Assembly (NCBI RefSeq): GCF_000372725.1
Contig: NW_005201493.1
Coordinates: forward strand, 280,475-344,474
Reading direction: 5' to 3'
DNA from: Emiliania huxleyi CCMP1516
Taxonomy: Eukaryota
Length of the DNA stretch: 64,000 nucleotides
This document shows, in pieces, positions 1-64,000 of this stretch (its first letter is position 1; every line of letters starts with the position of its first letter). The notes below the pieces were generated by a model. It was given only the letters and a program-made list of their open reading frames with translations, made no database searches and was not told the origin of the DNA. The translations under genes and the position numbers were made by a program.

Positions 1-582
1 AAACGGGGCCCGCGTTGCAGTTTTTGACGGGAGATAGCCGAAAAATGACCCCGCACACAGTGTGTGAAGCTATTTCGGGCCCGGGCTGGCTTTGGGTTTG
101 GGGGGGGGGGGGGCGGGGGGGGGGGGTTGCACAAAAGCTGCACGCGCGAGCCAGCTAACTTTTTCATTTTTGATTTCTGATTTTTTGAATTTTCGTCTGG
201 GAGGGGGTCGTCAACTGACCGGGGGTCTTTCAGTGGGGGGGGGGGGGTTTCGTGACCGTTCATCGTCGATGCCGCCTGACTTACCTGTTCCCCGCTGGCG
301 CGACCCCGCGCCGGCCAGCGGAGCCATTGCCCGCTCGGTCACCTGGTCACCACCCCCGCCGGCGCGACGCGATCCGATCGACGCCGCCTGTCCTCGCGCT
401 CCGCCGCAATGCCACTGCGCACGTTAGTTATTGGGAATCTCCCCACGGGATTCCTTTTTCTCTTCACCTGACAACACACCCAAAATCACCCCCCTCCCTT
501 TCTAGTCAAGTCGACACGCAATTAAGCGCTCATTCGATCTCCATTGTTTCGCGTCTCGGCATGTGGAATGCAGCAATGCACA

Positions 583-1548
583 TCAAATACATGCAAAGGC
601 GGGACCATCGTAGGGCGGCCATTTCATCGACCACTTGGCGTAACTTTGTTGAGTTTCCGCGGTGTGGATCTGAATGTTCAGATCTCCACCTTCGCGGAAG
701 TTTTGCCAACGTAGTTCGGCCGACCTACGAAGTGCGGCTTCCCTTTCGGAATCCAAGGCCGACCGACTCGAGGCCGGTATGGTTCTTGAGAAGGTGGTGT
801 TGGAGCGGAAGATGAACTTATCTGTGAAATTGCAAATATATGGGCAAAAACCGCCGCAGAGCCATGCATCGTCGCATGTGAGTGGACCGCAGCAACCATC
901 ATCATAGACTCTGCCGCAACAATCTTCGCCGAACGGGCCAGCGGAAAACTCCAGCGGAAAACTCCGCACAGCACCTGCCGGCAGGTGCCTCGCGGCTGGC
1001 CGAACGTACCTGTAGATACAGCAAGGAAAGGGCCAGGGGAAGATGCATTGGTTCCCTGGGCCTAGGATGAATCGGGTTTTGCTCTCGTCGAATTGCAACC
1101 AAAAGCATACGAGGCAGCAGCACGGCGGTGGCACCGAGTAGCATCCGCTCTCCAGCTCCTGGCAGTCCTGACTGTCCTCTAGCTTCCTCCTCGCTTCCTC
1201 CTCGCGAGCCATGCGTTGCACTTCGACCTTACTGGGTTTCGGCTTTGGCAAGGATTCCTCAACACAGGCCTTGCACCGCCTCTGTTCCACCGGCTTCCTC
1301 CACTGGTTTCTCGAAAAGTTAGACTGCGGGTGCACCTTGTTGCACTCGGAGCACACGCAAGCGTCGCTCGTGGCTGCCGATACGGCCTCGCTGCTGCCGA
1401 GCACATCCACGGCGACTGCCGGTGCGAGCTCTTCCACAATGCCTGCCGGTGTGAGCTCCTCCTCGACAGCGAGGACCTCCACCACAGTGGCGGGCGGTTC
1501 GCCGTCAGCCTCCACCACAGTGACGGGCGAGTCGCCATCAGTCTGCAT
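583..1548 (-). CDS. Hypothetical protein with a CxxC...CxxC zinc finger (Stc1-like) and a Cys-rich C-terminus
   Basis: Uninterrupted 321-aa ORF. Motif CSECNKVHPQSNFSRNQWRKPVEQRRCKAC, followed by a short charged helix and Cys clusters. Confidence 0.5.
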   Translation of the reverse strand: MQTDGDSPVTVVEADGEPPATVVEVLAVEEELTPAGIVEELAPAVAVDVLGSSEAVSAATSDACVCSECNKVHPQSNFSRNQWRKPVEQRRCKACVEESLPKPKPSKVEVQRMAREEEARRKLEDSQDCQELESGCYSVPPPCCCLVCFWLQFDESKTRFILGPGNQCIFPWPFPCCIYRYVRPAARHLPAGAVRSFPLEFSAGPFGEDCCGRVYDDGCCGPLTCDDAWLCGGFCPYICNFTDKFIFRSNTTFSRTIPASSRSALDSEREAALRRSAELRWQNFREGGDLNIQIHTAETQQSYAKWSMKWPPYDGPAFACI

Positions 1549-2400
1549 CGACGCGAGGGGCTCTTTCTCTGGACTCTCTCGCCTCCGTCGGCCGCACTCG
1601 GCCGTTCATCCGCACGGCGGGTCCATCGATACCCGCCCTTGAGCACTTGAGCACTGGATAGGGCCGATTCCGCGTGGTACGGGACCCCTCGATCGTCTCG
1701 CCCTCCCTCACTGGTGTGTTCCGCCCTTGGCGTTTTCATGTTGAGCTACCCGTCGATGTGATCTGAGGCGGTGCCCGGTGCCTGGCCTGCATCGAAATAA
1801 CGGCGGGTCATCAGCCAAGGTCTCAAGCAGTGGTTCATCGCGACTTACTTGAGTGAGGCCATCCGCAGGATCCGGGATAGCATACACAGTTAGATGCACT
1901 ACCTCACTGGGCCTGTGGCCTCTGGCCTGAGACCACCGTAGAGTACGAGACGCTTCCCATCACCGTCTCGCCTCTCGGGTTTGTGTGGAGGTTGTATATG
2001 GGTGTTGCAGTCTGTGAGAGAGCGGAGGGTGTTTTGTCTGTTTGTGTTGTGAAATTCTCTTTGAAATCTCAGACTCAGAGTCCTCGCACTCAACAAATGG
2101 CCGAATCCCCATTTCTCTAAAGGGGACCCCCTCGCGAAAAATTCATTTCGACATGCAGCTTGCCGTTCTCGAGCTGCGGCGGGGCTGGCTGCGGCCTGCG
2201 CAGCGCCGCAGCCTGGTGATGGTGCGGACTCGAGGCTGCGGAAACAATCTTTTTGAGAGGAGTATCTCGGTAAGGCTTGGTGTACGGGGGAGATACGCAC
2301 ATATGTGTGTGCTGTGGGGTCGCGCGCCACCCAACTGGTGTTTCCACGCCTCCGCGTCTCTAATCTGTTTTGAAATCAATGGACAAAACATTCTACTTAG

Positions 2401-5400
2401 CTAGCTATAGGACCTCGCCCGCTGCAGCGCAGCCACCCACTTCGCCAAATCCACGCCCTCGCTCCTCGCTGGCTCGTCTGCCGCGCCGCCGCCGCCGCCT
2501 CCCGCCGCCTCCTGGCCGCCCGCGCCGCCCTCCTCCGGCGCCGTGCTCGGCCAGTCGACGCGGAAGAGGTGGGTGTGCTGCGGCGTGGTCACCTCGAAGT
2601 GGTAGCCGGGCAGCGTCCGGGTCGACGAGCGGCCGAGCTCGACGATGAGCTCCGCCTTCTCGACGGGCAGCGGCGACTTGAAGAGCAGCAGCTGCCGCGG
2701 CTGCACGACGGCCCACCGCCGCTTCCTGGGCGTGAAGAGGTCGCCCTCCTTGCGCAGCCAGCCCGCGTGCAAGCACTCGTCCGGCGGCAGGTCCCGCACG
2801 CTCACCGCGCCGGACAGCTGCGGCTCGGGCCTAGGGTTAGGTTAGGGGTTGGGGCTAGGCGCCGGGGTAGGTTCGGGCGGTGGTTCGGGTTAGGTTAGGG
2901 GTTGGGGCTAGGCGCCGGGGTAGGTTCGGGCGGTGGTTCGGGTTAGGTTAGGGGTTGGGGCTAGGGCCGGGGGGGTTCTGGTTCGGGCTGTGGTTCGGGT
3001 TGGGGTGGCAAGGTTAGGGCTAGGGCCGGGGGGGTTGGGGTTCGGGGTATGGTTCGGGTCAGGGTGCGTGGCTCGGGCCTCGGCGAGGGCAAGTCGCGCA
3101 GCAGCGGCCGCAGCTCGCCGCCGTCGTGCAGATCGATCAGGTTGCGCGCGCCGCCACCCGGCTCGCCGGCCTCGCCCAGCACCCGCCCGTCGAGCACCGC
3201 CACCGGCAGCAGCTTGCTCAGCGACCCGCTCGCGCCCGCCGCCGCCAGCAGCCGCCGCAGCGCGTGCACGCCGCGCGGCCCTTCGCGGGCGAGGTCCACC
3301 TCGGAAAAGGCGACGCCGATCGCCTGGAGAGTGGGGACGGCGAGAGTGTCGGGCTCACTGATCAGCGGCGGCGGGCTTCCGAACCCCGCTCGGCGCCGAC
3401 CCGCGCCTGCAGCAGCAGCCGCGCGCGTCGTGAGCGGGCGCACGCCGCGTAGAGCGCGCCGCACGTCGTAGTGTACAGGACGAGCCCTCCGGCAGGCAGC
3501 TCCGCGTCGGCCGCGCCCCGCTGCGAGGCGGCGCCCCGCTGCGAGGCGGCGCCGCCGCGCGACGCGGGCCACGCGCCCTCGCGCAGCACGCGCCTGAGGA
3601 CCGCGGAACAAGCAAGCGAGTCATTCTCTCTCGACGCCGCGGCCTGGCACGCGCCCCCGTGCAGCGCGGGGCGCGCCCAATCAGGCCGGAGCCCTGCTGC
3701 AGCGCGTCGCGCGCATCCTCGAGGTCGTCGAGCTGCCGCGTGTCGTCGCGCCCGCGTGCCACCGTCCAGCCGTGAAAGAGCCTTGCGTAGAGAGCACGCG
3801 CACGTGGAGGCGTGAGGTATTGTGCAGTCTGCTCAGAGCACCGCGTGGAGACGAGGGGTGCGAACACAGCCGAAGACAGCGGAATGCGGTCGAATGCCGC
3901 GGAGTACGCGTCCTCTCGAGTGCTGGCTGGGGTACAAGAACATGTATTCCGCTTCTAGGACCCGAGACATGGGGAGATACGGGGAGGTACGGGGAGATAT
4001 GGGGTACACGAACACGTCTTCCGCTTCTAGGTGAACCCACCGCCGCAGCTCGTCCGGCTCTGAACCCGCAAGGGCGTGGCTCAGCTGCATCGCCTAACGG
4101 CTCCTCCCTCGCCGAGCTCACTACTTCGTCCGAGCCCGCGGGGACCGCGCTCCGCCGCGTCGCCGGCTCGAAGGTCTGGCCGTACCTGGGTGGGTTCGGG
4201 TACCGTGGGGTAGGGGGAGGGTGGGTTCGGGTGCCGTGGGGGAGGGGGAGGGTGGGTTCGGGTGCCGTGGAGCAGGGGGAGGGTGGGTTCGGGTACCGTG
4301 GGGTAGGGGGAGGGTGGGTTCGGGTGCCGTGGGGGGTAGGGGACGAGCCGCACCGGGAGGCGAGCGCGGTGGCGAGCGCCTCGTCCTCCTCCGACGCGTC
4401 GCGCCCGACCCACACGAATGTGCAGGCGCCTAGGAAAGGTCCAGGAAAGGTCCGGGAGAGGTCCAGGAGAGGTCTCGCCGACCCACACGAATGTGCAGGC
4501 GCCTAGGAACTGTCCAGGAAAGGTCCGGGAGAGGTCCAGGAGAGGTCTCGCCGACCCACACGAAGGTGCAGGCGCCGCCGTCGACCAGGCAGACCGCCTC
4601 GGGCTGCAGCATCCACTGCTCCGGCCGGCCGCACGGGCCGTGCAGCCACTGCACGCGCTCGAAGCCGCGGCCGCGCGCCCACACCCGCCACATCGACGGC
4701 CGGTGGCCCGCCTGCGGGACGGTGCGTCTCGCACATGTCGTGGACGTGCCGTGGTCATCCTCTCCGCCTCCGCCTCTGCTCGAGCGACCTGTAGGGCGCG
4801 TCTCGGACATGTGCATGGACGTGTCATGGACGGGCTGCCCCGCCGCATGCCGGCGGCCCGCCTGCAGCGACCGCATCTCGGCGGACCGCGCGATCTCCCT
4901 CTCCTTCTCCTCGGGCAGCGGCGACGCGCGGCCCAAGCCGAGCAGCGACTGCCTGCAGACGTGCGTTCGCGGACGTGTCGCGGACGTGTCACAAGCACAT
5001 GTCCGCCCAACCCCGACGAGCAAGGACTGCCAAAACTCGGCCGGCTCGGACGCCTCCGCCACCACCTCCACGCGGCCCGAAAGCGCGCCCGCGAATCGCT
5101 CCGCGACGGCGGCCGCGGCGGCGCGCACTTCTGGCGAGCTGTGCGAGCCCTCCCACTGAAAGAGCGCCGCCTCGGCCTGCGGAGTGGGGTACGCCAACCT
5201 CGGGGCGGAAGGGCGGGAGTGTGCCGTGCATTCGGAGCACCGCGTGGGTGCGAGACTGCTGCAGACACAGCTGAGCACAGCCGAGGGCGGCTGATCCCAG
5301 AGCACGCCTCCTCTCGCGCGCTAGTTGGGAGACAAGAGTGCGCCGTCTGCTTCTTCTAGTCGCCTCCGCCGCGTCGACGAGCAAAAACACGTCCGCCGAG

Positions 5401-5511
5401 TCGAGGTATTCGGGGCTAGGTCGCACCTGCCGCGAGATGTGGGGAGATGTGGGGAGATGTGGGGAGGTCTGGGGAGATGTGGGGTTAGGACGCACCTGCC
5501 GCGCGCAGCAG

Positions 5512-5549
<38 letters not shown>

Positions 5550-8500
5550 CGCCGCCGTCGCCGCCGCCTTGCCGCCGCGCCGCTTGATCTGGAGCAGCAC
5601 CGACCCGCGCAGCGCGGAGAGCGAGGAGGCCGCCGCAGCGCCGGTGTGCTCGCGCGCGGGCTCGCCGCCTGCGGGCGAGTCGTCGTCTGCGGCCGACTCC
5701 TCCTGCCCAAAGGGCGCGTAGTCCTCCTCCTCCACGCAGCCCGCGCCGGGGTGGCTGCCCGACAGCACGATCAGCCCCTCAAGGAGCTCGACGAAGCTGG
5801 GCGGCTCGTCGCCCTCCTGTTCGCAGCGAGAGGTGTGAAGAGACGCCGTTCACGCCGAGAGCGTCTCCAGCTCGCCCCCCCCCTCGAGAATCTCCCCATA
5901 TCTCCCCAGATCTCCCCATACCTCGAGAATCTCCGGAACAACCGCCGGCCCGAGCTGCAGCAGCAGCGGCTGCAGCCGGAAGCGCCAGGTGAGGAAGCGG
6001 CGGATGGGGACGCCGCTGCCGCGCCTAGCTCGTGTAGTTGGATTTGGGCACCGGGGTTGGTAGGGTACTGCCGCGCGCCGCTGCCGCGCCAGAAGTGGAG
6101 CGACGAGTGCGGCACGCCGCCACGCGAGCAAGAGTAGAGCACCATGAAGGCGCTCCCCGAGAAGAAGATGCCCAGCTCGCTGTCCGGGAGCAGCGCGGGG
6201 GGGCCCTCCGACAGCAGCCACACGTTCAGCATCTCCGAGCCTATTCCACGCAGCTGGGTTCTGGGTACCGGGCTGGGTGGGGTACCACACGTTGTGCCAT
6301 CTCTGAACCCGGGTCCACCGCCGCCCGGGCCCCGCCAGAACGGCTCCTGCCGACGGCGACGGGCGGCGCCGGAGCGGGCCCTTCAGCCGGCTCCTGCTCG
6401 CGCGTCATGCCGCGCTGCTCTCGCATCCGCGCAATCTCCTCCTCCAAGGAGGGCGCCGCGCGCGCCTCCGCGTCCCTCCGCCCCCCCGCCGGGGAGCCGA
6501 CAGCCCACTCGAGACTCGCCTCGCGCGCCCAGTGCCACCGCTGGAACAGCGAGCGGAAGACGGTGCTCTCGCAGCCCTCGCTCTCGCGACAGACCACCGC
6601 TGCACACCCCTCCGCCCCGCCGCCCTCCGCCGGGAGTATTTTTTGAGATATCGACAGTCTCCGGGAGCAAGGTAGGCTATATGGAGCAGAAAATCCCTGG
6701 ATATTCCACCGCTGGATTTTCCCCACGGTATCCCTTAAGAACATTTCGAGGCCTTNNNNNNNNNNNNNNNNNNNNNNNNNNNNNNNNNNNNNNNNNNNNN
6801 NNNNNNNNNNNNNNNNNNNNNNNNNNNNNNNNNNNNNNNNNNNNNNNNNNNNNNNNNNNNNNNNNNNNNNNNNNNNNNNNNNNNNNNNNNNNNNNNNNNN
6901 NNNNNNNNNNNNNNNNNNNNNNNNNNNNNNNNNNNNNNNNNNNNNNNNNNNNNNNNNNNNNNNNNNNNNNNNNNNNNNNNNNNNNNNNNNNNNNNNNNNN
7001 NNNNNNNNNNNNNNNNNNNNNNNNNNNNNNNNNNNNNNNNNNNNNNNNNNNNNNNNNNNNNNNNNNNNNNNNNNNNNNNNNNNNNNNNNNNNNNNNNNNN
7101 NNNNNNNNNNNNNNNNNNNNNNNNNNNNNNNNNNNNNNNNNNNNNNNNNNNNNNNNNNNNNNNNNNNNNNNNNNNNNNNNNNNNNNNNNNNNNNNNNNNN
7201 NNNNNNNNNNNNNNNNNNNNNNNNNNNNNNNNNNNNNNNNNNNNNNNNNNNNNNNNNNNNNNNNNNNNNNNNNNNNNNNNNNNNNNNNNNNNNNNNNNNN
7301 NNNNNNNNNNNNNNNNNNNNNNNNNNNNNNNNNNNNNNNNNNNNNNNNNNNNNNNNNNNNNNNNNNNNNNNNNNNNNNNNNNNNNNNNNNNNNNNNNNNN
7401 NNNNNNNNNNNNNNNNNNNNNNNNNNNNNNNNNNNNNNNNNNNNNNNNNNNNNNNNNNNNNNNNNNNNNNNNNNNNNNNNNNAGAGCACATGCAGGGCGC
7501 ACACCCCTGAGGGCGGGCGGAAGGCTCCGCGGGCAGCCCCAGTGGAGCCCTAACTCGCAGCAGTGGGCCGCCAGGAACCTTCTAGGAACCTTCTAGGAAC
7601 CTTCTAGGCGGACCGCTGGCCGTGCGTGATGCCCCCCCCCCCCCGTGCGGTGTCGCGCTACTAGTACACACGCGCGCGCCTCGCCGGTCGTTGGAGCGGA
7701 GCGACTGCGCGAGCAGCAGCGCGTACGCCTGAATAAATACATAAAGACGGACACCTCTCTACTGTGGGATGGGTAAAAAATGATGGGTAAAAAGGAGTAG
7801 GTCCCTAGGGGCGCTCGTCGAAAGAGCAGACGGAGATGTCTAGGAGGTGTCTCGGACATGTCTAGGAAGTACGCCTTGTCGCAAAGCGGCGCGCTCGGCC
7901 CTGCGAGGTGGAAGACCTCCGACGCGCCTGATCTCGGACAATCTCGGACAATCTCGGACAATCTCGGGGAATCTCGGGGAATCTCGAGGAGGACGTCCGA
8001 CGCGCCCGCCGACGGCGCGTCGAGGACGTAGCAAGCATCGTCCTCAAGCAGCGACGCGCACCCCACGGCTCGGAGCTGCGCCAGCTCGCCCAGGCAGCCG
8101 CGCCGCCCGCCTCGCACGCCGAACAAGCGCGGCCGTGGCGCGGCCTCCGCTGGCGGCGTGCGCCAGTACACGGCCGGAGCAGCTTCTGCCCCCTCGCCTA
8201 GCGGCTCCTCGAGTAGCTCTTCGAGCGACCCGCCGACGAGGGAGCGGAAGAGCGCCGACTCCTCGCCCCGCGCCTCTCGCGCCTGCGAGCAGCGGCCGCC
8301 CACCTCCGCCTCGACGGTCGCGCAGAGCTGCACACACAGCACCGCCGCCGCGCCCGCCTGCTCAGCACATCTCCCCATATCTCCGCATATCTCCCCATAT
8401 CTCCGCATACCTCGGCATATCTCCGCATATCTCCGCATCCCTCCCCATCCCTCCCCATCTCTACCCATCTCTCCCCATCTCTCCCCATCTCTCCCCACCT

Positions 8501-10383
8501 CTCCCCACCTCTCCCATCTGCTCCGCATGTCGGTCCGTGTGACACATCCTCGCCGCGGACGACGGGGCACACGCACTCGCAGAGCAAGCACGGGGCTTCA
8601 CACACACACACACACACACACGAGGCAGCAAGCAGCAGGCGGTGGGCAGCAGGCAGCGGCAGCAGGCAGCAAGCAGCAGGCGGTGGGCAGCAGGCAGCGG
8701 CAGCAGGCAGCAAGCAGCAGGCGGCGGGCAGCAGGCAGCGGCAGCAGGCAGCAGGCGGCAGGCGGCAGGCAGCAGGCGGCAAGCGGCAGGCGGCAGGCGG
8801 CAGGCGGCAGGCAGCAGGCAGGCAGGCAAGCAGCAGGCGGCAGGCGGCAGGCAGGCAGGCAGGCAGGCAAGCAGCAGGCGGCAGGCGGCAGGCAGGCAGG
8901 CAGGCAGGCAAGCAGCAGGGTCGGCGCCGCGGCCGCGCGCGTGATCAGCAGCCCCCTGGCCGAGGGAGCGCTCTCTCTCTCCAGGAAGGGCATCCTCTCC
9001 AGGAAGGGCATCCTCGCTGGCGAGAGGGCAGCAGCGTGCCTGATCTGCGCCGCACCAGTCGCCGATCCAGTAGTGCGCTCGCCACTCGGTGGACGCGCCG
9101 GGTGCGGCGGCGGGGGCGGCGAGGAGGAGGTAGGCGGAGCGGCGGCAGAGGCGGAGGGAGGAGACGTCGCCTTCGACGCGTATGGCGTCGAACTGAACGA
9201 TCCGCCACGCCGCCGCCTGGGGGCATGGGTTGAGGGGGGCTTGGTTGAGGGGGGCTTGGTTGAGGGGGGGGGGGGGGGGGCCTAAAAAAAGGGGGGGTGG
9301 AGGGGCTTGGCCAAGGGGCTTGGCCCAGGAGCAAAAACAAAAAAAGCAGACCCCAGGGAGGGGTGGGGGGGGTGGGGTGGCAGGACAGCAGAGTACAGCA
9401 ACGGCATGCCTCGTCGACGCCGAGCAGTGACGCGACGTCCTCGAAGGGCGCGGACGGGCGCGAGGCGCGCAGCGCGTCCTCGCTGTGCCTGGGAGTGCAA
9501 CAGAAAGTCTGGGAGGTGTCTCGGAAATGTCTAGGGAGTGTTCTGCCCGTCTCTCGGACGTGTGCAGGAAGTGTCTCGGACGTGTCTCGGAAGTGTCACC
9601 GCAGGAAGGCGGCGTACGAGAGGTCGGCGAGGCGGCCGGGCTCGCGGGAGGAGGATCCCGGAGAGGCAGACGCACCCCCCACTCCAAACCCTGCACCGGC
9701 CTCCGCCGCCACGACAGCCGGCGGCGGCGGCGGCGGCGCCTGTGGTGGCGGCGACTCGGCCGCTCCCTCTAACTGCTTGTCGGGCCCGTGTCTCGGCTGG
9801 CCTAGAGGGAGGTAGAGGAGAGGAGGTCCCAGGGGAGCCCGCCCCCGCGTTCCGCCACTGTCCTCTTGCCGCCGCCGTCGGCGGGTGCGGGCGTGGCGAG
9901 GCCGTGGTGCGCCTACAGAGAGGGCGCCGGCAAAAGGCTGGAGAAGAGAGCTCGGCGGGCGGCGTGGGGAGGGCCGTGGTGCACCGCGTCGAGGAGCATG
10001 AGGAAGCCGTCGTACGACTCGTACTGCCGGCACCAGCTCGCGAGCAGCTGCATGAAGTACCGCTCCAGGTCCGAGCAGATCTCTGCGACGTAGCTGGGAT
10101 GGCGGTTGGCAAACCAGCGCGTCCGTGGCAGGCCGGGCAGCTGCAGCCCCGGATGCAGCTCGGCGAGCTCGGCGTGCAGCTTTGCGATCCGCGAGAAGCG
10201 GAGCTCGTACCAGGTGCGCTCGCTCGGAAAGGTGCCCAGGTCCGAGTGCACGCGGACGAGGTAGGCAATGTGCGGGTGCGCCTCGCCCGGCGCGTGGCGG
10301 CGGTCGGACCGGGGCACCTTGACGTAGCAAAACGTGGCGCGGCGGCCGCCGCCTCCGGGCCCGGCGCGGCGGCTTGAAATCAT
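2401..10383 (-). CDS. Multi-exon gelsolin/villin-family protein with N-terminal PX and C-terminal PH domains; spans the assembly gap
   Basis: PX-like exon ~9920-10383 (YLVRVHSD...LRFSRIAKLHAEL...LPGLPRTRWF...LERYFMQLL). Gelsolin-repeat exons: AWRIVQFDAIRV...AYLLL...HYWIG (~9040-9220), PRLFGVRG...LLEDDACYVLDA (~7990-8150), ESEGCESTVFRSLFQRW (~6540-6600), VWLLSEG...FFSGSAFMVLY...HFWRG (~6080-6230), LDSADVFLL, LFQWEG...EASEPAEFW, CTFVWVG. PH exon 2401-2805 (HAGWLRKEG...RRWAVV...LLLFK...WVAALQRA). Exact exon borders and single-gene status are inferred. Confidence 0.7.
2830..3065 (+). repeat. Degenerate telomere-like (TTAGGG/TTCGGG/CTAGGG) array inside an intron
   Basis: gggttaggttaggggttggggctagg...ggttcggg repeated between two exons of the gelsolin-like gene. 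Confidence 0.85.
6756..7482. other. Assembly gap (N run)
   Basis: Continuous Ns. Confidence 1.
8599..8919 (+). repeat. Intronic (CA)n followed by a compound GCAG/GGCA microsatellite
   Basis: cacacaca... then gcagcaggcggcaggcagg... repeats. Confidence 0.9.
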
Positions 10384-10702
10384 ATGGAGGCCCGAGAGAG
10401 AGGGATCAGTATGGGGCCGGCCCGGGAGGGGCTGTGGCGTCGGAGCGGCTGCGAGAGGGGCCGCCACAAAGGTACCCCTCTGAGGGACCGGTATCTCGAA
10501 TTCTCGAGCTCGACGGCTCTGCTCCAAGAGACCTCGAGAGTGCGTGCGTGTGCCAAAAAGAAACACACGCGCCCAAAATGTCAGCAGTTCACCCTCGGGT
10601 ATGTTCGTAAGAGCTACATCGACACTGAAAATGAACCAAAACTTTTGAAAGCCCCCCCTTGGCTTCTGTTACATCGGCGCGAGAAAATGCTCCACTGCGC
10701 GG

Positions 10703-13700
10703 ATGGTGCAGCTCATGGCCGCAGCAGACTCAGAGATGGTCCTTGGCGTCAGCTCACTCCCCATGCCCGAGCTAACGGCGGCCCATCTTTGGTGGAGCGT
10801 CGACACATTCAACGAGGCTGGCATGACGCTGCACTCGCTGTTGCCGTTATCTCTGCTGCGGCACATGGCCGCGACGGTAGTGCAGCGACCCGCCTTCGAA
10901 TCACTCACCATCCTGCGCACCGCTCACTTGCTTCGTGAGCTCGGCGCTTCGGATGCTGCGGCCGAAGCGATGCATAGGGCGGCCTCCTGGCGTCCGACTG
11001 CGGAGCAGAAGCGCGATAGTGCCCGCCGGCTCGAGGACGCGCGGCGGAAGGCGCCTGCTCGGCGCCATCCACCGCCCGAGGCCGTGTCCGCCGCGAACCC
11101 GCTGGTGCACCGTCCGCAGTCGCAACCCCGAAGCGCCACGCGTACCGACGCGGCGCTGTGGGTGGATCTCGCGGCTGCGCTTCTCGTCGAGGGGGAGTGG
11201 AGCGCGGCGGGCGAATGGCTCGATCAAGCGAGGCCCATGCTCGAGGCGCTCGGAGACGACCTTGGCCGCGCCCGGTGTCTCGCTACCCTCGCGCAACTGC
11301 ACGCTCTCCGTGGCGATGCCGAGGAGGCTCTGAGGCTACAGGCCGCCGCGCTCCGCGCTGCGCCGCTCGAGGTGGACGAGTGGGCTTCTGCCGTCCTCTC
11401 CCTCTCTAGCCTCCAAGCCAAGGGAGGCGCGGCGGCTGCAGCCGAAGCGACGCTTCGTGAGGCAGCTCAGATCTGCGAGACCGCTGAGGCGAGCCCCTCG
11501 TCCAAGGCAGAGGCGATTGCATCACAAGCCCGCCTCTGCGTCGCTCTCGGTCGGCTCCACCTGAGCGCCACAGTCGGGGCGTCCGAGGCACCAGCAAAGG
11601 CCGACGAGCACTTCAAGGCTGCGACGCTTCTGCTTCAGCCGTCCGGCGCTAGCCTTGCACTCATTGATGCGCTCAGTGCCCGCGTCGATGCCGTCGAGCG
11701 CGGCGGTGCGTCTGCTGCGGACGCCGATAAGGGAGCCGTCGAGGACGACGTGGCGGGCGACGCAGACATTTTGCGCGAAGAGAAGGCGCTCGGGGAGATG
11801 ATGGCTCTGCTCGCCGCCGCCGTAGGGCACGCGGAGAGGCTGCTCTACCGAGCAGCGCCGCGATCGGCCCCTCCGAGCGTGTCCCTCCCGACGGCACGGA
11901 CGCTCGCGCAGCTGCGCAGCCGGCAGGCGCGCGTTGAGCTGCGATTGGCTGAGCTGCAAGAGCGGCGTGCGCTACGGCTCCAGGAAACCGCGCCTCGCTT
12001 CCCGCGCGTACAGGGTCGGGACGAGGCGGCAGTCTTGGACTTTGTGCGTGGAAACGCTCTAGAGGCGAGGAGAGACGCGGGGCTATGTCATGTTGAGCGA
12101 GCGCTTGTCCACTCATCTTCCTCCCTTGCCCTCGCCGGCCATTCACGCGCTGCTCTCGACGCCGGACTCTCGCTCGGCCGCGCGCTCATCGCAATGGCGC
12201 GGGGCCGTGGCCATGGCGGTGGCGTGTGGAAGCCCAAGGCGCCAAAGGAGTCGGACGGCGAGGAAGCCAAAGGGGAGGCCGGACGTGATGCAGGGAGTGC
12301 TGAGGCTGAAGTGGAGGCCGAAGCTGCTGCTGCTGGGGAGGCGCCCGGTGAGGGGGAGGTGGCTGCGGTCGAGGATGGCGCAGAAGAGGCACGCGAGGGC
12401 GAGGCGGGCTTGCTTCGCCTTGTCGAGGGGGCGCTCAAGGAGGGCGACGCTGCGACTGCGCGAGAGGCTGCGCTCGCACTTGCCGACGCCGCAGGCGCCG
12501 AGCGACCGCTCGAGTGTGGCCGATGGCTCTCTGTCGCAACGTCTTGCGCGGCTCGGCTCCATTGGTTGGCCGTCTGGCGGCGAGCGTGTGACCCGCGATC
12601 TCGCTTCGCCGTGCTTCTCTCGCAGCTCTCGCACAGCCTCGAGCAACGCTGGGCACAGCCTGCCCAGACGCCGGTGTGGAAGTCGGCGCAGCTGGCGCTG
12701 GACGACGCCGAGCGAGGCTGCGTCCCGTGGAGGTCGCTCGAGGTGGAGACGGGTTCGCTCCGGGAGCTGCTCGCAGGGCTACCGGCCGGAGCGCGAGTCG
12801 TGCAGCTGACCACCACTACCCACGGGCGCGCGTACGGCATGGCCACGATCGCGCAAGCCGGCGACGACGATCCGCCTGTCCTCGTCTCGCGCGCAGACCT
12901 GTCGCCTGCGGCCTTGTCGGCTGCCATCGACGCGATCAATGAAGCCAGGCGTCTGCATCGCATCGCAGCGCTCAACAAGTCAAAGTCCGACCTTCTGCCA
13001 GCTGCGGTGGCCGAAGAGATGCAGCCCGCTGCGCCGCCCGAGCCGCCCGAGCCGCCCGAGCCGGCGGCAGCCGGTCCTCTGGACAAGTTGCGGCGCAAGG
13101 CGCGCGAGGTTGCGAGAGCAGGCCGCGGGGCAGCCGCCTTCCAAGCGACGCCGCCGCGCGTGCTAGCGCTCCGCGACGCGGTTTCCAAAGCCGAGGCGCT
13201 GCTGGCGCCGCTGCTCGAGCCGCTCGTCCCCATGCTCGAAACGCCCGCAGGCTCTCTAGAAACAGAGTCCGAGCCGCAGGGTGGCACGGCCGCGGTGGCG
13301 CGGCCGCCAACGATCGTCATCGTTGACCCGTGCCTTTCACCTCTACCCCTCGAGTTGCTCGGGGTGTTTGCGGAGGAGTGCGGCGGCGGCGGTGTGTGCC
13401 GAGACCTCTCTGTCTCGATGCTGCGGCGACGCCTCGCCCTCGGTGCCCCCGACGCTCCGCGTGGCGCCGTCCGCTGCGCTGTCGATGTCCATGATGAAGT
13501 GCGGCTTCCGACGGGCGTCGAGGGAGGTCGCCTCGGCGAAGTTTTCGCCTCGGACGTACTGGGTAGCGAGGCCCTGGCCCACGCCGCCGAATGGCCGGCT
13601 CTGCTGGGGTCACGGCAGGCGCCCTCGGCGACAGAGCTCGCGCACGCGCTCGCCGCCGGCGGTTCTTTTCTGTACCATGGCCCCGGGTCGCTCCTCTCCG

Positions 13701-14122
13701 CCGCCCTCACGCCGCAGCAGCTCGCGCCGCTCGATCTGCGCGCGTGCGCCGGCTGCCTGCTCTTTGATGCGCAAGAGTCGAGCCTCTCGAGCCGGCGCAT
13801 AGCGCGAGAGGCGAACGCCAAGGACGCGGCTCGCCTCGCGCTCGAGGAGCCGCACGCGACGGCCGCGCTCCTCTCCCTCGGCGGTGTGAGGACGGTGGTG
13901 CTCCACCATTGGGCGGCCGCGCCCGCGGAGAGGCACGCTGCGCTCACCGCGCTACTCGGCCAGCTCGGCGAGGGCAAGACGGCGGGCGAAGCGGTGCGCG
14001 CACGCCACGAGCTGCAGCAGCCAGAGGAGTTGCCGCCGCCAGGCGGTGGTGCGAACCCGGACGTCGAGCGACCGCCGAGCTCGCTGCTGCTCTACGGGTT
14101 GCCTCACTATCGCATGGTCTAG
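10703..14122 (+). CDS. CFAP46: CFAP46/TTC40-like protein, C-terminal part only (TPR-like helices plus CHAT-like C-terminal domain); probably 5'-truncated
   Basis: Intronless 1139-aa ORF. TPR-like helices. C-terminal motifs IVDPCLSPLPLELL, CRDLSVSMLRRRL, SFLYHGPGSLLS, CLLFDAQESSLSSRR, AALLSLGGVRTVVLHHW and LLLYGLP resemble my recollection of the CFAP46 C-terminus. In-frame stop at 10646-10648 upstream. Confidence 0.6.
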   Translation: MVQLMAAADSEMVLGVSSLPMPELTAAHLWWSVDTFNEAGMTLHSLLPLSLLRHMAATVVQRPAFESLTILRTAHLLRELGASDAAAEAMHRAASWRPTAEQKRDSARRLEDARRKAPARRHPPPEAVSAANPLVHRPQSQPRSATRTDAALWVDLAAALLVEGEWSAAGEWLDQARPMLEALGDDLGRARCLATLAQLHALRGDAEEALRLQAAALRAAPLEVDEWASAVLSLSSLQAKGGAAAAAEATLREAAQICETAEASPSSKAEAIASQARLCVALGRLHLSATVGASEAPAKADEHFKAATLLLQPSGASLALIDALSARVDAVERGGASAADADKGAVEDDVAGDADILREEKALGEMMALLAAAVGHAERLLYRAAPRSAPPSVSLPTARTLAQLRSRQARVELRLAELQERRALRLQETAPRFPRVQGRDEAAVLDFVRGNALEARRDAGLCHVERALVHSSSSLALAGHSRAALDAGLSLGRALIAMARGRGHGGGVWKPKAPKESDGEEAKGEAGRDAGSAEAEVEAEAAAAGEAPGEGEVAAVEDGAEEAREGEAGLLRLVEGALKEGDAATAREAALALADAAGAERPLECGRWLSVATSCAARLHWLAVWRRACDPRSRFAVLLSQLSHSLEQRWAQPAQTPVWKSAQLALDDAERGCVPWRSLEVETGSLRELLAGLPAGARVVQLTTTTHGRAYGMATIAQAGDDDPPVLVSRADLSPAALSAAIDAINEARRLHRIAALNKSKSDLLPAAVAEEMQPAAPPEPPEPPEPAAAGPLDKLRRKAREVARAGRGAAAFQATPPRVLALRDAVSKAEALLAPLLEPLVPMLETPAGSLETESEPQGGTAAVARPPTIVIVDPCLSPLPLELLGVFAEECGGGGVCRDLSVSMLRRRLALGAPDAPRGAVRCAVDVHDEVRLPTGVEGGRLGEVFASDVLGSEALAHAAEWPALLGSRQAPSATELAHALAAGGSFLYHGPGSLLSAALTPQQLAPLDLRACAGCLLFDAQESSLSSRRIAREANAKDAARLALEEPHATAALLSLGGVRTVVLHHWAAAPAERHAALTALLGQLGEGKTAGEAVRARHELQQPEELPPPGGGANPDVERPPSSLLLYGLPHYRMV

Positions 14123-14420
14123 TATTTATGAGAAGTTGTTTGCTCGAGGTTGTTTGGCGCCTGGGGAAGAGCATGCGAGTACTCTAACCTGGTGTTGCAC
14201 AAACCTCATGACCCGCATGGCCATGAGGCGGCGAGATGATGTGCCGGCGCGGGTTTTTCTTCTTTCTGGTGTCGTGCTGCCAAGCTCGCAAAGCGCAATG
14301 TGGTGAAAGCGCATGTGGTACCCTCTCACTGGGGAAGAGCCTCGCGATTGACTCCGATATATGTTGTGAAAAAAGAAAGAAGAGAAACAAAAAGAAACAC
14401 GGTGATTTCTTTTCTCGCTT

Positions 14421-15842
14421 ATGTCCACCCCGCCGCGCCGCCCCTCGCGCCGCCTCGCCGCCGTCTCCACCGCTCTCTCGCCAAGCACGCCGCCGCCCGT
14501 CCACCTCCTCGACCTCCCCACGGAGCTCCTCGCGCGCGCCCTCTCTCGCTGCGACCCCGCCGACATCGCTCGCGTCGCGGCCGTCTCGCTCCTCTTCCAC
14601 GCCTCGCTCGCGGTGGAGAGCATCCGCTTGTGGGCGCAAGAGCGCGGCTTCGAGCTGCCGGCGCAGCCCGAGGGCGAGAGCTGCATCGTGCGGTGGCTGT
14701 GCTTCGCGGCGCTGCTGTGCGAGTCCAACCCGCCGGCGAGGGCTGCGGCAGGCTATACGCACAGCGTCTTCATCGACGGCGAGGGGCGGCTCTCGTCGTG
14801 CGGCTGCGCGGCGGATCACCCCCTCCTCGGCCACGGCGAGGGCGTGACGCGGCTCAACACGCCGACCCGCCTCCCTCCCACCACGCTGGGCGGCGAGTAC
14901 GCCGTCGCTGTGTCGGCGGGAGCCGTGCATAGCCTCGCCCTCACCGCCAGCGGCAGCGTCCGGAGCTGGGGCGATCGAGGCGACGGCCGGTTGGGCCACG
15001 GCGACCAGCAGCACCAGCTGCTGCCGAAGAAGGTCGAGGCCTTGGCTGGCCAGCGCGTCGTCGCTGTGTCGGCGGGACTATGGCACAGCCTCGCCCTCAC
15101 CGCCGACGGAGCCGTTTGGAGCTGGGGCCGTGGAGTTTGGGGCCAGCTGGGCCACGGCGACGAGCAGACCCAGCTGCTGCCCAAGAAGATCGAGGCCTTG
15201 GCTGACCTGCGCGTCGTCGCTGTGTCAGCTGGAGCCGCGCACAGCCTCGCCCTCACCGCCAATGGCGCTGTCTGGAGCTGGGGCTGTGGAGCCTCTGGCC
15301 AGCTGGGCCACGGCGACGCGCAGAACCAGCGGCAGCCGAAGAAGGTCGAGGCCTTGGCTGGTCAGCGCGTCGTCGCCGTGTCGGCTGGAAACGGCCACAG
15401 CCTCGCCCTCACCGCCGATGGCGCTGTCTGGAGCTGGGGCTGGGGAAGCTTTGGCCGGTTGGGCCACGGCGACGAGCAGCCGCAGCTGCTGCCCAAGAAG
15501 GTCGAGGCCTTGGCTGACCTGCGCGTCGTCGCTGTGTCGGCTGGAGGCCAGCACAACCTCGCCCTCGCCGCCGACGGCGCCGTCTGGAGCTGGGGCTGGG
15601 GCCACGCAGGCCGTTTGGGCCACGGCGACGAGCAGAACCAGCTGCTGCCGAAGAAGGTCGAGGCCTTGGCTGACCTGCGCGTCGTCGCTATGTCGGCGGG
15701 AGGCCAGCACAGCCTCGCCATCATTGCCGACGGAGCCGTTTGGAGCTGCGGCTTCGGAGGCCTCGGCCAGTTGGGCCACGGAGACGACACTGCGAACCAG
15801 CTTCTGCCCAAGAAGATCGAGATGTGGGCGCCGGGGCGGTGA
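14421..15842 (+). CDS. F-box plus RCC1-repeat protein (intronless)
   Basis: F-box start LLDLPTELLARAL...IARVAAVSLLF. About seven RCC1 repeats of the form VVAVSAGxxHSLALTADGAVWSWGxGxxGxLGHGD. Confidence 0.9.
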   Translation: MSTPPRRPSRRLAAVSTALSPSTPPPVHLLDLPTELLARALSRCDPADIARVAAVSLLFHASLAVESIRLWAQERGFELPAQPEGESCIVRWLCFAALLCESNPPARAAAGYTHSVFIDGEGRLSSCGCAADHPLLGHGEGVTRLNTPTRLPPTTLGGEYAVAVSAGAVHSLALTASGSVRSWGDRGDGRLGHGDQQHQLLPKKVEALAGQRVVAVSAGLWHSLALTADGAVWSWGRGVWGQLGHGDEQTQLLPKKIEALADLRVVAVSAGAAHSLALTANGAVWSWGCGASGQLGHGDAQNQRQPKKVEALAGQRVVAVSAGNGHSLALTADGAVWSWGWGSFGRLGHGDEQPQLLPKKVEALADLRVVAVSAGGQHNLALAADGAVWSWGWGHAGRLGHGDEQNQLLPKKVEALADLRVVAMSAGGQHSLAIIADGAVWSCGFGGLGQLGHGDDTANQLLPKKIEMWAPGR

Positions 15843-15971
15843 GAAGCCGCGAAGGAGGGGATGCTCAGGCTTCTCGCGGCGCGTTTTGCGTGCTCGGCCG
15901 AGCACGCAAAACGCATGTGGTACCCTCTCACTTTGGAACCGCCGCGGGTTGTGCTGCGAGAGAGGCCTGGC

Positions 15972-17031
15972 ATGAGCGGCGCCGTCTTCGTCTGGCGGCC
16001 GGGCATGAGCGGCGCCATCAGCCGGGGCGAGCTGGCGGTGGGCGACCTGACCGCGCTGCGCGCCTTCCTCTCCGGGCAGGGGACGCGCGGCACGTCGCTC
16101 ACGGCCCAGCTCGACGCGCGATTACAGACCGGGAAGCAAGACACGCTGCTCACCTGGGCCGCTCGGCACGGGCAAGCCGAGGCGGTGCGGCTGCTGCTCG
16201 AGGGCAGCGCGAGCGTTGGGGCGACGACCGGCACCGGCCGCGCCGCGCTGTTCATCGCGTGCCAGGAGGGCTGGCGGGGCCACCTCGAGATCGAGAGGCT
16301 GCTTCTCGAGGCGGGCGCGGCGGTCAACCAAGCCACGGATGATGGCGCCACGCCGCTGTTCATCGCGTGCCAAGAGGGCCGCGTCGAGTGCGCCCGGCTG
16401 CTCCTCGAGGCCAGCGCAGCGGTCAGCCAAGCCCGCAACGACGGCGTCACGCCGCTGATGGTCGCGTGCCAGAACCACCGCCTCGGATGCGCCCAGCTGC
16501 TCCTCGACGCTGGCGCGGCGGTCGACCAAGCCGAGGAGAACGGCTGCACGCCGCTGCTCGTCGCGTGCCACTTCGGCCACCTAGAGATCGCCAAGCTCCT
16601 CTCCTCCTACGGCGCCTCCCGCGCCGCTACGCCCTTCGGCACGCCCGAGGAGGCCGCGAACCGCCGCGGCCACGCCGACCTCGCCGCCTGGCTGGTCGCC
16701 AGCCGCGGCTGGACGCCGCTCGCGCACCTTGAGAGCCTCACCCCGCCGCCCGCGCTCTCTCCCTGCTGCGCAGCGGCGCAAGCCTGCACGAGGGCGAGCC
16801 GACGCCGCTGCAGCGCGCCGCGGGCGGCGAGGGCGAGGCGGCGGCGCTGATCCGGCGGGCGGCGGTGCCGTGGTCGCCGGCAAGCCACTCGCTCTTCCCC
16901 GCGGCGGCGCGCACGCGGGCGGCGCTCCTCGTCCTCCCGCTCTACGAGATCCACGAGCGGCACCATCTCGACTCGGCAGGAAACACGAACGGCATCGCGG
17001 CGCGCGACTTTGATCACGCGCGAGACGGAGT
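15972..17031 (+). pseudogene. Ankyrin-repeat gene, paralog A; frameshifted
   Basis: Five ankyrin repeats plus a capping repeat. Relative to paralogs B and D it has two extra C at ~16741 and a ~23-bp deletion at ~17011. Confidence 0.8.
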
Positions 17032-17390
17032 TGGGGAGCGGTGCTGCCAGCCCCTCTCACCTTGGTGTGTGTGTGTGTAGGTATGTTGTTGGCGAAGCAA
17101 GACACATAGCTCACACAAAATCACAGGGGTCGTGTGTGTGTGTGTACACCTCTCACCTTGGCACCGCCGCGACGGTCCCTCTCCTGTTGTTTACCGTGAG
17201 TTGGCATGTGCATATGGAGACGGGCATCGGCATGACGCATGCAGCAGAGATGCACGTGCAAGCTCACATTCACAGCTGCTATACCTACAGAGAAACGCAC
17301 CTTTAGCTCGGCGGAATGGGTTTCTTGCCCCACGAGAGGTCCGCACGGGTCGGGCCCCAGCACATGAGCACAGCTGTGAATGTGAATACA

Positions 17391-18660
17391 ATGGCGGAGC
17401 AACTCGCACTGGACGTCGCGGCGCTGTCGCTCGACGAGGCGCCCGCAATTGCAAGACTCTCCGCTGACGCATTGGACAGCATCGCCTCATTCAACTGCAC
17501 GGTCGACCCCACCGCGAGCGCTTTCCAGTACGAAGCGAGCGTCAGGGAGTCGTATTATTCACTCCCTCGGGCCGAGCAAGACAAGCTCTCGAAGAAGCGA
17601 TACCAACTCCTCAAGGCCGCGCGCGCCGTGGCTGCCCGCGATGCTCTCGCCATGATGGGTACGTGCTCCGCTTGGCAGCTGCTGCTGCGCACGTCAGAGA
17701 GCGTCTGGAGGGCGCTTCTCGTCGCCCGGTTCCCAGAACTCAAGTGTGGCTCCCTGAAACTGGGTGCCCACGACACGTACCGCTGCATGCTGAATGTCGT
17801 CTCGTTGCGTTCTTCGCCGATTTGCCTCCAGCCTTCGCCAAACGCCGGCACGCAGCTCGAAGACTTCACGTTCACCTTTGAGGGCACCTTGGTCCCTGCA
17901 CCGATTACTCTTCACAGTCCGGTCGTGATACACGGGCTATCTGCGTCGCCGCAGTACAGTGCGCAATATCGCTCTTGAGCCCCGCGTGCACGCGCTCTAA
18001 TGCTGACCATCACCCTCGCCTCTGCGCGCCGCAGACGGGCAGAAGGGTCGCGTCATCGAGCAGCGAGGCGAGCGCTGGGGTGTCCGTCTTGACGGAGGCG
18101 GAAGCCTTGCGGTACGCGCGTCCTGCCTGAGGCTGCAGCGGTTTGACGACCTCGGCTTCGACTTTGACGGCGAGCCTAAAGAGGGCTGCGAGCCCACGCC
18201 GTTTGGAGCCCGACAGTCGTGGATGGGCATCATGACTGCCGAGGAGCTGGAGGGCAAGGCCGACGCTATTGACAGTATTGGGCGAGACGTGTACTTTGGA
18301 AGCGCTTACGATCACGATTACTCCGATGCGCAGACGCTGCTGAGCGTATACGTCACGACGCCAACGATGCAGACTGTGAAGATCTACGAGACGGCAGAGA
18401 TCTACGGTACTTGCCGTCCCCCCGGCGGTGAGCGCGGCATGCAGATGCTCCTTTTCGACAAGAAGACGCTGCCTTACGCTGCCGGCCAAGAGGCAGGCAG
18501 CTGCCCAGCAGGCAGGGAGGAGCTTCTCATCCTCGCGACGCTCGACTTCAGCATAGCACTCGTGATCACTACCGATTGGTCGGGCGAGGAGATGCCCGCG
18601 AGCGTTTTCCTGAAATACCTGCAGGGCGACGATGGCCGCTGGTGGGGAGACTTTGAATAG
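17391..18660 (+). CDS. Two-exon protein with a split F-box-like N-terminus and an SH3/KOW-like motif
   Basis: A GT-AG intron at 17959-18034 joins VVIHGLSASPQY-N-GQKGRVIEQRGERWGVRL in frame. F-box-like halves are RLSADALDSIASF and GTCSAWQLLL...VWRALLVARFP. Confidence 0.65.
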
Positions 18661-20240
18661 TTCAGCCGGGCGGCTGTCGCCTTGTGTGCGCCTTTTACCC
18701 GGCGGCTCTTGAAACCCACACAGTGAAATCTACGTTTAGCGCTGATCTGACCAGCTCAATCACCACAATCAGCAGTGAGCGAGTGACGGATAAAGTCGTG
18801 TGAAAGAGCTGTGAACGCGAAAGTAGCGAAATTAATTGCCCGCCGCAGGCGAAGAAAATTTTCAGGGTTTTTGGTCTCCTACGCCAAAGAAATCGAAGAT
18901 TTCGGCGGGCGCCCGACGCGCGGTATGGAGCACGCGCGCTGCCCGGCATGCCTGCAGCATCCAAACGAGACGCACGGCGTCGCTCAGCCGTGTCCACGCG
19001 GCTTCGCTCCTGTCCTAACCGGCGCCATCTGGGCGGCTGCTGCGGAGCTGCTGCCGGCGGTGCGGCAACTGGCCGACAGATACAACGCTCAGGGCACCCG
19101 CCGGCGATTCACTGGAAAGGAACGAAGGCGCCGCTGTCGGCGATTCACCGCCGTTCGTTCCCGTCTCTCAAGCTGGCTACACCGTCCATGGACGAGGGAG
19201 ACGTCGCCTCCTCTTTCGTCCCGGGCACTGTTCGCGCCGGAAGGCACCGTACACTGCGAAGTACATTAGCCTTCATCTCTCCTACCGCCGGCCGGGAGTG
19301 CAGCTTTCGCCATCGCTGAGTGAGTTTATCCTCGACTTTGGCACCTGCGAAGTAATGAACAACATGCAGTACGTCATATGCAATGGCGCTATATGACAGC
19401 CCTGCGATGGGCGTCCTCGACGCAGACGAGGCGGAGCTCATCTGCACGGCGCAGATCGCCGACTTTCTCTCTCTCCCTGCGCGAGTGGTTGCGCCACCGT
19501 GGATGAGGCATATGGGCTGGGCAGGGGAGTTGGTAGAGGAGGTCGACTGAGGGCGCGAGGCCGCCAATCGTCACAGTCTGCTGCTGACTGTCGGTCGCTG
19601 ACTGGTTGCGCATTGCGCTGGCCGCGCAGCGGCCTTTAGAAAATTTTGGCCGCAGGCCTAGGTTTTGAAAGATCAAGAGAATAAGCGCCGGTGAGTCTTT
19701 CAGAAGCTGCCGTTTGCGGCTTCCTAAGTCAATGTTTCGAGAGGAACGTTTTGGCTGAGCTATAACGGCTCCAAAGTCGCGCGATCATCGAGTTTTGAGT
19801 CAATAATTATGAAAGGAAAGGGCTGGCGAGAATTATAGCTCAGCCAATCGATTCAGCGTGCTCTGAAACGCCCAAAACCGTCGAGTTTTTCACCGTGGTC
19901 CAAACAGAGAGCTTAATATTTTGATTTTCTTGGCCACGGCCACGATTACCCATCACTCGCTCGCGTCGACGATCCGCCACGGCCGCCGCGCCCACCGCGG
20001 CCGCCAGCGCCTCGGCCGGCGGCGGCACGGCCGGGCCCGCCGCGACCGCCGCGGCCACCTCGGCCGCCGCTGGCAGTGGGCTCGTCCGCTGGAAGTTGAA
20101 CGTGCTGCCGCCGCCCTTGCGCCTCGCGCCACTCGATAATAATCATGCCGCATGGTCGTGCCGTATGAAGCCGTACGTAATGAAGCCGCACATGAAGCCG
20201 TACGAGCATACCACATATAGACCTCGATAGATGAGCTGTT

Positions 20241-20410
20241 AGGTAGGTAGAAAGGTGAAGTCTGAAGAACAGCCAGGCTCGGACTGGACACCAACGCGGT
20301 ATGGGTGGACGCTGGACAGATGATGACGAGCTGTTGAAGAAGATGTATGTATGTAGAAAGATGAACAACAGTCAGGCTCGGACTGGACACCAACGCGGTA
20401 TGGGTGGACG
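20241..20410 (+). repeat. Two copies of a dispersed repeat, with an inverted copy at ~62511-62575
   Basis: aacag(c/t)caggctcggactggacaccaacgcggtatgggtgga occurs twice here; its reverse complement is at ~62513-62553. Confidence 0.85.
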
Positions 20411-20660
20411 CGAGACAGATGATGACGACACGCACGAGCGACACACAGGCACAAACAGGCTCACAAGACACACAGCCAGCTGGCTGCCACACACCCTGAG
20501 TTGGCGTACACATAACTCAGGGCCACATTCTCCCTGTCGCCCCCCCCAGCACTCCCGAAGAAAGAAGGACGGAGAAAGAAGAAAACCGGCGGAGTTCGCT
20601 GTGGTCCGCTTCTCGCACGCTGGGTCGCGCTCGACGCAAACACTTCCTCTAGTCCGAGCC

Positions 20661-22997
20661 ATGCCGATGCCTGGCGCCCACCCCACGAACGAGGATCTGA
20701 ACGGCTTCAAGCGTGGCGAGCACGTCGAGGGGCCGCACATCTGCGAGCAGTACGTCTTCCAGGCGCCCGGCCAGACGACCGGTGTCTGGGGCTGGAACGA
20801 CACGCAGGCGCTGTACTGTGCTGCGTGCGGCAGGCTCGCCTCCGACCACGTCGTGCTCGCCAAGCCGACCTTCGAGGAGATCAAGAAGAAGCCGCCACCC
20901 TCGCTCCCGTCGGGCTATGTACAGCGCCGCCTCGGCCACCACCACCTCTCCGAGAGGGCGCACTCACGCCGCGATGCGGTGCGCGCCCAGGTGCTCGACT
21001 CGTCGCAGCTCCTCTCCACTCGCGCGTACCAGGCCGAGCGCGCCGCCTCGGCCAAGACCGCACTCGACATGCTAGACGAGACCGTCGACCCGCTCGCCGT
21101 CGCTGCGCAGATTCGACCCTCGCAGCGCAGGCGCGGGGACGCCTCCGAGACACCTCCGAGACACTTCCCAGCAGAGAGGAGAGAGAGAGAGGCCCCCGAG
21201 ACACGTCCGAGACGCCCCCTCGCGCTCGCTCCGGCACGTGCCTCAATCCTTCGCAGCCTGCTCCCCCTCACCGCCCGCTCACCGCCCGCTCTCTCCTCAC
21301 TGCCTCTGCCCGTCTCCTCGCTTCTGCCAGCCGCGCCGCCGCTGCAGCGCCGGGGTGCGCGCCCGGGTGCGGCCCGACACCGGCAGCGTCGGTGGAGGAG
21401 GAGGCGCTGGCGAGCGCGCTGGCGGGCAGCCTCGGAGTGTCGCACGCGAAGCAGGCCTCCTTCGCCACCCACGGGACTGACCCCGCACCGGATTCGGCAC
21501 TCTGGAGGTATGGCACGTAGGACTCCTTCCCGGCCGGCGGCGGCGCCAAGCCGGACGAGGGGGTCGGGAAAGCGGCGGCTGCTTGCTCGGGGTGAGAGGC
21601 GCGGAGTGGACCGCCGCGAGGAGCCGAGAGTAGGTTGCTGCTCGCGAGACGGCGGCATGGTAGGCCTGGTACTGACCGGTGACATGTCCCATCTCGAGAG
21701 TAGGTTGCTGCGCTGCTCGCCCGCGAGACGGCGTACAACGACTCCTTCAAGGACGAGGTGGAGAGGATGGTGCGAGAGTCTATCGCCGCGGAGCGACGCA
21801 AGGAGCCGGAGTCTGATGCGGAACCTTCTTTCGCCACCCCATACCTGCCCACATCCCCCCACATCTCCCCACACCTCTCCACATCTCCCTACACCTCCCC
21901 ACACCTCCCCACACCTCTCCACATCTCCCCACACCTCCCCACACCTCCCCATACCTCCTCACACCTCCCCACACCTCCCCACATCCCCCCACATCTCCCC
22001 ACATCCCCCCACATCTCCCCACATCTCCCCACGTCTCCCCACATCTCCCCACGTCTCGCCACATCTCCAATAGGAGCTCGAGCTCGAGCTTGACGCGCGG
22101 ATGCCGCCCCAGCAGCCGTCCGCCGCGCCGCCCGCCGGCGCGCCGCGCCACGCGTCGGTGGCGTCGCTGCTCGAGGTCCGAGAGAGGACCACGAGAGATT
22201 ACGCCGAGAGTCGAAGCCGAGAGATTACGCCGAGGAGAGGTTACGCCGAGGAGAGGTTACGCCGAGAGGAGGCCACGCGTGGGCGGTGTTGCTCCTCGAG
22301 GCGGCGCCGCAGTCGACAGTGCGTACTGTGGCCGAGAGGGCGCCGAGAGGATTTCGAGAGGATGACGAGATGTAGTGGAGAGTCAGCCGAGAGGGCGCCG
22401 GAGAGGGCGCCGAGATTAGGACGCGAGTTGAAGCCGAGATGACGCCGAGATGGCGCCGAATAGGCGGCGGCGCTGCCGCAGTACCTGGCGAGCTTCGAGG
22501 AGGAGGCGATGGACGCAGAGACGCTGACGTCGGGGTGATCTCGGGGCGATCTCGGGGCGATCTCGGGTGATCTCGGGCCACTAGGCGATGGACGCAGAGA
22601 CGCTGTATGGTGTGATGGAGTCGCAGGGCCGCACCGCGCTCGAGGAGGCGCGGCCGACAGCCAGAGAGAGAGAGTTGCCCTGAGAATGTGTCCGAGACTC
22701 GCTTGGAGGGATTGCCTGACTCTGCCCGGGCACTGCCAGAGGCTGCCTACAAAGGAGAGAGTGTCTGAGAGACTGCCCGGGCACTGCCTATGTCTGCCGC
22801 TCGTCCGCCACCGCCCGTGCCGTCTGCCCTCTCCGTTTCGTGCCTCCCTAGCCGCACCTCCCCGCGCCCCGCTTCGCTGCAGTTCGTGCCCCCCTAGCCC
22901 CACCTCCCCGCGCCCCGCTGCGCGGCAGGTGCTGCTTGAGCTCGGCGTGCGATCCAAGGGGCACCGGATGAAGATCGCAAACCTGGTCGCGCCGTGA
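20661..22997 (+). CDS. Multi-exon protein with an N-terminal C/H zinc-site motif and a C-terminal SAM domain
   Basis: N-terminal HICEQY...YCAACGRLASDH. SAM pieces LPQYLASFEEEAMDAETL (~22470-22525) and LLELGVRSKGHRMKIANLV (~22930-22990). Repeat-filled introns lie between them. Confidence 0.65.
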
Positions 22998-24390
22998 GGC
23001 AGCCTCCACCCCTCCTCCCCCCCGAGGGCGCATCTCTGCTGCCTCTGGGCCGCGCTGGCTGCCTCTCTAGGTCTCTTTTTGGAGGGGGCGCCCTCACATG
23101 CGCGGCCAGATCGGATCAGACTCACGTTAGTGCGAGCGCGCGCGTGGCCGTGTGCTCCTCCGCCGTCCTCAACCTCAATGCTCTGAGATTTTGTGTGTAT
23201 TATATGGTTTTGCGAATGGTTTATATGCTGCGTGCGGTGAGCTGATCACTGATCAGTGATCTCTGTGATCGTGCGGGGTCACTCTCGCCTTCACCGGCTT
23301 CAGCCTTCTCCCATCGTGCATCGAGCCGCAATGCTGACGAGGACGGCTAAGGTCCAAGCAGTAGCACCAAGGGAGTGCACTGGTGTGGCTGCGGCAACCC
23401 GCCCGTTCCCCCAACCCATCGCGTTTGGTTCATGGTTGCTTCCCCCAGGATTAGTCTTCTCTGCCTGCGCGTGCGGGAACACCGTCGGGCCTCGGGCGGC
23501 CGGGTGCGGGCGGCTGGAGCTAGCATGGCTCGATAGCGAGCCGAGACCCCGTGTTGAGGCGTCGCTCCTTTGGGCGGCTGTTGAATCAGCAGATTCGACC
23601 TCATCTTTCCATTACTCTCATGTCCCAGTGGATGGACGTCCCCCGTACCGTACGTCCTTTGTAAGAAAGATTTCCCAGGGGCAATCATGAAGATCTGCTT
23701 TTCTTCTTCTCGAGCTTGTTGAACCTTTTCTTCTTGACGCATCGCCCCCATGTGTCCAGAATCAAGATTTGCTCCGGGCCACGCCAGAATTCTTTTTTGG
23801 AAATCGGAGCAAAGCGCGACAAAGCCGTGAGGCGCCTCTCTAGCGGCGCGGGCGGCGGGGGGCACGACCGCTCCCACGTCCCACCGACGGCGCCGGTCGC
23901 GCGGCTCAGGGTGGGAGAAGGGATGGACGAGGGAGACCGAAGAACCTCTCGATGGTCGATCTTCGGGAAGCTTATTACATTGGGCAGGGAGTTCGCGCGC
24001 CCGATCGCAAAAGAGGCCTGCTCTCGCGCGCCCGTCGGCGGTAGCGGCGGATATCGCAGACAGCAGGGCGCGGATGTAAAGTAAACTACGAACACAGCTA
24101 CTCTACAAGCCTAATCAAAACACAGATCAACAGCACACACAGCGCCCTTCACATACCAGCGCGACGTGACAATAGATAGTCAATACGGTAGTCATACCGC
24201 AAATGTACAGCGCTCTGATTTGAGCGTCAACGTCACGCTGGTCGCTGCCGGGCACTCCGCCCGCCCACGGCTCGCCTATCGGTCGGCTCGGGGCCAAGAT
24301 CGATCCCGTGCACACGACCAAGTTGTACACTCGGCCCAATGCGCGATGGAGACAGCTGTCTCATATCGCGCTCCGTTCTGCCGAAGAAAG

Positions 24391-27164
24391 TCACGCGGCC
24401 TCAGAAGCCTCAGTCACGCGGGCCTCAGCCTTGGCGTCGACCTTTGGGTCTGGCGCGGTCTTGCAGTACGACATGACGGACGCCTTGATGCCCCAAATGC
24501 CGGTCCCGATCTCGCCGCTGGTTGGCGAGTACGTCGGGACAGCGCCGCCTGCAGCCGGCAGGCGTGGGTGTGGGGCTGTGGGCGCAAAGGTGGACATTGA
24601 GCGGGGCCGCGGTTCTGGCGAACCAAAGCCAGGGATGTAGGAGATCGCAATCGAGATGGCTGGGGCGACAGAGAGCGCGAAGAAGATGCCCAGACCCGCC
24701 GGCATTCCATAGGCGGTGGGCAGGAAGCCAAGGAGGAGCGCGCTGAGGCCGCAGAACATCGAGTACCTGCAGCCCGTGTGTGGCTAGCATGAGAACGACT
24801 GTCACTTGTTGCGGGGCAGGGCGCAAGAAGGGGCGCGCACGGGATCTGGGTCTTGAAGTGGTCGAAGACGCTGCACTGGCAAGCCGCCGCGGCGAGGCAG
24901 GTGGTGTCCGACACGATGGAGGAGTGGTCGCCCCACACCGAGCCGCCCAGCACGGCGGCGGCGGTGGTATAGAGGATGTTGAGACCTTCGTCAGAGCCGT
25001 CTTCGATGCCCTCGTCGCGGGACAGGTTGATGGCCAGCGGGATCGAGATCGGGAACATGACGGCCATGGTACCCCTGCGAGGCAACGCAGGCGCTGAGGG
25101 TGGAGAGCGCGCGGGCAGTCCCCCGCACACGCGCCAAGCACGCGCCAGGACGTGCCAGTGCCGAGCGAGCAGAGCCAGGCGAGCACAAAAGTGATAGCCG
25201 GAACGATGGCGGGATCCGTGCCCTTGAGGGCGCATCCGAGGTAGTCGGGCATTCCGAGCTCCTCTGAGAGTTTGGCGATGGACTTTGCGAAGATGAGGAT
25301 CCAGACGACTTCGAAGAGGGACCTGCAATGCGCGTGTGCTTTCTGCTCAGCACAGGGCGGACCGGGGAGGGGGGTCTATCGCAGGGTCACGCGCGCACCC
25401 CATCTGATGGCAGCCCGCCTTGATGACCTCAGCCGGCCACATGAGCGGCACCTTGCCAACCTTCTTACCGACCCACGAGTCGTCTCCCTCGGGGACGGGG
25501 ATCCACTGCACAAAGTACAGGAGGGTAACCGCGATGACGCCGAGGCCGCCAACCCACGAGAGGACCGCCCAGCTGTCCGCGTTGCCAATGATGTCGACGA
25601 AGTCCTGTACGCCAGGACGGACAGAGGGGTGAAGAGGGAGGGGGGGAGAAGGGCGGCGGGGGGTGGGGGGGGGGCGGGGTTGAGCACCCCAGACCAGGTG
25701 ACGTTGGGATCGGCGGCCGCGTCTGCTTTGCCTTCCATCGCGTCGAGTTCGTCGCCGCTGTATTCGAGGAAGGGGAGGATAGTGGCCAGGAAGAGTACGG
25801 GCACGATAGCGCCGTTCCACCAGCGGCCCTTGGGGATGCCGGCCTTCGCCTTGACGGGCTCGATCGAGTCCGACGGTCCGGTCGCGACCAGCTTGTTCTC
25901 TTCCCAGCCCTCCTTGCGCGCCTTCAGCTCGGCGAAGTACATTGGTCCCCAGTCGCGGCCCGAGATGGCCATGATGACCACAAAGAAGAGCATGAACCAC
26001 GAGTAGAAGCGGTAAGGCACCTGTGAGCAAGCGAGCGGCAGTCACGGGGAGGACGCGTTTCGCATGACGGGACGCCGCGCGCTCCGAACCGATTTCAGGA
26101 AGACGTCTGTTGCGGTCGCACTCGTGTACGGCGGGGTCGTCAGTGCCAGGGCGTCTCCGATCTGCTGTAGTTCGTCTGTGAGCGGTGGGAGGGCGGCGCT
26201 CGGGTGAGGGAGCTGAGTCTCGTTCTCGGGGGTGCCGAGGGAGCTCTGTCTCGTCTCGGGAGAGCGGCCGGAGCGCACAGGCGATCCACGTCGAGACGAG
26301 CAGAAGGGACGCCACCGGCGCGGCGGTGCAGTCGACCGTGAAGGCAAGCTTCTCCTTGGAGACGCGCATCTTTTGTGCCACCGAGAGCATGCACGCGCCG
26401 ACGACCTGCGTGTTGGCGTCTGCGGGGAGGAGGGGCCAGGGTGAGACGTGCGATGGGCGGTCGGGTCGTGAGCGCGGGGAGGAGGGGCCAGGGTGAGACG
26501 TGCGATGGGCGGTCGGGTCGTGGGGCCCGGGGCGGCCAACGCACAGTCGTCGAAGAAGATCACGAATCCGAAGAGCCAGGTGAAGAACTGGCACATGAAG
26601 GAGTCCTTGATGCCCTTAGACATGAGGTCGGCAAGCGCCTGGACGTGGCAAAGGTGGCGTCGAGAGCGGCGGTGGCGGGCTCGCGGCCGGTGGCGAGGGG
26701 AGGGCGAGCGCCTGGAAGCCCCCGGAGCGGTGTCCCGCGCCCACAATCATCTGCATCAGGAAGACGAAGACGAATATTTGGGAGTACCCATCGATGGCGG
26801 CACTCAGGGCAGTGTCGAAGAAGCCGCGGAAGCCGGCCCACGCGTTGCCCTCCTGTTGTGATTAGAGCGGCGGCGACCGGCGGTGAGAGGGCGTGATCTT
26901 GGGTGATGTGCTAGGCGAGCGGTTAAGTTGGGCATGGTGAGATGTGGGCGGCGCCTTGATGCACCAGCCAATCCAGATGGCCGTTCCCATCGACAGTGGC
27001 GGGTTCCGCGAGAGGACGGAGAAGAGCAGCATCATCAGGATCGGGACGAAACAAGTAAAGCCGTATCCGTAGTCGACGTCAGAGCGGCAGCACGCGCCGG
27101 ACTCGTACTGCTCTGCGATCTCTGTGAGATCGCAGCCGGCAAGGACATCCTCCACGTCGCACAT
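24391..27164 (-). CDS. NhaC-family (Na+/H+ antiporter-like) transporter, multi-exon
   Basis: Family motifs across exons: FGFVIFFDD/ANTQVVG, VSKEKLAFTVDCTAAPVASL..VSTWIA, PYRFYSWF, SLGTGTSW/GTMAVMFPI, AVLGGSVWGDHSSIVSDTT, FDHFKTQIP. Start codon uncertain. Confidence 0.85.
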
Positions 27165-27810
27165 CTCGTCGGCAAAGCTGGAGCTTCTGCAAGCACAGGC
27201 AGGGCCGGCGGTGAGTCGCGGCGCCGGACGTCGCGCGTGCGGCGAGCAAGCTTGCCGAGCGCAGCTGATGTCAGCGGTCTCTCGGCGATGTCAGCGGTCT
27301 CCCGGTCGCTCTCTGGGCTTCTCTCGGCGTGTCATCTCGAGCCCTGCAAGGACGGAGAAGCCGGGGTACAGCGACTCACTCGAAAGCGCTTGCCTTGGAG
27401 CGCGTGTCAATCGGCGACCTTGATGAAGAGCGTGCCATCTCGGCGATCTCACTGAAAAATTTCTTTTCTCCTTTTTTTAAACACACCAACCGTCAGAAGT
27501 CTTCGAACAGCGTGTTTCTCTTTCTGTTCCGTGTTTCTCTTCTCGATTACTCGTCGCCGCGAATGGTTACATACATACATACATAGGTTACTCAGGACAT
27601 GATCGCGGCGTGAACACGCCGATCTGGCCAAACCCCGAGTGCCTACCGCGCTGTGCCGTCCTCCCGTCCCTCCCTTGGTCTGTTTTCTTTCTTTCTTTCA
27701 CGGAGGCCGGGCGGAAGTGACCAAAAAAACAGCAGCGCGACAACCTCTCGGCTGACTTTACGGTGCGCTTTTCGGTCCTCGAGAGGGTTGACCAGCTTCG
27801 CGACGACGAC

Positions 27811-27880
27811 ACAACGACCCCTGGAATTGCGACTCGCCGCTTTCCTCCCGCTGTGATTCTGTGTGAGCTCTGAGTCTTGT
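27811..27880 (-). repeat. Dispersed ~70-bp repeat; inverted copy at 62621-62690
   Basis: acaacgacccctggaattgcgactcgccgctttcctcccgctgtgattctgtgtgagctctg is the reverse complement of the 62.6-kb copy. Confidence 0.9.
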
Positions 27881-28311
27881 CTGCCAACAATACACCTAAA
27901 ACGACAAGAACCACGATGTCCGGCAGCTGCGATACTCGATGATGCGCTGCCGCAGCTCAACGCCGCACTACTGGATGCGCACGATGTACCCGTGTGTGGT
28001 CCGGCCAGTGCTCGAGGAGGTCCGGCGCCCACCACACAGGGATTTTAGGGCGCCTGGTGAGAGAAGCTGCGCGCGTTTTCTTTTTCGCCGGCCAGGCCCG
28101 GCAGTCTGGTGGTCCGCCCTCCGACCGGGGCTCTCGAGCCGCACAGATCTCAGCGGCTGCGCCGGGTCGTCGTCGGCGCGCGGGCCGCCCAAGGACGCCG
28201 CCCAAGCGCGCGTCCGCCTCGACGCCCGTGCGCAAACGAGAGAGCCGTTCGCTGGCGGGCGCCGTGCGACACACCGCCCTCTCTGACGTAGCCGCCGCGT
28301 CTCGACTCGGT

Positions 28312-29773
28312 GATGGCGCCCGCCGCGAGCCCGCCCGCCACGCTGCTCGCCGACATCGCCGCCGCCGACCTCGCCTCGCTGCACGCCCACCTCTCCGGCC
28401 GGCGGACGCGCGGCAGTCTCAACGCGCGGCTCGACACCGAGAAGCAGGACACGCTGCTGACCTGGGCGGCTCGGCACGGGCAGGCCGACGCGGTGCGGCT
28501 GCTGCTCGAAGCTGGCGCGAGCGTCGGGGCGACGACGGGCGGCGGCGGTGGTAGCAGCGGCGGCGCGTCGGCGCTGCTCATCGCGTGCCAGAACGGCCAC
28601 CCCGAGGTCGCCCGGCTGCTCCTCGAGGCTAGCGCAGCGGTCAACCAAGCCCAGACCCAAGGCGCCACGCCGCTGTGCGCCGCGTGCTGGCAGGGCCACC
28701 TCGAGTGCGCCCGGCTGCTCCTCGAGGCCAGCGCGGCAGTCGACCAAGCCCGTGACGAGGGCTTCACGCCGCTGTACATCGCGTGCCAGAAGGGCCACCT
28801 CGAGATCGCCCGGCTGCTCCTCGAGGCTGGCGCGGCGATCAACCAAGCTGCGCGCGACGGCGTCACGCCACTGCTCGTCGCGTGCTGGCAGGGCCACCTC
28901 GAGTGCGCCCAGCTGCTTCTCGAGGCTGGCGCGGCGATCGACCAAGCTGACGCTGAAGGCTACACGCCGCTGTTCGTTGCGTGCCAGCATGGCCACCTTG
29001 AGTGCGTCCGGCTGATGATCGCCGCCGGCGCCGCGGTGAACCAAGCAGATTCTGAAGGCTTCACGCCGCTGTACATCGCGTGCCAGAAGGGGCACCTTGA
29101 GGTCGCCAAGCTGCTTCTCGAGGGAAGCGCGGCGGTCAACCAAGCCGAGGAGGACGGCGCCACGCCGCTGTGCATGGCGTGCGAGAAGGGCCACGTCGAC
29201 ATCGTCCGGCTGCTTCTCGAGGCCGGCGCGGCGATGGACCAAGCCAAGGAGGATGGCGGCACGCCGCTGTCCTTGGTATGCGAGACCGGCCACCTCGAGG
29301 TCGCCAAGCTCCTCTCCTCCTACGGCGCCTCCCGCGCCGCTACGCCCTTCGGCACGCCTGAGGAGGTTGCGAACCGCCGCGGCCACGCCGACCTCGCCGC
29401 CTGGCTGGTCGCCAGCCGCGGCTGGACGCCGCTCGCGCACCTTGAGAGCCTCACCGCCGCCCGCGCTCTCTCCCTGCTGCGCAGCGGCGCAAGCTTGCAC
29501 GAGGGCGAGCCGACGCCGCTGCAGCGCGCCGCGGGCGGCGAGGGCGAGGCGGCGGCGCTGGTTCGGCGGGCGGCGGCGCCGTGGTCGCCGGCAAGCCACT
29601 CGCTCTTCCCCCCGGCGGCGCGCACGCGGGCGGCGCTCCTCGTCGTCTCGCTCTACGAGATGCACGAGCGGCACCATCTCGACTCGGCAGGAAACACGAA
29701 CGGCATCGCGGCACGCGACTTCAGCGCGTGCGTGCTGCGCTTCGCGATCACGCGCGAGACGAGGGGAACGTAG
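28312..29773 (+). CDS. Ankyrin-repeat protein, paralog B (9 repeats plus cap, constant C-terminal tail)
   Basis: Intronless ORF with TPLxxACxxGHLExARLLLEAGAAxxQA repeats and the tail WTPLAHLESL...WSPASHSLFP. Confidence 0.9.
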
Positions 29774-29851
29774 ATACTATCGTTTGTTGCAACGCGAGTC
29801 TTGGGCGCGCGTTCCACGATGGTCGGCAAGATGTCCGCCCACGCTGCTCAA

Positions 29852-30053
29852 GTGATAGAGGGTGCCCATACTAGCGCAGGAGCTGCCACACTCGCCCGGA
29901 CCGGCTCCTTCTGGGGCCGGTTCCGCAGCCCGCGAGAGCCGACAGCGGGGCCGTGCCGCGGGTGCCTACTGCCGAGTGCCACAAACACTGCGCCGTCCGG
30001 CCATCACCTACAGGCTGTCTTGTGTGATGGTTGGGATGTCCAAAGGCCACCAT
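29852..30053 (+). repeat. ~200-bp dispersed repeat (putative TE fragment); inverted copy at ~55155-55355
   Basis: gtgatagagggtgcccatactagcgcagg...gttgggatgtccaaa(g/c)gccacca matches the reverse complement of the 55.2-kb copy with few differences. Confidence 0.9.
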
Positions 30054-30398
30054 TGATGCCACACGTCGTCATCTGCAGTTGCGTTGGCACTCAGCCATCC
30101 TCTCGGGTGTTGGCGCAGCGAGGCCGAGTTTACAGCATCTCGCCCTCTCTCGCTGAGGGCCCGCGTTGCACCCCCTTTTACCACGAGGGACTCCATGGAG
30201 ATTCCACAGTAAACGACAAATCTACACAACCTCAAATAGCACACCTCCAGCGTACACGCAGACGAGCCAGCCCCCAAGCGCCGAATCGCAAGCAACCACG
30301 GTGTTCTAAGCCCTCTCTATTGAGTGCACGGCCACGTAACTAACAATATGCGGCCGTGCGGCCGCCGCGAGCTCGACGTAACACTTCCCTTCAGAAGC

Positions 30399-33300
30399 TC
30401 AGAAGGAGCCTCTCACTGCCATCACATCGCCAGCCTCGTTGCTGCTGGCCATCCGTGCGTACTTGTCGCCGCACGCCATGCGGATGCGCTCGCTAGTCGC
30501 CGGCGCGAAGAGCGTGAGGGGTGCCGTGGAGGGGCCTGCCACGTGGTCTGCGCGCGCGGCGGCGACCTACAGGGAAGTTCCGAGAAGGTTCAGGGAAGGT
30601 TCTGGGGAGGCTCATCCTTTGCTCGAGCAGGCGGCGGCGGCCGCGTTGCGGATCGCGAGGAAGGTGACCGCGCCGAGGAAGAAGGGGGGCTCGCCCACCG
30701 CCTTGGACGAGTGGACGGCGACCTTGTTGTCGACGCCCGACATGAGGCGCACGTGCAGCTCGCGCGGCGTATCGTTGAAGCTCGGCAGCTTGTACGTGCC
30801 GGGCCCGCGCGAGTGGAGCCCGCCTATGATGTATGGGTTGATGGTTAAACAAGAATGTCTTGCACGTGCCGGGCCCGCGAAGGTGGAGCCCGCCGCGAGG
30901 CTGCACCCACCCGTGCGTGTCGTCGCCCCAGAGGAGCTCCTCGGTGGTCGTCCAGCCCATGCCCTGGGTGAAGCCGCCCTCGACCTGCCCGATGTCGAGC
31001 GCGGGGTTGATGGACGAGCCGACGTCGACGAGCAGGTCGGCGCGCCGCACCTCGTGGTCGCCGGTGAGCACGTCGATCTCAACCTCGACGCAGCCGACGC
31101 CCTGCGTGAAGTAGTTGTGGCAGAGGCCCCGCGCCGCCTGGTCGGGCGTGCCGTCCGGCTTGACGCCGGGCGGCGCCCGAAAGTCGAAGCCGCACCGGCG
31201 CTCGTCCAGCGCGAAGTAGCCGTGTGCGCTCAGGTCGATGCGCGAGAAGTACGCGGCGGTGGCGAGCTCGGCGAGGCTGGCCTTGGCGCCAACCGCCTCG
31301 CGGAGCGGCTTGAGGCGCCGCAGGATCTGCCGGCACGCGTCGAGGGTCGCCATGCCGTACAGGTCCGTCGAGAGCGAGCCGGCGCTGGTGATGGAGTTCG
31401 CCACCTTGTCCGTCGCCGTGTCGGCGACGTGGCACGCCGAGAGCGGTATTCCGAAGGCGCGCGCCGCCACCTGGCACACCTTTGTGTGCAGGCCCTGCCC
31501 CATCTCGCAGCCGCCGTGCGAGATGAGCACCGTGCCGTCTGTGTAGACGTGCACGAGCGCGCCGCCTATGCATAGTACAGCATGATACGACATCTCGCAA
31601 ACACAAACTTCAAGCGCACGAGCGCGCCGCCCTGGTTCATGAAGCGCGCGTAGAAGTTGATGCCATACTTCGTCGGCACGAACGCGAGGCCTCGCTTCCT
31701 CCACCGATTCTGCGCGTTGAAGCCCGCCACCGCAGCCGCGCGAGCGTCGACGTCCGCGTCCTTACGGAGCGTCGCCATCGCGCGCGGCACCCGCCACTCG
31801 TCCTCTGCGAGCGTCTGGCCGAACGGCATCTCGTCGCCCGCCGCGTACAAGTTAGCAGCGCGCAGGCGGTCTGCGCTGACGCCCATCGCGCTCGCGAGGT
31901 GCTCGAGGATGTGCTCGCAAACCAGCATAGCCTGTGGCGAACGCGTCACACTTCTATCAGACGGGGGCTGAGTCAGCTTCCGGGCGCGACGGATGTGTCC
32001 GTGAAGGCGGCTGCACGGGCAGTCGTGCAGCAGCGGAAGAAGGTCCTCGCCCTGGGACAAGCGAGCCTGTGGCGAGCCGAAGCCGCGGAATGCCGTGTTG
32101 GACGGCATGTGTGTCCGGCACACCACGCCCCTCGCGCGATAGCTGGGCCAGAGGTAGCAGTTGTCGAGGTGCGTGAGAGAGCGGTCCATCACCGCCGAGG
32201 AGACGTCTAGCGACGCGCCGCCATTGCTGTAGAACTAGAGGGTTGTTGGGCGGGGGTTGCAAGGGGGGAAGGAGTGGTGAGAGGAGAGGGAGTGGAGATG
32301 GGGAGGGGGTGGTGAGGAGGAGGAGTTGGAGAGGGGCGAGGGAAGGGGGCGTGCGCAGCGGGCGCAGTAGCACACCTGCACGTCGAGCGCGGCAAGCTTC
32401 GGCTCCCCCGTCTCCGGGTCGACGCGTGCTGCCGCCTTGTACGTGGCCAGGTACGGGTGGCGGCCGCCGCTGGCGAGCATGTCGAGGTCGCGGCGCAGCG
32501 AGAGGCGGACGGGCCGCCTGCTCCGAGATGTGGCCGAGATGATGGCCGAGAATAGCCGAGGTTTGGCATGGGGCGGGCGGGCCGCCTCATCAGGTGGGCG
32601 GCCAACGCGCACGCGCAGTGCGCAAAGGCGACCCGCGTCTCCTTGCCGCCAAAGCCGCCGCCCAGCCGCTTCACCTTGGCGACGACCTTGTTGAGCGGCA
32701 GACCACACGCCTTGGCGACGCTCTTCTGCAGGTTCTCGAGCGCCTGCGCCGAAGCCAGAACGCGCAACCTTTCGTGGAATCTCGGGGTGATCTCGGGTGA
32801 TCTCGGGTGATCTCGCGTGATCTCGCGTGATCTTGGGTGGTCTCGGGAGATCTCAGGAGATCTCGCGCGCCTGCGTCGAGGCCAGGATGTGCAGCCCTCC
32901 CTCCTCCGTCGGGGTGCACAAGGAGCAGTGCCCCTCGAGGTAGAAATGCTCCTGACACAGTAAACTAATGACTTGCCTTAGATCAGTCAATACTGCCCCT
33001 CGAGGTAGAGGTGCTCCTGCCCGCCAATCTTGAAGTCGCCCTCCACGACCGTCAGCCCTCCCGCGAGCAGCGCTTGGCCGACGGGCACGCCGTGCTCGAG
33101 CTCGTGCCGCGAGTCGAAGAAGCCCTCCTACGGCCGAGAGGCAGCCGAGGTGGCACCTGCGCGCATCGCGCGGCCGAGACGAGGGGGGGGCCCTCCTCGT
33201 CAAAGAAGGGCCCTCCTCGTCAAAGAAGGAGGAGTGTCTAGGAAGTGTCTAGGGAGTGTCTAGCCGCCCTCCTCGTCAAAGAAGGAGTTCGCGGCGATCG

Positions 33301-36300
33301 CGTCCTCGATCGTGTAGCACGGAGTCACCCCGGCAGCAGGCGGGCCATACGCCACGCGGACGAGGTCGCTGGCGAGGCGCGCCTTATGTGCGCCAATTAC
33401 CCATCACCATCAAGAACAATCAACATGATTACTGATAGGCCGCTGGCGAGGCGCGCCTCCTCGCAAGAGCGCGCGACGACGACCGCGATCACCTGGCCGA
33501 CGTGGTCTGTCGAGCCCTCCGCGAACAGGAGCTCGTCCTGCTTGATCGGCCCCATCGCGTTGCTGCCCGCCGCAGGCACGTCGGCCGCCGTCAGAATCCG
33601 GACGACACCGGCCGATGCGGCGGCCTACTGACGACGAAAGTGCTGAACCCTCGTACTGTTTGAGTAATGAATATGTAACAGGCGGGCGGCCTCGGCCGTG
33701 TCGACGGACTCGATCGTCGCGGGCGCCTGCTGCGCGGTCACGAGAGCCGCGTGCAGCCCCCCCGGCGGCAGCGGCGCGTCGTCGGTGTACTCGGCCGAGC
33801 CGCTGGTGTGCCTCGCGCCCGCCAGGTGCGGAAGCGACTGCCCAACCACCCGGACGCCGCCCGCCTATTGCATACTCATCAATCACTCCTCGCGTTCATT
33901 AGGTGATACTCGTAGCAACCACCCGGACGCCGCCCGCCTTGGCCGCCTCCGTCTCGACCGGCGCGGTGATGCACGACGTCGCGACGTCCGGCGAGGCCAC
34001 GTCCGCCTCGAGCCCGGGGTAGCTGGCGTGCGGGTACCTATTATGTATTTAGTCACGAGCTGCCGGCTTCTCATTCCTCAATAGCCAAAGGTAGCTGGCG
34101 TGAGGTGTACCGCTGCGAGCCGCTCACCGACGGCTTTGGCTCGAGCAGCCAGGAGCGAGCTGCCGACCTCTCCGCCGCGTCGACCACCGGCGGCGCCGGA
34201 GCATCGCCTGCAGAGCGGTACTCCGGGGCGCCAAGCGCGATGGAGGTGGCGACGAAAGTCTTGAAGACGGCCGATGCGGCGAGCGCGGTCCGGTACTCTG
34301 GCTGCCCGCCCGGCGCAGACGCGCCGACGCGCAGCTCGTCGACGACAGCCGCGCACGCCTCCTCGACGCTCTGCGCATCCCACGGCCGGCCAACCAGCGC
34401 CGCCGCCGCCTTGCGCGCCACCACCACGGTCGGCGCGAGGCCGCCGAACGCGAAGCACGTGTCCACCACCATGTACACGCCGCCGGCCGGCTGCAGGCGG
34501 ACGCGCAGCCCGGCGGTCACGATGGAGATGTCGTCCTCGCGGCGCCGCGCCTGCTGGCAGGGCCGCGGATGAACTGGAGCCCCTCCACGGCCAATCAGCG
34601 AATTGGTTGAGCATGCGCCTGCTTGAAGGGCCGGATGAACTCGAGCCCCTCGGCGCGCGGCACGTGCACCGAGAGCAGCATCTCGTCCTCGCGCAAGTCG
34701 ACCTAATCAGTGGGTGAACTCATCAAGGAGTGAGATGTGTGAAGCGTCCGCCTCGCCCAAGTCGACCTTCCGGTAGCCGAGGAGGAAGGCCGAGAGCGGC
34801 ACGGCGCGCTTGCCGCGGGCGGAGGAGACGAGGGTGACGGAGGCGCCGCAAGCCACTAGCAGCGGGACCATGTCCGAGATGGGAGACGCGGTGACGAGGT
34901 TGCCTAATCGATAGCGACAACAATTTCACAACAGTGCTACGTTCAATTAGTCAGAGACGGGCGACGCGGCGACGAGGGTGCCGCCGAGGCACGCGACGTT
35001 GCGGATCTGCGTCGATGCGAACCAGCGGAGCATGCAGGCGATGGCGCGTGCCGCCTCGCCCGCGCAGCCGGGCAGCGCCTCGCCGCGGCGGGCGCAGAGA
35101 GCCTGCGGGACGTGTCGTGGACGTGTCGTGGACGTGTCGTGGACGTGTCGTGGACGTGTCGTGGACGTGTCACTGTGCGACGCCGAGCGGCGCGGACAGG
35201 TCTTGCGTGGGGCAGCAAGCCTCGACGGCGGTCAGGCTCGCGCACGCCCCGAGTGTGAGAGCGCCCTCCGCCTAGCCGCGAGACGGCCGAGGTTCGGCCG
35301 AGGTTCGGCCGAGGTTCGGCCGAGATATCGCCGAGATGAGATGTAGCCCGAGATACAGCGCCCTCCGCCTCGGCGACAGCGTACAGCTCGGCGACCAGGC
35401 GCGGCGAGAGGAGGGTCGCGCACTGCCGGCTCTTGTACCGCGCCTCGATGCCCAGCTCCGTGTTGCCGGCGACGACCCTGCTCTGCGGGTGTGCCGCCTT
35501 GAGCGCGAGCAGCTCGTCCAAAGAGGCCGGCCGCCACCAGGTGGCGCGCGGGGAGGCGATCCAGAGCGGCGACGGCGCGGCCGACAGCTCACTCGGCATC
35601 GCCTGAGCATTCACATTCAGACTTACTGACTAAGTCGTGGGGCGCGATCAGGAGCGCAGTAGGCATCACCGGCTCGCTTGCTGCCGCGCGCGAGTCGCAG
35701 TACCGCTCGGAGGAGTAGACGGCCAGCTTGTCGGCGGTGGCCGTCACCACGTCCCCGTCCACCAGAAGGCGGCCGCTGGGGTCGGCAGGATGTTCGCAGC
35801 CATTGCCATTGGCGCAGCCGTTGCCTCCGCCGCAGCCGTTGCCGCCGCCGCCGCCGCTGCCGTCGCCGCTGCCACTGGCGCAGCAAGGCCCGCCGCCACC
35901 GCACGGCGCGTCGGCGCAAAGGGACTTGGCGGCGTCGAGGATCGGACGATACCCAGTGCAGCGGCAGAGGTTGCCATCAAGGTGATCCGCAACTTCTTCC
36001 ATGGCGAGTTTCGGCGACGCTCGCAACGCAGAGTAGAGAGACATGACAATCCCCGGCGTGCAAAAGCCGCACTGGCTGCCGTGCATCTTGGCCAGGCGCT
36101 CCTGCACCGGGTGCAGATCTCCGTCCTCCGAGCCGCCGATCCCCTCGACGGTCGTGATTGCCGTCCAGTCTGCTGAGCAGAGAGGCATCAGGCACGCGTT
36201 GACCGACTCGTGCTTCAGGTGGCCCGTGGCCGGATCGCACGCGGACACCATCACCGTGCATGCGCCGCAGCCACCCTCGCCGCAGCCCATCTTGGTGCCT

Positions 36301-36452
36301 GACAACCCGACGGAGCGGAGATACTCGAGCAACGTCATGGTCGGGTCGGCGTCTGGGACCTCGTGCCGTGCGCCATTGACATAGAAGATGAGCGACGTGC
36401 GGTAGTTCGTCCCGAACGGGACTTTGTCCTCGTAAGCGAGCGAATGCGGCAT
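30399..36452 (-). CDS. XDH: Xanthine dehydrogenase (2x[2Fe-2S], FAD and Moco domains), many short introns
   Basis: GTKMGCGEGGCGACTV, SQCGFCTPG, GNLCRCTGYRPI, VAGNTELG, WFASTQIRNVA, FKQ/ARRREDDI, QEHFYLEG, KRLGGGFGGKETR, SNTAFRGFGSPQ, HGGCEMGQGLHTK, DIGQVEGGFTQGMG, SSKAVGEPPFFL, PATSERIRMAC. Confidence 0.95.
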
Positions 36453-36864
36453 GCTCAGCAGACTTCCGCGATGGTGCGTGAATGCGACGGCGCGTGAGCT
36501 TGGCTCAGCTTGCAGCGATGGCCTGCTCGATGGCCTGCTCGCTCGCGTGTACCCGGGTACCCCCCAGATCGAAGAAGGAGAAATCCAAACGGGCTGTTTT
36601 GCATCTCGCAAAACAGGCTACGCGTCCCCTTCATAGCGCATGACGGCTCAGACAGATGCCTAAGCAGGCTGCAGGGTTCGCAAGGGAAGAAGCATCATCA
36701 TGCTGGGACACATGCTCAGGAAACACTCGGTGCTGGTGCTCCCTGCCATGGGCATGGCTTATAGTAAGATACAGCTGACCCGAAAAAGGGTTGACTAGAG
36801 CTCTACATGCACATCCGCGCACCGACGCGCAGCTGCAGGCAGCACTGCCCAGCACCTAATCTAA

Positions 36865-37476
36865 CTAATCGTCTTTCACGCCAAAGTATGCGAGCGACTC
36901 CTTGCCAAAGAGCAGCGACGGGAGGAGTGCGAGGTGCCCGAGAAAGATGAAGCTCGGAACGAGGATGAAGGTGGATTTCGTGAGGCCCAGCCATGGGACG
37001 GCCGCGTAGGGGACTGAGGAGGAGAGCCATGCCGCCTCGAGGTGATCCGTGCCGCTCAGGACCCACCACGCGCAGAACAGACCCCAAGTCTTGGGCGTGG
37101 GCTTAGTCTTGACGAGGTTCACGACCGGGAGGCAAGTGGCGCCCACGAAGATGTCGATCGCGAAGCCAAGCAGTCAGTCCGCCGGAGGGACCGTGAGTAT
37201 CAGCGGCTTCCCCACGATGTACGCTCCAATGGCCAAGCTGCCAAGAACCGCACGAATGCTCTGCGCGGCGGCAAAGTTGATTATGACCTTCATCACGCCC
37301 TCTGGATCCGAGGCACCGCCTCCGCGAAGGCGAAGGTTGGGTGCGTGCACCGGCTCGGCCGTCGGCTTCTCGACGATCGGCTTCGGCCCGTGTAGGTAAG
37401 TGTACAGTGCGCCCGCGGCGGCGGCTCCAGCGACAAAGGCTCCAGCGACGGCAAGCGACTTGGTGAGAACCTCCAT
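36865..37476 (-). CDS. Small membrane protein with an LRLRGG motif and an in-frame TGA (pseudogene or recoding)
   Basis: ORFs 37174-37476 and 36865-37146 are in the same frame, separated by one TGA (...VPPAD*LLGFAIDIFVGAT...). Several hydrophobic helices. Confidence 0.55.
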
Positions 37477-37685
37477 GGAAGGCGAGTGGTGGCTGTGACG
37501 GCTCGGCTCCGACTCTTGCACTGGGGGGGCGCTTTCTTTTTCGTGCTTTTCCTCGTGGCAACATTGCGAGCGTAACAAAAAATGCGTTTTTCTTGCAAAA
37601 AAAGAACTTCGCGGCGCTCGGGTGTGCGTCGGAGGTCTGCAGCACACTCGCTGCCTTTCGCCTTGGCCAGCGCAGCGCCATTGTC

Positions 37686-38540
37686 ATGGCAAGCACCTCC
37701 TCTCTGCCGCTCGCGTCTGCGTCTATCGCGGCTGCGCTCCTCGTCTACCTCCTTCTCAGCCGCAGCAGGCGGGCTCCCATCGCTCCCATCGTCCTGCCGC
37801 CCAAGGAGGCGGCCAACGGTGTGCTGCGAGACTTTGTGGTGGAGCGGGTTCTGAGGCGGAGAGGTGCGCTGCACATCTTCGAGACGCTGCCGCCCAAGCA
37901 CACCGCGCTCGTCATCATCGACATGCAGCACACCTTTCTCGACGCGGGAGCCGCGGTCGAGGTGCCTCTCGCCCGCGGCACCGTCGGCAACATCAACGCC
38001 TTGGCCCGTGCGGTGAGGGAACGCGGCGGCCGCGTCATCTGGATCGCGCACGCCAACACGGTGCTCGGCGCCGGCGACAACGACTGGGCAGCCTTCCGGT
38101 GCCACTTTGTGTCCGGCGTCCACCGGAAGCGGTACGTCGAGTCGCTGTCTCCGGGCGCTCGAGGCCAGCGGATCTGGTCGGAGCTGATGGTGGACAAGGC
38201 CGACATCGTCCTGCAGAAGAACCGCTACTCTGCCCTGATTGGCGGCTCGTCCCAGCTGGAGCGCGTCCTGCGCTCGGCCGACCTGACGACGGTGCTGCTC
38301 GCCGGCTGCAAAACAGACGTGTGCGTCGAGTCAACGGGGCGGGACGCCATGATGCTGGACTTTGGCGCGGTGATTGTCGAGGACTGCTGCGCGGCGCTGA
38401 CGCACGAGGAGCATCGCGACGCGTGCGAGACGTTCGTCCAGCAGTTTGGCGACGTCATGTCGTCGGCGGAGGTGGTCGCCGCCCTCGACCGCGGCGCAGC
38501 CGACTGCTCAGTGACCCGGCCGAGGTCGGCAATCGCGTAG
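37686..38540 (+). CDS. Isochorismatase-family cysteine hydrolase (RutB-like amidohydrolase), intronless
   Basis: Catalytic triad motifs TALVIIDMQ, KNRYSAL and GCKTDVCVESTGRDAMMLDF. Hydrophobic N-terminal segment. Confidence 0.9.
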   Translation: MASTSSLPLASASIAAALLVYLLLSRSRRAPIAPIVLPPKEAANGVLRDFVVERVLRRRGALHIFETLPPKHTALVIIDMQHTFLDAGAAVEVPLARGTVGNINALARAVRERGGRVIWIAHANTVLGAGDNDWAAFRCHFVSGVHRKRYVESLSPGARGQRIWSELMVDKADIVLQKNRYSALIGGSSQLERVLRSADLTTVLLAGCKTDVCVESTGRDAMMLDFGAVIVEDCCAALTHEEHRDACETFVQQFGDVMSSAEVVAALDRGAADCSVTRPRSAIA

Positions 38541-39012
38541 AGCCTCGCGCTCTTCAGCTGGTATCCGAGGGTTGGGCCAGGTGTGAAAACAAGACGTGGA
38601 CGTATAAATAATGAAGAGGAGGGGCACTTCGGAGAAAAATGGGCCATGGGCGACGCAAAGAAGAAGATGCACAGACCTTGAAGCTTGATTTTATTTTTTC
38701 GCGACACATATGTCAGCCCCGCCGACGCCGAACAAAAACGCCGCCCCATACTTTACACCGTGTCCGTGTTGGTGCGACCCGAGCGACCCGAGGAGAAGCG
38801 CAAGCCTAAGCCTCCTCCGTCCGACGACAAGGACGAGTCGGACGTCTCGCGTCTCGGAGGAACAGTCCGACGCCTTGGAGGACGACGACGAGGAAGACGA
38901 CGACGACGAGGAGGAGGAAGGAATGACATTGTACTCAAACAGATACGCTCAGGACGAGCGATGCGTGGGCCGGCGGAGATGTCACCGCACGCGGCTGGCG
39001 CTCAGTCGTCCC

Positions 39013-41788
39013 TTACCTTACCTTCTTGGCCGTGATGTCGCGGCCCTGCGCGTCAAAGGTCCTCCTCCCAGCGGGGTCGCCAAACTGCCACGCGCTCGCG
39101 CGGCCCTCGAAGAAGCCCGAGAAGAGGTCGCACTCGATCACGCCCTTCTTCTCGCCGGCGAGGTCCTGCCAGGGGGCTGATGGCTTCAAAGCGGCGGTTA
39201 GCGGTGGTGGTGAGGGCGGGGGGAGGCGGAGGGGGTGGGGCGGGGAGGGGGGCATGAGGGAGGGCACCCATAGCAGAGATGCCGTCGTGCGGCCAAAGAG
39301 ACCCCAGCGGGCGGGCGCCCCGGGCGGTAGCTCTGGCGTGGGGGCGGAGGGGTCGGCGGAGAGGGCGTCGACGGCGTCGACGACCGACCAGTGGCAGCGG
39401 TAGCGGCCTGTCGCGAGGTCGGGCAGCAGCGGGAACGACGAGATGCGCAGCGAGAGCAGGTCGCCTCTATCGAGCCCGCACCTCGCCGCGAGGGTGCGCA
39501 GAAGCCCGGGCGACCCAAAGTCGATCTCGGTCACGGTCTGGAGGCGGCGTAAAGGGGCGGATGAGCCAAAATGAGCCGAGATGAGCTAAGATGAGCCGAG
39601 ATGAGGCGAGATGATCTGAGATGAGCCGAGATGAGGCGAGATGATCCAAGATGATCCGAAGTGGACTGAGGCAAGCCGATACGAGGTGAGCCGAGGTGAG
39701 CCGAGCTGGGCCGAGGATCGTCACCTGGTTGCAGAACTGCGGCAGACCTATCAGGACATGCTCGCGGGCAGCACCCTCCTCCCGCGGCAGCACATAGGTT
39801 TGGAGCAGCCAGCCGAGGCACTTGGTGTTGCCGCGAGCGCGTGCGAGCGTCCCAAGGCCACCGAGGAGACCGTCCGCGCCGAAGTCTACTCACAGCGACG
39901 CGTGAGACGGAACGTGCGCGCACACGCGGCAGCGCTGGCGACGGCCAAATGCTTGGCGGTGTGGACGGCGGGCGGCCGTGAGGGTTGATAGCGGTATTGG
40001 CCGGGGACCCGCTGCACCGACGGTCCCCGCCGATGGCATCGGGCCCCGCCGATGGCAACGAAGCCCAGTTCAGCGGGTTGACGACGGCATCGGGGACCCG
40101 CAGCGCAGGGTCCGCCGGTGCGAAGAGCGCGAAGGCGCCGGGGACCCGGTTCAACTTGGCGAGCGCGGAGGCCTGTTGTCAACGCTAAGGTTATTGACGA
40201 TGAGTCACTACTCATTCATAGTAGGAGCTTGGCAGGCGCGGAGGCCTTGGCGGCGAAGATGTGTGTCGCGTGGTTGCCAGAGTAGTTTCGGATGGCGAGC
40301 AGGTACGACCTGATGGAGGAAGGAATGAGCGACTCAGTTAGTGGCCGCTGGAGGTCGAGCAACGGCGCGAGCAGGTAGGACATCGAGTCCGGGCGCAGGT
40401 TGCCGAGCACGGGCGCGAAGTACTGCGACGCGAGGAGGAAAGCGGCGAGGGGCGGCGGAGGCGCCGCCAGGAAGGCGCGAGGCGCGCAGGAGTGGAGGCC
40501 GAACAAGTACCACTCGAGAAAGATGTTTGCCGCGTTCCACTCGCCTGCGAGCGAGCAAGCGGCACACACCTTTCCTTCGTCCACCCAGAAAGCGCCGGTG
40601 TCCAGTGTCCGAGGCAGACTCTTCGTCGTCAAACGCCGTTGATCCCTGCCCGAGAGAATCTACCTCAAAACTACTGGCGCCTCACCGATCCCTCCCAGCG
40701 GGTTGGCGAGGATGATGAAGGCGTGCATGCCGCCCACGAGCAGCACGCCGAGCCGCGCCGCTACTCCGCCCGCGAGCCACAGGAGAGGACCTGGGGTCAG
40801 GGATAGGTTAGGGTCGGGGTCGGCGTAGGGCTAGGGTGAGCCAGCCATAGGAGAAAGGACCGGCCAGCTCGGCGATCACGCCCGCGAGCGCGAGCAGCAT
40901 GGACGCCCCCGACGGCGCCGCGTCGCCCGCCCGGGCGTCCTTGAAGGCGAGTGCGCGCACGGCCTCCGGGAAGCACGGCGCCATCCCAAACATGGTTGGC
41001 ACTGCCGCAAGGGGTGGGGCCGTCGAGAGGCGGGAGGCAGAGAGAGGCAGCAAAGCGGGGCGAGGCAGAGGGGGGGGGGGGGGGAGCGGCGCACCGACGT
41101 TAATCCACCATGGGCCCAGCTTGCACAGGCCCGAGAAGAAGATGTGCGCAAATTGAGTGGCTTGCATCGCAGCGAGCGTGCCGGCCGGCCCAGCAAACGC
41201 GGCACTGAGCAGGAGCGGGTAGAAGTGCTTGCCCTGCCCGCCGCACCACGCACTGTAGTCGCGCAGGCACAGGGCGGTGAACGCGCCTGCAAAGAGGCGC
41301 AGCGCCTGCGCATGGGCATGGCCGGTCGAGCCGATCGTCGCGACAGCGGTGAAGAGCGTGCTGATCAAGACAAGCGCGTCCAGTCGGCTGCGGCCGCTAG
41401 GAGGCGTCGACGGGTCTGCGAACGGTGACTGACGGAGCGTGCCCGGCGTGAGCCGAAACCACAGGGGCGTGAGGAGGGTATGTCCGTCGCCTAGCTGGCC
41501 GTCCGCGCCGCCAAAGCCGGATACTTCTGTCGCGACGAACCAAACGACGACCTTTGCGACCAGCTCTGGCCCGATGGCGGCGCCGAGCGTCAGCGTCCCG
41601 ACGAGGGGAAGGCCAACCACAATCGCAAACCTGGTTGCGTGGTACTTGACCGGCGTGGTGCGGAGGCAGCTGGCGGCCGCCAGGCTCGCCATCCGCTCGC
41701 CGATGGAGTCGATCGCGCTGTCGTCGATGGAGTCGTCCGCCGATGTGGTTGCGCTTCCTCCGACGTTGCCGGTGGCGTAAGACGCCAT
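39013..41788 (-). CDS. DUF3556-like multi-pass membrane protein, multi-exon
   Basis: FFSGLCKLGPWW, HAFIILANPL, EWN, PVLGNLRPDSMSYLL/AIRNYSGNHAT, NPHGR and ISSFPLL...WSVVDA resemble recalled DUF3556 motifs. 3' end uncertain. Confidence 0.6.
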
Positions 41789-43205
41789 TGCGATCAAGAA
41801 TTCGAACTCCGGAGTGAGAAACAAATCCTCTCTCTCTCCAGCTCGTCTCTCTCCACCGCTGTGTCCGGCTTGGGAGGGAGGGAACAGCGAGGGTCAGAAA
41901 AAAGACGGTCGGGCCTCAACGCAAGGCGGACATGGCATATCGCTCTCGGGCCCACAGACATCCCGCACACCCGCCGCACACCCGCCGCCCCCCGCGCGCG
42001 CCCCACCCCGGCCGGGAGAGAGGGGAGTGACAGTTTGGGATGGCAACAGAACGAGTATGTTGAGTCCTGGCTCAACAACGCAGATAAAGGACTTGGGTGG
42101 TCCGGCCCACAAGTCCGGCTCATGCGCCCCGATCGGACCTCGTTATTTTTTGTATGCGTGACACTGATAGCGTGAGAGACTCGGCGTTCCACCTTGCCGC
42201 CCTACGCCGAGCTGCCCCAAGCCGCTTATCAGAGTCGTTCGATCCGACCATGCTGGGTTTGGAGAGATCGCTCGGGGGCGTGGCCCTGGTTGTCTTTTTG
42301 GCGTCCGCGTACTCGCAGCATAGCGCGCACGAGCACCTCGTGGGCGCGCTGGACAGGCGCATCGCGCTGCTGGAAAAGCAGGCTGGTGACTTGAGGGCGC
42401 AAGAAGCAGGCGAAGTGGTGCTCCTCCGAGGAGTGCTGGAGAGGCTCACCATAGCGATCGAGACGGCGCAGGCACACGACGAGACGGCGCAGGCAGCACA
42501 AACCGAGACGGAAGACATGGCTCAAGTCCGCCATCTCCGACATCTCTTAGTGCTTTCGCAAGAACGCGCTTTTGATCTCAGCCGAGCCTTCGCAGCTGGA
42601 TTTACTTTCGAGCAAGTCCTTTCGGCTGTTGACGAGACCAACTGTCCGCGACACCAATGCTTGCGACTCTTGAAGCAAGTGGGGTACACAGAGGTGTGCA
42701 CTGAGAGCCCGTTCGGTTTCGGTCTCAGCGCGCAGCACATGATCGATGCCGGTTGTACAGAGGAGGATCTGGCCGTCATTTTCGTGCAGCTCAAAACTCG
42801 CGGCGCATCCTTCGATGACGCGATGTCCACGTTTTGTGCTACTACTACTACGCTGTGTCCACGCGCGGTGTCAGTACTGAGGATGGCCGGGTATTCATGT
42901 GCTGATGCCCATGCAGCTATCGATGGCCTCGATGACCAATGGAGCAAATTGAGCTGCCAAGAGCAAGAAATGAACGATGAAAGTCCACCGTGTGCCGAGC
43001 TTTCGCGTTCCTACGCCCAGACGCTCGAACGCGGGAGAAGTTTTTGTCTGGCATCCGAAATACCTGGGGTACTGCGAGATTTGCGGCAGCGGACGGGGCT
43101 GCACTGCGGTGACGCTGTGTTGGCCGGATACAGCCCGGCTGACATGACGCGTGCGGGCTATTCGATGCAAGAGATCGCACAAGAAATGATTTCGGCCAAG
43201 TTGAA

Positions 43206-44283
43206 AAACAGGCGAGCCGTTACGGAAAAGCATGCGCGACGCTGCCTCTTTGCGCCGCTCGCTCGCGGCGGCAGGAGACATGGCCGCCGATGCGGCTCGC
43301 ACTCGCTCGGCGGGCCTCCGTCCCACAGCCGCCCGGGCGTGCCAGGGGTCGGCCTGGCGCTGCGCTGCTCGCACGCTGCACTGCACAAAGCTGCGACAAC
43401 AAGGGGAGGCTCCTGAGCTTCAATGTTGAGCAGTGCAGCTGCGGGCGCTCGTGGGCGGCTGTGCAGTGGTGAGAGTGCCTGTTTGGAGGCGAGCTGGCGC
43501 TGCGCCAGGGTGCGCAGCATGCTCCCTTGCTCTGTCCTGAGGCATGCTGGTTGGCGCCCAACACAATGCCCTGGATGCATTGCTCCACGCCGTGCTGGCT
43601 GGTGCAGTGCTGCCAGTGCGCCGACTGGCGCGCAGGGTGCGCGTCGCCGCGCGTGGCACGGGAGGCGCGAGAGGCGCGGCTGTCGGTCAACCCCGCGGCG
43701 CATGGGCGCCGCGGAAGCTGCTCGACAGGCTGCGGGCATCGCTGCGGCAAAAAGCGCCCGCCCTCTGCTTTGCTTTCGCCCGCGTTTTACGACAACTTTC
43801 GGTTTATCATAGCCGCCGAACTTTACCTCGCTGTTTCTTTATAGGTACCTCGCAGCTGCGTATTCTTGTATTATCGTCGAGTAGTACAGGTACTGCGTGG
43901 GGGCAGTACGTATTCTCGTATCACTAGCTCCGAGTAGAGGGGGCGTCCTGCAGTTAAGGGGAAACCCGGTACGCGGGTCCAACCCTCGGAGAGTATTCTT
44001 TAGCTCCGAGTAGAGGGGGCGCTCCGCTGCTAGGGGAAACCTGGAGCGCGGACTAACCCTCGGAGAGTATTCTTTAGCTCCGAGTAGAGGGGGCGGTCTG
44101 CTGCTAGGGGAAACCCGGAGCGCGGAGCTAACCCTCGGAGACCCGTGTTACGGCCCTGCGAACGCGCACCCCCGGGGCTAGGGCTCTCTTGCCCGCAACC
44201 CGATGCCAATCATCCGGCCCGCTGGGTGCGCTTCTCAGCTCCCCGGCCCTGGATGTGAGGTTGCCGACTGCACTCCAAGTGCT
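43206..44283. mobile_element. Non-coding ~1.08-kb insertion with a 10-bp target-site duplication
   Basis: CCAAGTTGAA at 43196-43205 and 44284-44293. No evident TIRs or recognisable ORF. Confidence 0.8.
43925..44140. repeat. Three tandem 74-76-bp structured units
   Basis: Units start at 43925, 44001 and 44075: tagctccgagtagagggggcg...ggggaaacc...aaccctcggaga. CTCCGAG and CTCGGAG are complementary. Confidence 0.9.
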
Positions 44284-44667
44284 CCAAGTTGAACGGCATC
44301 TTGGATTCTCAAGAACACAACCAACTCCTAGCCGAAACGATTCTTAAGCAGCTGAAGGCCGCCGGCATGACATGTAAGGAGGCTAGGCACGCGACGTTCC
44401 GTCCGAGGCAGTGCAAGGCCGCCGGCTACACCTACGAAGAAGCAAAGCAGGCCGGCTACGCCTATTTTGAACTCCACTGGAACCGAGGTGATGAGACGGA
44501 GAGTGTGCACCACAATGGTTGGGACATCGACGAGCCGTCACCTCAGCCGACGGGCACCCAGCGCGTTGTCCGCGAGTAAGCGCCGCGCGAAGGGCGAGGG
44601 TGTGTGCGGACGCGTTCAGCCGCCGGACCAGGAGCGACGGGAGAGTGGGACCACAGTTCACAAGCTA

Positions 44668-44752
44668 AAAAGAATTTAAACAAAAGAACTCTCTCTCACA
44701 GCACACAGGCTCGACACAGGTGCGAACTGGCGCGTGCTAGTACTATCACCGG
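44668..44752 (+). mobile_element. 85-bp element flanked by a 16-bp direct repeat; inverted copy at 46470-46554
   Basis: One mismatch between the copies. Flanking repeats are cacaagctaaaaagaa (44659/44755) and aaattcttttccc (46459/46545). Confidence 0.7.
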
Positions 44753-44764
44753 CACACAAGCTAA

Positions 44765-46450
44765 AAAGAAAGAAAGAAAAGAACCCCAGGGAGGGATGGG
44801 AGAACGGCACGCCGCCACCACACAGGGATTTTAAGGAGAGGGGTGTGGTGCGCTAGCCGTCGCCCACCCTTGGGCGTCCGCCTCTTCCTATCTCACTTCG
44901 CAGTCTCTCTCCGATTCTCGCTGCAACCTTCGTGCCACCTCGCGGTCTCCCCCTTCTCGTCGTGCTCTCCCTTGTCGCATCTTCCTCTGTCGCGTCGCTC
45001 TCCTCTGCCTCGTTCTGCGCCGCCGCCGCGGCCTGCCGTTCCCTCGAGGGCGCGATTTCTTTGTTTCCACGATGGTGACGTCTGCGCCGCCGCCAAGCAA
45101 CGCCGCCAGCTCCGAGACTTTGGACGTGGGCGGCTGGCAGGTCGTCGTCACCGACGGGCACGCGGTCCTGCCCAAAGGCATGACGCACTTGCCAGACGGG
45201 ACGTTTCAGCTCCGCACCTCTCTCGTCTCGGTCGCCTTTCCGCGCAGCCTCGCCTCCATCGGCGACGGCGCCTTCTACCGCTGCACCTCGCTCGTCTCCA
45301 TTGACCTCCCCGCCAGCCTCACCTCCATCCGCCCCCATGCTTTCCGCGGCTGCTCCTCCCTCGCCCACGTCACCTTCCCCGCCGGCCTCACCTCCATCGG
45401 CGACAACGCCTACAATGGTTGCACCTCTCTCGCCTCCGTCACCTTCCCTGTCGGTCTCACCTCCATCGGAGTCTACGCCTTCTGCGGCTGCCCCTCCCTG
45501 ACCCGCGTCACCGTGCCAACCACCCTCACCTCCATCGGCCACGGCGCCTTCCGCGACTGCCCGCTCACCCGCGTCACCGTGCCAGACACCGCAACCGTCG
45601 GCTACGCCGCCTTTCCGCCCGCCACCACCGTTCTCCGCCTCCCTCCCAAGAGGATGCGCGACCTGCAGCGCTGGTACGAGGCGGTGGCCGGGGCTCTGGC
45701 CTACAAGCGCTGCCGCCCCGGCCTTGTCCTCTGGCTGGAGCGAGCCAACATCAGGCTCGGCTCTTACGGCCCGGACGGCGCGGCGCGCAAGCGCGACCGC
45801 GAGGAGTTCGAGGGCGACTTTGCGCCGCTTGTAGAGTGACAGGCGTGATTGAAAACGCCGGCGCTGCGGCTGGAGCTCCTCCTCCTGTTAGTCCTGAGGA
45901 GGAGCGTGTGTACGAGAGGACCGGAGAATCTTTCGAGTACTTTTGGAGACATATGCGAGAAAAAGGGAAAAAAGTTATGGGTGGGTCGAGGACAGACGCG
46001 TCCCGACCTTTTTCGCGCGAGAATTCTTTTGCTTGTAAAATTCTTTTCCCTGTGTTAGTGCCAGTGCGCGCCAGTCCCGTGCCCGGTGTAAAGAAAGAAA
46101 GAAACGAGACACCCCAAGGGAGGGATGGGAGAACGGCACGCCGCCACCACACAGGGATTTTAAGGAGAGGGGTGTGGTGCGCTAGCCGTCGCCCACCCTT
46201 GGGCGTCCGCCTCTTCCTATCTCTCTTCGTCGCAGTCTCTCTCCGATTCTCGCTGCAACCTTCGTGCCAAAGAAAGAAAGAAAGAAAACAGACAACCCCA
46301 GGGAGGGATGGGAGGACGGCACGCCGCCACCACACAGGGATTTTAAGGAGAGGGGTGTGATGCGCTAGCCGTCGCCCACCCTAGGGAGTCTGCCTCTTCC
46401 TATCTCTTTTCGCAGTCTCTCGCCGCTTCTCGCTTCGTGCCACCTCGCGG
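44765..46450 (+). repeat. Three copies of a ~180-bp unit (~44765-44945, ~46091-46269, ~46271-46450) upstream of the LRR genes
   Basis: ...gggagggatggga(ga/gg)acggcacgccgccaccacacagggattttaaggagaggggtgt...cttcgtgcca. Confidence 0.9.
45072..45839 (+). CDS. BspA/TpLRR-type (LRR_5) leucine-rich repeat protein, copy 1
   Basis: Intronless. Repeats LTSIGxxAFxGCxSLxxVTFPAG; tail ...GSYGPDGAARKRDREEFEGDF. Confidence 0.9.
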   Translation: MVTSAPPPSNAASSETLDVGGWQVVVTDGHAVLPKGMTHLPDGTFQLRTSLVSVAFPRSLASIGDGAFYRCTSLVSIDLPASLTSIRPHAFRGCSSLAHVTFPAGLTSIGDNAYNGCTSLASVTFPVGLTSIGVYAFCGCPSLTRVTVPTTLTSIGHGAFRDCPLTRVTVPDTATVGYAAFPPATTVLRLPPKRMRDLQRWYEAVAGALAYKRCRPGLVLWLERANIRLGSYGPDGAARKRDREEFEGDFAPLVE

Positions 46451-46565
46451 GCGTCCTAAAATTCTTTTCCCGGTGATAGTACTAGCACGCGCCAGTTCGC
46501 ACCTGTGTCGAGCCTGTCTGCTGTGAGAGAGAGTTCTTTTGTTTAAATTCTTTTCCCAGGATGGG

Positions 46566-47618
46566 ATGCCCGCCTCGACTCCTTCAGCGCCGCCGCCGAG
46601 CGACGCCGCGCCGCCGCCCGGCTCCGAGACTCTTGATGTGGGCGGCTGGCAGGTCGTCGTCGCCGACGGGCACGCGGTGCTGCCCGAAGGCATGACGCAC
46701 CTGCCGGACCTGGCGTTCTTCGAACGCGCCACTCTCGTCTCGGTCGCCTTTCCGCGCAGCCTCGTCTTCATCGGCGACCGGGCCTTCGACCGCTGCACCT
46801 CGCTCGCCTCCATCGACCTCCCCGCCAGCCTCACCTCCATCGGCAAGCACGCCTTCGACCGCTGCTGCTCGCTGGTCTCCATTGACCTCCCCGCCGGTCT
46901 CACCTCCATCAGCAGAGGCGCCTTCTTCGGCTGCTCCGCCCTCGCCTCCGTCACCTCCCCCGCCGGCCTCACCTCCATCGGCAGCTGCGCCTTCTACGGC
47001 TGCTCCGCCCTCGCCAACGTCACCTTCCCTGCCGGCCTCGTCTCCATCGGCGACTACGCCTTCGACGGCTGCTCCGCCCTCGCCAACGTCACCTTCCCTG
47101 CCGGCCTCACCTCCATCGGCAGCAGCGCCTTCCTCCATTGCTCCTCCCTCACCAGCGTCACCCTCCCCGCCGGCCTCACCTCCATCGGCAGCTGCGCCTT
47201 CTACGGCTGCTCCGCCCTCGCCAACGTCACCTTCCCTGCCGGCCTCACCTCCATCGGCGAGCAAGCCTTCTACCGCTGCTTGTCTCTCACATCCGTCACC
47301 TTCCCCGCCGGCCTCACCTCGATCGGCAGCAGCGCCTTCAACGCCTGCTCCTCCCTCTCCTCCGTCACCGTGCCAACCACCGCCACGATCGGCTTCGGCG
47401 CCTTCCCACTCGCCACCACCGTCCTCCGCCTCCCGCCCGCAACGATGCGCTGGTACGAGGCGGTGGACGGGGCTCTGGCCTACAAGCGCTGCCGCCCCCT
47501 TCTCTACGGCTGGCTAGAGCGGGCCCAGACCAGCCTCGGCTCTTACGGCCCGGACGGCGCGGCGCGCCAGCGCGACCTCGAGGAGTTCGAGGGCGATTTT
47601 GGGCCGCTTGTAGAGTGA
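46566..47618 (+). CDS. BspA/TpLRR-type (LRR_5) leucine-rich repeat protein, copy 2 (more repeats)
   Basis: Same N-terminus (SETLDVGGWQVVV), tail and ~80 bp of 3' flank as copy 1, with a longer repeat array. Confidence 0.9.
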   Translation: MPASTPSAPPPSDAAPPPGSETLDVGGWQVVVADGHAVLPEGMTHLPDLAFFERATLVSVAFPRSLVFIGDRAFDRCTSLASIDLPASLTSIGKHAFDRCCSLVSIDLPAGLTSISRGAFFGCSALASVTSPAGLTSIGSCAFYGCSALANVTFPAGLVSIGDYAFDGCSALANVTFPAGLTSIGSSAFLHCSSLTSVTLPAGLTSIGSCAFYGCSALANVTFPAGLTSIGEQAFYRCLSLTSVTFPAGLTSIGSSAFNACSSLSSVTVPTTATIGFGAFPLATTVLRLPPATMRWYEAVDGALAYKRCRPLLYGWLERAQTSLGSYGPDGAARQRDLEEFEGDFGPLVE

Positions 47619-47719
47619 CAGGCGTGATTGAAACCGCCGGCGCTGCGGCTGGAGCTCCTCCTCCTGTCAGTCCTGAGGAGGAGCGTGTGTACGAGACCCG
47701 CCAGCTGCTGCTCCCTTCA

Positions 47720-48517
47720 GCCAGACGGCGCCTCCGCTCTGCTCCTCGCGTGCGAGAAGGAATGCCCCGAGTGCGTCAGGCTGCTGCTCGAGGCCAATGC
47801 GGCGGTCGACCAAGCCAACACCAGAGGCGTCACACCGCTGTACATCACGTGCCACCGAGGCCACCTCGGGATTGCCCGGCTGCTGCGCGACGCCGGCGCA
47901 GCGGTCGGCCAAGTCATGGATGGCGGCTTCACGCCGCTGCTCGTGGCATGCCTGCAGGGGCGCGTCGAGTGCGCCCAGCTGCTCCTCGAGTCCAATGCGG
48001 CGGTCAACCAAGCGAAGAACGACGGCATCACGCCGCTGTACCTCGCGTGCCAGAAGGGCCACCTCGACATCGTCCGGCTGCTTCTCGAGGCTGGCGCAGC
48101 GGTCGGCCAAGCCATGAACAACAACGGCGCCACGCCGCTGGTCATCGCGTGCCACTTCGGCCACCTCGAAGTCGTCAAGCTCCTCTCCTCCTACGGCGCC
48201 TCCCGCGCCGCTACGCCCTTCGGCACGCCCGAGGAGGTTGCGAACCGCCGCGGCCACGCCGACCTCGCCGCTTGGCTGATCGCTAGCCGCAGCTGGACGC
48301 CGCTCGCGCACTTTGAGACCCTCACCGCCGCCCGCGCGCTCTCCCTGCTGCGCAGCGGCGCAAGCTTGCACGAGGGCGAGCCGACGCCGCTGCAGCGCGC
48401 CGCGAGCGGCGAGGGCGAGGCGGCGGCGCTGATCCTGCGGGCGGCGGCGCCGTGGTCGCCGGCAAGCCACTCGCTCTTTCCCGCGGCGGCCCGCGCGCGG
48501 GCGGCGCTCCTCGTCCT
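47720..48517 (+). pseudogene. Ankyrin paralog C, truncated at both ends
   Basis: Starts at DGASALLLAC with no family N-terminus. Five repeats plus cap; the tail breaks after RAALLVL. Confidence 0.8.
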
Positions 48518-48524
48518 GCTCCGC

Positions 48525-48720
48525 CGGCGCTGGCATTGTCGCCACCGGCACGTGGGACGAGCCGAGCAACTGCGTCCAGCTGTGGGCGGTGGCGCTGCAG
48601 CCGGAGGACGTGGAGATGGATGACGACGCCGCCGCCGCCGCCTCCGAGGCGCCAGCAGCCCGCCTGCTCGCGACGGCGCACCACGCCGCCTCCGTCCTCG
48701 GCCTCACCGCCGCCGGCTCC
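48525..48720 (+). pseudogene. WD40 fragment resembling the Nup43 N-terminus
   Basis: Translates GIVATGTWDEPSNCVQLWAVAL...RLLATAHHAASVLGL, similar to the recalled Nup43 ATGSWD...LW motif. No start codon and no continuation. Confidence 0.45.
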
Positions 48721-49544
48721 CTCTCGTGCGTCCGACACCGCCGCCGCTGCGCGCGCGCCCGCGGTCGACGGTCGTCCTCAACACGTGAGAGCCAATCCAC
48801 GTGCGGACGACCCCGCCATAATAACAGTGTTAGAAACGGTGCAAACGGTGCAAACGGTACATCAGTAGAACAGGTTTCATGTAGTTAGTACAAGAAATCA
48901 GGCGTGAGGGAGTTGAGAGTTGTAGAGAGATGGAATACCGCACCCTCACCGGCTCGACCGACTACTTGACGGCTCGACTGCTTCTCCTCAGGGGAGAGAC
49001 CGCGAGAAATAGGGACGCCGTTGGCGCGCTCGCCTTCGCAGCGCGCCGCAGCGAGAGCTCTAACACTCACTCCAGAGTGAAGATGCCGAAATCCTCGTAC
49101 GGTGGCGGGTCGGGCCAGTCAACTGGCTCCGCCTCGCATGGCACCCATGCTTCGCCTCTGCCCCACGCCAGCAGCTCGTTGTCGCGGGCGATTTGCTCGG
49201 CCTCTTCCTTCTTCAACAGAGCCTCGAGGAGGCGCAAGAGTCGGGCGTCATCGCCTGTCTCGGCCAGCATCTCGTGCACTGACGTCGGGCTAAGCAGCGA
49301 CCTGGGAGCCTTGATGGTACCCGATCGGCGGCGCCGTAAGGGGACAACCATCGGGCCCATGGACCGCTCGTCGCTGTTAGATGGTGAGCCAAGCGGGCGC
49401 GGGGGCGGCATGGCTGACCCGTCGCCGACACACCGAGACGCTGGGAGAACGCGAGGGCCTCGAGGAGGTCGAGGAGGGGATACGTCGGATGCATCTCGGC
49501 GATCTTTTAGCTTACTGGGATCTCTCGGATCTCTCGTTGTATGT

Positions 49545-49980
49545 GTGTACTTTTAGCTTACTGGGAGAAAAGGGAGAGGGGGTTGTGTTCAAGGGCCCTA
49601 CGCGCGGCGTGAGAGCTCGGAAGCGAGCTTTGCACGGCGATCGAGGATGGCACGGTTCACCCCCTTCACCGAAGCGATGGAGATGCGTTCCGCGTGGTGT
49701 GACACAAATGAGAGGCGGGAGTGGGGAGGGTACGCGGTGCGGTCAACGCCCGAGCGTTGAGCCTTGCGCGCAAGGCGGTCGATCTTTGCAACTGCAGGCG
49801 GCGAGAAGCCGCCGCCGAATGTCTCGTGGAGAAGCAGGTTGAACTTGTTTCGTTTGGTGAAGATTCCATCATGGTAGTGGCCACGCTGTGACTTGACGTA
49901 GCCTTGGCCGGTGGCGTGGTCGAACGCCCGTTGACCACAGAACCCGCGTTGCTTGCAGCCCATGTTTGCAAGGCGGGCTC
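49545..49980 (-). mobile_element. 5'-truncated RLE-type (CRE-like) non-LTR retrotransposon 3' end with a 15-bp TSD
   Basis: Encodes GHYHDG...LLLHETFGGGFSPPAVAKIDRLAR...ERISIASVKG. TSD tctctcgttgtatgt at 49530-49544 and 49981-49995. Confidence 0.75.
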
Positions 49981-50129
49981 TCTCTCGTTGTATGTAGATC
50001 TTACGTACATTCCCGGAGGAGGACTGCTGACGGGGTTTGCGATGAGAAGCGATCCGAACGTGGCATTCGGGTGATTAGATCACTACCGCCGAAAAACGCA
50101 ACAAAAACAAAACAGCGGAAGCTCGGCCT

Positions 50130-50465
50130 TTGGCTCTCCGCGGCGCTTCCCACCCTTCGGGTCGCGCTCGAGCGGGGCATGCCAGTCGATTTCTTCGGCG
50201 ACTACCTTTACAACAAGGCCCACCACCGGCGGCCCCACGACGGCGTCCTCGCCGCCTGGGCGGACGCGATGCGCGCCCCGGCCAACGCGCCGGTCGTGCA
50301 CGGTGACAAGGAGAAACCAGAGCTCACCGGCAGTACAATGAGGGGTACAAGGTCGACCTCGCGGAACCCCACGCTGGCCCGGGGGGGTGCGATGAGGTGA
50401 ATGAGATCAAGCTCTGGACGCCCCTCCTCAAGACCTCCTCGACGGGCGTTGGCAACGCCTCGAGT
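50130..50465 (+). mobile_element. Frameshifted RLE-domain fragment of a non-LTR retrotransposon
   Basis: DFFGDYL...RRPHDGVLAAW, then KVDLAEP...NEIKLWTP (D...ExK nuclease-like motif). Confidence 0.5.
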
Positions 50466-50495
50466 GAGAGACAGAGAACGAAACATCCGCAGCAT

Positions 50496-51410
50496 CTAGC
50501 CGCCAGAAAGAAAGTTTCCCTCAAACGCCTCGGCTTCGTCCTTGGCGAAGTAGAACTCGAAGATGTCAATGTTGTCGCTCTCCATCACCCAATTCTGGTC
50601 CGGCGCCGTCGGATTGCCAGTCAGGTCGCAGGACGCGGCAAAATTGGTCTTAGTGGCCGCCTCGACCTCTGCAAAGATCTTCTTGCCTTCCTCCAGCTGA
50701 AGCAGATTGCATGCAAGCAGGTCCACCCGCCCGCCCGGGACGGTGGCATTCGCGAGGCACTGCATAAGCTCGCGGACGGGGTTTCCCTCCTCGCGAAGCT
50801 CTTCCGCGGTCGTGACGCGGACGCGCTCGCTGATCTCCCACTCAAAAGTGGACTTGTCGTAGCTGCCACCATCCTTCTTTGCTTCCGGGCCGTGGCACGC
50901 GAAGGCGATGCTTTTGAAGCCCATTCCTCCCGGGGAGGCCTCCTTCACCGCCCTGGCGAGCAGGGCCTTGAAACCCTCGAGGCTTTCGGCATTCTCGTCG
51001 CCGTCCTTCTCCCCGTAGTTGTACTGGTACCCGTGGCACTTGAGCATCTTTGAGAAGTCAGCAATGTCTGGAGTGTTTGAGGAATAGATCACGAGGCGGT
51101 GCGACACGGGGACAACGTAGGGTAAGCCTCTCTCGTTGACGACCATGTTGCACAGTCTGCCATTGATCTGAACTGGGACGACGCTACCGAGCTCCAATTT
51201 AAGGACCGGCTCCAGGTCGCCGCCGCCGCGCTTGCGCCACTCTGCCAGGTTCTCCTCGTCCACGCCGAGATCGGTGGCGGAGGGGAGGGCGGCGGTCGGC
51301 TGCGTTGGCGCGACGGTATCGGCGGGCGTCGGGGCGTCGCGTTCGGCGGTGGGAGGGCCGGGCAGCTCCTTCTCGGTCGAGGGCTCGACGCGGCTGGAGA
51401 AGCAGCCCAT
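50496..51410 (-). CDS. Putatively N-acylated protein with a DUF4347-like domain
   Basis: MGCFSS N-terminus (myristoylation/palmitoylation-like). SIAFACHG and RVDLLACNLL...GKKIFAEVEAATKTNFAASCDLTGN...NWVMES. Confidence 0.65.
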   Translation of the reverse strand: MGCFSSRVEPSTEKELPGPPTAERDAPTPADTVAPTQPTAALPSATDLGVDEENLAEWRKRGGGDLEPVLKLELGSVVPVQINGRLCNMVVNERGLPYVVPVSHRLVIYSSNTPDIADFSKMLKCHGYQYNYGEKDGDENAESLEGFKALLARAVKEASPGGMGFKSIAFACHGPEAKKDGGSYDKSTFEWEISERVRVTTAEELREEGNPVRELMQCLANATVPGGRVDLLACNLLQLEEGKKIFAEVEAATKTNFAASCDLTGNPTAPDQNWVMESDNIDIFEFYFAKDEAEAFEGNFLSGG

Positions 51411-51449
51411 CGTGAGAGGCGACCGTTACAAAATCGTGAGAACGGCGAT

Positions 51450-51860
51450 GGTTCTTGTGCCAAAACAACCTGACGTGAACCGGGGGGAGGGACGTGAACC
51501 GGGGGGAGGGGCGGCGGCGAGCATCGGCGACGGGCATGTGCGCCTCGTTGGCGACTTGAAACTTACGAGCTCGCATGCGTGCAAGGGTGGAGACCGGCTC
51601 GGCTGGAAGGGGGCTTTTGTCGCCTTCGGCAACGAACGCCAAGCGGGAGCTGCTCGACTTAGTGATAGGGCATGCTGCATGCATGGCCACGGCCAGAGGG
51701 GGGGGGAGGGGGAGGCGGAGGATGCAGAGGCGGAGAAGGCGGCGGCGGAAGAGGAGGAGGAAGAGGAGAGTGAGGGGGAGGCGGAGGCGGAGGCACCTGT
51801 GACGGCCCACTACAAGAAGGGCGACTACCGGTTCGCGCGGGAGATAAAGACCTGCGTTTG
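51450..51860 (+). mobile_element. Possible degenerate RLE-domain fragment
   Basis: QPDV...RLVGDLKLTS...AFVAFGNE...AHYKKGDY is PD-(D/E)xK-like. Confidence 0.35.
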
Positions 51861-52361
51861 CTTGACTTTGAGACGTTCGGCGGCTTCGGGACAGGCGGCG
51901 AACACGCGAGCGCGGCCGATCGCGTAGAAGCCCCTCAGATGAGTGGTCAGATGAATAGTGAGCGAGGGATCCGGAGGGGAGCACAAATAGGAGGCCCAGC
52001 CTTGCCCTCGTGCCGCCGAGAGTGTTGGCCGCGAGAGTGTTGGTACCGTAGTGCAAGTTGTTCATCAGGCGAAGGTCCACGCGCGCAGTCCAGACCAAAG
52101 CGAACAGTTGTTTGGTATTGCTAAAAATCTCTCTCTCTCCAAAGCGACTCATTTCTCAAATCCGCATACCAGCTCTTCATGGGCTTGTCTGCCACCCGGC
52201 CCCGCCACCGCTTCTTACGATATCCGCTGCGGCTCTTGGTGAAGAAGAGATTGTTGAGCGCGGCGAAGCGCGGTGTAAAGTCAAGGAACAACGCCGCGAC
52301 ATAAATAAGAAAAACGCGGCGGCGTCTCGCGTCGGCGAAAGGAAGAGTAGGGAGTATCTTG

Positions 52362-54008
52362 ATGCCCAAAAAGCAGCCCCTCGGCCCGTCGCCGCGGTCC
52401 GTCTACCGCCGCGCACGCGCGCTGCACGCCGCTTGGGACATCGCCCACGGTCTCGGCGTGTGCGCGGTCTCGCTCTACCTCCTTGCGCGGCAGCGCGACC
52501 CCGCCCTCGTCGGCGGCGGGTGCGAGCCGCTGCAGTGCCGCGTCGGCGCCGTCTGGCGCGCGGCGTCCGCCGACCCGCTCGAGGCGGCCTGCGCCTGCTT
52601 CACCAACTTTTTCTTCGTCTCGATGTGCGGCAACTCGCCCGCCGCGTGGGCGGCGGCGCTCTGGTTCGCGAGCGTGGACGAGGCGGCGTGGGGCGCGTTT
52701 GCGGCGGGGGTGACGGCGCGCTGGGGCGACCTGTACGACGGCGGCGCCGGCTACGCGTACGGCGTCTGCACCTTCCTCTTCTTCCTTGTGCCGTACCTCC
52801 TCCACGGCGCCCTCCTCCTCCCTCTCGAGCTCTGGAGCCCGGCCGTCGCCGCGGGGACTCCGTACAAGCTCCAGCCGCAGAGGAGGGTCGAGGTTGGCCG
52901 CATCCCGCGCGTGGTGGCCGTGTCTGTGCTCGAGCTGTGCTTGGTCGGGCTGCCCTATGTGCTCGCCCTCGCCCACCTCTCCGTCGCATCGCGCGGCGAG
53001 CGCGGCGTGAGGCTGGAGGGGGCCCTTCCCAGCTACGCGGAGCGCGCGTGGATGCTGCTCGCTCATCTGTTGGTCAACGAGGTGCTCTTCTTCTACGCCC
53101 ACTGGGCGCTGCACCAGGGCCCCCTCTACCGCCGCATCCACAAGATCCACCACGAGTTCACCGCGCCGTTTGCACTAGCCGCCGTGCACGCCCACCCGCT
53201 CGAGCTCCTCACGGCGGACTTAGTCCCCTTCACCGCCGGCTTCGTCCTCTTCCGGCCTCACATCTTCTTTGTCTTTTTGTGGATCGTCGGCGCTGCCCTC
53301 GGCACCCAGACGCACCACTCGGGCTACCGCCTCCCCTGGATCGCAGCCTTCGACGAGCAGCCAGACTTCCACGACTTTCACCACCAGCGCTTCAGCTGCT
53401 GCTACGGCAACATCGGCTGGCTCGACTCGCTGCACGGCACATCGAGGCCGTACCGCGAGGCTCAGGCGCGCGGGAGATATGGGGAGATATGGGGAGATGT
53501 GTGGGGAGATATGGGGAGACATGACTACCGCGAGGCTCGGGCTCGCGGCATCTCCCCCCAACCTCCCGCCTTATCGCCTCCCGATCTCCTCCCAATCTCC
53601 CGCCGATATCTCCTCTCGATCACCCCCGATCTCATTCCGATCTCCCCCCAATCTCCCTCCGCGAGATAGCACGCGAAAGCATGCCGCGAAAGGCGGACCA
53701 ACGCTGCTGACGAACCCCACAGCACGGATCCTCGCCTCCCCCCCCCCCCCCAACACCCCCCCCCCCCTCTCTCCCAGGCGGCGGCCGAAGCGAGGCGAGA
53801 CAAGGCGCAGGACCGGTGGGAGGAGGAGCGGGAAGAGCGGGAGGAGCGGGAGGAGCGGGAGGCGAGGCGGGGGCAGCGGTGCCGTGCGTCCGCCACCAAG
53901 GCCGCCGAGGCGGAGGTGGAGGAGGAGGGGGAGGAGGAGGCGGGGGCGGCACACGCCTCTCCACCGTCGGACCGCGTGTGCGCGAGCCACGGCGCCTCTT
54001 CACACTAA
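52362..54008 (+). CDS. Fatty acid hydroxylase/sterol desaturase superfamily protein
   Basis: His boxes HWALH, HKIHH, HHSGY and HDFHH, plus NIGWLDSLHGT. Main exon runs to ~53465; the last exon 53778-54008 is inferred. Confidence 0.85.
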
Positions 54009-54428
54009 AACCCGCTGTGAACAGGCGGCGGCGGGCGCCAAGCGGCGGGCCGCGGCGCGCGTCGCGCGGCCTCTCAACTGGCCGCTCTCCACGGCGCTCA
54101 GCACGGCGGTCGGGCTGCACTCGCCGCTCGAGCATGGCTGAGTTCTGGACTGGGCGGGTGGCTGTGTGTGGCCGGGTGCGCGCGGGCGCGCCGGCAGCTG
54201 CCGGCAGACCCAGACCGCAGACGGCGCAGCCGGGTCTGATCATGCGGGACGAAGTCTCCACGGTGTGCGGGTGCATTTTGTAGGATGTAGGAGTAGGTAG
54301 GTCTGGCTGACTGACTGATAGGTTCATAGGTCCCTGTCGCGCTATCTCTAGAGCGCAAGGGTCGAGAGAGGGGGCGAGTCTGCGAGAACATAAAGTACTG
54401 TTTTGTATTGGCTAGTTCCATTTCACTG

Positions 54429-54641
54429 AGAGAGAGACCCTCCCTCCCCACTCCCGCCTCTCATTTGTGTCACACCACGCGGAACGCATCTCCATCGCTT
54501 CGGTGAAGGGGGTGAACCGTGCCATCCTCGATCGCCGTGCAAAGCTCGCTTCCGAGCTCTCACGCCGCGCGTAGGGCCCTTAGGGGCCTAGAGAACACAA
54601 CCCCCCCTCTCTTTTCTCCCAGTAAGCTAAAAGTACGTACG
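54429..54641 (+). mobile_element. Second, shorter 5'-truncated copy of the CRE-like element with an 8-bp TSD
   Basis: Near-identical reverse complement of ~49547-49730. tttcactg at 54421-54428 and 54642-54649. Confidence 0.75.
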
Positions 54642-54825
54642 TTTCACTGTGGCACAGCTCGCGTTACAAAACCTTGATTTGACCATTTGCGCAAAAAGGT
54701 ACATCGCGGTGCCTGGCATGTTGTGCGAGTATGTGGGCCAAAAGCGTCGAAAATGTCCCAAAAAGCGTGTCTCGAGTTTGTTGCAGCTCCGCAGCCTGCG
54801 CGCGCTGCCGGGACGCACCGCTTGC

Positions 54826-54868
54826 TGGATCTGTGCACTCCCTGGGACCCAGGGAGTGCACAGATCCA
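54826..54868. repeat. Perfect 21-bp-arm inverted repeat
   Basis: tggatctgtgcactccctggg-a-cccagggagtgcacagatcca. Confidence 0.95.
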
Positions 54869-55501
54869 ACAGGAGTGAGTAGGCTCGACGCCGTACTCGA
54901 GATGGAGCTGCAGAAAGTACGCCGCCGAACGTGCCACCGACGGCGTCCTGGCGGAGGTGGTGGAGTTTGAGACCTGAGGCTGCGGAGGTGACGCCTGAGG
55001 TACCGGGCCGTGCACGGCGACTCAGCCGGCGACCGCCACGGGCTCAGACGAGACTTGTCGACGCGTTCCGGCTCAGCTTCACCGTGGTCCTCGGGCGTCT
55101 GTCGACGTCAGGACCACCCATACAGCTCGCGGGTTTGAGGTCGCAAGGACCAAGATGGTGGCGTTTGGACATCCCAACCATCACATAAGACAGCCTGTAG
55201 GTGATGGCGGGACGGCGCAGTGTTTGTGGCACTCGGCAGTAGGCACCCGCGGCACAGCCCCGCGGTCGGCTCTCGCGGGCTGCGGAACCGGCCCCAGAAG
55301 GGGACGGTCCGGGCGAGTGTGGCAGCTCCTGCGCTAGTATGGGCACCCTCTATCACAACACTACTGATCCTGGCCATTAGAGCTGCCAGGGATAGCGTCA
55401 GGAGCTGGTAGGAGTCAAAACCCCTCATATTTGAGACATCGTGGCCCATATACTCGCACAACGAGCCGCCTTCCAGAGGCAGCTGCGAACCCCGCCGAGT
55501 G

Positions 55502-55601
55502 NNNNNNNNNNNNNNNNNNNNNNNNNNNNNNNNNNNNNNNNNNNNNNNNNNNNNNNNNNNNNNNNNNNNNNNNNNNNNNNNNNNNNNNNNNNNNNNNNNN
55601 N
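55502..55601. other. Assembly gap (100 N)
   Basis: Continuous Ns, flanked by inverted sequence. Confidence 1.
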
Positions 55602-57381
55602 ACTCGGCGGGGTCGCAGCTGCCTCTGCGCGTCTTGGGTAAAGGGTGTGGATGCTGGGGGTTGAACAAAATCGGAGGACGCGACCCACTTCGCCACAGAC
55701 GGTCCCGCGCCTCGCCGCTATGACGGGTAGACGACCGCGGCTCGTGTGCGTCTACCCGTCTTTGTCCGGAGTGAATACTCCAACGCGCTCGTCGGTGACG
55801 GTGTCCTCCAACCTGCGCCGCGCTCGGCGAACCTCGACAGCGCTTTCGGTGGCATGCAGCTCTTTGCGACAGAAGCCTGGAGAGCAGCTCCTCTGCTGCT
55901 CATCTCTCGCCTCCTCCGACAGCTGACCCCAAGCCCCCCCCGGGGCCCTCCGGCCTCGGCCCTCCGGCTCGCCGGCGGGTCCGTTATCGTATTGCGGCAA
56001 CTCCCCTCCCCCAGCTCCTCCTCCCGGGTACACCAGCCTCCGGCGGGGCGGTCTCGGGTCCCCCCGGTTATTCCGAGCGGGTCCATACGGTGGCGGCCCC
56101 GTCGGCGGCGGGGGTGGAGGCGGTGGCAGGGGCGGCGGGTACGGTGGCGGCCCTCGCGGCCCAAACGCCTGGTGTGGAGCCGCTGGGGCGGCCCCACGAC
56201 CCTGCAGCCGTTCCAGTGGCGGGGGCGGAAGTGGCAGTGTGGGTGGCGGAAACGATGGCGGCACTGGCGGCCGCACCGCCTGGTGTGGAACCTCAGGGGC
56301 GGCTCCTCGACCCAGCGGTCGCTCCAGCGGCGGGGGCGGAGGCGGTGGTGGTGGGGGCGGGCCTGGTGGCGGCGCCGGCCGCCGCAACTCCTGGGGCGGG
56401 GCCTCGGGGGATGCCCCCTGCCCCTGCGGCCGTTCCAGCCGTGGTTCCACGCGTCGGCCGTCCACCCCGCTCGTGGGGGGGGGCCTAGCTCTCGTCTCCC
56501 CTCGGGAGGGGGGGGGGGGCAGGACCCGGATTCGCCGACGGCCCCGCCTCTCCCCCCCCCCGCTCCGCATCAGGCCGTAGACTGTGCAGTAGTCGCGTCG
56601 CCTCCCCACTCGCCCGGTCCCTTTCGATTCGGTCCCACACTGACCGGATATCGAAGGCCGAGTTGTGTTCGGATAGCGGGCCCGCCGATGCCACCCGCCT
56701 CTTCACACAGCAGGCGTACGCCTTCATCGCCTGCCCCCCCGACTGCGTCGGTCCCGGTGCGATGTCGTTGACGAGGTAGCCCTCCCCCTCCCACCGGAAA
56801 ACCTGTCCAAGAAGGTCCGGTCGAGCCAACCAGTCGTCTTGCCAGTCCCCGCACTTCCCGTGCCTGTACTGGCCTGAGCACGCCGGTGCTGGCCGCGAAC
56901 GACAGGCCGATCGCCCAAGCTCCGCCAGGACCGCCGGCGTCTTTTTTCGGCTTTTTCTCTATACCCGACGGTAGTGCCGTATACGGTACTTTTCGTTTAC
57001 CCACACTAAGCGAGTCGCGCTAAAATTCTTCTTCATCCGTGCGCGCCTACGTTTCTTTGAAAACACCGCCGACTATAGTCGAGCGCGTCGGAGAGGTGTT
57101 TCGACACCGAGTGTTTTGAACGTTTCTTCGTAGAAGAAATCGTCGAGAGAAAAATTCTCTCGCCGGTGTTCACAGAGCTCTGTGAACACCGGCTACTCGG
57201 CCTTAGCCGCCGGTACGTCAACAGTGCGATAGCCAAGTATCGCACTGTTGGGTCCCGATGGTGTCCCATCACAAATTCGTGCTGTCGACAGATCATGTCC
57301 CTTGGTCGACTGCACCCGCCTTTGGACGGTTCTCCGACATGCTTAGATGAGTCTTTTTTGTCTTTTTGGCTCGCCTGGTCT

Positions 57382-57640
57382 TCACCAGTGCGAACATATT
57401 CTTGCTCGTAGGAGTCGCTCGTCTCTTGTCCGAGCAAACGTGCGCCCGATCGCCCCATTAAGCACGTGCGAAGGGTATCCGAGTGCCGTAAACTCCCTGA
57501 GCTTGCTCGTCACGCTGAGCGCGAATCCCTCGTCATCGCTCGCCATCGCGACCACCTTGAGCAGGCATCCAACCACGATGCCCGCCTTCATTTTAGCGCA
57601 TGTGAAGCTATCCCAACGATGGTAGCGCCACACTCGCCGA
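57382..57640 (-). mobile_element. Penelope-like RT C-terminal (thumb) fragment
   Basis: RYHRWDSF..AKMKAGIVVGCLLKV...F...KLREFTALGYPSHVL matches the S..K.G...G.L....F....L...GYP pattern. Confidence 0.5.
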
Positions 57641-57642
57641 TC

Positions 57643-59472
57643 ATGACCCTCCCCCCAACCATACAGGAGCAGCGCGAGCAGCTGGCCGCGAAGAGGCAGC
57701 GGCTGCGCGCGGCGGAGGCGGCCCTCAGGGCGGCAGCCGCGAGCCAGCTCGCCGACCTGGCTCGGGGCGACCTGGCCTCGCTGCACGCCCTCCTCGCCGA
57801 GGAGGGGACACACGGCACGTCGCTCGCGGCCCAGCTCGACGCGCGGCACGACACCGAGACGCAAGACACGCTTCTGACCTGGGCCGCTCGTCACGGGCAG
57901 GCCGAGGCGGTGCGGCTGCTGCTCGACAGCGGCGCGAGCGTCGGGGCGACGACTGGCCGCGGCGCTTCCGCGCTGTACATCGCGTGCTATAAGGGGCTGC
58001 TAGAGTGCGCCCGGCTGCTCGTCGAGGCTGGCGCGGCGGTCAACCAATCAGAGGCGAACGCTGAAGGTTGCACGCCGCTGTTCAAGGCGTGCCAGGAGGG
58101 CCACCTCGAGATCGTCCGGCTGCTCCTCGAGGCGGGCGCGGCGGTCGGCCAGGCCACGGACGACGGCGTCACGCCGCTGCTCATCGCGTGCGCTCGGGGC
58201 CAGATCGAGTGCGCCAGGCTCCTTCTCGAGGCGGGCGCGGCGGTCGACCAAGCTGACGCTGAAGGCGTCACACCGCTGAGCGCTGCGAGCCAGGAGGGCA
58301 AGATCGACTGCGTTCGGCTGATGATCGCCGCTGGCGCCGCGGTGAACCAAGCAGATTCTGACGGCGCCACGCCGCTGCTCGTCGCGTCCCTAAAGGGCCA
58401 CGTCGAGATCGCGCGGCTGCTTCTCGAGGCTGGCGCGGCGGTGGCTCATGCAGACGCTCAAGGCCGCACGCCGCTGCTCGCCGCGTGCCACTTCGGCCAC
58501 CTCGAGGTCGCCCGGCTGCTGTGCGACGCTGGCGCGGCGGTCGGCCAAGCTGATGATGGAGGCTTCTCGCCGCTGTTCGTTGCGTGCCAGAAGGGCCACC
58601 TCGAGATCGTCCGGCTGCTCCTCGAGGCTGGCGCGGCGGTCGACCAAGCCAAGGAGGACGACGGCTGCACGCCGCTGTGCATCGCGTGCTGGCAGGGCCA
58701 CCTCGAGGTCGCCAAGCTGCTGCGCGACGCTGGCGCAGCGGTCAACCAAGCCCGCAATGACGGCACCACGCCGCTGTTCATGGCGAGCCAGCAGGGCCAA
58801 CTCGAGTGCGTTCGGCTGCTCCTCGAGGCTGGCGCGGCGGTCGACCAAGCCAAGCAGGATGGCGCCACGCCGCTGTACATCGCGTGCCAGAAGGCCCACG
58901 TTGACATCGCCCAGATGCTCCTCGAGGCTGGCGCGGCGATCAGCCAAGCCCGCAACGACGGCGTCACGCCGCTGTTCGCCGCGTGCGACAAGGGCCACCT
59001 CGAGGTCGCCAAGCTCCTCTCCTCCTACGGCGCCTCCCGCGCCGCTACGCCCTTCGGCACGCCCGAGGAGGCCGCGAACCGCCGCGGCCACGCCGACCTC
59101 GCCGCCTGGCTGGTCGCCAGCCGCGGCTGGACGCCGCTCGCGCACCTTGAGAGCCTCACCGCCGCCCGCGCCACCTCCCTCCTGCGCAGCGGCGCAAGCT
59201 TGCGCGAGGGCGAGCCGACGCCGCTGCGGCGCGCCGCGGGCGGCGCGGGCGAGGTGGCGGCGCTGATCCGGCGGGCGGCGGCGCCGTGGTCGCCGGCAAG
59301 CCACTCGCTCTTCCCCGCGGCAGCCCGCGCGCGGGCGGCGCTCCTCGTCCTCTCGATCTACGAGATCCACGAGCGGCACCATCTCGACTCGGCAGGAAAC
59401 ACGAACGGCATCGCGGCGCGCGACTTTGTCACGTGCGTGCTGCGCTTCGCGATCACGCGCGAGACGGAGTAG
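57643..59472 (+). CDS. Ankyrin-repeat protein, paralog D (12 repeats plus cap, constant tail)
   Basis: Intronless ORF with the family framework and a complete tail ending ...VLRFAITRETE. Start codon uncertain. Confidence 0.9.
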   Translation: MTLPPTIQEQREQLAAKRQRLRAAEAALRAAAASQLADLARGDLASLHALLAEEGTHGTSLAAQLDARHDTETQDTLLTWAARHGQAEAVRLLLDSGASVGATTGRGASALYIACYKGLLECARLLVEAGAAVNQSEANAEGCTPLFKACQEGHLEIVRLLLEAGAAVGQATDDGVTPLLIACARGQIECARLLLEAGAAVDQADAEGVTPLSAASQEGKIDCVRLMIAAGAAVNQADSDGATPLLVASLKGHVEIARLLLEAGAAVAHADAQGRTPLLAACHFGHLEVARLLCDAGAAVGQADDGGFSPLFVACQKGHLEIVRLLLEAGAAVDQAKEDDGCTPLCIACWQGHLEVAKLLRDAGAAVNQARNDGTTPLFMASQQGQLECVRLLLEAGAAVDQAKQDGATPLYIACQKAHVDIAQMLLEAGAAISQARNDGVTPLFAACDKGHLEVAKLLSSYGASRAATPFGTPEEAANRRGHADLAAWLVASRGWTPLAHLESLTAARATSLLRSGASLREGEPTPLRRAAGGAGEVAALIRRAAAPWSPASHSLFPAAARARAALLVLSIYEIHERHHLDSAGNTNGIAARDFVTCVLRFAITRETE

Positions 59473-59761
59473 AGCCGTGAGTGCGGTGATTTTGCTTTGC
59501 CCCTCGCGCTCGCGGCTCGCCTCCGACCACGGCGCTGTGTGTCTTCTTGGGATGGGTGGATGTGCGCCGATGGGTCCTCCGGAGTGGGGGGATTGGCCAT
59601 TGGGCTTTCGGGGGGGTCCGGAACTCTCACCTACTCTGCACACGGGACTGTGGTCTGTGCGCTTTTGCTGTGGGGTGACTAAAGCAAATAACTAACAAAC
59701 GCTGTGACATGCGGTGTCGAACACGTAACACGACTCGACTCGCCGTCAAGCTCCAAGGCCC

Positions 59762-62410
59762 TTACATCAGGACGCAGCTGCAGCTGCAGCCCGTCCCCGC
59801 GGGCGCGTCCTCGCCGCCGCCCTCCTCCGGCTCGCTCAGCACAACCTTCTCGACGCGCGAGACAGCCGCTGCGCGGACCCCGGGCCGCAGCCCCAGGGCC
59901 GCGTGGCCCGCGTCGCGCAGCGCGGCGCTCGAGTCGATCTGGCTGGGCCAGGCCGGCCGTACGGCCGCCCCGCGCGCGTGCAGCCCGAACTTGGCCTGCG
60001 CGCGCGCCTGCGGGGCGGTCGCGCGTCGGAAGATGGCGGCGATGCTGCCGACGAAGGCCGGGTTGCACCGCGTGTCGCCCCCGCCCGGCCCTCCGAGGAA
60101 GAGGTGCAGCAGCTCGGGCAGGTCGGCGAACGCCGTGGGCGGCAGGGCGGCGATGTCGGCGATGGCGGCGCTGAAGCCCTGCTGCACCTCCAGCACGCCC
60201 GCCACGCCAATGTCGTAGTCGAGGGGGGGGCAGTACGCCTGCCCGCGGGCATCCTCGAGATGAGCGGCGATCTGGAGCGATCTGGAGCGATCTGGAGCGA
60301 TCTCGTGGCGATCTCGTGCGAATCTGGAGCGATCTGGTGGCGATCTCGTGCGAATCTGGAGCGATCTGGTGGCGATCTCGTGCGAATCTGGAGCGATCTG
60401 GTGGCGATCTCGTGCGAATCTGGAGCGATCTGGTGGCGATCTCGTGCGAATCTGGAGCGATCTCGTGGCGATCTCGTGCGAATCTGGAGCGATCTGGTGG
60501 CGATCTCGTGCGAATCTGGAGCGATCTCGAGCGATCTCGAGCAATCTCGTGCGATCTCGAGGGGCGGGCAGTACACCTCGCTGGACTCGTCGCCGCTGCC
60601 GTGCAGCAGCAGCCGCCGCAGGGGGGCAAAAGCGGCATGCGGCGCGCGCGGCGAGGCGCACACCTATCGGTCGGTTCCTGGACGGTTCCTGGACGGTTCG
60701 GCCCACGAACCTCGGGTCCTCTCGGGTCCTGTCGACTCCTCTCGGGACATCCCCGCGCACACCTCTCCCGCGCACACCTCTCCCGCGCACACCTCTCCCG
60801 CGCACACCTCTCCCGCGCACACCTCTCCCGCGCACACCTCTCCCGCGCACACCTCTCCCGCGCACACCTCTCCCGCGCACACCTCTCCCGCGCACACCTC
60901 TCCCGCGCACACCTCTCCCGCGCACACCTCTCCCGCGCACACCTCTCCCGCGCACACCTCTCCCGCGCGGGCGGCCACTGAGCTCTTCACTAGCTGAGTC
61001 TCATTGCTCAAGCGCACACACCTCCCCCACGAGCGCGGCCACCTTGCGCTTGTACTCGCCAAAGAGGGGCGCAGAGCGCGGCTCGTGCGGGTCGAACGCG
61101 CTCATCATGGAGTCGATGGCCACGACCCGGTCCTCGGCGTCGATCATCACGTTCTCAGAGTTGCCGTCGTTGCCCCAGATGCAGGGCAGCCTATCCACAG
61201 CGGCGGGTGTGAGGAGACGCTGCGCACGCCTCGCCGTCGCGGCCCCAGAGGCAGCGCAGCCGGTCGTAGTTGTGAATCAGGATGTCAAAGGCGAGCGTGC
61301 GCCCGAGCATCTGCAGCTGCTCGCGGCCAGACGGCGAGAGCTCGCCTACCACACCACCCAAGGACCTGAACCCACACTGGATTCGGGACTCTGGAGGTGT
61401 GGTACCCGCCTCGCGCGACGCAGAGGAAGGGTGTGGCCAGGCGCGGAGCCATGAGGGGCTACGGGGAGCTATGGGGAGAGAGGGCGAGAGCTCGCCTCGA
61501 GGGCCAAACACGCGCTCGCAGCGCGCCGCGGCGGCGGGCGGGTCGAAGAGGGCGGTGATGGCGAGCCCCTTCAGCGAGACGCCTAGAAGGTTCCTAGAAG
61601 GGTCCTAGAAGGTTCCTAGAAGGGTCCTAGAAGCCCCTTCAGCGAGACGCCGGGCACGAACTCCATCACAAGGCAGGTCGGGACCGCGGCCAGCACGGCC
61701 GCGACGGGCGGCGAGGAGCGCTGCTTGAGCGGCTTGGCGGCGTCGAGCCGCGAGAGCGCCGCCTCGAGGGCGAGCCCCTCCTCGCTCGCGGTGAGCACAC
61801 ATCGCATCTCGGGCGCGCGCACACCCAGCGCGGTGCCGATGAGGTGGCCGCAGTAGTCAGCCACCACCTCGGCGTCGGGCTTGACCACCACGCAGCGCTG
61901 GCCGGGCAGCAGCACAAAGTACACCCCGCTCGACCGGCCGCCGTCGGACCGCTTGAAGTTTGTCGCCGCCGCCCAGTCCACGTCCCAGATCGAGGCGGCC
62001 GGCTCGCACTTGGACAGGTCGATGTCGCCGTGCACGCGCTGCCGCAAGTGCGCGCCGACGGCGCCGCGCCGCTGCCACGAGTGTGCCGACGAGTCGATGC
62101 TGTGCCACTGGGGGTATCGGGCGAGGACATCGTCGATGCTCGCCATGCGTTGGGCGGCGACCTTGGCTGGCAGGCTGTTGGCTTTGGCGGGCTGAGGCGG
62201 TGGCCTGGCCCAGCTGCTCTTTGCCTTTGTGGGCGGCGGCGGCGGCGGGGGGGGCGGCGGCGGCGGCTTTGGGCCCTCGGCAACATTGCCCTGGCGCCGC
62301 GCTCGGCTGCCCTCGGACATTGCCGACATTCGGTCCTTGACTGCATTCGCGATGTGCTGGGCGGCAAGCGCGCGGGCAGCGGCTGCCCGAGCGTCGCTCG
62401 GCTCCGACAT
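59762..62410 (-). CDS. Actin-fragmin-kinase-like atypical kinase, multi-exon
   Basis: WDVDWAAA..KRSDGGRSSGVYFV...VVVKP, LVMEFVPGVSL, LGRTLAFDILIHNYDR/LPCIWGNDGNSENVMI...VVAIDS. Confidence 0.8.
60267..60558 (+). repeat. Intronic 32-bp higher-order tandem repeat built from GATCT 10-11-mers
   Basis: gatctggtggcgatctcgtgcgaatctggagc repeated. Confidence 0.9.
60752..60968 (+). repeat. Intronic 15-bp tandem repeat (~14 copies)
   Basis: cccgcgcacacctct repeated perfectly. Confidence 0.95.
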
Positions 62411-63539
62411 GAAGCGATCCTGGATCGACAGGTCGCACTGGTGTAGGGAGGGCAAAGTCGGCGGCCGACAAGGGTCAAGACAAGGTTCAAACTTTATGGG
62501 GTGTGGTAGGGTGCACCCATACCGCGTTGGTGTCCAGTCCGAGCCTGGCTGTTCTTCACCTTTCTACCTACCTACCTACCTACGGTGTAGTGCTATTGTT
62601 GGCAAAGGTAGAAAGGTGAAACAAGACACAGAGCTCACACAGAATCACAGCGGGAGGAAAGCGGCGAGTCGCAATTCCAGGGGTCGTTGTGGCGGGCCAC
62701 CCTGTCCAGAAAGGCATGGATGCCAATCTGGGGTCTCTCGACCGAGCGAGTCTATGAGCCCTGCCTGGCCGCTCCCGGTTGTGGCAGAGGTTATAGAACC
62801 AAGCGTCGGAGATGGTGCGGGGGTACGGGTGTTCCAGGGGGTCACGACACGCACCGACCCTTCACGAACCGAAAGGCTGTGCCCGGGGAAGGCACAGTAA
62901 TCCGGCACGTGTTGGTCGCCCCATTCCGTTTAGGGCTAGGTCGGCTCAGGGCCCCGTCCACTTCCCTCCCACTTGGCGCGTGATAATGAGGAGTGCGGTA
63001 GGGGTAGACATTCTACCTCCCATCTAACCGCGCCTACCCTTTCTTGGGTAATGGGTAGACCTTTCACACCCACCGAGGTCATTACCTCTAACTAGTTCGT
63101 GCGTCCTGCTATCGCCCGCCTGCTTTCGTTGCATCCTCTCAGTGTGGTTTATGGTTTGCTAGACCCATGAGACCAGCCACGCCGCGCCCTCGGGCGCCTC
63201 CACCGCCGCCCTCAGCCACGCCGCTACGACCGTCGGAGACGTCAACTCCGCCGTCACAAGGAGTTGCCACCCAGGCCAGCCAGGGCAGGGGCGGGGGGCG
63301 AGGGCAGAGGGCGGGATGGGCGCTAAGCGGGAGGGAGTTTTGGAGCAGACGCCGCGCGGCCAGCGCGCCGCGCAGCTGGGCCCCGGTGGTCACCAGGACG
63401 GATCTCGACCCCTCCGGCACGAGCACCGCGCTCGTCAGCGACTCGGCAGACTATGCCGAGGAGCGCGTTCGAACAGCGCCCCGCCGAGATCTCGCTCTGA
63501 GTACATACACCCCACGATCGAGACCGCCGGTCGGCAGCC

Positions 63540-64000
63540 CTAAAACTGACTTGCCAGAGCTGCGGTCAGCTCCTCATTATCCGCCCGGACCTTCTCGAGC
63601 TCCGCGTCGCGCGCCGCCACCGCCCCCTTGAGCTCCGCCACCTGGTCGAGCGCGTCGCCGAGCAGCCCCTTGGCCACGCCAAAGTCGCGCAGCTGCTCCA
63701 CGCCGCCGCTCGCCCGCACCTCGGCGGCGTGGTCGGCCACGAAGCAGCGGCACTGCGCGAGGAGCCGCCCGTCGCCCATCGTGTGCGCCGCCTCGAGCAG
63801 CGGCACGGCGGTCGCCGGCGCGACGCTCTCCTGCAGCGCCTGCGCGCAGAGCAGCTCGAGGCGCGGCACCTGATACATCTGCGCCAGCTCCCGCAGGTCG
63901 AGCGCGCGCTGCGCCCTGCCGCCCGCCTCCTCGCCGAGGTCGAACTTGTCGGAGAGGAGGTAGTCGATGAGGGCAGTGAAGCTGGCGGGGTCGGTGTGGG
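63540..64000 (-). CDS. BTB/POZ (plus BACK-like) protein, 5' part outside the window
   Basis: TDPASFTALIDYLLSD...LRELAQMYQVPRLELLCAQAL...AVPLLEAAH...LLAQCRCFV, followed by a coiled coil. Confidence 0.85.
   Translation of the reverse strand, partial: HTDPASFTALIDYLLSDKFDLGEEAGGRAQRALDLRELAQMYQVPRLELLCAQALQESVAPATAVPLLEAAHTMGDGRLLAQCRCFVADHAAEVRASGGVEQLRDFGVAKGLLGDALDQVAELKGAVAARDAELEKVRADNEELTAALASQF

What the first reader, a model, noticed from the sequence alone, without database searches (positions are those of the whole stretch)
30780..35380. XDH introns carry direct-repeat copies of the adjacent exon including the splice site: apparent intron birth by duplication plus filler
Seen: intron 33865-33937 (minus strand, AAG|GC...TAG|GC) begins with a copy of the next exon, and caaccacccggacgccgcccgcct occurs at 33843 and 33916. 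Other cases are cgctggcgaggcgcgcct (33367/33441), gcacgagcgcgccgcc (31551/31616), tgcccctcgaggtaga (~32929/~32994), gccctcctcgtcaaagaagg three times (~33190-33285) and agcgccctccgcct (~35260/~35356). At ~34553-34618 the intron end instead copies the upstream exon. The fillers between the repeats are unrelated to each other. Established: tandem duplication of an AG|GY segment is a proposed intron-gain route, and introner TEs leave TSDs. Inference: a recent, high-frequency intron-generating process that also explains the GC donors.
Basis: partly seen in the sequence, partly recalled or inferred. Interest (0 to 1): 0.85.

Follow-up and report, generated by a model that had tools for sequence, protein, structure and literature searches.

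The report
Algal introns carrying their birth scars
Most of the 19 predicted introns in this marine alga's xanthine dehydrogenase gene start or end with a 12-39-base copy of the neighbouring exon next to unrelated filler DNA, likely scars of DNA-break repairs that created the introns, a known route seen here at unusual density.

Summary
A homology-based model gives 19 introns. Of these, 13 carry a junction-anchored exon copy scoring 12 or more, against 0 of 342 mismatched pairs and 0 of 10 introns of the NhaC gene in the same window. An independent metagenome contig has the same last three introns, so it is no assembly artefact. Only 1 of 19 positions is shared with three other haptophyte-like XDH genes. 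Copies vary in length and decay; AT-rich fillers are mutually unrelated and lack terminal inverted repeats, so this is not an introner family. The same build occurs in other genes of the window. Best reading: intron birth by staggered-break repair, as inferred for Daphnia, but with longer duplications, higher density and GC/GA donors copied from the exon. Unexplained: in 12 of 13 cases one end of the copy lies within 3-4 bases of the splice junction (39% expected). The process feeds GC donors but does not explain the lineage's tolerance of them. Splicing is not confirmed by RNA. The scan noted similar scars in other protist genomes.

The parts
30400..36452 (-). Xanthine dehydrogenase gene, 20 predicted exons, 1460 aa
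   Evidence: Spliced alignment to three homologs; model length; Pfam Fer2, Fer2_2, MoCoBD_2
35603..35669 (-). Intron 1, GT-AG, 67 nt; decayed copy of next exon (20 of 30 bases, score 8)
   Evidence: (2 of 3 homologs gave these borders)
35272..35368 (-). Intron 2, GC-AG, 97 nt; 14-nt exact copy, 11-nt satellite filler
35103..35220 (-). Intron 3, GC-AG, 118 nt; weak copy (score 6.5, not significant), 11-nt satellite filler
34904..34981 (-). Intron 4, GC-AG, 78 nt; 33-nt copy with 5 mismatches, 45-nt filler at 36% GC
34703..34766 (-). Intron 5, GT-AG, 64 nt; 18-nt copy with 1 mismatch
34551..34618 (-). Intron 6, GC-AG, 68 nt; ends in a 35-nt gapped copy of the upstream exon, plus 4 nt of the next
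34038..34110 (-). Intron 7, GT-AG, 73 nt; 22-nt copy with a 1-nt insertion; filler holds a 17-nt piece resembling exon DNA about 60 nt upstream
33865..33937 (-). Intron 8, GC-AG, 73 nt; 24-nt exact copy, 49-nt filler at 43% GC
33625..33690 (-). Intron 9, GC-AG, 66 nt; 8-nt exact copy, AT-rich filler
33383..33456 (-). Intron 10, GC-AG (AAG acceptor), 74 nt; 22-nt copy with 1 mismatch
33128..33274 (-). Intron 11, predicted GA donor at 33274 or 33271; two extra internal copies of the junction sequence, satellite filler
   Evidence: 33274 fits homolog length best, scores were computed with 33271
32952..33016 (-). Intron 12, predicted GA-AG, 65 nt; 26-nt copy with 2 mismatches; the downstream copy keeps the conserved EHFYLE, the intron copy has lost it
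32744..32870 (-). Intron 13, GC-AG, 127 nt; copies on both sides (26+10 nt, 7 mismatches), 10-nt satellite filler; the only position shared with L002 and L025/L026
32518..32585 (-). Intron 14, GC-AG, 68 nt; 16-nt copy with 1 mismatch
32235..32375 (-). Intron 15, GT-AG, 141 nt; no copy (ordinary C-rich intron)
31932..32066 (-). Intron 16, GC-AG, 135 nt; 12-nt exact copy, mostly of the upstream exon; in frame with no stop if retained
31566..31630 (-). Intron 17, GC-AG, 65 nt; 16-nt exact copy; identical in L001
30824..30893 (-). Intron 18, GC-AG, 70 nt; 36-nt copy with 4 mismatches, 34-nt filler at 32% GC; identical in L001
30567..30641 (-). Intron 19, GC-AG, 75 nt; 12-nt copy with 1 mismatch (score 9.5), 11-nt satellite filler
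40173..40381 (-). Two introns of the same build (40310-40381, 40173-40245) in a DUF3556 gene; a related genomic ORF (P0333) reads through both positions
24403..27035 (-). Control: NhaC antiporter gene, 10 GC-rich CAG-ending introns, none with a copy scoring 12 or more

Best explanation
These predicted introns were likely born inside exons when staggered DNA breaks were repaired, duplicating the target and trapping unrelated filler DNA between the two copies. Shown: the layout exon-copy-filler-copy-exon, with duplications of 12-39 nt in the 13 clear cases; fillers that are AT-rich and unique, or 10-11-nt satellite, or telomere-like; no shared ends; and positions mostly absent from related genes. 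Inferred: fill-in of the overhangs makes the duplication, and end joining captures or synthesises the filler. An insertion would survive only if the spliceosome removes exactly one copy plus the filler. That would be easy in this lineage because GC and GA work as donors: a G|GC, G|GT or G|GA in the first copy serves as donor, and the filler end, mostly TA plus the duplicated G or T plus the duplicated AG, serves as acceptor. A size floor near 64-78 nt would explain why long copies go with short fillers. The intron copy then decays neutrally. The crowding of breakpoints at the junction is attributed to selection for filler-supplied acceptor context, which is untested.
For: Copies far beyond controls (13 of 19 vs 0 of 342 and 0 of 10). 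Exact position sharing: 1 of 17 with L026, 1 of 14 with the E. huxleyi-type L002, 0 of 19 with L022. The nearest XDH clade (quick tree) includes 1365-1505-aa products on ENA contigs of 8-27 kb; gene calls from that source read through introns, so those genes are probably intron-free. The 12 non-satellite fillers are no more alike than shuffles (mean 6.19 vs 5.96), and 1 of 19 shows a terminal inverted repeat at p<0.05. Nine AT-rich fillers average 41% GC against 63-78% for NhaC introns; TAG acceptors 11 of 19 vs 0 of 10. Copy and filler lengths anticorrelate (rho -0.76, n=9). Locally templated pieces occur in introns 7 and 11. Scars of the same build with no evident splice alignment lie at 3928-4031, 22722-22788 and 49504-49566. 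Daphnia neointrons show 4-12-bp repeats and AT-rich inserts of unknown source (PMC4202315, passages).
Against: The breakpoints are not random. The copy starts within 3 nt of the junction in 10 of 13 cases (21% expected, P=3e-5), and one end lies within 3-4 nt in 12 of 13 (39% expected, P=9e-5); the null models only the splice dinucleotides. No consistent branch-point motif was found to justify the selection argument. Intron 13 sits at a position shared with two other lineages, yet it and the L026 intron each carry a copy of their own exon, which requires parallel gain or later overwriting. The orthologs compared are distant (the named and unnamed homologs are about 60-65% identical), so absence there does not date the gains. 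No filler source was found (one filler pattern and one 1.2-kb stretch only). Genes differ strongly: 2 of 9 in DUF3556, 0 of 10 in NhaC. No RNA evidence.
Confidence: 0.62

Rival explanations
1. Junction-templated overwriting: a break in an existing intron is partly repaired from a template that lacks the intron (spliced RNA, cDNA, or an intron-free allele). Synthesis crosses the exon junction, stops after 10-35 nt and rejoins the old intron, so one intron end becomes a copy of the adjacent exon and the donor becomes whatever the next exon starts with.
For: Predicts the one-sidedness directly (12 of 13), the steady total length with copy and filler lengths trading off, and own-exon copies at the shared position of intron 13 and L026. 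Intron 22176-22463 of a SAM-domain gene holds an internal copy of its own spliced junction (score 25 vs shuffle maximum 17). RNA-templated break repair is reported in human cells (PMC12065846, PMC11390984; search listing and start of abstract only).
Against: Fillers do not look like this genome's ordinary introns (AT-rich and TAG-ending vs GC-rich and CAG-ending). 18 of 19 positions are unshared. NhaC introns, several apparently shared with E. huxleyi (retained-intron peptides in P0185), have 0 of 10 strong copies. The SAM case also fits two successive duplication-plus-filler events; its second half alone is only p=0.013.
Confidence: 0.17
2. Retro-insertion of intron ends: a non-LTR retrotransposon's enzymes insert 3' fragments of excised intron RNA, which end in AG, at nicked exonic targets, giving variable target duplications and a built-in acceptor.
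For: Variable duplication length, with the start fixed at the acceptor in 10 of 13 cases; three satellite fillers have relatives elsewhere in the window; non-LTR-derived introners exist (PMC12130899, passages).
Against: Satellite fillers occur in both orientations relative to transcription (intron 13 vs introns 2 and 14; read). It does not cover the upstream-exon copies (introns 6, 13, 16). No source copy of any AT-rich filler lies in 64 kb, though that is a small sample. Non-spliced scars show no evident AG rule.
Confidence: 0.1
3. Pure tandem duplication of a 65-75-nt exon segment, with the middle later eroded or replaced.
For: Intron 13 has copies on both sides; a whole intron unit is duplicated at 4430-4575; tandem duplication is a demonstrated route (PMC3443670, passages).
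Against: Exact 16-24-nt copies end abruptly against 32-43% GC filler with no trace of exon homology.
Confidence: 0.05
4. A classical introner transposon family with target-site duplications.
For: A related alga has one: three homologous introns with about 7-nt duplications in L026.
Against: No filler homology, no terminal inverted repeats, no fixed duplication length, and no match of the L026 element in the window.
Confidence: 0.04
5. Assembly artefact, or a gene broken by insertions that is not spliced.
For: No RNA evidence; two borders need GA donors.
Against: L001 matches 1465 bases without gaps; 5 of 8 cluster members read through the intron-18 copy; removing 19 segments restores an uninterrupted 1460-aa XDH aligned to 14 homologs; GA donors are validated in Emiliania (PMC4028052).
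Confidence: 0.02

Closest known systems
Daphnia pulex neointrons from repair of staggered double-strand breaks (PMC4202315, passages; PMC3020277, passages; Li et al. 2009 seen only as cited)
   Same: [quoted passage not shown]
   Different: Daphnia repeats are 4-12 bp (33 such repeats among 90 gains). Here they are 12-39 nt in 13 of 19 introns of one gene, the donor is mostly GC or GA copied from the exon, fillers include satellites and telomere-like DNA, and the three introns checked in a second natural copy are present there too.
Introner elements (10.1101/2022.06.06.494994, PMC12130899, PMC11282704; passages)
   Same: Donor co-opted from the target-site duplication, acceptor brought by the inserted DNA; many lineage-specific introns per gene.
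   Different: No homologous family, no terminal inverted repeats, no fixed 3-8-nt duplication. Screens that cluster introns by sequence would miss these.
Intron gain by tandem genomic duplication of an AG|GY segment (PMC3443670, passages; Rogers 1989 and Hellsten 2011 recalled)
   Same: Both splice sites come from a duplicated exonic motif, and the coding sequence is unchanged.
   Different: The duplication supplies only part of the intron; most is foreign filler, and the acceptor is usually completed by the filler.
GC- and GA-donor introns of Emiliania huxleyi (PMC4028052, passages)
   Same: GC majority and a few percent GA donors; AG acceptors.
   Different: That paper ascribes GC donors to genome GC content; the passages seen mention no exon copies at intron ends.
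End-joining-like integration in Ostreococcus tauri (PMC8002553, passages)
   Same: An alga inserting DNA flanked by a direct target duplication, with 55-83-bp fillers mostly of unknown origin.
   Different: Laboratory vector insertions, one 518-bp duplication, no intron formation.

Membership tests
Break-repair neointrons (Daphnia type) | Direct repeat spanning the two splice junctions, above the background of established introns | tested here: met
   13 of 19 vs 0 of 10 NhaC introns and 0 of 342 mismatched pairs
Break-repair neointrons (Daphnia type) | Intron absent at that position in relatives | tested here: inconclusive
   18 of 19 positions unshared, but the orthologs are distant and intron 13 is shared
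Break-repair neointrons (Daphnia type) | Insert not repeated, AT-rich, no transposon ends | tested here: met
   Met for the nine AT-rich fillers; satellite fillers are GC-richer and have relatives
Break-repair neointrons (Daphnia type) | Presence/absence polymorphism within the species | tested here: inconclusive
   L001 has introns 17-19; 5 of 8 cluster members carry intron 18, the other 3 end before it; no intron-free allele seen
Break-repair neointrons (Daphnia type) | Precise removal from mRNA | not tested
   No reads were obtained; borders rest on protein homology
Introner transposons | Family of homologous introns | tested here: not met
   Filler-filler similarity at shuffle level within 64 kb; a genome-wide test was not possible
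Introner transposons | Terminal inverted repeats and/or fixed-length target duplication | tested here: not met
   1 of 19 at p<0.05; duplication length varies from 12 to 39 nt
Pure tandem-duplication introns | Whole intron is a copy of flanking exon sequence | tested here: not met
   Fillers of 29 nt or more without exon homology in every copy-bearing intron
Non-LTR retro-insertions | Insert traceable to a source RNA, with a fixed orientation | not testable with these tools
   No whole genome is held; satellite fillers lie in both orientations

The most novel reading that the evidence does not exclude
The splice junction itself directs the process: spliced RNA, its cDNA or an intron-free allele templates break repair across the exon junction, writing exon copies onto intron ends genome-wide. 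That would continually make and remake introns and replace GT donors with GC or GA, so a haptophyte's non-canonical donor majority would be a by-product of junction-templated DNA repair.
Probability: 0.17. Interest if true: 0.88.

Novelty: new variant of a known kind. Interest (0 to 1): 0.6.

Why it matters
The source of most new introns is still open, and recent surveys argue that transposons dominate (PMC12130899, abstract passage). This genome appears to gain introns at high density with no transposon family, by a route that homology-clustering screens cannot see. Each intron carries its own clock (divergence between the two copies) and its own breakpoint record. In a haptophyte genome with RNA data, one could therefore measure the rate, age spread and splice-site origin of break-repair intron gain for thousands of introns, and test whether it feeds the GC-donor majority known from Emiliania. 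Nine literature searches returned no paper whose title or abstract start describes this in haptophytes; the library holds only openly licensed papers, and no supplements were read.

Tried and rejected
No whole genome was available, so genome-wide counts and filler clustering were limited to 64 kb. No sequencing reads were obtained. A search for transcript-derived proteins of this species returned only genomic read-through products. XDH in viral contigs: nothing. Filler source: one 22-nt pattern from intron 8 found 0 matches in viral contigs and 0 in prokaryote genomes; a 1.2-kb stretch gave no phage match and 11 short plasmid hits, mostly to bacterial xdhB, none examined as a filler source. 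Terminal inverted repeats: rejected. Branch-point motif enrichment: inconsistent. Templating of fillers from within 250 nt: 5 of 19 at p<=0.02 with simple shuffles and no multiple-test correction; only introns 7 and 11 were taken as real. Frame test on 12 copy-bearing candidates outside XDH: 9 of 12 joined the best codon frames; two failures were a coordinate slip and a poly-alanine effect, and both give open frames; +21634-21703 stayed unsupported. Spliced-alignment 'introns' judged spurious by eye and not used as positions: the first in L026, the first in L002, and those of L003, L045, L050, L051; two L026 donors are placed a few codons early. The first repeat scans were swamped by N runs and satellites, were cut in the output, and were replaced, which left out six repeat-protein regions. 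The careful tree did not finish; the quick tree is cited.


Full report
Gene and organism. The interval lies in a xanthine dehydrogenase gene on the minus strand, 36452 to 30400. Spliced alignment to three homologs gave 19 introns, with the same borders except alternative donors for introns 1, 2 and 8 in one homolog each. Removing them yields an open 1460-aa protein that aligns across the junctions to 14 homologs. The organism is inferred to be a haptophyte: its NhaC gene is 550 of 593 identical to a Gephyrocapsa oceanica transcriptome protein. Its XDH is only 62% identical to the E. huxleyi CCMP1516 protein and groups with unnamed sequences in a quick tree. No whole genome is held, and no RNA reads were obtained, so all borders are predictions.

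Observation. With a gapped score anchored at the junctions, 13 of 19 introns reach 12 or more and 17 of 19 reach 8 or more. Mismatched intron/flank pairs give 0 of 342 and 13 of 342; the ten NhaC introns give 0 and 1 (Mann-Whitney p=6e-5). An unanchored scan finds 13 pairs in the gene region, none in the spliced sequence and at most one in five codon shuffles. L001, an independent metagenome contig, matches 1465 bases with three substitutions and no gaps and carries introns 17-19. Five of eight members of the matching protein cluster read through the intron-18 copy; the other three stop short of it. An assembly artefact is thus very unlikely for that part of the gene.

Anatomy. Each case reads exon, copy, filler, copy, exon. 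In the 13 clear cases the duplication is 12-39 nt, from exact to about 20% diverged, which suggests a spread of ages. In introns 4 and 12 the exon copy keeps residues conserved in homologs while the intron copy has changed. Donors are GC 13, GT 4 and GA 2, and equal the next exon's first two bases in 16 of 19; acceptors are TAG 11, CAG 7, AAG 1. Nine short introns (64-78 nt) have unique fillers averaging 41% GC, with copy and filler lengths anticorrelated. Others hold 10-11-nt satellites, three with relatives elsewhere in the window. The 12 non-satellite fillers are unrelated to each other and fillers lack inverted ends. Introns 7 and 11 contain pieces copied from nearby DNA.

Beyond XDH. A DUF3556 gene modelled from a homolog has 2 of 9 introns at score 12 or more and a third at 9, and a related genomic ORF reads through the two strong positions. 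Further candidates lie in several other genes, one filled with telomere-like repeats, and a few scars of the same build lie outside exons. XDH is the extreme case of the three genes modelled (Fisher p=0.0004 against NhaC, 0.04 against DUF3556).

Are the introns new? Of 58 loci fetched, 11 were spliced-aligned. Exact sharing with window positions was 1 of 17 for L026, 1 of 14 for L002 (an E. huxleyi-type gene by the tree), 0 of 19 for L022, and none for three AT-richer, more distant loci. The shared one is always intron 13. The nearest clade includes full-length products on ENA contigs of 8-27 kb; since gene calls from that source read through introns, these genes are probably intron-free. Several NhaC positions appear shared with E. 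huxleyi, judged from retained-intron peptides in its annotation. Gain is therefore likely for most positions, but the comparators are distant.

Mechanism. Variable long duplication plus heterogeneous filler, without a family, fits repair of staggered breaks with fill-in and end joining. This is the route inferred for Daphnia, where such repeats are 4-12 bp (PMC4202315, passages; PMC3020277, passages), and it resembles integration scars in Ostreococcus (PMC8002553, passages, a lead from note e1-567562). The control that PMC3443670 asks for, repeats at gained versus established introns (passages), is met here within one window. Tolerance of GC and GA donors, validated in Emiliania (PMC4028052, passages), would make many such insertions spliceable. 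The process then adds non-GT donors (15 of 19 vs 3 of 10) but does not create the tolerance. Introners co-opt donors from their duplications in the same way (10.1101/2022.06.06.494994, passages), and L026 has such a family, but the window's introns fail the family, inverted-repeat and fixed-length tests.

What does not fit. If breakpoints were random and only splice dinucleotides were selected, 21% of duplications would start within 3 nt of the junction; 10 of 13 do (P=3e-5). One end lies within 3-4 nt in 12 of 13, against 39% (P=9e-5). Selection for a filler-supplied acceptor may account for this, but I found no consistent branch-point motif. Intron 13 and its L026 counterpart each end in a copy of their own exon at a shared position, and an intron in a SAM-domain gene holds an internal copy of its spliced junction. 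These keep alive repair templated across the junction (0.17) and retro-insertion of intron ends (0.10). Against overwriting of old introns, the AT-rich TAG-ending fillers do not resemble this genome's ordinary GC-rich CAG-ending introns.

Novelty and verdict. The route is known and the scan has noted small clusters of such scars in other protists (unchecked notes). What is new here is the density, the length of the duplications, a within-genome control and the junction bias. Nine searches showed no listing describing this in haptophytes; subscription papers and supplements were not seen, and Rogers 1989 and Hellsten 2011 are recalled only. New variant of a known kind; interest 0.6.

Noticed in passing
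L026:5854-6030, 6398-6595, 9012-9210 (also L025:1174-1372): Three homologous introns with inverted-repeat-like ends and about 7-nt target duplications that supply the GC/GT donor: a classical introner family in another haptophyte-like XDH gene, with a fourth copy on the other strand near 2968-3153.
   Followed up: partly
window 22176-22463 (+): Intron of a SAM-domain gene with a diverged copy of its own spliced exon junction in the middle, between two satellite blocks; the next intron (22506-22584) starts with a 23-nt exact copy.
   Followed up: partly
window 2831-3078, 4430-4575, 5427-5495, 6025-6089, 7928-8005, 61191-61260, 61346-61495, 61583-61650 (all -): Further candidate introns of the same copy-plus-filler build in other genes; 2831-3078 is filled with telomere-like repeats and 4430-4575 is a doubled intron unit.
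   Followed up: partly
window 3928-4031, 20263-20428, 22722-22788, 49504-49566: Duplication-plus-filler scars in apparently non-coding DNA, three with no evident splice alignment.
   Followed up: no
window 30400-36452 versus 24403-27035: NhaC is 550 of 593 identical to a Gephyrocapsa oceanica transcriptome protein, but XDH is only 62% identical to E. huxleyi XDH and groups with unnamed, probably intron-free genes; a separate paralog or a transferred intron-free gene could explain why its introns look younger.
   Followed up: partly
XDH introns 4, 9, 11, 15, 19: Five of the six introns with length divisible by three contain an in-frame stop, in two cases the acceptor TAG itself; intron 16 is the exception.
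   Followed up: no
L026:6968-10002 and L025:2797-2927: Several ordinary introns share a similar 5' end (GT followed within about 12 nt by a C run), possibly an old intron family.
   Followed up: no
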